DNA of 64,000 nucleotides from Chrysomallon squamiferum. Its lineage: Eukaryota > Animalia > Mollusca. Below, piece by piece: positions 1-64,000 of this stretch (positions within the stretch are counted from its first letter, which is position 1; each line of letters begins with the position of its first letter). The notes beneath the pieces were generated by a model, which saw only the letters and a program-made list of their open reading frames with translations, was not told the DNA's origin and searched no databases. Position numbers and translations under genes: made by a program. Location of the stretch: the NCBI GenBank assembly GCA_012295275.1, contig CM022670.1:40362001-40426000 (forward strand). Direction: 5' to 3'.

Positions 1-593
1 TACTGTTATGTTTTAGCAAAACTGTATCGACGGTTTCCGATTTTGGTGGAATGGTATGAAGTCGATGTCTTTAATTGTTTCACCTTCATCAAATGTTATC
101 AAAAATAAATAAACACATCTGAAGTAACAGTCACTAAATATTTTCTTCACAAAACAATGACCGATTAGTTAGTTTATCACCTCCTCAGTGAACTTTATTT
201 ACACCATCTTATATATTTGACGAATTACTTTATTTCTTGCACATTAATATATTTATGATAATTACATCATGCTTCCGTTAATTTTAAGCTCCATAATTTC
301 ATATTTAAACAATAAATAAATTGATTTTGTTTGTAAAATATCATGGATTTTTAAGCAGTATCCAGTGTGTCTATACATTTATCAGTTCAATGAAATTCGG
401 AGTTTATTGGTATTTAAAAGTTATATTAGCAGTTCCCATTGGAATATGTGGCCATTGAACATATCTGAGGGGTGATGAATGTAATTAATTTTGTAGTTTC
501 CCGTGTCAGGATATAGTAAAAAAATATACTGAGGTAAAGTACCGTATTTTATATGTAAAATAATATTGTGGGTTTTTTTTAATTTTAAAAAAT

Positions 594-629
<36 letters not shown>

Positions 630-684
630 TAATTAAAAATTAATTTAAAAAAAAAAATTTTTATTATTCACACTTATTTTGTAG

Positions 685-2208
685 ATAGTTCATTATGGAG
701 TCAATGGTTATTACAATGCTCATTATGATTCACACAAAAAGGTAACCAAAACTCCTTGCTGTATGCCATTTGGCAAAAAACCATGTCGAATGTGCAGGTA
801 AGTACATTTTAATCCTTTGTCCTAACAGAATATTCAGCTAAATTATAATAGCTTTTGATCTAATTCATGCTTTAATTTTTGTCTGAGAAACAATGAACCA
901 CACCATAAATCCTTTCAGTGGATCCACAAAACTACTTTGTGTTGTAACTTATGCATAAAAGGCCATGGTATGTGATATCCTGTCTTTAAGAAAGAGCTTA
1001 ATAAAAGATCTTAAGTGGTAACAGATATTTCATTTCTCCTGTGTTGTGACAGAAATTTGTTCATACACAGTAACTACCATTATTGTTTTTCATTTTTAAA
1101 TTAAATTAATATGCTGGATGGCTTAAAATAATTTGTTTAGTATATATATTAAGTATCACACTGCAAAAGCTCATAAAGATCACTGTCTGTGAAGAAGATA
1201 TAAAAAGAATGGAAAAAGTAACTAAAATAAAAGTTAATGGTTTTGTTGACATCCAGCAGATTTTTAATAAAATACTTTGTACATCTCAGTAATTATTTCT
1301 AATGTAATATTATAATTAAGTTACAGCATTTCAACATTTTATATAACGAAATTCATCTTTTGTCAAAACTGTTTGGATTCAGCATACCTTAAAATCTTTA
1401 TATGCCAAATTTCATGCTTTCTGTAAAATGTTCTTCACATCTTGTATTAAGCCAAATGCCATTCAGTGGGCATCTAAAATTCCAATAACCCATCAAACTG
1501 CTGAATTATCTCCTACTCTGAAGTATTCACAGAGATGTATGTCTATCAACAGTTATGTTTCAGGTACATGAGTATCCTTTTATATCTGAATGATGTAGAA
1601 GAAGGAGGTGAGACTGCATTTCCAGAGGCAGATAATGAAACTTATAATTATATTGTAAGTAAATTAAATTATTTCTTGTTTTTTTTTTGTTTTGTTTTTT
1701 TATTTAAATAAATAAATAAAATATTAAAATAAAAAAATATATATATTAAAAGCATATGAATTTTTTTTTTTTTTTTTTTTTTTAAATGCTGAAAAGAGCC
1801 ATAAATATAAAATATAAACACCATTGGTACTCATTAAAAATTTGTGAATAAACCAAAACAAAATGATGACTGAGATAATAGTAACAATACTTCTGTTTTT
1901 GTAATAATACAAACTAAACTGTAATATTTTACAGAAGCTTAAAATAGAAGAAAAGAGTAACTTGTTTCTCCACTGTGACAAAGCCAAACTAAAAGTTCTG
2001 CCAGTGAAAGGCAAAGCTGTGATGTGGTACAACCATTTTGTTGACAAAGAAACCCAGTGGCTTGGCAAGTTGGACATATTCAGCATCCATGGAGGATGTC
2101 GTGTGAAAAAAGGGAGAAAAATGGATAGGAACTTTCTGGATAACTCTTACAGACAACAAAGAAGAAGACACAAAAAGAATAGCAAAATTATCTGAAATAA
2201 AAGGTTAA
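685..2208 (+). CDS. P4HTM: Transmembrane prolyl 4-hydroxylase-like (2OG-Fe(II) dioxygenase), last three coding exons; 5' part not identified in the window; one +1 frameshift near 2112-2114
   Basis: GT-AG exons 685-797 (IVHYGVNGYYNAHYDS...CRMCR), 1564-1654 (YMSILLYLNDVEEGGETAFPEADNETY) and 1935-2208 (HCDKAKLKVLPVKGKAVMWYNH...SIHGGCRVKKG). HxD and distal His match P4HTM. Removing one G at 2112-2114 restores EKWIGTFWI (P4HTM KWIANNWI) and a stop at 2206-2208. May be a paralogue rather than the strict orthologue. Confidence 0.8.
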
Positions 2209-2602
2209 TGGCTTTAGAGATGTCTGAATACATTTTTTAATATTATCCTTCACATCATGTAAAATAATGATATAAAAGGAAACCATCAGACACAATACCA
2301 AATCTGTTTTCATTTATCAGCAGCAGTGGGTCTTTTGTATATAACTTACGAAACGCAGGACAGCATGTACCATCTTTTTTTAAACTGGATATAGAGAACT
2401 GATTAGATGAGGTAAAAACAAAGCCATAAATTTATATTTAACATATTTATCTGCATTTGTAGAAGTATTTAAAAGAAATAAAATATAAAATACAGTAAAA
2501 TAGTTACTATAATATTACTGGTTTGTAACTTCATTATGTTCAAAACAGAACTGATTAAATAATTCATGTATCTTTACTTACATATTATTATAAAATATAT
2601 AG

Positions 2603-2603
<1 letters not shown>

Positions 2604-2657
<54 letters not shown>

Positions 2658-2666
2658 TGTGTGTGT
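2604..2666. repeat. (TG)n microsatellite between the convergent P4HTM-like and OGFOD1 3' ends
   Basis: Directly visible. Confidence 0.95.
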
Positions 2667-2847
2667 TGTTTGTGATCACATATTCAACAAAAAAAAGAAA
2701 TGCAAAAAGACTAAAATATTATAAAATACATAAAGTAATTCTAGGATCTTAAAACTTAGTGTGAAAGAAATTAGTTTGAATTATAAAAGTCAATTATTAT
2801 ATAGTATATTTTTAAATTTATTTTGCAGCTGTCAGAAGTTTAATGTT

Positions 2848-5800
2848 TCACTCAAAGTATACTGAGGCAATGTCATAAAAGTTCTTGTTGTTTTTGTCTA
2901 AAACTGTGTGATTGACATGTTTTACAAAGCGCAGAGTATTCACATCCCTGTAGACAAGCGACAAAGAGTTTTCCACTGGATGAACTGTCAACAGCTGAAA
3001 TTTAAACCAGATATATTTTCTGAATCTAGTTTTATCTGCAAATTAAATCATTAGTCAGATGAAAGCATTGTAATTAATGATAAAAAAGTAATAATAAAAA
3101 AAAAATAAAAGTATTAAAACTCTATCTAACACTTCCATTATTTTGGCAAACTATTTTCAAAAAAAATCATCACCAAAACATTGATTACATTTTATTGTTA
3201 TTTATGCATACATTATTTAAATAAAACCAATATTAAAATGTTATTAATATTTTATTGATAACAGTGAGTTCAAATCAATTTTAGCATGAAATTCAATTAT
3301 TACTTACATAAACTTGGATCAACACTGCAAAACCAGTATAAAATATAATACCTTTTTGGCAACATGAACTTCCAGCTTTTAATAAAGACATCTTTTAATA
3401 TAAAAACTAGCAAAAAGAAATTATCTGCTGGAAAACATACCTCTTCATCTTCTCCTTTTGCAATGTATGATGTGTATCCTCCATGTGAAGGTTGCCAGTC
3501 TAAAACACAACATTTTAAATTATATAGTTATTTATGTTTTTTACATTAAATGTTAATATATTTTTATAATTATATTTTTGTAACAATTCCAAACATTCTT
3601 GCCCTAAGATCAGATTTGTTCTTTTAGAAACTGAATTTTCTTTTTCATTATTTCTGTTCAAAGAATATTAATTAACAATGTCCATAAACCAAACTTCTGT
3701 TTAAAAAACCATGTTTATATATAAACTTTTTAAATACATATTACACAATAAGAACTGCAACAGAGCATAAAAAAAAAAAAATAACAACAGTAATAATAAA
3801 AAAAAAAAAAAAAAAAAAGTAAAAATAAAAATATTCACATGTTAATTAATATTTTACAACTGATAATACTTCCAAAACATCATTTTTATTAAAACTACCA
3901 GTATGTCATTATACTATAATGGGTCTTAAACTGTTAGTTAAATATAATGTTACCTTTGCTTCCTATGCTTAACACAGCATCTAAGGCAACTTGAGAGACG
4001 TCTCTGTCTGTGTCATTAACCAGTGTGTAACTTCCATGTGACCATCTCCTTACTTCACTACAGCATCTTGGAGTTGTAGAATCTTCACCTGACAAAAAAC
4101 CCATAAATTATTGTACTAGAAAGAAATTAAATAATTAAAATCTCAGAAAATCTAATATAATCAGACAAAGGACTATTTTGTGATCTTTAAAAATGAAAAT
4201 GAAAGAAATATGTGTATATACACATATCAGACAAAAAGACAAAGAAATATGAAATAATTGCAAAATAATAATAATAAAATATATTTAAGTAAATTGTATA
4301 AAAATACTCGGTGAAAAAAAATTAATCCTCTAGGACTGTAAAACAGTATTAACGTAAACACACCTTTATTTTCAGTTACATTTTCTTTAACAACATTTGA
4401 ACTTTCAGCCTCTTGTTCTGACTCTGAATCTGAAACTGCAGCTAGTTCATGTAACTTGAGGCCAGTCAGATTGGACAGGATCAGAAACATGGCATCTGAT
4501 TGGAAGAACTTTATACAGTCCTGCACTATGATTGGCTGGTCAGCTTTTTCACATCTGTGGTAGTTTCTAAACAGATAATTTAAATTTCAGTTTTGGTAAA
4601 TATCCATTTCAAAACATGATATGATTTAATAATAATAATAATAATAATAAATGCTGTTATTAAATAGGAAAATGAAAAATAAACATGGGGAACAATCTAA
4701 AGAAAATAAAAATTATGTAAATGGAAATTATAAATGTCACCTTTTGTGTGGTGGTCCCCTATGTTCCCATTTTGTTTGATTTGACTGAAGAGCCAACAAT
4801 AATTCTGAATATTTATCTGCCTGAAAAATAATTAAGTTCAAAAACTAAAAGTGTATAAATGTCTATAACACAGATAATCCATTTACAAAATATTAGTTAC
4901 AAATTTTGTTATGAACTGATAGAAACTGTTTCATATTAAATATTCTGATGAGTTGTGTTAGTACTCTAAGGTGATAAACTTGAATGTGTTATGTATTAAA
5001 TACCTGTAGAAAATCCTGAAGCTGTATTTCTGAATCAGTTTCAAATGTTTCCTTTATTTCTGCTTGGGTCACAGGATTTAGATAAACAGGATTAATCCAT
5101 GCATAGAGCTCATCTTCCTGAAATAGCAAAAAAACATAAATAAAATTAATTAATTAATTAGTAATAATAATAAGAAGAAGAAGAAGAAGAAATAAATAAA
5201 TAATAATAGCAATAACAATAATAACAATATAATAAAATACTGTTAATAATAAATAATAAAAAAAAATAATAATAATAATAATAAAAAATCAAATAAATAA
5301 TAAAAAATGTAAGTAAAAAAATTAAACAAACTAGGTTCTGTCTAGACAAATGGATCAATGTTTTAACAGAGAATATAGAAATATTCTGTTCTAAGTATGA
5401 CTATGAGTATGATATTTTGTTATCTTTCAAATGTGGATGGAACAATTCTTTAATGAAAATAGAATAATAAAAAAAAATAAAAATAAAATATATATGTATG
5501 TGTATATAATTATATAATATATTTAATAACAACAACCAGAAGACAAATAACAACAGAAATATTAGAATTTTACCTCCAGTGGCACACACTGTGTTAATAT
5601 GGCTGCTGGTTCAATGAAAGCTGGAGGCCTGGGTAATGGAAAACTGTGATACCAGCCTGTTACAGTAAGTCTCGTCTTGTCTTTTGATAAAACCTCTGCC
5701 ACCTGAGACAATATTAATAAAGTTTACATAAACACACATAGACATTGTTCTCTACTGGTCATTTCACCTTTCACAAATCCTAATCGCAAATGTGCAGGGT

Positions 5801-8800
5801 TTTTTTTTTAAAGAAAGCTCCACAATTTGCAAGTGTTCTAGAGAATTTCCTACAGTTATAAGACCCTTGATGTATGTGTATATTTGATTTATATGACTAC
5901 AGGTTAATTATGTGAACATCTCGTTTCTTATATTTTAATCATGAAGTTAATTTGTGTGATAATGATTATAATAAAATAATGATTAGATATATATATATAT
6001 ATATATTGTGCTGATTATAGAATATTCTCACTTTTCATTGCTTTAACTCTGAGGTTTTGGTAATATATATCTGCTTCAGAAATACATGGCTGCTCTGATG
6101 TGCAGCCAACTGTATGAAAAAAAAATAATAATACTGGTTTTTTTAAATAACACAAATTGAAATGTAATAGTTTGATATAAAAATAAAAACCTGATGAAAT
6201 GATTTTTCTGTAACTTCAAAAAATGCCAGTGTATTTCTTTGTGGACAAATGGATTTCACTACCTGTGTGAGGTTGACCTTTCTCTGTTTAAAAAATATAA
6301 TTAAATCAATAAAAAGACATGTACACAAAAGTAATGAACAGAATTATTGCTTTTTCAGTTCAAAATTTGATTTGTAATATGGAAACTGAAGAATTTCTTC
6401 AATAAAAAAACAATTTACAACATATAAATACAATACTGGATTTTGATTTCCATTTAAAAAATATCAAAGTGATAACAGAAAATGTGTAATAATGTCAATG
6501 CTACATGTAATTTATGTAACAATATTTATCCTTTCTCTCTCTTTCACTGTTTATTTTTATTTTTTTATTTTTTAAATAATAATTTAAAATATTATTTAGT
6601 TTAAAAAAAAAAAAAAATTCAAAATTGATATCAAAATATCATCTTATCCATGGCTTTTAATTTTTGTTTAAATACTGATGAAAAATATAAAAATAACAGA
6701 CAAACAGGATAATACGAAAGTTTAAAAAAAGAATGAGTACCAGTAAAAATAATGCTTAATCCCACTAAAATAACTTACTGGAAAAAAAAACCCTTAAACA
6801 GAAACATTTAAAATGAAACAGAAAATATACCAATGAAAAGAAAACAGTAATTGTAATAAAAATAAAAGTCTGGATTCTAACCATCCATGTCAAAGAGATC
6901 GAGAGTGCCTCCATCTTCCTGCGACCAGCTGTCAGGAACAAGGTACAGGATGTAGGCTACACGTCTGCTCTCCAGTTCATCATCATGACACAACAGAACA
7001 TCTAAGTCAAATAAATACAGTCCAGCTTTTTAATTAGACGTACAGGAAAACAAGAAAGAAAGAACCTAAAAGCAGCTATATATATATATATATATATATA
7101 CTTATTTTAAAATTATTGGTGGGAACTTTATTTTTGAATTTTTATAATCTGTGCAAGTTTATGTTATTTAAGACTAAAAACTATTTTGAATTTTATTAAA
7201 TAGTATCTAATAACCAGTTTATTAACAATGAACAGAGATGCTGTTCAATTAATTACTCATTTGTTGTAAAAATGGTTCAATAATAATGTATAATTTAATT
7301 AAGTATTAAGTAACTGGTAATGTAATGTTTAAAAATTGTTATAACTGTAATTAAAAACAAGTGAAAGATATTAAAATATGGTACCTGTATAGTCATACTT
7401 AGAACAGAATATATCTACATTCTCTGTTAAGTCAATTCCAGTGATTTCTGACAACCAGCTTCGAAATTCACCTTGAAGTAAGCTTCTTAAAAACAGAATC
7501 AATTATAACACATTTAATTTATGGCGTGTAAAAAAAATATTATTATTATTGTTGTTGTCATTGTTTAAATATTTAAATGTTGATATGGCATTAAATAAAT
7601 TTTCAACAATTCATTCTCAGAAGATTAATATTAGAAAAACAATCCCTAATAGAACTGTAGATTGAAAATTTTTAAAACTCTATTACTGTTTTATTACTTT
7701 TATTTAAATAAATAAAATTAACAAATGTTCTACAATGTTTCTGAAAATTGTCATTACAATATAATTTTTGTATTTTTAGAGTCATTGTATTGTTTTAGTA
7801 TAAAAGATAACATTATAATTGACAGTCAATTTGGTGCAGACTAAGGAGAGCAACAAGACTATTAAATCACAAATGTTTTAAAATAAAACAGCTTAATATT
7901 ATAAGAATGCAATTTTAACAATTTTACTTACTTGAGTGCTTTTATGTGTGGCGAATCATACCCTTTCAAGTCATTGCTCTGTAGAAAACAGAAAACAATA
8001 TTTTACAACTTAAACAGTTAATCTAATAACAAAAACCCCAATATAAACACATATCAGCAAATTTTAAAATATCAGTCAATTTAGAATCTACACATAAAAT
8101 CATCAATTAATTCTGGCAATGTTAAACATTACAATGGATAATTTTTTTAAAAGGGCATTTATAAGTATATATTATGACAAGAATTTAAATACTATTGTTT
8201 TCTTAGTATCTTATTATTTTACAGGAATTATACTGACTTGTTGGTGTAACATCATAAGGTACACAGAGAAAAGACAATTTGGGTAGTTTAAACAGTACAA
8301 GTAACTGAAAACCAGAAATTATCACACCTGATGGAACTTGAAAAGATCATTGTTTTTCTCTAAATATGAAAGACCTGAAAGTTCTCGTTCTAACTCAGTC
8401 AGAAAATTAATTTCTTGAAGAAAATTTGGAACAACAACATGGCAGAATGGTTCTTGTGAAATTTTAACACCATGATTATCTGAAAGAGACAATAATAATA
8501 AGAATAATAATAATTATAAATTAGCATAAAACCATTATCACAAATATAGACAACATAAAGTTATACTGTCCAAACAAAATAATATTTTAGGGCATGAAAC
8601 AAATGCCAAAATTATATTTATATTAAGTCGTTAACTTATTTAAATGTATATATAAATAATCTTAACAAAACGCCATCATGTTGATAAATTTCAATATATA
8701 TATATTTTTTAAATAAAAGATTTAATGCATTTATTAGCTGTGCAATACGTTATTAAGAAAAATGATTTATAATTTTATTTAATGTGTATTACTATTATTA

Positions 8801-8916
8801 ATTACAGTACTGAAGTAAAAATTATTGGCTGCAATTTCAAACGTAAGTATTAAAGTAATCAAGAGGCAATGGTCTCAGCTTCAGTTCTAAACTATTCAGA
8901 AACAACATAATACTAC

Positions 8917-8991
<75 letters not shown>

Positions 8992-9191
8992 AGGCTAGCA
9001 AAATCATTACATCATATCACACCTTCCAAATAGACATCTTTGTGTAAAAATGCCTTTTTAATATTTTCTTTGACACTTTTAAGCATCAAAGTCTCTGTTA
9101 TTTGAATATTAACATTTTCACTTTTCTTCCTTTTTACTTTGTCTTCAGAATTTAGATATTTATCTGATGTATGATTTCTTTTTACACTCAT
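2848..9191 (-). CDS. OGFOD1: Prolyl 3-hydroxylase OGFOD1 (RPS23/uS12 hydroxylase, Tpa1 family), 13 coding exons
   Basis: Exons 9191-9023, 8479-8328, 7978-7932, 7485-7385, 7001-6882, 6283-6191, 5702-5574, 5117-5004, 4820-4741, 4566-4364, 4088-3954, 3499-3441, 2994-2848. Motifs [93 protein letters not shown]. Exon 6 is 93 nt where 92 is needed (one extra base near 6265-6272). Confidence 0.93.
8919..8989. repeat. (AC)n microsatellite in OGFOD1 intron 1
   Basis: Directly visible. Confidence 0.95.
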
Positions 9192-9539
9192 GTTACTTGT
9201 TATAATACTTTAGTTCAAAATCATAATTTTATTTTCACTTTTAAAGTGGTTAAACACGTGTATTTGTTGACGGAAGTTAACTATGGTATTGCGGATTGGA
9301 TATTATGACTTAACAATTAGTCTGGAAAATAATAAATAAAATTAATTAAAAAAAACAATGAACTGGTTTTAGCATTAAGATCATGAGTGAACTATTTTAA
9401 AAATCAGTGAAATTAACGTATGTAATGTATAACGACTTCCCTATTGTAATTTTCGGTACTTCCGGTCAGATTGTGTTCTTTCGATTTGTAAACGCGGTTT
9501 ATGAATTTTGCTGATTAAAAATAAATTAATAGAACAAAA
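9192..9539. promoter_or_regulatory. Bidirectional promoter and 5' UTRs shared by OGFOD1 (-) and LSM4 (+)
   Basis: Divergent start codons about 350 bp apart. Oppositely oriented ETS-type sites CGGAAGT (9271-9277) and ACTTCCGG (9458-9465), E-box CACGTG (9255-9260), ATTGG (9295-9299). Confidence 0.65.
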
Positions 9540-9871
9540 ATGGTATGTATGATATATCTTTTTAAAATTACTTTTCAGAGTACTTAATGGTTGGTCAGTT
9601 TTCTCATTAATTATTGTTTGAAATATTCAAGCAACCTTTTCTAAAATCGTGGAATCAAAACATGCTTATCCTGAGAATTGTATAAGTTAGATGCTTAAAT
9701 TAAAAGTAAAATTTAATTAAACATTTAAATTAAACCTTGATTCTTATGTAATAATAATGATAAACATTTAAAATTGAAACTTTTTTTTGAATTTGGAAAG
9801 TAATATATAATAATAAATATTAATGTTTACAAGAGTTATCTCAATATCTGAAGATCCTTTGAAATTTGATA

Positions 9872-9910
<39 letters not shown>

Positions 9911-11396
9911 GTTTCATAAATAATAGTAATTTAAAATAAAATAGACCTTGCATGTTATATAATGATGTTCTATCACAAATGACAACTTAATTTATCTTTG
10001 TGTTCCAGCTTCCCTTATCACTGTTACGAACTGCAGTGAACCATCCTATGGTATGTATATATATTATATAAGATCTCTTTAATACATTTAATATATTAAT
10101 AAAATCAGTATTGCATTTATAGTGGAGCCCTTAGTGGATCTAATGTAATCATAGTGGATTCTTTATTAAAATGTACCAATATAATTTGCAAAATTATTAT
10201 TTTCTTTAAATACACTGATTTTCAAATTTCTTTTACAGCTCGTAGAATTGAAAAATGGTGAAACGTACAATGGTCATCTAGTGAACTGTGATAACTGGAT
10301 GAACATTAACTTGAGAGAAGTCATTTGTACATCCAGAGTAAGAAATTATATTAATTAGTAAATAATGTTTAATTTTGTTTAGTATTTAATTTAATAACAA
10401 TGCATCCCATGTTTTTAGCTTTACACTTGTTAAAACATACAATTTATTTGCAACAAATTACTTCAATCTGTTTTAATAAAACAAAAAATGAAGATTTTAA
10501 CTACACATTTGAGATAAAAAATAAAAATAAACACAAAATGAATTTGATGGAAATCTGGTTTTGAAATGCATTATGATTATCAAACATATACAAATTTATT
10601 AGTATTTTTTGGTTTATCATGTGGACGTTATTAGTTTTATCAGACTCCTAATCAACTGCTTAATTCATCCATTATGTTGTTGGGTCTATTTTGGCTTCAG
10701 TAAATATATTTTTTTATTTTTAATACATACTGGTTTACTGAAATGTAGTCATGGCAGCTGTTGATGTATAGTACTTGCAGTCTGCTGGAATGAACCATGC
10801 AGTCCAATTCTAACTTCAGCACTCAAGATTTTTGTTAGGGTTACCTCGACCTTAGTCCATATCAACCAACTGGGCCAGTCACTGAGACTAATAAAATATA
10901 ATTAAAAATATATATATAAAAACAAATAGTAGCTCATGAAGATTCATCCTGGCCAACATACGTCATTTACTGCAATGTGATTTTGTAGAACTGATAGACT
11001 TACTGGTATTTTCAGGATGGTGACAGGTTTTGGCGAATGCCTGAATGTTACATCCGAGGCAGCACAATAAAGTATCTGCGAATCCCGGACGAGGTCATCG
11101 ATATGGTCAAAGAAGAAGCTATTCAGAAGAACAAGGGTCGCGGTGACTCGAGAGGCCGAGGGGGTGGAGGCCAGAGGGGAAGGGGAAGAGGTGTGGTTTC
11201 ATTATTGTTTGTTAACAGTGACGTAATGTTTCCAAAGATACAGATAAACTTAAATGCATTTGATTTAATATTTTTTGCCAAGGAAGGTTTATGAAAATAA
11301 CTAGTCTGAGTTATTATTTTAGTTTGAATTGTGATTGATTTGGTGTAAATATAAATATTTAAGTTATTTTCAAAACAAAAATATTTTTATTTATTA

Positions 11397-11431
<35 letters not shown>

Positions 11432-11764
11432 GTTAAAATAATTCAGCACTGTTAAAGAAACCACTTACAATTAATAATACAAATGTAATACTGTTTCATT
11501 CAAATAACCTCGTTATATAAAACAAAAATGTACAGGACCTTTGTGATAAATGTTATTGTACTACAAAGGTTGAATCTGGCAGAATTATATTCTTGTTTTT
11601 TGTGGGTGGTTGTTACACTGTGAAGGTAAGTGATTAAAACAGTGGAAACTTTAATGATCAACATTTTTAATTCTTCAGGTGCATTTCAAGCAGGAGGTCG
11701 TGGTGGACGAGGGGGATCTGGGGGTGGGAGGGGGCAGAAGCCAGGCAAAGGAAGAGGAAACTAA
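9540..11764 (+). CDS. LSM4: U6 snRNA-associated Sm-like protein LSm4, 5 coding exons
   Basis: Exons 9540-9542 (ATG only), 10009-10050, 10239-10337, 11016-11190, 11679-11764. Protein [82 protein letters not shown] followed by an RGG-rich tail. Confidence 0.97.
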
Positions 11765-13350
11765 ACTGACAGAACTTTTTCAAAAAACTCTTTAAAAAGA
11801 GGAGGCTGCAGTGTGCTATGGGAAACTGTGGCCTGACAAAACAGTAAATAACATCACTCAGGAAACACAGGCAGTCCATTGTTAAACTCGTCACTGAAAT
11901 AATGGAAACTGAATCAACTGTGGTACATCACATGGGATTGAAATCTCTTGAAAGTGTTTTGTAATTTTGGGGATGAGACTGCAGGTGTAAAAACTGTGAC
12001 GGGATGTGTTGTAGATGAAAGACTGTTTGGTTCTGTGTATGTTTTAACAAAAATTTGTTTTGTATTTGGTATGTTCACCACAGACAGTTGGTGCAGATGT
12101 TTTTCAGTTATATTTTATTATTTTTAAATGTTTGTTTGTAAACAAACATTAAAAAAGAATTTAAATTTTCTTAGATATAAAATTTAATGTAAGTGAAATG
12201 AGATTTATTTTTTAATTTAGTCATTTTATAGCTCATATCCTTCATGTTGAGTTTAACTGCACCTGCCAGCAGTAAGGGGAGATAATTATTTTGCATTAGT
12301 GCTCATTATAAAGGATTGGACATTTAAAAAAAGAACTGTTACATTTTGTACATACCACTAATAAAATATGTATTTGTAATGAAATATGTTTTAATGTAAT
12401 TATTAGAAGTATTTGAAGTATTGTGAGTATTAAAGTAAATGTTGTTTAACATTTGCTTTTTCTTCTATAATTTTCATACATCAGATTTCATTTGTGAATA
12501 AAAGTAAAAAATATGCCTTGTTGATATTATTTTCAAAATCTTTTGTTAATGAGTTTGCACAAGTTGGTTATATGGGTTCCTTCTTATTTACCTAATTTGA
12601 ACTCAGTTGTTTTACAAAAAGAAGGAAATAGTTTTTCAGGTAATCAGAGGTCAAGTTATTGAAATAAAACATTTTTTTTAAAGTAATAAAACTTTGATTG
12701 ACACAGATGAGACTTTAGTACTGATGGATCTTATCAACTTCTATCACTACATGGTACTCAGTTTTTTTTTTTTTTTTCAGTTTTATTTATTCATAGAATA
12801 GTTAGCTTTTATATCATTCAGTTGAATATTTATATAAATATGATTATTATTATGTTCATAAGATTTTGTCTTCCCCAGTGATATGTCCATTGCCATCTTG
12901 TACTTGATACCCTGGAAATTTCAGATGTATTTTATAATTATTGTTATTACATATATTTTACATTCAGTATATTTTGTCATAAGATTTAATGATAATTTCC
13001 AGAGGGTGAGAATGAACAAAATGAAGCTTTATAATCATATTTACTCTTGCTTCAGTACTTTTGTTTGTGTTAAAGTTTGGTTGTTTTATTTAGAAGTGGT
13101 AAAACTGGAACACATTCATATCCGTTTTTAATCAAGATTTCAATCGATGAAAAACACAAATTAATTTGTAAACAAGATGTATGTCATGGTACCTAATGTC
13201 AGTAAAGTTTTTTAACTTCAGTTTCTTGTTTATTTATTTCATTCAGTTGTAATTGTCTTCTTTTTGACATGGTTCATCAATTATTGTAGAAATGTAATCC
13301 ATCCATACAATGGTTTCAATGAATGATAAGTACTTGTTTTATGAAACAAA

Positions 13351-13670
13351 CACATTTTAATAATGACTAACAATAATGACACTAACACATTTTAATAATG
13401 ACTAACAATAATGACACTAACACATTTTAATAATGACTATGATTTTTAATGAGAACTACACACATTTTAATGATACACATTTAATAATGACTAACATTTT
13501 AATAATGACACTAATTTATAATGACTAACATTTTCATAAAGATTAACACATTTTAATGACACTAACATTTTAATGTTAAACATTTTAATAATGACACTAA
13601 CACATTTTAGTAATGACTTATATTTTAATGACACTAACACATTTTAAAAATGACACACATTTTAATAATG
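13351..13670. repeat. Degenerate AT-rich minisatellite built from CACATTTTAATAATGAC(AC)TAA units
   Basis: Repeated acattttaataatgac/actaac units visible across the intergenic segment. Confidence 0.8.
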
Positions 13671-14605
13671 ATAGTAATTACGGTGTATAGTAATGTTGAC
13701 TGGGATAATGGAATAAAAAACTGTTTGTCTTGTAATGAGCTACTAGTGTCATTAAACAGAACTAACTTTTATGGAGATGATATAAATATTTTCACATGAA
13801 TACAAAACAGCAATTCATTCAATGGTAAAGGAAAATACTCATTGAGTATGACTAGTCCATTCCATTTCATCACACAAATGAAGATGGCTTTGGAAGGGGA
13901 TTTTGAAAAATTGGAAATACAAAAAAAAAAAAAAAAAAAAAAAAAGTTATTTTTATTTTTATATGAAATATTTCGTTTCCTTTTAGAAATGTGTTCCAAC
14001 CATTCGCCCATCTGTATATATAAATTAATAAATAAATAAAAAGAAGAAAAAATTAACAATTAATAAAAATTAGAGAATACAATATACAAACAAAAACCCC
14101 AGACATTTTATGAGCGAAAGTGATATAATAATATAACATCGTCAGTTGGAAAATTTGTTCAATAGATGCACCATGTAAGACTGGACGTGCATCGTTCTTC
14201 AGGTATAACAAATACTTGAATAGTTTTAAGCTCGAACTACTAAGTTACAGTACACCCCATTTACTTTGAGAATAATGTGCCAACTTATGCAATGAAGGGC
14301 ACGATTTAGCGAACACATACGTACTTATATATTCATGGTTTTATTATTGATGTGGAACACGCTAATTGCACAAATCTCTCAAAGTCCAAGCCAAGGAAAA
14401 TGACCTTGTAAAATGAACTATTTAAAATACCCGGTAAAATGTGATCATAATTGCAATGGTAATTAACAGAAACGACCAGACATTAGTAACTTCTTAGTGT
14501 AAGACGCCATAATATTCATAACACAGTTGTCAATTAAATATTAAATTGGCGTGACTAATTACGACATTTGTAATTAGCCACTGTATTGAGTATGTCGTAT
14601 GAACC

Positions 14606-14762
14606 TATTTATAAAAGGATTACTCCCTATCGTTATGGCAACCGATCAAAACAGCTTGTCATTGATTTGTTGACCCAATAATATACCATTAAGACGCGCA
14701 CTCCAGGTACTCGTTCAGTTGACAGGTTGCCAGTGTCCATTGCTTGTTAAATTTTGTTCCAG
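14606..14762 (+). promoter_or_regulatory. CAPSL promoter and non-coding first exon with TATA-like box and RFX X-box
   Basis: TATAAAA at 14610-14616; ATCGTTATGGCAAC at 14629-14642 fits X-box consensus RYYNYYATRRNRAC; splice donor AG|GTATGT at 14762/14763; acceptor TTTCAG before 14878. Confidence 0.55.
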
Positions 14763-14887
14763 GTATGTAATTATGCAATACAACATTTTAAAAATATTGG
14801 CACATGCTTTATAAATCACATTAGTACCGAGCTGTCACCACTGAACCGACTGATATACATATTTAATTTGTTTCAGCTTTCGACTAG

Positions 14888-24939
<10,052 letters not shown>

Positions 24940-26551
24940 ATTGGAGAAAAAAAATAAAAAGAAGAAAAAAATAAAAATCACAATGTATTTTACAGCTAGT
25001 ATCATAAAAAAGCTGGATGAAGCTTCAAGTCAGAAGTCACAACACAGTGATAATCATGTAATCTTCTAAAAAATGCTCCATGAACAATTCTTTGCTACGT
25101 TCAAGCTCTCTTTGGTGTTTGCTTTGTGCAAATTATCTATTATGTTTATTATATTGTTATTTATTGTTGTTACAGCACTTTATTAAAATGTTTAATACTG
25201 TATGGGTATTTTTTTATAAACTTCATATGAAAACAACTCATACAGAATGTTGGTTTAAAACAATAATTTAGTTCAAATTTTGTTCTGCCTGACAAAAAAC
25301 AGGGTTTTTCAGTACAAATATTTCAAATATTATATCTTCTCAGAACCTGTGACTAATAAAGTTTAATATTTTCTGAAAGCCAAGGAGAAACAGTCACACT
25401 GTTTAATGGAATAATTACAATTTGCCATGTATCATCTGTACGCTTATATTTGGTGCTAGAGGTAAAGATTTTTAAAGTATGCCTTGAGTGGTAACTTTTC
25501 ATTCATTTTAAACTCTACACAAATGTTTCCAAATTTAATTTATAAAAGAATAATTAGTTTGTTATAATTCAATATTGCATTATATTAAATCCAGAATGTT
25601 ATTTTTAGCTTTTCATGTTAGTTAACCATGTCCAGTTTGAGGTAACAATATTTATTTAAAAAAAAAAATTCTAGAAAATAAAAGTTATTTTACACTATAG
25701 ATTTGGTTATTTTGTTTGAAAGATAAACAATCAAACATAAAGGGTTAATGATATGACTGATAAAATGGCAGTCTTTTTATTTTTTGTTGTAATTATTGAG
25801 AAATGTTTGTTAATGATTTAATGGTGTGTAATTAGGTGTTAGGAGGATGAGTGAATTGACAGATTTAGCTCTGAAGTATAGAAAATAATAAAATACAGTC
25901 ATCTATTAAGCTGAGTAAAATGCCATTTATTCAGAAACTGACACAATAGACTAAATTCATACAACTAGTCTAATTCTTTTCATGGAAAACTAACTGTTCT
26001 TACAAAACCATTTGTACATCAAAACATTCAAATTTATGAAATGTAAAGATTAATAGATTTTTACAATATATGACATTCATTGTTAACATGCTGCAGTTAT
26101 TTATGCCCCACAGTTATCATGGTTTATAAGAAAATGTAGATTATATTTTTCAGAATAAAACTGAAGACTTTTAAACCTGCACTTCACTGAATTGCTCCCA
26201 CTAAGAAACTATACGTCAGTCTCAAATCTTAGGCAAACTAAGTCAGCAAAAATAACCACTTAGAAGATATTATGATCAACATAACAACAACAATAATAAT
26301 GTAACAGATATATTCAGCATGAAGCATATGTGAATAAAAAAAAATAAATAAATAAAAAAAAGAACAGAAATTTCATTGATGATATTTTAAGCACTGACAT
26401 AATTACTTTCAGCACAGAGTTGTGTCGAATGAAGCTAAAATGAAATGATTTTCACTATAAATAAATAGAATATGGTTGGCAAAATACAGAGTGGAGTCAT
26501 CTTGAATAGCTTCTCTCCTGAATCTTGCATGCACTTCAAACTGTTTAAGTC

Positions 26552-29500
26552 TTAGTCTGAGAGATCATTGAAACTGAAAAATGCTAATCTGGCCTCTTCA
26601 TTTCTTAGATTCTTCAGACTATATGGATTACCTAAAAAATAATAATATAAAATAAATAATGGCTGGTATATGATGCCTAAATTACAAAAAAATTCTACTG
26701 AGTATGAATTATGTTAAAAACAAGAAGGATGTGTAATTAAAATATTTTTATGGCACATTAATATAATAATAATAATAATAACAGAAATGAATAATAAACA
26801 AATTTTCCTATGAAAAAGATAACACTAAATACCAACATGTTCACATACACAAAACAAGTTGAAAACAGAACAATCAGATTAAGAAAACCAAATTTTAAAA
26901 TTAATTATACACACCTTTTGGTACAAAGAAATGATTTCCTGTTTCTACGATGCAAGTCCCTCGATGAATGGTGACAGAAATCTTTCCATATATTACACAG
27001 AAACACTAGAGGAAAAATATATGAGTGTACAAACACAGACAGACACACACACTGATAAAACATGAACACTAAATTAATAGTAATTAAAATATGCATGCAA
27101 AACACTATAATTACTGAAATTATACCAAGATAATCAAAAATGATTACTAATATTAAACAAAAATAAAAGTAATTTGATTACTTCTAGTAAATTTTTTATT
27201 AAATGTTTTATTTTTTTATTTTTCGTAATATAATATATAAAGGAAGTGAACACAAAAAATCATAATAATAATTTGTAATGAAATGAACATCAATGAAAAC
27301 AACAGTTACAAAAAAAAATAAAAAAATAAAATATATATATATAATAAAAAAAACAAAAAACAATAATAATAATAATAATAAAAAAAAAAAAATAACAACA
27401 ATAATAATGAAATGCTTACCAACATCTTGCTGGCTACAATTTGAGGTGGTTTCTCAGCCAGAGGAAAAAGAATCATGTTTCCAGAGTTTACTAACGACTG
27501 CAGTATAGCATGACTTATTTGGAAGGCAGGATTTTCTTTACCATCATCGTCATCATCATCGTTTGGAAACACAGTCTCAAAATTTTCATTCTTAGCAAAA
27601 CAGCCTGTAATTATATTTGTTCACACTTCATTACAAAAATGTATCTTGAGTATTATGCAAAAGAAAGTTTGTTACTATACATTTTTTGGTGTGTTTTTGT
27701 TTTGTTAGAAACACAGTCATGTTTATCATACAAACTGCAATAATGAATTAAAAAACAAAAATTATTCATTTTTAAAGTTATCAGATGTTTCAAAACAACT
27801 AAAACACTGATAAAGTTTTTTCGTAGCAAAAATAATTCATACCTAAATATGAAGTAGTTAATTTTGTATTTAATCAAAACAAAATCATAAATTCAAATTT
27901 TTTTCATTATAAACGTACGTAGCATCGTCTCTTTCTGACTGTCTGCGCTGATGACTGGAACCTCAGAGCCGCAGGTGAGGTCAAGGTCATCGGGAAGATT
28001 CACATGCACAGACAGGTTTACTGGGTGGAGCAGTCGACCTTTGGACAACCTTCGTAGACCTGCAAACAACCACAAAACCCTAAACATTCATTTCATTAAA
28101 CACGGGCAAACAGTAATTTGTCGTCTATCAACATGGTGAGATTTTAATTATAAAGAAACAGGATTTTGACACAACTTTATTTTCGTTAAAATCTTAAGTC
28201 CTGTTTTTTTTTTAAATTATTATTACTAACCTTTTGGTCTCTTTAACCTCCGAACTTTTTGTTTTTGTAGATACTTCTGTTCAAGTGATGGCTGTATGCC
28301 CATTACAACACACCCTGAGAAAACAAAATAAGTGTGGGTTTTTTCTCATAAAAATCTTCTCTCAAAGAACATCACATTTATTTTCTTCCAAATACAAAGC
28401 AAGCATAACTATTGTCTTAGAAACACTACTTTTTGATACATTTTTTTCTGTGATGATAAAAAATCCAACAAATCCATCCATTACTTCCAGTGGATCTGAT
28501 AAATCAAAAATCAGAGAAAGATTCGGTGTAACAAATAACTACTCTTTTCTGTGAATTCGTATTTTTAAATGATTGTTTCAACCACAAAATGTACAAATAG
28601 GAAATGTAATTACCAGATTTTCTCCTGTCGTAGATAACTCTCTCATTTTTGTACCATTCTAAAGTCTGAACTCTCGTTCTCTTTGACCTACGCAGGCCCT
28701 GCGGAGGGGATTTTGGAAAAACTGGAAAAAAAATAACATCCAAAAATAATGTTTTAAAATTATTAAATATGTATATATCTGTGGTGATTATATACTAAAA
28801 AGTTTTCCAAAGTTTTTTTAAAATTTTATATTAGCTTAGAAAGAAAAGAGTTCACAGAAAAAATTAAAATCCATGTCTTAATAGAAATGACTGCAACAAT
28901 TGGCTCAGTGCTGATTAAAACAGGTCTTAAAGAAAGAAAAAGAGATAAAGAGAGAGATAGAGACAGGGAAATGTATAAAAATGTTTGACATTATTAAATA
29001 TTTTGATAAATATAACATACTTATTTTAGCTTTCTTTGGTTCTTTAATACTTTGGGGAGTTGCAGATGTGGTGACTTCTGCAAAATGTACAATACTTTCA
29101 GTACAGGAGTCGTCCTTCTCTGGAGCTGAATTTGAGGAGACATTGTCTGAAATAATAAAACATCACTGAATGAAGTAGGACTTACTAATCATATCATATC
29201 AAAAAAATGTTACATAATGACATATAAGTATTTGGGTATGCAAGATTCTATAGTGATGTTAAAATATTTCAGGTGAGGTAAACCAAACTTTCATGTGAGT
29301 AACTTCGCCATGCAATTGTGTCTTTTTTAAAACTGAATCCATGTGTCTACAATATTTTGTTCACTTGTAATTTTTTCCTAAGAAACTCCTCAAGATATCT
29401 TTGGTATATGACACATTAACATGATTAAGTACTGACTTTTAATTTCTTTTTAATAAATTTAAAAAAGAAATTCGAGAGATTAGGAGAAAAATTAAAATAA

Positions 29501-31280
29501 AGCAAAATAATAAATCATAAAAATGTAAGAATAAAGACAAAATGCAATTAACAATGTTCACAATGAAAAAATATTTTGCTTCTTTATATATTAAAAAAAA
29601 GAAATGAGAAATACCTGTAGGAGGACTGAAGTTCTCCAGTGTTTTGTTTATTGTAACACGTCTGTTCCTCTTCTCTGTGGACATTACACTTCCTTCTTGT
29701 ACAAGACAAGATGTTAATCTTCTGTGCGGCAAAGTCTTCTTCACACTCTGCTTTTCTGTCAACACAAACAAATTTTTCTCTTAACAATCATGATGGATGT
29801 ATCATTTTCATTGTTTTGAAAGGAAAAAATCTGATTTTACTTGACACTAACGTCAGAACAAAAAAATAAAATAAAATAAAATTGGATAAAAAAAAAATAA
29901 AACACTATCACTACTTTTTTTTTTAAAATACCACTGCTGATTAAGGATAACTCTAGAAAATTAATGATCTAACCTTTTGTTTTTGAAGAATTTGGCAAAG
30001 TTGTTTGAGAAATGTGACGATCTGATATGCCACTTTGTGGCATCTCCAAAGGCATAGTCATTGCTTGTCGAATAGAATCATGAATACTCCCTGTAAAGAT
30101 ACACAAACACACAGCTGAACCAAAAACTAAGTCATTGTCAGATCATCTGAAAATCTAAATTTATATTTAAGTATCTGCATTCAAACACTCATATGCATAA
30201 AATTAGGAAAGAAAAGAAAGAGATATCAAAAAAGAAAATAATATTTATATATATAGATGTGATTCTGCCAATTTATCAATTCTAAATTTTAGATATTAAA
30301 AACTGATATTTAAATTTTTGAATTTAGAAGAAACAACAATGGAAACATATTAACTGGCTGACATTACAGACCCAGTGGATTTCTATTTTAAAAAAAAGCT
30401 GTTTTCCATTTCATGTTATTGTAAATTCTGTTTCATTTCCATTTCAATAATAAATTATGTAATCAAAAGCTAAAATATAAAATCATTTCTTATGTCCTTT
30501 GACTTTATCATGGTACTGAATGTGCTTTACTTGTAGTGTTTAGTGAAATATTTACACAATTGTAATTAAAACACAACCGATTCCTGTTGAAACAGTGATG
30601 TACAGACTGGCCATAAAGTGATACCATCACATAGGTTTGCATCGGTGTAATGAAAAGTAGGCATTAGATGTGAAAGGTGGCATGAGGGTCAAAGACCATA
30701 ATTAAAACAACTAACTGTAATAAAACACAGATTGACAACTAAGTAAACACAGTGGTTTATTAAAGGTTTTCAGGGCTGATGAAACTTCACTTAAACCATT
30801 TATTTTTCTCACTGCTTCTAACAGTCTAGCATCATCTGCAAGGTGAATTATCAAGTATCCCAACAGCGCAGAGCATTTGACATTAATAAATAAACTTACA
30901 AAAAGGAAAGATTAAAAAACAAGATAGTAAAATGGTAATTATTTTTTGACTTCGGTGAAAATTAAAATTCTGTTTCGAAATATGATTTCTGTTTCACTAC
31001 ATGATTCCATGAATTCTGTCCATTTACTGTGATCGCGGATAATTACTGGGTCCACACATTCAAAAAGATTATAATATATTATTCAGTTTATTGACTTACT
31101 TTCTGGCAATTGACAGGCTTCAGGATAATTTGGACTATCAAGAAAAGATGGTCTTGCATCTGTAAGAATAATAAGAATTATATAATTTTAAAAATCTGAA
31201 TCATTCTAGATGTTTTTAATTTTATAAAAAAAAATCAAAAATCAAGAAAACCTGAATAAAATGAATGTGATGTCAGTTTT

Positions 31281-31320
<40 letters not shown>

Positions 31321-33051
31321 CAAAGAATTATACATATTTTCATCTCAATAATGTACAGTTAAACAAAAAATTGAAGAGGTTGACAAACCTTTCTGTTTCC
31401 TAATATTTTTTTTCTTTTGTGATTTCTTGTTTGTATGTTTGGATTTTTGTTTCAAAGCCTCACCTCTGGTACTCTTATGTGCTGTGTCAGTTTTCTGAAC
31501 ATCACCACTAACACTATAATCCAAGGGTGACTTGCTCAGCTGGTGACTTCTGTTCCTTATCTCTCCAGTCTTTTCAAGACCTGGAGTCACATTCTTTTCT
31601 GATTTGGAGTATCTTCTTTTCCTCTTCTGAGGTTTGGCTATCTTCCCAGTAGATGGTGGACTTGTAACATCAGCACAAATATCATTTTTAGACAATTTCT
31701 CAGTTTCTGAACAACTATCTTGTTTATCATCTTTCTTTTTTGTAATTTTTTTGGATTTTTACCAGTAACGGCACTGACCGAATGTCTCTGATTGGACCCA
31801 GAAGAACTGGAATCTTTATGATGTTTATCTCCAGAACTGAAACGGATGTCACTATCTTGTTCATCATCATCATCAGTGGTTGCGTTTTTCGTTTTAGTTT
31901 CATCTTCTTCATTTTCAGCCAGTTCCTTGTTTTTCATTTTCTTTGATTTATTTTTAGATGTCTTATTTTTTTTCTTGCTCTTCTCCACACTGCTGGTTTC
32001 AGATTCTGAAGACTTTTTATTCTTAACGTTTTCTTTAGGTCTGACCTCGACAATTTCTGTACCACTTTTAGAATTTTTTCTTTTCACATTTGTTTCATCA
32101 TCTTGATTCTGTGATTTTATTTTAGTTTTAGTTTTATCACTCAAGGAATTACTTCTCTTTTTACTCTGCTTGGCTTTATTAGATTTACTTGTTTTGGTTT
32201 TCTTGACAGCAACAACATCACTGTCTGTTAACGAGAAATCGTCAATGTCGTCTTCTTCTGAAATCGGTACATGGCTGCTGTTTGCACTTTTATGTGACAG
32301 ACAGACGAACTCATTGCACTCTGCTTCAGATGAATTGAGAAAGTCACTTAACTTGTTTTTATTCTGAAGTGTTTTCCTGACAGTAAGAAAAAACAATTAA
32401 AATAAATCAATTAATTAATAAACCCCCTAAATAAACAACAACTCAAAAACCATATATATTAATAAATAAAAATAAAATATACTGTCATAACATATAATGG
32501 TATCAAAGATTAACATTAACATATCATTTTCCTATAACAGCTGTAGAAAAAAAGAGGAAATAGTCTATTAAACATGAAATGTTAAAAAATCTTCAGATGA
32601 GAGCAATGTTAAAAGAGGAAATTTGCAATTTGCAAGAGTAAGAAATACCTTCATGCCTAATTGAACTAATTCAACAATTAATAGTAAACAAGGAAATGTA
32701 ATCTTACTTGTTTTCATATTTCTTCTTCTTCTTTTGTAAACTTGTATCATGCACCAAAGAATAAGAAAGTCTGAAATAGATATACATAAAATATTAGTTT
32801 TATCTAACATTCATTCATTTTCATATTAATTCCAACCTGTTTTAATTTGAATTTTTCTGTTATTTTATCTAAATAATATAAAAACTGCTGCCAATTTTTA
32901 AAAATATCTCTTAATTAAATAATGTTTAAGAAAAAAAATAAAAAAAATAAAACAATGTACAAAACGTGTCACTAAAATATGGTCAGTGTCAGTTTTATAT
33001 GTAATTATGTTAAAAATATAAATAAGATGAACAGCACAGATTATATTATAT

Positions 33052-33095
<44 letters not shown>

Positions 33096-36000
33096 TTTTC
33101 CTTGTTTTGAAGCTCAGCATTGGTGTTGGATCAGTTAAATGTGAAATGGGATCTTCAGGTTTGGTTATTGATCCAGTCACATCACCTCCGATGTGAAGTT
33201 TAGAAACTGGAGAATCTGACTTGAATGTTGCTGTGTCTGAAACCAGTCTGTCAGGGTCTGCTTCATTCCCAGTGTCAGCTGCTCCAGCAGCCTCTGCTAC
33301 ATTCACACCTTCACCTTCACTCTCATCATTAACACCTTGCACAGACGCTGACGTAGATTTTTTAGAAATATTCCCGGTAGTGATATTTATGTTAACAACT
33401 GAGGCAGAAGATTTGGACCTCTTCCGAACAGCTTCATTAACAGATACACTGCCACGTTTAGAATCATTTTCTTTTTGCTGGGAAGATTTTCTGTTATTAT
33501 CATCCTGTTTCCTAACAGACTTTCTACCAGTCTTACTTTTCCCTTTCGTCAGATCACTTTCTGTATCATTTATAAGAAATACACTGCCATTATTAGAACT
33601 CTTTTCAGTTTCAGTTTCTTTCTGCTGGGAAGATTTTCTGTTATTATCAGTCTGTTTCCTAACAGACTTTCTACCAATCTTACTTCTCCCTATCGTCACA
33701 TCACTTTCTGTATCATTAATAAGAAATTCAGGAACAGAACATATGGTAGATTTCCTAGACACACCTCCTGCTTTTTTATTTTCCGTACCCCTTTTTTCTG
33801 ATAAAAGATTTTTTACCACATGTTCATTATTGTTTGTTTGAACTTTCTGATTTGTATCTGATTTGTTATCTTTCTTTGCAGACTTTTCTTTTGTTGTCTT
33901 TGTCAGTTCAGGAAGTTTTTCTTCTGCTGTTTTATTCATTCCCTTTTTGTCAGACATTTCCTTGTTTGTAACTTCATTATTATTTTTTTTTTTTAAAGAA
34001 TTTCCAGTCAAATCATTGCCTTCCTCATTGTTGATGCTTTCTCTCGAAGATTTTGTTTGAAGATTTTTCAGTGATCCTTTTTTTATGACAGATGCTCCAC
34101 TTTGATGAGATGATACCTGTGACAATTCAGAAGTTTTTTTAATCTTCGAACTCTTTTGCACTGACAACGAAGTTTTGTTGTAAGACGACACTTCATGATC
34201 TTGGTGTGATTGATTAAGATGTTTAATAGAATGCGAACTGTTTAAAGCTTTTTCTTTCTGGGCAGTGTTTTTTTCCACTGAGTTCAATGAGTTACTCTGT
34301 ACTGATTTATTAAGGAAGCTTCTTGTTAACATTCTACCACTGTTTGAAGACTGTAATGTTTTGTTTTTTATGCCAGATGTTTCTAATGTTTGTGAAAGAT
34401 GTTTTATCTGTCAAAAAAGAAAAACATAAATAAGACTATTACTGAGCATAATATCTTCACAGAGTCATGATTTAATTTAATAAATGTTTAAGAAGTAATA
34501 TAAAATAAAGAAATAATAATAATAATAATAAATGAAAACAATTTACATTATTTTTATGTTCTTAATACATTGTAATTCTTTTATTTTTGTGTTCTTATTT
34601 GGGGCATCTCTATATCACACATAAATCAACTATCTGACTATATATAGAGTTTAAAATGGCTTCTCTCCCCCTTTTCAGGAACCAACCATTTTAACATATC
34701 TAATTTCTGAATTTGTAGATAACATTGCTGTGCTTAAATAACAGATAACAAAATGTATTTAGTGTAACACTAATTACCTGTGATGTTTCTGAATCTGTAT
34801 TCTGTTCTGGTTGTGGTGGAACATGAGAAGATCTGGTTTCACTGTGGCATTCTCTAACAACATCCTCACTCTCAGGATGACCTGAATGTTCACTGTCATC
34901 ACCAGAAGAGGGAACAGTTTCAGTATCTACCTGTACATGTTTATTTTTTGATGTGTTGGTATCAGAATTTGCAGGTTCATGTCTCAGAGACAAAAAACAT
35001 TCTTGTCCACTTCTATTCACACTTACATTGGTTTTGTTTTTGTTCTTTTGGTTATCCAAACTGTTGACTGATCTGTCTTCAGTGTCTTCATCTCCTTCAC
35101 AACTGGATGAAACTTTTTCATGTCCTTGCTTGTACTGGATGTTTGAATTATCTACATCCTTCTTCTCATCACTGGCTGTTTTAGCTGTGTATGGGGCTTC
35201 CTGTTCACTTGCTGGGCCTGAGGCATATGCAACTCCTTCTTGCTCACTTGCTGGGCCTGAGGCATATGTAACTCCTTCTTGCTCACTTGCTGGGCCAGAA
35301 GCATATGTAACTCCTTCTTGCTCACTTGCTGTTCCTGAGGCACTTGAATCTTCTTCCTGCTCACTTGTCAGACCTGAAGCAGATGTCGTTTCTTCTTTCC
35401 CTCGTGTTGGGCCTGTGGCACCTGTGACCTCCTGTTCACTTCCTGTGCTTGACACATCAGTAGCTTTGTGCTCCTTTCTAACTCTGGAGACATCTGTGAT
35501 TTTCTCCTTTGTGTGTACCACATCGTCACTGACGTCTGGCTCAGGTGAACAGCTTGAGGAACACACGTTCTTGTTGCTATCTGAAGTGCTACAGCCTTCT
35601 GCTACACTGACTTGGTTGTTTATTGTAGATATCACATCTTCAGAACCCGACTGGATGGTTGAAAGACCACTCTCATCATCCCTTTTACGACTGACAGTGG
35701 GAATTTTATCTTCATCATCATCATCATCATCTGAGGGTAGGCGAAATGACAAAGAGATGTTAATTAAAAACAATTTACCAGTATTTTACAGAATCAAAAA
35801 AATGAAAGATCATTATTAATCAGTATTTGATAAAAAAAAATCCATTTAATTAAATATTGATAAATTTATATAAAGGCACATCTTAAAGGAATACACATAA
35901 AATCAGATTTAAACTGTCAGTTATTCATCAACATCACCAATCATAAACACATATATTTGGTCTTGGAACAATCTAATTATAAGTAATATATATGAAAGAT

Positions 36001-39000
36001 ATTAGAAACCACTGTAATGCTAACCACACTGTTCTTTATCTGTAGCACGTGACTCAGTCTCTTCAGTTTTTTCTGAGTGATCTGCTGACTCACTCCTGTA
36101 ATAGAAATAATTTCTAGAGGATATTTATATTTTAGGTATCAAAAGAATTATAGTCTTGAAACAGTTATGAAAATTTATTAAATAAAACAGTCCTTTTATC
36201 ATGAGTACAATTCTAAAAACAACTGATAATGAATGTTTGTAACATTTATTTTTATCCGATTAACTTACATTTTCTAAATATTATTCTTATTTTATTATGT
36301 ATATTCTCAACTGTATATGTATAAATTATAATAAAATTCACTACAGATATCACTTTTAGTAATTAAATAGAAAAAAGAAAGAAATTAAAAATAACTTACT
36401 CTGTCTGATCAGGATGTGAAATCTAATTTTGAAAAAAAAAAAAAAAATTTAATAATATAATATTTTAGAACAAATATTGGTATATGTACCAGTAATTTAT
36501 ATGATTAACACACATTTTACATTTTAAGTTAGGAATGATCATTCTCTTGTCAGTAAAAATGTTGCCAAAGAATCTCCTTAAAGATTTTTGTTGACAAAAA
36601 TATTTGAAACATGTAGAAGATGCAAGTCCTAAACAAACCCTTTCAGGCAAAGAATAATATTTGAAATCTTAAATTTAAACTGACAAGAAAAAATTAAATA
36701 ACACTAGAAACAATGAAGAATTGGAAGGCATACCTGTGGTATTAGGTCACTTCCTGTCTTGGTAACACAAAAACTTGACATGATACTGTCAGCTTCTGAA
36801 ATGGTTATTTCATACAAGTTATTTAATTGACGACATGAAGAAATGTTCAATAGTCTTTAATATTTTTTAATAATGTTATTTTTAAAAAAACATAGATGAT
36901 TCATTTTCTGAATAAATCACGTAAAAGAAATAAAATAATTAAATATATATATATATATAAAATTTTCATTAAAAGATCAGTTCTGTTTTAACAAACTGCA
37001 CAATTTAATATGCTATGTATTAAAATATGATTTGCTGATTATCAGCTGTACTATAGTTTCTTTTCTTTATTAATAAAATATTAAAATATTTTCACAAAAT
37101 GAAATGCCAAATGGAAAGTCTGTCTTGAATATGAAAGGTTTTTATATTTTTCAAAAGAAACATTTATTTAATAGAACAAAACTTTATTTATTTTATTTTA
37201 TTACCTGATGCTGACCAGTAATCATCAAAATTTTCAAAACCATCTTCAAATCGTCTGATATCTTTGCCAGATTTAACATCCTTTCCTGTTCGCCTTTAAA
37301 GAAATAAAATTATGTAAAAATTACGTAAATATGATAAAATATAATCTGAAACATCCAATCCAAAACATGTTCAAAAATAAAATTAAATAATTAAATAATT
37401 AAAAGATAAAAAACTCAAATTAAATAAACAAAGTTTTAATTTTGCTGTGTATACAGATCTTAGACTTCAGATTTTCTGTCAAATTTAAAAATGAAATTTT
37501 TACATAACATAAAGTGATCAGCAGAAAGCATTCTTTTACTTCATTATCCTGAAGAAACAAAAGTTCAATTTGAAAATTATAATCTTTTTTTTTTCTAACT
37601 ATGAAATTATCTAAATTAAAAATACTACCTTCCAATATGCTTTTTCTGGAAAGTATTATTTTTAGTTTTGCTCTGCAAAAGAAAAAAACAAAACAAAACA
37701 ACATTTAATTTTAAACATCACAGTAAAAACTTATTTACTGAAGTCTGTTTGCAATAGAAAAATCACCTCACTAACTAATGATAAATAATACACACAGTTT
37801 AAGCTGTATTAATAAATTATTCTGATTAAGATATACTTTATTTTAAGACATACAGAAAAGTCTTTTTTTCTACATCTTTATGTAATCAAGTGAAAAGTTA
37901 TGTGATGATCTCAAAATAAAGAAACATTTGTTACCACAATGCTGACTGACTGGCTAATACTGTGACATGTTGAGTTATCTCCTCCTGCAGCTATGTTACA
38001 GACAACGTTGTTGTTTTCTTTATTTCTCCCTTCTGATATGTCACATATTGAATCTACTTCTGCAAAATAAAAAAAAATGCTTAGTAAATAAATTTGACCA
38101 CATGAATACAAACAAATGTATCAAAGAACAAAGCATTTAATTGTATATCAAAAAATAAAAACATTTCCCACAACAAACAAATCAGGTGTGTTTGCTACAA
38201 TGGGAACTTAATTAATATTTAAAACAAACCTGATTCAGTCCAATAGTCATCAAAATTTTCATAGCCATCTTTAAATTTTCTAATCTTTTTTCCTTGCTTC
38301 ATGTCCTGACCTGTTCGACTGAAAAAGATAGTTTAGCACTTGAAAAATCTTCAGATAATATCAGAGATTTGTTTTAAAATAATCTTTTGAGTAGAGATAT
38401 TAAAATCCAAACCTATGCATACAAAATTTATTAGGAAATTAATAAAAAAACATAGGTAACAAGCTTCTTAATGTACTCAGTATTATATTATAATTAGGAT
38501 TTTAAAAAAAGGCAATTGCTGAACTGGTATTAATTGCTTATTTTAATAATTGCTGTTATGCTATCCCATTAAATTCTTTTGAGCAGATATCAGTTAGAAA
38601 TTTGTGAATACACAGCAACCAAATGTTTTTCAATATAATAAACAGTGGTTACTATAAATAATTCCTTTATTTTGAAGAAAAATGTTTTACTAGAAAGTGA
38701 TAAACTTTTTCATTCAGATTGAAAAATCATAAAAATTAAAAATATTACCGTCCAATATTCTTTTTCTTCTGGAAAGCATTATTCTTACTTTTACTCTGCA
38801 AAATAAAGAAAAACATAAGATTTAATTTTAAAAATCACAGCAAAATCCTATGTCATGCTATTTTTTAACCTTCCACAAGCAAATCACTTCCAAACTAATG
38901 ATAAATAATATGTATACATAAATATACGGTGTAAGATGTAGCAATATTAAAAAATTGTTTATTAATAACCTACAGATTGTTTTAAAACAAATTAAGAAGA

Positions 39001-40578
39001 AAACAAAATAATACAAAAAAATAAAAAACTTATAAATGTTTCGTATCTTTACATAATAAAGGAAAAAAGAAAGGAACATTTGTTACCACTAGGCTAGCTG
39101 TCTGGCCGATAGCGTGACTTGTCAAGTTCTCTCTTCCTCCAGCTGCATCACAGACAACATTGCTGTTTTCTTTAATTCTCACTGGATTTCTCCTAACTGA
39201 TATGTCACATATTGAATCTGCTTCTGCAATATAAAAAAAAAAAAAAAAATGCTTTAGTAAATAACTTTGACAACATAAGTATGAAGAATTACAGGAAATG
39301 TATGATAGTAAGAATTTCATATTAATATCACCAAGCACAAAACTCTTAATTGTGCACACATGCACACACACATGCACACACACACACACACACAAAAATA
39401 ATAATAATTAAATAACTATATAAATAAATAAAATTAAAATACAGGTGTGTTTGCTGTAATGGAAATTCAGTTAAGTATAAATATAATACTTTTTTAATAG
39501 TTATAACATTTAACACAAACCTGATTCTGTCCAGTAGTCATCAAAATTTTCATAACCATCTTTAAATTTTCTAATATTTTTCCCTTCCTTCACATCTATT
39601 CCTGTCCGACTGGAAAACAAATAAAAATAACAATTAAAAAAAGAAAGAAAATAAAATCCAAACATATGCAAAAAATGTATGAGACAACTTTAAGCATAAC
39701 ATAAATTACATATTTTTTAATGCCCAGTATTACAATTAGGTTATATTTATAATTGATAAAAATAACCTATTTCTGATATTAAATACACATTTTAATAACT
39801 CATTATCTGTGTTGTGTAACTGCTGATATACTCTCCCTCAAAGTTGAACTGACAGAATATCAGCCATAAATTTATGACTGGTGCAAAAATCCTCTATAAA
39901 GCATCAGAACTTACCGACCAATATGCTTGTTCCTCAAAAGTTTCACACTGGGTCTCGTGGTATTCTAAACGTAAATGAAAAATTATATTTAAATTTAGTA
40001 GACATTCGCTTTATTACAAACTACTGCTATAAACACTGACTGTAGCAGCTAACACTTCTATATTAACATTTTGCAACCTAGTTATTCCTAATAATTTTAA
40101 CGCAGATGGTATTTAATTCATAAAATGAAATCTCTGTCTGACATCAAATGTTGATTAAAATTTAAATACTGACACTGCTAATTACACAAATTTTTACTGT
40201 CATTAAGTAATTCGATAAAGTAACATTTTAAATAAGTTTTATAAATAAATATGATAATCATTTATCACAACACTGATTAGTTTACCCAAATAATCTGAAT
40301 TTAACTAGAAATATATTTAAAAATAAAAATAAATAAAAAATAATACGAAGGAGGTTACATCACAAAATAGGTCAACTAAATAAGTAAATTACAGATGAAG
40401 TAACTGATCACAGGGCGAAACAATAGAAGAAGCTTATAATTACAAATGCAAATGTTTTGTTATTATCTATTCATAATCATTAATCAACATAATCATAATC
40501 AGACGATAAATCATATCATAATTTTATTTTAAAATAATAATAATGATCATAACAATCGATTTACATACAGTTTACCAT
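26552..40578 (-). CDS. CENPC: Centromere protein C (CENP-C/Mif2), about 26 coding exons, about 1759 aa after repairing one frameshift
   Basis: Exons 40578-40576 (ATG only, least certain), 39964-39915, 39609-39521, 39223-39087, 38795-38749, 38318-38230, 38059-37935, 37672-37629, 37293-37205, 36795-36734, 36422-36400, 36095-36025, 35730-34778, 34407-33095, 32770-32708, 32376-31389, 31159-31100, 30090-29974, 29755-29615, 29146-29021, 28721-28614, 28314-28231, 28059-27919, 27604-27420, 27005-26915, 26631-26552. CENP-C motif GLRRSKRTRVQTLEWYKNERVIY; C-terminal cupin FCVIYGKISVTIHRGTCIVETGNHFFVPKGNPYSLKNLRNEEARLAF; Mif2-like N-terminal motif. Phases are consistent once one base is added at the T-run 31746-31752. 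Confidence 0.9.
30369..31052. mobile_element. Possible decayed non-autonomous DNA transposon (MITE-like) in a CENP-C intron
   Basis: Short inverted termini GACCCAGT (30369-30376) and ACTGGGTC (31045-31052), with related aattctgtttc sub-terminal motifs at both ends and a less AT-rich interior. No clear target-site duplication. Confidence 0.3.
33469..33726 (-). repeat. Coding internal duplication in CENP-C (37 aa, period 147 bp)
   Basis: FLINDTESDVTIGRSKIGRKSVRKQTDNNRKSSQQKE versus FLINDTESDLTKGKSKTGRKSVRKQDDNNRKSSQQKE. Confidence 0.9.
35196..35450 (-). repeat. Coding 39-bp (13-aa) tandem repeat in CENP-C, SEQEGVTYASGPA-like, about 6-7 units
   Basis: Units visible in the DNA (tgctcacttgctgggcctgaggcatatgtaactccttct) and in ORF 34700-35773. 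Confidence 0.9.
36734..39964 (-). repeat. Intragenic tandem triplication (about 1.1-1.3 kb units) of the CENP-C N-terminal three-exon module
   Basis: Three 89-nt exons encoding RTG.D.K.GK.IR.F.DG(Y/F)ENFDDYW. Flanking exons and intron segments are also homologous (caggtgtgtttgct near 39443 and 38182; aaaatccaaac.tatgca near 39653 and 38402). Confidence 0.92.
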
Positions 40579-41092
40579 TTTACATATTTAGTAAATCAAG
40601 TTTAAGAGATATTAAAGTAAACCTTTTTGTTCATGTCTGATGATTAAATCTTAAATAAATATCCATGTCATTAATAATATAAACATTTATTAATGTGATC
40701 ACAGTAAACTTTCAAGTTCTGCGCCATTTATGTAATTTCTTCCTATTTTTTCTAAATTCAATTTCATTGGTTGACGTCTTTCATACTACACCGCATACAC
40801 AAACATGCGATCGAACACGAGACTTGGACCTAAGAGATTTTATAATAATCTCAGAAATGCATTTTGTCCTTAAAACGCCATATATATTTTTAAAACATTA
40901 CATTCATGTATTTCGAAATCGAATGAATAATTAGTGCTTTATTATTTCATTTCAGGAATAAGGATTTAGTTGTTATTCTTTAAAGGGCCTTAATAATTAA
41001 TATTTGAATATCACATTTAGTACTACACAGACTTTACGTTTCAGCGGTGAAATCGAAAGACAGCTCTGTTAAATATTAAACTACAGTAACAA
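40579..41092. promoter_or_regulatory. Bidirectional promoter region of CENP-C (-) and HAUS3 (+), including the HAUS3 non-coding first exon (donor at 41093)
   Basis: Divergent genes with local CpG enrichment. GCGCCATTT (YY1-like, 40721-40729), ATTGG (40766-40770), TGACGTC (40772-40778), CHR-like TTTCGAAA (40911-40918) and TTTGAA (41003-41008). Confidence 0.55.
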
Positions 41093-41559
41093 GTATGTAA
41101 ATAATCATTGTTTTATGCCCTTTAATATATATTTCGCTTGTTCCTTATGCTTTTTTTCTTTCTTTCTTTTTAACTGTTGTAATCTGAAATTATTTCAGTA
41201 TCACAATAAATATCATGATGGTGAACTTGAATGAACTTTAACAGGTTGTAACACCTGTCAGTGTCACTACACCTTGCCTATTCTAGTGACTATGTCAGAA
41301 TGTGTACTAGAATCTAGACTAGTAGACTAGTAAAGATAACAGTCTAACATTCAAGTGAACAGCCTTTACAAGTCTGTTTTAATTCCTAGAATCTAGATGA
41401 CAGAAAACTCATGAAATTCTAAGTACTAGCTGGTCTTACTCAAGTTACTGTAATTGTACAGTTAGAAACTTAGATATTAATATTATATTTAAAAGATAGT
41501 ATGCAGTTTAACAATTTAAAACATTAAATTAATAAGTCTTCCATTTCTTTTTTTTCAGA

Positions 41560-44500
41560 ATGAGTGGTTCACAGTTTTTGCAAACTTTAAAACAACTGGG
41601 CTATCCTGAAGCTGATCATATCAAAGACAAAACATTTGATTGGATATTTGAAAATGAGGCTGTAGTACCATTTCTGAATTGGTTCTGCAGTAACATTTCC
41701 CAGCACAATGTTGTAGATTCAGATGCCTTAAAAGAGTAAGCTTTACTAGCTAAAAACAAAATTTCACATTCTTTGTAGCAGACGTTTGCTAAGAGGTAGT
41801 ACATTTGTCAGACATGATTCAGGATAAACTTTTGGTGAAATTCTGTTCTAACCTGTGCCTTAAAACTGTATCACAAGACTTTAATGTATACAGATGGAAT
41901 TAGTTTTGCCTTTTTAATGGTGGTTTCAATTTTCCTCTTTAATATCATACATCTCCAGATCTGTCAAGTAGTAATCTTTATTAACATTTTGATATGTCAT
42001 TTGAAATAGACTTGGAGTATTATGTTGTTTTCTTTATTTGTTTTTTTTAAGATTCCAAGAACATGAAGCAGGAGGTGGAGATACTGACAGTTCCTTAGAA
42101 AATTGTTGCAGGATCACAAGATGAAATTTTATCACCTGAAGCTCTTGAGTAATTTGATATTTATCACAGTGCACAAATATTAAATGTTTATGTGATAATA
42201 AAATAAATAATTCTTATGTCACTAAAAATTGTAATGTACATGAATAAATTTATATGTATCAAACTGCTTGTTACAAAATTGTTAAAACATTTAACACCAT
42301 GAGTGAGAGAATATTTTATACAAAATGACTGTAATTCTGTTTTTCGTAATTACTGATTTTTTATCATTTCATTCCAGAGCTGAAGTGTCAAGTCTGACAG
42401 AAAAATTAGAAAACTGTAAAAAGAAAAAACAACATCTTTTGCAACGTAGAAACAAAGTGAGGTATGTGTGTTTCAAACTAATTTTCTAAAAAGGTTTTAT
42501 TTTATTTTGTTATAGTCTTGTGAATTTTCTTTCTGAATGTTTAATTTTTAAAAGGTAAACTTAAACAGTTATAAAAATTGTTTTCATAAGATAAAACAGC
42601 TTTTTGGAAAAAAGCGAATATTTTTAATAAACTAATAGTTGAGTTCTTGCTTGAGTAGTGATAGTTCACAGTATCAATTCTCATTATGAGCAGTGATAGT
42701 TCACAGTATCAGTTCATATCACTAGCAGTGATAGTTCACAGTATCAGTTCTCATTACAAGCAGTGATAGTTCACAGTATCAGTTCCCATTACTAGTAGTG
42801 ATAGTTCACAGTATCAGTTCTCATTACTAGTAGTGATAGTTCACAGTATCAGTTCCCATTACTAGGGTGATAGTTCACAGTATCAGTTCCCATTACTAGG
42901 GTGATAGTTCACAGTATCAGTTCCCATTACTAGGGTGATAGTTCACAGTATCAGTTCCCATTACTAGGGTGATAGTTCACAGTATCAGTTCTCATTACTA
43001 GGGTGATAGTTCACAGTATCAGTTCTCATTACTAGGGTGATAGTTCACAGTATCAGTTCCCATTACTAGGGTGATAGTTCACAGTATCAGTTCTCATTAC
43101 TAGGGTGATAGTTCACAGTATCAGTTCCCATTACGAGGGTGATAGTTCACAGTATCAGTTCTCATTACTAGGGTGATAGTTCACAGTATCAGTTCTCATT
43201 ACGTGGGTGATAGTTCACATTATGAATAGTGATAGTTTACAGCATTGGATCCCATTATGGTTTTCCTCATTCCCATTATAACTAATACAAATCTAAATGC
43301 TTTTTTTTTTTGCTGTGGAAATTGAGTGTATGGCAATGAATTTCATTTTTATCCATTGCTGAATCACAAATTAACCTAATATAGAAATAATTTTCGCCTT
43401 TATTCAGTCAATTTTAATAAAAATAACTGTAGAAATACTCAAGAAATCTGTGTTTGATGTGATGTCTTTATAATGTTTAAGTTATACATCACACTTAATT
43501 TACTTTATTTACTTATTTATTTTCTTCATCAGTGTACATCAAACAGCTTTGAGTTACCGTCTGTCAAAAGTGCAGACACTTGAATCAGAAGTGAAAAAAC
43601 AGTTCAAAAAGAGACTGGATCACAGCCACGAAATGAACAGCGAGGTATAACTACGTTACTTTATATTATCTGCAGATTTATCAAAAATAGATACAGCTGT
43701 TGAATGTTTTTTTCAAAATTAGATCAAATTTAAGGATCATATTCCAAAATATATTGTCAAAGACAAAAAGAAAAATAACTGCTAATATTTCAGGCTGTTT
43801 ATCCTTCTGTTTAACCATTTTTATTTGTCATTTACTCAATGTTATTTAAAAAATTAGATATCCATGTTTTCATTTAATGTGTTCTTCATATTTCATTTGC
43901 TTCATAACTAAACTGTGTATTTTGATATCAAATGTTTGTGTAAAAATGTATGACAATATTAATACAAAGTTGTTTTTTTGTTATTTGGATATTTATTTGT
44001 AAAATTTGCTTTTAAATATATATTTTTAAAAAAAAGTCACCATGCATTATTTTCCTGCATTTTAAATTATTTTTACATGATTTATTTATTTATTTTTGTT
44101 TGTTTTTGTAGGTAAACAACAGCCTCAAGAACCTTACTCAAAGTGTGGATCAGCTGTATAAATTATATAGACAGCCTGAGTCTTCTGCCTCAGGCGAACA
44201 CAGTGACAACCTTGTCTTTCTCTCACAACTCAGTCTTGATGAGTATTTTACAGCAGAGGAAAAATTTGGTCAAACCTTAAATGACTTTACAAAGAAACGT
44301 TTCTTTCAGGTGAATTTATTAAGAGGACGTTAACGATTTAGAATTAAAACCAATTATTGATGTTCTAGTGGAAAGTTTCCACTGTTGGAAGATGTTAAAT
44401 ATTATCCATGTTTTGTAATGGGCTGAAAAGTAACATGGTTTGCTGTTTCTTATTATTAGTCAGAGTAACAAGATTAAAAATATTAATTAGCTTCTGTTTT

Positions 44501-46403
44501 AAATTTCTGACAATTTATATTGTTAACATGAAGATAATTGATTAAAACCCAGAAAACAAGCACGACACATTGCACAAACATGTCTGGAATACTGGTCTGG
44601 TAGTCATGGTAATGAGAATTAGAACACAGTGTGATAAAATTGACTGGCTTGTTTATTAGTATCACACAATTATATTACTTTTCTTTAATTTTTTTATATA
44701 ATTGTTTAGCACTGGTCCTGATTATGCTTGTTATAACACCAGAGTAAAGCTCTGCAGTTTGTTTTAACTGTCTTCAGACCTGTATTATTCAGTAGTGTTC
44801 ATTTGTTTCAGGGTATTGCTGACGTTGCTGGACAGAGTGAAGATTCGCGCTATGAACTGCTGGAAGTAAGTGATCCAGACAGTTTGCTAGTCAGAGGAGA
44901 AGAGGAAAACATGAAAGCAAGTCACAGGAAAGAACTCAAGCGATTACAGATGATGTAAGTTTTTCTTTTGTTACAGAGCTGCAGATTGAGCCTTTAGTGC
45001 TGATCTGTGGAAGGCAACACCTTTAGAACACTTCCAAAATGTTTTATAAATTTTATATATTCAATGTGCTTTTTTTCTATAGCAAAAATCATTTTATTCT
45101 GAATATAATAATTATAATGTTGTTATGCCATATGCTTATTAAATTATAGATTTTCTGTTTTTATTATATTTTTATTTTAAAATATAGTGTTGCAGTTTGT
45201 TATTGTGTTTCATTCATAGAATATGGTCTTTTTTATCATCTGAGTTTACATTCTGTTCCTTTATTTAATGATATAAGATTATTACAGTAAATCATTAATT
45301 TTTTTATCATTACTGTGAATGTTTAATTATAATCAGACTGTAGTTTGTCAGCAGTAATAGTTCTTAATAGGCTAGCATGGATTTTTTTTTTTTAATTTTT
45401 TTATTTCATCGTAAGGTTTTTAAGAATCATGTATTACTTTTAAAACATTTTGATATAAAATAACATTTATCACTGAAAAGACATTCATTTTAATAAATTT
45501 TCTTAATACTTTTAAAACGGTCCTTTTTTCTAATACTAAAGACTGTTTTAATATGAACAGGAATCAGTTTTACTGAATGTCAAGGAGACTACTTAGAATT
45601 ACTCTACATTTTATTTTATTTTTTGCCAACAAACACTAGAATAAGATATTCTTTATGTAATGGACAGATTTCCAACCAGTGAGTGTCAGCGAATCAATGC
45701 ACTCGTAGATGAGAAAAGACACAAAGCTATCAGCAGTCAGCTGGATGATGTCTTGCAGAGAGTACAGACTGGCAGGTTCACAAAGGATGCAAAGACTCTT
45801 AGGTAGGCATAAATATTACATGAAATACAATCTGAAATGCTTGGTGGTGGAAATGTTTCAGATGCTGGAATATAAGGAGATAGTTTGGGAACAGATATAA
45901 GTCTGTTACATATTCAGCTTAAATATGTTGTGTTATATTGCTGTTTTTCTGACTTTCATGTAAACAAATTTTTTAAATTAATAGCAAACAAATAAAAATT
46001 AAATTATTTTAAATTAAATGTTTTAATACATATGAGCAGTCAGTTGGTAGTTTTTCATAAATGTCTCTTTAGTTGTTTTAAGTTATTGGATAGATGTTTT
46101 TTTTTTTTTTTCTAAAATTTAATTTTTGTTTGTAGTGATCAACTTCAGAAGACTCGGACTGCGTTACACAGTGCTCAGTGCAACGTGGCAAATCTGTCAG
46201 AAACTCAGTTGCCACGACTGATTCGTGAGTTGTCAGGTCTGCATGGAACCTTTATTGTAACAGGAGACTACACGTTAAAACTAGCCAGGCAGGACTACTT
46301 CACCTCAAACCAGGACGAGGTAAATAAACATCAAAATTTTAAAAATTTGGAAGGATTTTCTTTCAGTTAGGATTGTGCTTAAGAATGAAGAAAGCAGTCA
46401 TTA

Positions 46404-46436
<33 letters not shown>

Positions 46437-48930
46437 CTGAATAGGTAGGAACATGTTCAGCTTTGAAGTTGGATAAAATATTAAAACACAGTAGTACAAG
46501 TTATTTTACACATCAAATCAATTCTCAGACAGGTGCAACTGCAAACCTAAAAGACTGTATTTGGGTAAATGTAAAAATACGTAACTGGCTGCCAAACAAT
46601 TGTAATAACTGTTTACTCTGTAATATAAAATGTAATAAATGAAATTTGTCAGTGAGTATTATGAAAGTTATTCTGTTGTGACTTCAGGTTATACAACAGC
46701 TGGTGGTGCAGAGAGCAAGAACTGATTTTCTGTTGATGGCCTACGCAGCAGAGGAACAGCATCACCACGAGGTGCATCGTCTGCTGATGGCGATACAACT
46801 CAGACTGAAACAACATTTGTCTGCCTGGGAAAAACGAATGGTGATATTTTTGTAACAAAGTCCAGTGTCAGTCTTTTTTTTTTTAACTCTATGACACTCC
46901 TCTGATTAGCTCAGGATTTATTTGGTAAATTAAGAAAGAAATTAATTTTAAATTGATAAAATTAAAAAGCTCAGAATTTTTATAATAAATTAATCTTGTA
47001 TTCATGTATATAATTAGAATAGAAATTTTTCAGTTAAAAAAAACGTTTTCACGTTTTTTATGGTTTTTTGGTTATTCATCAACTGACAAGTGAAAGAGGA
47101 GTTATGTCTTTTTGGTATTTAAAACTAAATCTTTATCTTTATCTTTATTTTTATCTTTTTGTGAATTGAAGAAAATGTTAGATGATCCTGCACTGACACC
47201 TTCAAGACACCAGAGAGGAACCATTGATTCTCGGGATGCTGCAACAACCAGACTACATTACATGCTAGGTACACGTATGTTTGAGTTCTTAATAACATGT
47301 ATCTGTACAATGTGCTATATTTTATTGAGATGCTTTTCACTAACATTGGGTTTTTAAAACAAGAAAAGGATATGAAAAAGAAATAGAAATAATCAGTTTT
47401 AATTCTCTCCTAGATAAAGCTTTGGAAATAATTGAAATGATTTTTGTTCTTCTTTTTTAAGTATGGATATTAATATTTTCATTATTCATTCATTTAAAAA
47501 AAAAATGTAAATTATAAATGTTTTAGACATTAAATCATTTTAGCTTGGTTAATTTATACATGATTACATGACTTTGTAAAACAGATTTTGTTTTTTGTTC
47601 TAAGATGACAGCAACACAACAGGACAACATGATAAACCACTGTTTTTGACTCTGAGCAGTTTAGTGGAAGCAGCACAGAAACTTGCACAAAGACATGCTG
47701 CAGCAAAAACAGCGTTAACCCAGACATACACCACACATGACAAGAAGTTAAAAGAGATGTATGTACTCTTTTTATATTACCACATTTTTAATACAATTTA
47801 CTGTCTCTGATTTTACAAACTTGGCTACGTTTTTATAATCTGAACATAACACAGGCACAACCAGAAATAAGCACAAATATTATTTTCTTTAGATCAGAAA
47901 GTATTATAAATCTCTGATATAAAAGTTTGAGACACTAGTTGGAAAGGGATTTAGCCCAATAAGCAGGCCAAACAGAATTTTCCCAGTATGCCTTATCTTA
48001 AATTTTTGTATTTTTAACAAGATCCTTTTATACAAACAAAAGTGATTTTGATACATCAGTATATCGTTAACATTAATTTCTTTTCAGAAAGTATTATTTT
48101 TCTCTTTTTTTTTTTGTTTTTTTTTTTGTTTGTTAGGGAAGAAAACTTTTCCAAGCTGGAAGAGAAGGTTTATTCAGGATCAAGCACTGCTGGGGAACCA
48201 GTGCTTCGACCCCACGAAGTTCAGGCAACCATGATACAACTGAAAGACATGCTTCAGAAACTGGAGGCAGCCATCATCAATGTGGTCACAGATTACAGTG
48301 ATAAGAATAAGGTGAGTTTATTTAGAAATATGGGAAAAACTGAAAACATACATTTCTACTTTTTAATTTGTTTTTATATGAATCTGCATACTTCATTAGG
48401 GCAGAAATGATTATATACTTCTAACACAACAGTTAAAAAATCAACGTTTTATTTTTTAAATTATAATTTATGAAACAATAAATTTTTATATATTTTTCTA
48501 ATCAACAGGTAATTACTCCTAAAAGGAGAATAAGAAAGTATTGCTGTTTACCTCAGTAGAGATTAATTATTTTCATTAATAAATGTGTTTTTCCCAATTG
48601 ATATTAAGAACATTTTGACCTATTCTTTATGTTTTTGAAGTAAATGAACTCAATGTATGTCACAAAATCAAATGATGGTACTACATACATCCAACATTCT
48701 AATATATGATGTGTTATTTGGAGAGAGAAATTGGGGAAAATAAAATTTCTTTAAAAATAAATTTATTAAAAGTTAATTATTTTCTAATTTTTCAGATTTT
48801 GAAGAATGATCCACTGCTGGCAAAAGAAAGGAAATTATTTGAGTATTTCTATACCACTCCTAGTAAACTGCAGCAGTTGCTGGACAATGTTGAAGCCCAG
48901 CTACAAGCACAAAAAGTCCATGAAGACTGA
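41560..48930 (+). CDS. HAUS3: HAUS augmin-like complex subunit 3, 13 coding exons
   Basis: Exons 41560-41735, 42052-42148, 42378-42461, 43533-43644, 44112-44309, 44812-44954, 45668-45802, 46136-46319, 46688-46840, 47172-47268, 47605-47758, 48137-48311, 48796-48930. N-terminus MSGSQFLQTLKQLGYPEADHIKDKTFDWIFE...FLNWFC; FTKKRFFQGI; IVTGDYTLKLARQDYFTSNQ; TIDSRD; ERKLFEYFY. Exon 2 has one extra base (A-run 42099-42102). Confidence 0.93.
42658..43243. repeat. Minisatellite, about 17 copies of 34-35 bp GTGATAGTTCACAGTATCAGTTC(C/T)CATTACTAG(G/CA/TA), in a HAUS3 intron
   Basis: Unit starts at 42658, 42693, 42728, 42763, 42798, 42833, then every 34 bp to 43207. No unique spacers. Confidence 0.97.
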
Positions 48931-51900
48931 TGTTTCAGACTTTCCTTTAGTCTTCCAGATGACTATTATTTATAATAAAAGTTTATACATTTGTAATTAT
49001 GAAATTTTGTTGTTATAAAAATATTTAAACATAGAAGGTATATATATATATTACAGCTGTAAGATAATTTGACTTGTTTGATGTTGAATTGTTCAGTTAT
49101 TTATTAAATAACAAATACTTTTTTTTTTTTTTTTAAGTTAATAATATTTAGCAACATCTGTCTAGACTGAAATAAGCCTATCATTTTCTTTTCAATTTTT
49201 ATAAGAAAACAAAATGGACAGTTTTTGATAATAAACTGTTTTTGGGAGTTAGAAGCTACCTACTAAATGAGCATTCAAACATGTAATTCAAAACAAAAAC
49301 AATTGGATATGGTTTTACAATACTGCAACACAAAATTAAATAAACTCTCCATATGTCTTCAGGTTTTAAAGATAAACAACACAAATTTCATTCTGTATGT
49401 TTTATTCTCATTGCATATCTACAGTTAGTACTTTTAATTATGCTTATCAATAACACTATCATACTTATTTACTAATACAGTATATTAGTTAACAGATAAC
49501 ATTTTCCTAGACATTCACCTTGCCATGTAATTAATTCACTCCTCTTGTGTAATATTTAAAAAAAAAAATCATTTGAAATCTCCACAAGTGTATGAAAAAT
49601 CTCACAGATAACATCAAACAAAACCCTCCTTTAAAAAGAAAACATCTTTAACAACCATCACAACATCAGATGGTTACCTAAATAACAAATGAGTAACATT
49701 ATATTCCCACTGTAGTCATATGATGAATAATGAAAAAAAACACTAAACAAAATGTTCCCATTGACAAACCTTCTAGTTCAGATGTAAACAATGTAAGTAG
49801 TGGGAGTTATTTTAATGCTATACATCACTGCCAATTTTTTTATCCAAGAACAATCTAACGTATTACTAAAATCAGTTTAATTTTAATTAACGATGAAATC
49901 AAGTGAAAAGTAAAATTAACAATAAAAAAAAAAAAAAAATCAATTTATTAAAACTGTCATGCAGAAAAGTTCACCACTTTTGAACTCTGGGAAGGAAATG
50001 GTGTCGAAATATTTTGTTTCTCTTTTCAGTAAAGTTTATCACTTTGTGAAATGTTTAAAAACTAGGAAACTTCTATGAACTCAGTAAAACATGCTGCCTA
50101 GCCGTAACTAACAAGTTTCTGAGTATTTACAACTAACTATTTTACATATTATATACATTTTAATAAACTTTAATGACTTTTGATCCCAGTTCATTAGTCT
50201 CCATAACAACGTTAAACAATTCATCACAGATTTTGTCAATTGCACAAATTCAAAAACGAAATTAAAATACAACATTGTAACAAGGGATTGAACTACAAAA
50301 TCCACCCAAACAGGTTGTCAGACTAAGAATTATTAGTAATATAAAGATTTTCATCCAATCTGTTTTATATCAAGAATTTTCCCTAACAGAATCTAGGCTA
50401 GTTTCATATTAATATTCATGACAGAAAACAATGTTTTTTTTTCTTAAATCTAAACATGTTGTTAAAGCAGAGGACATTTTTTTTCTCAGAATTTCCAAGC
50501 TTAATCATGCATATTTCAGCTGATATCTGTGATAATTTTAAATAAAATCTTACTGTTATTACTTACAAAGTGTTTTCAGATGAACCAGAGTTTAACTTTT
50601 GCATTAGATGAACAGCACAATTAGTGTTAAATAATTTAACAAGAAATCACCAGGATTTCATTAAAATAATCACTCAGAAAGATGTAATATTTTACAAATA
50701 ATAACAAAATTAAACAAAATATAATTAAATTAAAAAAAAAAAAAAAAAAAAAATTAAAAAAAGGAGTGCAAAACAACATTTAAAAAGAATGAAAAAGAAA
50801 GTATTAGTTTTTAGTATTAGTGGGTATCAAATACAGAAGAAATTTTAAAGCCTATTTATACTGGTTTTAGTTTTTTTTTTTTCTTTTTCAAGGAATGTTC
50901 AAAAGTAACATCAGAAACCTATATGCACCATTAAAAAAAGTATTCCCTAAGCATGTTTTATAGAAAAGCATAAAACAAATTGAGCATTAACAAAAAATTA
51001 ATTAGGTAAAGAAAAAATAATTGTAGAAAATTAATACTGTAACTGCATCAAGACCAGGAAAATAAAAAATTAAAATGATCAGTTACTGACAAAACACAAA
51101 TGGTAATCTTCAACAAAATATTACAGTACGTAGTAGTCAAAACAAAACATAGACAACACAACATCTTTAAATAACTTTACTTTGGTTGGAATGGTTTTGA
51201 AAGTATAAAAGCATGAAAACCATAAAATCACTACAATGTACCAGAATAAAATAATATTACACCCAAGTTAAGTTTGTAGACGTAACACAATGTTACCAAA
51301 TGAAATAAATATGAGAAGAATCCACAATGTTTTTAATACCTTTGTTAGACAAACTCAACTCAAACTTCATATTAAATGCACATAAAAAAAGAAAGAAGAA
51401 AAAACAATTAAAATAAATAAAAAGAACCAAAAAACAAAACAATTTTTATTCTTGTGATAATTTCATATTCAATATATGTTTCTTTTCAAGTATTTAAAAC
51501 AAATAGTTGACAACTTAAAATATTCTGTTAGAAATAAGCTGAATCAATTTCCTGTCCTTTGTTAAAATCAGTTATGAGTGTTAGTAAACAACAGAGTTAT
51601 TTATGATGTTAAGTTTCAGATAAATAATTTTAATAATATTGAGTATTAAATAAATACCATTCAGGTGGACCTTACAGTGACAATATACAAGGATAAATAC
51701 TAAATTTAATGTTGATATAAACAAAATTTCACATTTTTTTCAATAAATATATTTAATAGCCGACATTTTGTAATAACTGTATTTTTGATAATTCTACTAA
51801 AATACTAACATCACTAGATAATTACATACAATATTATATTAATAAATAAAAAGTTTTGAAATAAATTGACTACTGGCCTTTGTTTTGAAAATGTTTATCT

Positions 51901-52978
51901 TGTATGTAACACTTTGAACTGTAATATTTTTTTAGATGTACAGCACTCAGGTTACTACAAATATAACAGTTTCTAATTTTTCTTAAGATGCAAATAGTAA
52001 AACAAAAGCTTATTTTTTATTCTTGATAGAACACATTTGCAGAAACAATTCATACACTCTGTGTACCAACTAATAATAATAATAATAATAAAAATAATAA
52101 TCTGATATATCTATACATACGACATACATTCAGAATATTTGTAATATTGCTCCATTCAAGGTATTTGATAAATTGCCAGATAAATGGATCCATATTTATA
52201 AAAAAAAGGTATAAATTGGGCATTGACAACCTTTTCTGAGAAGTGGGTTGCATGAAATCATGGCTCATCATCAGCAGAGCCACACTACAAATAACAGTAT
52301 TTTCCTCATGAATTTAGCCGTTTAGGGTCAATATTTGCTTATGATTGATACGAATTAATATTTACAAGTAGCACTTATATCTGTCATAGCTCTATTATGA
52401 TGTACTATTACATTTTCAAAGACTGTGATAAACTTAGTTTTCAAACATTGAAGAAAGTGAATAACAACAGTTAAAAACCCACATACATCTACTTTGTTAA
52501 TTCCAAGTGCTGCCAGCAGTTTTAAAAATTATAAATGAAAACATTCATGTTTGTTTTATATCTAATTTTATGCAGCTTTAGTTGTTCTGTATTTTATATA
52601 ATGTTTGTTTCACATTTTTGTCAATATGGATCATGAACTTGAAATCAGAAAATTGAATGTTAACAATACTGAAACAAAATTTTAAAAAATCAAATTATAA
52701 AAATCAAAAAAATCAAAAGGCTTCATATAAGAAGGAAACAAAATACACAATGCTTAAAATTTTCATTAATGTTAACAACATCACAGTTAACAGCAAATAA
52801 ATAAAATCAGTGCATTGGTGCAGTTCATTCATTCATTACAACTGGAATGGTCAGGTTATGACAAAGATTACAATCACATACACATTTTGTAATTTTAATT
52901 TGTTTCCTTCATGTCAATAAACAGCAGATGGAGAACACAGAAATAACTGTCAGGAATATCTTATGAGATAACAACATA

Positions 52979-53118
52979 GTTAACTGTCACAATATCTTTT
53001 CAGTTAACTGTTACACTATCTTTTCAGTTAACTGTCACAATATCTTTTCAGTTAACTGACACAATATCTTTTCAGTTAACTGTCACAATATCTTTTCAGT
53101 TAACTGTCACAATATCTT
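52979..53118. repeat. 24-bp minisatellite GTTAACTGTCACAATATCTTTTCA x about 6, downstream of the GAK stop (probable 3' UTR)
   Basis: Unit starts at 52979, 53003, 53027, 53051, 53075, 53099. Confidence 0.93.
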
Positions 53119-53201
53119 CTGGAACAAACTCCATTTCACTGAAAGACAGTCTTAATGGATCAAAATTTAGTTAATCATCAAGATGTCTGAAAGGGTACTT
53201 G

Positions 53202-53464
53202 GTTAAGTGTCAGAACATCTAACAGGATCCTTAAAAAGTTAACTGTCAGAACATCAAATTGGATCATTAATCAGTTAACTGTCAGAATATCTCACTGGAT
53301 ATTAAGTCAGTTAACTGTCAGAATATCTCACTGGATATTAAGTCAGTTAACTGTCAGAATATCTCACTGGATATTAAGTCAGTTAATTGTCAGAATATCT
53401 CACTGGATATTAAGTCAGTTAACAATCAGAACATTTTACTGGATAACTGGCAGTTAACTGTCAC
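53202..53464. repeat. 36-bp minisatellite GTTAACTGTCAGAATATCTCACTGGATATTAAGTCA x about 7, degenerate at the ends
   Basis: Unit starts at about 53202, 53238, 53274, 53310, 53346, 53382, 53418; shares the GTTAACTGTCA core with the neighbouring 24-bp array. Confidence 0.9.
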
Positions 53465-53646
53465 GAATGTAAGACACAATCACTAAATTCACTACAGTTT
53501 TAGTTGTTGTTGTTTTTTTTGGTCTGCAACTATTGCACATTTTAGTGTTTTAACTAAGTGTTTACCTCAGTCTACACTAAACACACTGCCAAGTTTTCAC
53601 TCTTGGCCTTTCTACATGTTGAATACTGAACACAAAGGTTTTCTAA

Positions 53647-56381
53647 TCAATACAGCGATTTCATTCCTTCATCTTCAAACACAGCCCACGCATCATTCAG
53701 TTCCATGAAGATCATTTTGGCTAACTTTTCATGAGGCGAGCCACTCAACTGAAAATACATTTGTTATTAATACGATGTTTTAGTCGAAAGGCATTACAAA
53801 TTATGTAAGGCAATAATCTCAATAGTATATTAATTATTATGATTAAAATGAGTTTCCTCAGACTTCAAATATTGATAACAAAAGTGACATACGAAACAAA
53901 ATCAGTTTAGGATATCAACGAGAGGTAATAATTTAATAAAATTAATACAGATACAAGATTCATTTACAGCACTCTTTGTCAGATTTTGATAAATAATTAA
54001 AAAATGACATATCAGTATTTTTCTTTGTTATTAAATTGGAACACTTTTCAGTCTGCTGTTAAAATCCCATCTTCAAATAGCTCTCAGTCTTTATAATCTA
54101 CATTTTACATACATGAGTGTATATACAAAATAAAAGACTTTTGCACTGCCTTCTATATAGATCCCGTTTTTAAATGACATTTTCAGATAACATCGTCAGT
54201 ATTTTTGCGATCTGATAACCTGGTTATTTAAAAAAAAATGATTCTCTTTCGACAGAAATCTCACCTTGTCTGGATGCACTGACAGAACAGCTTTCTTGTA
54301 GACTTTCTTCACTTGATCTGCGGTGACAAGCTCGTGCATCCCACACTGCTTCCATCTGTCTTCTCCCTCCCACAGAACTGTGTGCAGCGAACACAGCAGA
54401 GCTCGGATGTTCTTCTCCTTGCCTTGTATCCATTCCATCACCTTACAACAAAATAACAAACTGATACTTCGACACAGTACAATAACACACGTTGACCATA
54501 CCTTATCCAGAGTATCTTGGATCAGCAAGTGTCTACAAATTTTGAATTTTTTTTATTTATTTAGGTATATAAGGAGACAACCTAAGAATGGGATCCAACT
54601 CTAAATAATTTTATTCATATCCTATACACACAGGATGCAGACAATTTCTATGTAATATTTTAAGCAATTTAGTGATGAAATAAAGTGTTTGTGCACAAAA
54701 GCTTCTGAAAACTCTAAGATCCTCAACCTATGTATTTACAAAACTATGAACTGTAAAAGAAATTTTCATTTTCATTTTTCTGTACAGTTATGATCACCAG
54801 CAACAAATAGAAATACTGCAACAGATATAACAAGGAGGAATGATCCTCAAAAAAAATGCAACAATTATATTTAACCTAACATTTTAAAACAATTTTAAAA
54901 ATTAAAAATTAAATTATTATATGTTTTCTAAATTCAAAATGTACAGATACAGTAAAAAAAATGTATGAATTTTCTGATGGTGAAAAGTATCATTATATTT
55001 CAAGTTCAAAGATTATTTTAATTTAATAATGAGCCAGTTTTACCTTCAGTTTGTCAGGGTCCATTTCCTGGACCATCTGCTGTTTTCTCATGCTGGCTAT
55101 TGTCTTTGGTTCGTCCTTCTTGTTTGAAAACGTGTGGTTGCCAAGCAGATCTTCAAACGTGTTTTCATCCAGCTTTTGAGGTACTGGCCCTGAAAACATA
55201 TTATCATATTTTTAGCAACAACAACAACGCTGACAAAACTGATGACAAAATATTTATTACGATAATAATATTTATTATGATGATAATAATGAATGATGAT
55301 GATGTTAAAGCACACAACAACCACTCTAGGTCTAGGTTAATTTTTCAGTTTTATTGTATTCGCAACCAATCTCCTTTTCTACTTGAATGTTATACCCACA
55401 TGAATGATGTGGTATTAACGAGATTATATAATTATAGATTTTTAAACTTACCAAAACCTTTCCTGTTTCCGCGGTCATCTCGACCGCCGATGACACTGGG
55501 ACCGATGTTGTAGTTGGGTTTCTGGAACTGCTGTGGAGTTGGTTGTTTGTGAGGAGAGCCATGTGATGGTGAAGCTTGTGATGATCGAGGTGTCTGGAAA
55601 TTTGTCTGGGCTGAAAGTTAAACAAAAAAAAACAATAGCATTTTATTAATTATAAAGTCTTACAAAATTTTAATAAATAAGACTCACATATGTATGTATC
55701 TGAATGTGTAGTCAAAATTTATTAATGAACTGTTAGTAACTGCACTTGATTTATGTTAAAACTGTAATCTCTAATAATATAAAAAAAAAAAACAATTGTG
55801 GAGTATTTGTGTACTAGCTCTGATATCAACTCACTATTTTTGTTGTTGTATGAAATATAAAAATATTGATCTTACTGCAGACGTCACAAGTTTTATCAAT
55901 TTGATTTCGTTTATTTGTATAATTATTGGAATCACCATTCATATGGATGTATGTGTGTGTGTAAAATAGGTTGTTCTGTTTTGCAGTATTTCTTCTCTTA
56001 CCTGCTCCAAAAGGAGGCTGTGTTTTCTGTTGTGGAGGTTGTGGTTTTGTTCCTGAAAATTTTGAAGTGTTGAAATGACCACTGAAACTGCTGCTGCTTT
56101 TCATGCCAGCAAGCGTTCCTGCAACACAAAATTAAACACCTGTAAAATGCATTGTTACTTCATAACTAGACTTTAGAACCCAGCCTGTGTGGACAGATTA
56201 CTTATAAACATATTCTGTTCTGAATTAACTGAAAAAACACTTCTCAATCTTGTTTAGTACTGAATATGTATCAATAATACTAAAAACATTCTATAAAGAA
56301 GAAGATATTTAATTCTAAAAGACTTTCCTAAAGAGACTCTCTTTGCATGTATGGGTGTCTATATATACATCTAATTTGGTT

Positions 56382-56464
<83 letters not shown>

Positions 56465-59400
56465 ATCACTGAATGTTTTATATAATATATTTAGCAAAAT
56501 TGATTAATCTAAAATAATACCCATAAGAATCCTTCGGCACAGAAACTTACCAAGATCTCCAAATGGATCTGCTTTGGGAACTGGTCCAATACCAGAATCG
56601 TTGTGAGCTCTCTTTGGTTGTAGCGTGGGAGAGTGAAATCCTTGGACAGATGGCTGACTGACATTGCTGCTCAGTGACGAAGCACTGCTGCTTTTGTGAA
56701 TGTTTCCAATACCAACATTCAGTCCTCCAATGTTAGGAATGTTAGTTTTCAGAGCACTACTTTCCAGAATGTTCTCTGAATCCCAGGAACCCATCAAACT
56801 CTCGTCCTTTGGTGCAGGCTGGCTCTCAAGAAACTGCAGAAAAGGGTCTTCGGAAGTGTCCTTCGTTTCTGATGTTTTGCTGATGTTGTTGCTGAATGGA
56901 TCAAAGTTTGCAGGTTGACTAGGAGGTTCGGAAGATTTCTGAGACACTATATCGTTGAATGGATCAAACCCAAAGTCGTTAGTTGTCTTTATTTCTGGAA
57001 CAGGGACGTCATTGCTCAGAAGATCAAAGTTGGTGGCGGTGTCACCTATGTTAAGCAGGTCAATCTGTTCAGTGAGGTTCTGGGCTGGGGTTTCTGTTGT
57101 GTTCATGTTCAGCAGATCCACTGCATCCTGTGTTGGCTGCTGAGAGGATGTTTCGAAGTTGGAATTCAGCAGATCTACAGGCTGTTGTTGTTGTTGTTGC
57201 TGCTGCTGCTGCTGTTGATGTACATGGGTTTCAAATTCGCCAAAGATGGCAGATGATTCAGCCTGTTTGGTTGTTTCTTGATTGCTGTTTTCATGAACAT
57301 TAGTGTGAATTCTTTCACTGGAGAGAGATGCGAAATCATCTTCGTCGTTACTGACATTGAGTAATCCTCTCACATCTTCTGACAGCTTCTCCGGACTGCC
57401 TGATTCTGCTCCATTTGAGACATTATTTTCCTGCTGCCATTCCAGCGTGTCGAAAAAGGTACTGTTTCCAACATTGCATTCTGTGGGCAATTTGTCGCCG
57501 TTCTGCTGTTTTTCTGAATTGGTTTCGCGCTTGGTTTCCTGTGCGACTGGCTGGTGTTGTGGACTTTCTGCAGACTGGTCTGAATTCACGCTGCAAGTAC
57601 GACTAAGACGTGTTTTAGCTCTCTCCGATATACCTAGACAACAAAGATTAAAGTTATAACAGTGTCCAGCTGTATTAGGCACATAAAAACATTAAAAATG
57701 ACAAGGTAAAAGAATTTTAAAAAGTATATAGTTATCAGATATCCCATACAAACAAAAAACTTTAAAATAATAATAATAAATAAATAAATAAATAAATAAA
57801 TACAAAATTAAAAATTAATACAAAAAACATTTAAAATAACCTGTTAAAAGAAAGAAAGAAATAACATATTTTGCCTCAATCATGACACAGATAACCTGAG
57901 GCAAAAGGTTGCGAAATGAAGAAATCCCCAATGTACACAACATGAAACAACTGCTGAACAGAAATTAATTGAGACTCCTCTCACCATATTCAGTGAAGAC
58001 TTCGTGGATCTCCTCCTTGCTGGAGAACAGCAGTTTTGGTGTCAGTTTTTCTGTGTTGAACTTCATCCAAGGATAGTGTTTGTTTGTCTGTGGCCTTTCC
58101 TTTCCTAGAGTGAAGTCCAGACCAACACTGAACAAATCAGGGTATTTCTCAGGTGTATCCAGCTGATCAAGATCATACCTCAAATAATAATAATAAAAAT
58201 GATAATAACAAATCTAACAACAAAATCAACAGTCATCAATAATACCAGCAGCAAGAATAACAGCAACAATAATATCAATATAATAAAATCAAAAATTAAT
58301 ACCAGTAACTAATAATAATATTGAGAACATTCTTGTTCTTAATTTCTGGTCCGAAATTTTACAATAACGTAATTGAAATATGAAAATAATACACCATTTC
58401 TATACTGTACGGTCTTGTAAATTATATTGTAGTGAAACAGAAAATTGAATTAAAAATAATACTGTGATAATAATCTACATACTGTGTGAACTTTATTGTT
58501 TTTGTTTCTGGACTGATGAACCCTGTGTGGAACTGAACCTGGAACATCTTCATTGATGTTATCTGAAAATATCAATTTCTTGTTTTTAAAAATATACTCA
58601 CATAAGTAAAATATAGATATATAAAGACTGAATGTAAGTCTGTTATAAAGATATAAAGTGTGAATGTGACATTTCATAATGCACAAAATTATGAAATAAA
58701 TGAGGATTAAATTAATATTAAACAATAAGAACCAAATAAAAACACATCTGATTCTAAAATAACGAAGACTGAGAATACTGTTTTGTTGCACCTATGTAAA
58801 ACGAAAGGAAATAACAGATTATGAAATACAAATGAATTACATGTTTAACAGTATGTTTTCTTCTAATATGTTAATATACACAACAAAAGCAAAAATGTTT
58901 TTCTGCATAAATAATTTAAATACTTCTCCTCCTGAAAATAACAGATTCACAGATTTCTTGGCTAAAGACATGTTTGATTAAGTTTACTTACTTTTCCTTG
59001 TATCTTTCCTCCAAATGTAGACCTCGCATGATAAACCACAATAGTGACATCACCAGTCACAAGTGTGTTCAGAGAAATAGTCACTTTGTTATCATTGATA
59101 GTAAACTGTCTGCAATACACATAATAATCAAATAATAACAATAAGAACAACAATGAAAGAAACAATAATAGTAACAACAACAGTATTAAATACAAAAAGT
59201 TAATGTCTTAACTAACTAAACGGTAAATAAAACATGATTATTAATTTTTCCTTTTTATAATTATTAAAAAATATTAAAACAAAGACATAAATAAATAAAA
59301 ATAAAATAAAAAAGATATATATTAAGATCTGATATTACCTGTTTTGTATTAGTGCATGTAAATTAATAAAACCATGTTTTAATGAATTATTTCAGTGGAT

Positions 59401-62400
59401 TATTAACTTCTGATTAAACATACATAAATAGAGTGAACTGCCACAAACAAACAAAAACAAATATTAAGACTTTGCTATTAGAAAATTTACTTCATCTTTT
59501 CATATTCCTGAGTTGTGCTTAGAACTCTTTCTTCTTCAACAAACACTTCAACAAAAGGAGTACATCCATTCCTGAAAGAGACAGATAGTTCACATTAGCA
59601 AGCAGCAAAAATGTTACTTTTTTTCTTCCATTTAATAAATATGACCCTTTAAAATATCCATAACATAAATAGGGATAATCAATTTACTTGCTATAATGTA
59701 AGAAAATAATTCTGTACATATATTTTGTTTTTTATACATAAACTAAAATTTGCTACAGTATTAAAATTTTAATGAAGCATAAAAAAACAGCTTTCATAAA
59801 ATAAAACTTTTAAACACATCTTACAAGCAATGTAGTCTTATAAAACCATTTTTAATATAAAATACATTGCTAAAAAATAATCTTGACCCTAGATTCAGTG
59901 ACCAAATAAAAAAGATAAAAAAAAAAAAAAATAAAACAAGCAAATGAATATCTTGTATTAATGGGTTTTTTTCCAAAAACGAATGAGAATACTAGTAATA
60001 AGAAATTATTGTAAAATTGTACTCACTTCATTTTATTAAACATGGGAACAGGATACATGATGAGGGATGACAACATCACAGGACGGGCGTGGGGAATGAT
60101 GGGTGTGTCTGCAACCATCTGACTGATGTAATTTATATACCTTTAAAAAAAAAAAGATATTTCTTTAATTAACAAATAAAAACAAATTACTTTTATTTCA
60201 ATTCAGGAAAAAATATATACTTTATTTAAAATAATAAAAGGCAAATAAAAATATTTTAAAAATTCCCCAGTTATTTGCAATCTTTATTAGATTTTAAATT
60301 TACCTTTTATTCTCAGACATTTTTTCTCTTTACTTTATTTCTCTGAAACTAAGTATTAGATTACAGACATAATTATCTCACATAGCTGAAATTTCTTTGA
60401 AAGAAAAATCTCTAAATTCAATTTCCTCAAAATAAAACAAAAATTACACAAATGTGTACTTTATTCTACATTATAAATCTTTAATGACATGAAGTTTTAA
60501 ATTACGTATATGATATATAGGGTAAAGATTCATGATGAATTGTTTTTAAAATAAAAATGTTACCTTTTCTGTGCTGGTGTGACACCTGGTGGAGAATGCC
60601 TTGCTGTTATTAAATGGATAGCTGACCCTGCATTCTCAAACAGTCGACAGAAAACCAGGAAGGCTGCTACAACTGTTGCAGAATGGGCCTTGCCATCCTG
60701 AAAAGGAAAAAATAGATATTAAAATATCATTAAAATAAAGCAGATATTAATACCCTAGCTTCCACAGTCTTCCAATGTCAATAAAGTCTTACACATAAAG
60801 AGGTTACTTTCAGAATTGCACAGATTTACTCAAATCATGTTTTAGTTACAAGCAAACAAGAATTCCATCACAGAAAAGTCTCATTTCGCTCCCAAGTTTA
60901 ATGAAATGTCTTAATTATTTTGTGAGCTGCATTAAACTTTCACATGTATCATAAATAATCACTATTTTCTAAAGGCATTTTATTTTGTTTTGTTCTGCTT
61001 TATTTTTAGAAAATATATATTATTTCCTTTATTGAAAAATAAATTATTAACCAACATATTAGACAGGGACTTGAATAGCAGTGGTCAATAGCTGGGTAAC
61101 TGTGTATTCAGGGTAACTGTGTTAGTGTAGCAATGTTTATAATTTGTCAGTAATGATAATAGAGGCTCAGATTACAGATATATAACTATTGTTATCCATT
61201 AGTTAATTGGTTCCATTATAAACTGGTAATTGTGAATTTTTCGGCACTTGTTTTCTTAGCTATTTTTCTTGCACTTGTCTCTAGCTTATAATAATGTTTT
61301 ATGGGGCAAATGGCTGATGCAAATGATTGAGATTTAATAACAGTGGCACTAGCAGCAGTAGCTTTTTGTTCAGTAATGGTGTTGGAAACTGGTATGAAAA
61401 TTTGCGAACTGCTACAGGATTTTAAAAATGTTTATCCATATTTTTCCAGTATTAGATTTTAGTGATTGATGCTAACTGAAATTATGAAAGCAGAATATTA
61501 TTTGTAAATGTATGAGGCAATATAATTTTAATAAAAATTGACTGACTAGTGTTTTGTCCACCTGAAGTTTTAAAAAAAAGACAAAAAAAACCCAACAATA
61601 TTATCCACATGGTTACAATAAACTGAAAATAAAACATATGATCAACTTCTTCTCAGAATATCCAAAATGGATACACTGACATTTTGTCCTGAAACTAAGC
61701 ATTTAAACTGTAGATACAATAAATAACTTTACAATGGCAATTTTGTTCTGGATAACACTGAAAATCACTAGGCAAGTTTACCAGCATTACTCAATTTGTA
61801 AAGATATAAGAATTTAACCATCAATATTGTCTACAGAATTAATTTTAGGTTTATTATTTCTATTCAAAATTCTGGAAACAAAATGTTCCCAGGAATATTA
61901 AATGAAATAAATACATTATTCTTACCAAGCAATGTACAATACATATATTCTTTGGATTTTGTCTCAACCACAGATGCATGTTTCTGCAGATAGCAAACAG
62001 ATTTGCAAGAGTAGGTGCTTTTCTTTGTGGCCAGCCACATTCTGAGACCTGCAATGGAATAGAATGAAAACATTTGATCAGGCTACTTCATGGTTTGGTT
62101 ATTTTCACTGTAATTAATCTCAACTTGAGTAGCAATATATTTGGAATGATAAAATAAAATGGCTGTTCACATTTGTTATGCAATTACAATTATAACAAAG
62201 GCATTTTAGACATTTGAAATACTAACAAAATAAGACTAAGAAAGGAACTCCTATAACATGTATTATTCAAAAACATTAGACTTTTAAGCCATTTTAACTT
62301 TCTTCTTTTTTCTTTCATGATGTCATTTTCAAATACTGCAACTCTGAGGCTCTCAGTATTGATTGTTTTGTTCAGTAAATTTGTAGCAGAAAGCTTTTGG

Positions 62401-63174
62401 GGATTTTGGTTACACATATCCATTTGTTTTTAACATGAAAAACTGTGAAATAAAAAAAAATAAAAAGATTATTGTAACTTACCCGGTTTTCAAATTTACT
62501 TGACTTATATGACCTCTGTGATAAATTGTACACAGCATAGCAGTTGTGATGTCGAGATTCAAGATAGGCTCTCACATCATCAATGTGATTCTTCACAGCA
62601 GATTCTACACCTTCAGCAGGGAATGACATTACTGAAAGAAAATAAATTGTTGCTCTATAGCTAATTTGTTAAATAAATTGTTGCTCTATAGCTAATTTGT
62701 TAAATAAATTGTTGCTCTATAGCTAATTTGTGAAATAAATTGTTGCTCTATAGCTAATTTGTTAAATAAATTGTTGCTCTACAGCTAATTTGTAAATAAA
62801 TTGTTGCTCTATAGCTAATTTGTAAATAAATTGTTGCTCTATAGCTAATTTGTTAAACAAATTTCAATTCTCCCATTATTATTAATGAATCTGTTTTGAC
62901 AAATATTTGTTTTTTAACCAGTGAAAGTCCTGTATTTACATATCTGAATCAATTCTGGTTTTTTCTCTATCAAGTACGTGATACCTAAAATGTGACTAGA
63001 TAGTAATGAAATAAAAACACACAGTTTAGTCAAGAAAAACAATACTTTTAATAGATTTTTAAATTTTATTACAGAGAAAGGAAACAAACCTAATATATTT
63101 ACATATAAATGAAATACTTACTTGCAATTCTTGTGGTAATATATGAGAAATCCAAATCAGTTTTGTTGATTGTC
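53647..63174 (-). CDS. GAK: Cyclin-G-associated kinase / auxilin, 3' part (PTEN-like, C2, clathrin-binding and J domains); any kinase exons would lie beyond the window
   Basis: Exons 63174-63122, 62631-62483, 62048-61926, 60697-60564, 60140-60027, 59571-59491, 59109-58992, 58562-58483, 58178-57985, 57633-56551, 56118-56002, 55610-55452, 55189-55044, 54441-54265, 53748-53647. [23 protein letters not shown]; P-loop VHCLDGKAHS; several DLL and DPF motifs; J domain [14 protein letters not shown]...VHPDK...[12 protein letters not shown]. Confidence 0.94.
57182..57217 (-). repeat. Coding CAG/CAA repeat encoding Q12 in the GAK clathrin-binding region
   Basis: (ctg/ttg)12 on the + strand; HVHQ12PVDLL in ORF 56504-57682. 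Confidence 0.95.
62640..62854. repeat. 30-31 bp tandem repeat AAATAAATTGTTGCTCTATAGCTAATTTGT(T) x7 abutting a GAK splice acceptor
   Basis: Seven near-identical units ending a few bases from the acceptor AG at 62633-62632. Confidence 0.96.
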
Positions 63175-64000
63175 CTGCAAAAAAAAGAAGAAACATTTTT
63201 ATATTTTCAAAATTTATGAGCATTCACATAAATGTTAGTGTAAAATGATACCAGTTTAAAAAATGAAATTTAATTATGATTTCTTTAACCACTGTATAAC
63301 TGGATTATTTTTTTCACCTTTCATGAACTACATAAACTATATAAAAGTAAATTCTTCAAGTTGGTACTATTATTATTATTATTATTGATTACTGAATGTT
63401 ATTTTGACCAGCTGTTCCTTAAAAATATGGCTTAACTTTAACAACTGAAGCTAGCAAAACAAACTGAGCTAAGTAACAGTATAATATTGTATTTAGTTAG
63501 GTTGTTGTTGTAAAAAAAATAAGGGATCAAAACAGAAATGATTTGTTAAGATTCCATCAGTTTTCTGGCCAGTGGAAGTAACTGATTAGTAAAAAATATT
63601 AATTTAATTTAATATATATATACATAAATTCATACTTGATAAAATCATAATTTATTACAATATTTTCATGCAGCCACTTGTTTTTCTTTTCAGAACTGGT
63701 TATCTGGTTGTGTGTTAAGTTAAATCTATGTGTGAAGCTAATCTCACACAACATATCAATGTTAATTACGCACTGTTTTCTTCTGCCAATCACTTGCATC
63801 AAGGACGCTGAATCCAGAGTTTGTGCTAAGTTGCCACTTGAGACCATTCCAAGATAAGAACAAAAATAACACTAACCAGATGTCTCACAGAAAGAAATGA
63901 GAAAAGTAAACAAAAAAAAAAAAAAAAGAAAAGAAACTGGGTGAATCATGAATGATATATTATGACTGACCCAGGCTCTGAATATCTTGTGTCTGTTCAC

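What the first reader, a model, noticed from the sequence alone, without database searches (positions are those of the whole stretch)
36734..39964. CENP-C with three tandem copies of the N-terminal MIS12/MIND-binding module
Seen: three intact three-exon modules encoding KHIGRRTGIDVKEGKNIRKFKDGYENFDDYWTESEADS, KNIGRRTGQDMKQGKKIRKFKDGYENFDDYWTESEVDS and KHIGRRTGKDVKSGKDIRRFEDGFENFDDYWSASEADS. Each central exon is exactly 89 nt, all splice sites are intact, and each module starts and ends in phase 0. Established: this resembles the budding-yeast Mif2 N-terminus (recalled as RKTGIDVKQDIPKDEYSMENIDDFF), which binds the Mtw1/MIS12 complex, and CENP-C normally has one such site. Inference: one CENP-C chain could recruit up to three MIS12-NDC80 units (six per cupin dimer), amplifying the CENP-C pathway. 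Frame-neutral skipping of whole modules could tune kinetochore valency between tissues or between mitosis and meiosis. Protein motif conservation despite intron divergence suggests selection.
Basis: partly seen in the sequence, partly recalled or inferred. Interest (0 to 1): 0.88.

Follow-up and report, generated by a model that had tools for sequence, protein, structure and literature searches.

The report
Snail CENP-C with three MIS12-docking motifs
This mollusc's centromere protein CENP-C carries three spliced-in copies of a docking motif that humans and yeasts have once, and all snail and bivalve versions retrieved have two or three, so one CENP-C likely recruits several spindle-attachment complexes instead of one.

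Summary
The minus-strand gene is a CENP-C orthologue whose N-terminus holds three ~40-residue motifs, each spread over three exons. All three match a fungal Mif2 N-terminal profile. The only PDB hit of a metazoan motif profile is the MIND-bound K. lactis Mif2 peptide (weak, E 0.11). dN/dS among copies is 0.14-0.17. One RNA contig fits an mRNA with all three modules, and DNA contigs tile most of the array. The finding is not peculiar to this genome: 30 of 30 gastropod and bivalve CENP-Cs retrieved have two or three copies, and Capitella and three spiders have two. Echinoderms, scorpions, octopus and fungi have one. This snail's third copy came from a tandem duplication of the first module. No support was found for tuning by exon skipping. 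Best reading (inferred, binding untested): each motif docks one MIS12 complex, which makes CENP-C a multivalent outer-kinetochore receptor. Avidity for a single complex is the main rival. Ten literature searches found no description of repeated MIS12-binding motifs in CENP-C.

The parts
40623..40634 (-). probable start exon (ATG, 4 codons)
   Evidence: same first four residues as Gigantopelta CENP-C P0001; GT donor, phase 0; not seen in RNA
39915..39964 (-). exon a1: basic lead-in of motif 1
   Evidence: a1|b1 junction is the RNA loose end, checked
39521..39609 (-). exon b1 (89 nt): core of Mif2_N-like motif 1
   Evidence: fungal profile 30.5 bits
39087..39223 (-). exon c1: acidic end of motif 1 plus linker
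   Evidence: spliced to a2 in RNA runs X8 and X9
38749..38795 (-). exon a2: lead-in of motif 2
38230..38318 (-). exon b2 (89 nt): core of motif 2
   Evidence: fungal profile 23.7 bits; 3 of 3 DNA variants synonymous
37935..38059 (-). exon c2: end of motif 2 plus linker
37629..37672 (-). exon a3: lead-in of motif 3
   Evidence: in RNA inferred from the 86-letter gap after c2
37205..37293 (-). exon b3 (89 nt): core of motif 3, orthologous to Gigantopelta copy 2
   Evidence: fungal profile 21.8 bits
36734..36795 (-). exon c3: end of motif 3
   Evidence: its first 30 nt equal the RNA loose end
29021..36422 (-). middle exons d-m: long low-complexity region; one-base frame break in the 988-nt exon 32376-31389
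28614..28721 (-). exon with the single CENP-C motif (RRSxR...W...Y; pattern recalled)
   Evidence: 80% identical to Gigantopelta residues 1837-1877
26551..27604 (-). cupin exons and stop codon
   Evidence: Pfam CENP-C_C E 2.3e-5 on exon 27005-26904; 61-90% identity to the Gigantopelta cupin

Best explanation
This is a CENP-C gene whose N-terminus carries three spliced, purifying-selected copies of the Mif2-type motif, and each copy likely docks one MIS12 complex, so that one CENP-C chain would recruit up to three KMN (KNL1-MIS12-NDC80) units. Shown: gene identity, exon structure, inclusion of all three modules in one RNA contig, homology to the fungal MIND-binding segment, motif spacing of 91 and 86 residues, and origin of the third copy by tandem duplication of a b-c-a exon block from the first module. 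Predicted: in a two-copy relative the motifs are separate short modules joined by a disordered linker. Inferred: simultaneous binding of several MIS12 complexes; up to six per cupin dimer; a switch at the RRTG threonine of each copy, equivalent to the Aurora B site Thr28 of fission-yeast Cnp3; and a functional gain like CENP-T's multivalency for NDC80.
For: Homology: Pfam Mif2_N matches 4 of 20 aligned metazoan copies, best E 1.5e-5. The sole PDB hit of that profile among 177,635 sequences is 5T59 chain C, E 0.11; 5T59 is the K. lactis Mif2 N-terminus bound to the MIS12 head (10.1101/2025.06.03.657598, passages). A profile of 30 fungal Mif2 N-termini scores the three copies 30.5, 23.7 and 21.8 bits; the best of 2000 shuffles scores 7.8. 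Selection: dN/dS 0.14, 0.17, 0.15; 3 of 3 variants in motif exon b2 are synonymous, 7 of 8 in linker exons c1/c2 change a residue. Co-expression: RNA contig X8/17 fits a1-b1-c1-a2-b2-c2-a3-b3-c3-d-e-f. Retention: 14 of 14 gastropod and 16 of 16 bivalve proteins have 2-3 copies; spacing between copies 70-129 residues, median 104, n=41. AlphaFold2 of a two-copy N-terminus gives local order only in the motifs (block pLDDT up to 78-80), linker under 50, pTM 0.23. All three copies keep RRTG, the counterpart of Cnp3 RKTG/Thr28, whose phosphorylation weakens Mis12 binding (PMC5740674, passages). NDC80 multivalency raises microtubule residence exponentially (PMC5940359, abstract).
Against: The window's single b exons did not hit Pfam Mif2_N (0 of 3), and 16 of 20 aligned copies did not either, including the Gigantopelta row. 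The PDB hit is weak and no human CENP-C chain was hit. Several copies are degenerate in heterobranch snails and scallops: 16 of 99 score 15 bits or less on the fungal profile. 27 of 100 copies lack the R/K-x-T/S-G site. Octopus keeps one copy, so molluscs do not need more. Whether molluscs have CENP-T was not determined.
Confidence: 0.55

Rival explanations
1. The repeats raise avidity or on-rate for one MIS12 complex at a time. They would outcompete the Dsn1 auto-inhibitory segment or buffer Aurora B phosphorylation of single copies, without raising KMN stoichiometry.
For: Mif2 1-38 did not bind auto-inhibited yeast MIS12 complex and bound the activated form at about 1 uM (10.1101/2025.06.03.657598, passages); the Cnp3 peptide binds weakly (PMC5740674, passages). 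A weak yeast-type motif would gain from repetition. Same selection and expression data as the best reading.
Against: Linkers of 45-50 residues here, and spacing never under 70 residues in 41 intervals, leave room for separate heads (inference). Human CENP-C binds MIS12C 1:1 through one head (PMC5740674), so extra motifs have no second site on the same complex.
Confidence: 0.22
2. The copies are specialised. First and last copies bind different partners, different MIS12C paralogues or different phospho-states (for example mitotic against meiotic), so valency for one partner is not tripled.
For: Copy 1 and copy 2 form separate, supported clades within scallops, venerid/myid clams, Haliotis and caenogastropods. 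Some first copies lack the R/K-x-T site while the second keeps it (scallops, Saccostrea, Mytilus).
Against: In unionids, Magallana, Oedothorax and Capitella the two copies of one species group together, and in this genome copy 2 derives from copy 1. That looks like turnover of interchangeable units.
Confidence: 0.1
3. Near-neutral redundancy: a frame-symmetric three-exon block duplicates easily, only one copy matters at a time, and extras persist for a while.
For: The unit is frame-neutral. Duplications recur independently. Degenerate copies exist (Elysia copy 3, Aplysia copy 2). Grass CENPC shows recurrent exon duplication and deletion (PMC549713, passages).
Against: dN/dS about 0.15 in all three pairs at dS 0.6-1.5; synonymous-only variation in the extra copy's core exon; 30 of 30 gastropods and bivalves keep at least two.
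Confidence: 0.08
4. Isoform switch: whole modules are skipped in some tissues or in meiosis to tune valency.
For: Skipping any a-b-c or b-c-a block keeps the frame. One Lineus isoform model lacks that species' single motif.
Against: RNA contig X8/17 includes all modules and no skip joint was listed among the exons laid. 8 of 9 Mytilus models have three copies (the ninth is a split model with none); no Haliotis, Mya, Biomphalaria, Aplysia or Pecten isoform has an intermediate number. Contigs drop rare forms, and only two RNA runs of one study were seen.
Confidence: 0.04
5. Assembly artefact (false duplication of allelic copies).
For: None found. DNA run X1 may be the sample that the window came from, and DNA run X2 gave no usable cover of the stretch laid.
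Against: Copies differ by 15-27% in the b exon. X1 contigs overlap continuously from within intron a3/c2 to c1 at even depth, and an RNA contig from a second study carries all three modules. No 25-mer or 31-mer is shared between modules in the mRNA.
Confidence: 0.01

Closest known systems
Fungal Mif2/Cnp3 N-terminal MIND/Mis12C-binding segment (Pfam PF15624 Mif2_N; PDB 5T59)
   Same: Same motif layout (G-R/K-R/K-T-G, K..I/V.K, D-G.E/D-N-F/I-D-D-Y/F-W, acidic tail), same N-terminal position on a cupin-ended protein; same Aurora B consensus threonine.
   Different: One copy in 32 of 32 Mortierellaceae proteins; here three, with a two-residue insertion in the motif core.
Human CENP-C residues 6-48 bound to MIS12:PMF1 (PDB 5LSK)
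   Same: Same protein family and presumed role; one KMN recruited per CENP-C N-terminus (10.1101/2020.12.01.407130, passages; PMC11189301, passages).
   Different: No sequence match of the mollusc motif to human CENP-C chains in the PDB. Human CENP-C has one such site and two nucleosome-binding motifs; this gene has three N-terminal motifs and one CENP-C motif.
CENP-T as multivalent outer-kinetochore receptor
   Same: One disordered N-terminal arm carrying several docking motifs; human CENP-T adds one KMN and two further NDC80 complexes.
   Different: CENP-T motifs bind NDC80 directly and depend on CDK1; here identical-type MIS12C motifs are repeated on CENP-C. Works like it by inference; not homologous.
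Recurrent tandem exon duplications in grass CENPC (exons 9-10, 11-12)
   Same: Repeated, independent tandem exon duplication within CENP-C, including a triplication in rice (PMC549713, passages).
   Different: The grass repeats lie in the middle, putatively DNA-binding region and evolve adaptively; these are N-terminal MIS12C-type motifs under purifying selection.
Gigantopelta aegis CENP-C (XP_041357774.1) and Mytilus/Tegillarca CENP-C
   Same: Gigantopelta is the closest retrieved orthologue (motif 1 core 93% identical); Mytilus and Tegillarca also have three copies.
   Different: Gigantopelta has two copies. The Mytilus third copy arose separately, from the last module. None of the source names seen mentions the repeat.

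Membership tests
CENP-C/Mif2 | C-terminal CENP-C cupin domain | tested here: met
   One exon alone hits PF11699 at E 2.3e-5, 25 bits, under the 29-bit cut-off because it is 34 residues; the orthologue P0001 scores 60.7 bits and its cupin is 61-90% identical to the window's exons
CENP-C/Mif2 | CENP-C motif (RRSxR...W...Y) before the cupin | tested here: met
   Exon 28721-28614; pattern recalled; shared with relatives named centromere protein C
CENP-C/Mif2 | Intact reading frame | tested here: inconclusive
CENP-C/Mif2 | Centromere localisation and cupin dimerisation | not testable with these tools
   Needs cell biology or biochemistry
Mif2_N MIS12C-binding motif | Sequence homology of each copy to fungal Mif2 N-termini | tested here: met
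   30.5, 23.7, 21.8 bits against a shuffle maximum of 7.8; the fungal set was seeded from a hit of the metazoan profile, so it is the most similar fungal family
Mif2_N MIS12C-binding motif | Match to Pfam PF15624 | tested here: inconclusive
   0 of 3 single b exons; 4 of 20 homologous copies, best E 1.5e-5
Mif2_N MIS12C-binding motif | Aurora B consensus R/K-x-T at the MIS12 contact (Cnp3 Thr28, K. lactis Mif2 Thr13) | tested here: met
   RRTG in 3 of 3 copies; aligned to 5T59_C residues 11-14; 73 of 100 copies overall
Mif2_N MIS12C-binding motif | Physical binding to the MIS12:NNF1/PMF1 head | not testable with these tools
Folded tandem-repeat domain | Repeats pack into one stable fold | tested here: not met
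   pTM 0.23, mean pLDDT 57 for the Nucella two-copy N-terminus; no Foldseek match at E 0.001 or better

The most novel reading that the evidence does not exclude
Gastropods and bivalves, and separately some annelids and spiders, have turned CENP-C into a multivalent KMN receptor by repeated duplication of its MIS12-docking module. Each chain loads two or three KMN units, each with its own Aurora B switch. This would be a kinetochore linker strategy outside the known CENP-C/CENP-T/CENP-U scheme and might stand in for a weak or lost CENP-T pathway.
Probability: 0.4. Interest if true: 0.8.

Novelty: new variant of a known kind. Interest (0 to 1): 0.6.

Why it matters
Models built on human and yeast kinetochores assume one MIS12 complex per CENP-C chain, with CENP-T supplying the extra NDC80. 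If these repeats all bind, the largest mollusc classes set outer-kinetochore number through CENP-C itself. A natural series of one (octopus, urchin), two (abalone, oyster) and three copies (mussel, this snail) makes it directly testable how KMN valency and multi-site Aurora B control affect attachment strength. The motif is also a clean marker for invertebrate CENP-C genes, many of which carry unrelated names in the databases.

Tried and rejected
No whole genome is held, so CENP-T, MIS12C paralogues and a second CENP-C copy could not be sought. Word-indexed search with the single b1 exon found nothing; the ESM Atlas gave no usable hit. The three-sequence profile gave only chance PDB hits. Pfam on single exons gave no Mif2_N. 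Foldseek of the low-confidence model gave nothing. WD40-type repeats matching profile positions 6-17 (for example P0005, seen) were rejected as chance. The Logan members of the Mytilus cluster (P0098-P0103) are mid-gene single-exon ORFs, not transcript evidence. DNA run X2 covered only repeats in the stretch laid, which is no evidence either way. No complex prediction was sent, for want of partner sequences. Three look-ups of earlier scan findings returned nothing. The deep forks of the motif tree are unresolved, so whether the gastropod and bivalve two-copy state has one origin was not settled.
Full report
What is there. The region is an AT-rich animal gene on the minus strand. Nine small exons between 39964 and 36734 have AG/GT borders and phases 0-2, 2-1, 1-0, repeated three times, and splice into one open frame. 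The three central exons are 89 nt each and 73-85% identical, far above shuffles. The gene runs on through long low-complexity exons to one CENP-C motif (28721-28614) and a cupin. One cupin exon hits Pfam CENP-C_C at E 2.3e-5. The model has 26 coding exons and about 1762 codons, with a probable start at 40634 and a one-base frame break in exon 32376-31389. Both sides of the break align to the closest orthologue, so an A-run assembly error is likely, but this was not tested. The closest retrieved protein is from the vent snail Gigantopelta aegis, so the window is probably from a related gastropod; the species was not determined.

Is it real and expressed? Reads were laid on exons c1 to c2 and their introns. 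Contigs of DNA run X1 overlap continuously across that stretch at even depth; X1 may be the source sample. DNA run X2 gave no usable cover. RNA run X8 (a second study) has one 856-nt contig with joints c1-a2, a2-b2 and b2-c2. It also has a piece of b1 laid on b2 with the 6 expected differences, an 86-letter gap after c2, and loose ends. These fit the predicted mRNA a1-b1-c1-a2-b2-c2-a3-b3-c3-d-e-f position for position, and the two loose ends equal the a1|b1 junction and the start of c3. One oddity: the b3 piece laid on b2 is listed with 0 differences where 8 are expected. An exact 47-nt repeat should not survive inside one k-mer contig, so I take this as a counting quirk. RNA run X9 gives b1-c1-a2. 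No skip joint appeared, but contigs hide rare forms and both RNA runs come from one study.

What the repeat is. A profile of the three b exons found 89 proteins at E 0.001 or better among 1.84 billion representatives. The true hits are CENP-C N-termini; 13 of 18 proteins scanned had the CENP-C cupin (four of the other five are fragments, and the Lineus model lacks the hit). A 20-sequence motif alignment gave three links to fungi. Pfam Mif2_N matched 4 of 20 members, best E 1.5e-5. The only PDB hit was 5T59 chain C at E 0.11, which is the K. lactis Mif2 peptide bound to the MIS12 head (10.1101/2025.06.03.657598, passages). A Mortierella Mif2 appeared at E 0.077. In reverse, a profile of 30 of 31 Mortierellaceae N-termini scored the window's copies 30.5, 23.7 and 21.8 bits, against a maximum of 7.8 in 2000 shuffles. 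Against this: single exons missed Pfam Mif2_N, and no human CENP-C chain was hit. The RRTG of each copy aligns with RKTG of yeast proteins; in fission yeast that threonine (Thr28) is an Aurora B site whose phosphorylation weakens Mis12 binding about eightfold (PMC5740674, abstract and passages). AlphaFold2 on the two-copy Nucella N-terminus shows local order only within the motifs and no joint fold.

Selection. Nei-Gojobori dN/dS over the 38-codon cores is 0.14, 0.17 and 0.15, at dS 0.59-1.53 (few sites). Of 11 exonic variants seen in the laid runs, 3 of 3 in motif exon b2 are synonymous and 7 of 8 in linker exons change a residue (two RNA differences that come from b1 laid on b2 were left out).

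How widespread. I counted copies in 58 of the 152 proteins then held, dropping single-exon fragments, most isoforms and WD40-type chance hits (group labels from my own knowledge of the species names). Gastropods: 13 of 14 have two, and Elysia has three (the third weak). Bivalves: 13 of 16 have two; two Mytilus species and Tegillarca have three. Spiders: 3 of 5 have two. Annelids: Capitella two, Lamellibrachia one. One copy in 8 of 8 echinoderms, 2 of 2 scorpions, octopus, Lingula (partial), Lineus and Saccoglossus, and in 32 of 32 fungal proteins. Spacing between copies is 70-129 residues, median 104 (41 intervals). No annotated mollusc isoform retrieved has an intermediate number. The sample is what two searches returned; vertebrates, insects, chitons and squids did not appear.

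History. A tree of 86 of 100 motif copies (congeners and two doubtful fragments dropped; 53 columns; bootstrap not converged) groups window copies 1 and 2 with Gigantopelta copy 1 (100/99) and copy 3 with Gigantopelta copy 2 (96/90). Introns agree: those of modules 1 and 2 are still alike (z 6-12); those involving module 3 mostly are not. Self-alignment and the closeness of a2 to a3 show the duplicated block was b-c-a, about 1.1-1.3 kb. Separate duplications or homogenisations are supported in Mytilus, unionids, Elysia and Oedothorax, and weakly in Capitella. Whether the mollusc two-copy state arose once is unresolved.

Mechanism. Shown: identity, structure, co-splicing, homology, selection, distribution. 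Known: the homologous segment binds the MIS12 head 1:1; human CENP-C recruits one KMN per chain while CENP-T adds more (10.1101/2020.12.01.407130, passages); NDC80 multivalency strengthens microtubule coupling (PMC5940359, abstract). Inferred: each motif docks its own MIS12 complex, up to three per chain and six per dimer, each under an Aurora B switch (0.55). Rivals: avidity for one complex (0.22), specialised copies (0.10), near-neutral redundancy (0.08), isoform tuning (0.04), artefact (0.01).

Novelty. Ten full-text searches listed no paper describing repeated MIS12C-binding motifs in CENP-C; six were aimed at that question. I read passages of PMC9252888, 10.1101/2025.11.28.691167, PMC11189301, PMC549713 and PMC12724597, and saw the others as listings only; no supplements were opened. 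The library lacks most subscription papers, and supplementary alignments of kinetochore evolution papers could show the repeat. The nearest precedent seen is tandem exon duplication in the middle of grass CENPC. Verdict: real, a new variant of a known protein, broader than this genome, function inferred. Interest 0.6.

Noticed in passing
window 31735-31760 (minus strand, exon 32376-31389): One-base frame break in an A-rich run; both frames align to the Gigantopelta orthologue, so probably a homopolymer assembly error. If real, it would cut off the CENP-C motif and cupin.
   Followed up: partly
window 40634-41560: CENP-C lies head-to-head with a HAUS3 (augmin subunit 3) gene, start codons about 0.93 kb apart (Pfam HAUS-augmin3 E 2.3e-6): two mitotic genes that may share a bidirectional promoter.
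   Followed up: partly
window 33457-33730: A 147-nt (49-residue) internal duplication in the 1313-nt exon. Each copy has an F-L-I-N-D acidic-hydrophobic motif that recalls the human CENP-LN-binding segment (recalled); the exact pattern was in none of 58 relatives.
   Followed up: partly
window 32708-33190: Two short conserved motifs in the disordered middle (I/V-T-G-S-I/L and S-F-x-T-x-K-R-L), matched in 15 and 14 of 59 proteins; candidate CCAN-binding sites.
   Followed up: partly
window 35158-35428: Coding tandem repeat of 39 nt (13 residues), five copies, in the 953-nt exon.
   Followed up: no
window 42619-43325: 34-35-nt minisatellite array in a HAUS3 intron.
   Followed up: no
window 4000-9200 (-), 10998-11291 (+), 14888-17370 (+), 54000-64000 (-): Neighbouring exons look like OGFOD1, LSM2, a calcyphosin-like EF-hand protein and GAK/auxilin (names recalled from translations; not searched).
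   Followed up: no
proteins P0001, P0012, P0021, P0123, P0133, P0140: Many invertebrate CENP-C orthologues carry unrelated database names (serine-rich adhesin, RIF1-like, ankyrin repeat, jockey polymerase).
   Followed up: yes
protein P0109: One Lineus isoform model lacks the species' single N-terminal motif while two others have it.
   Followed up: no
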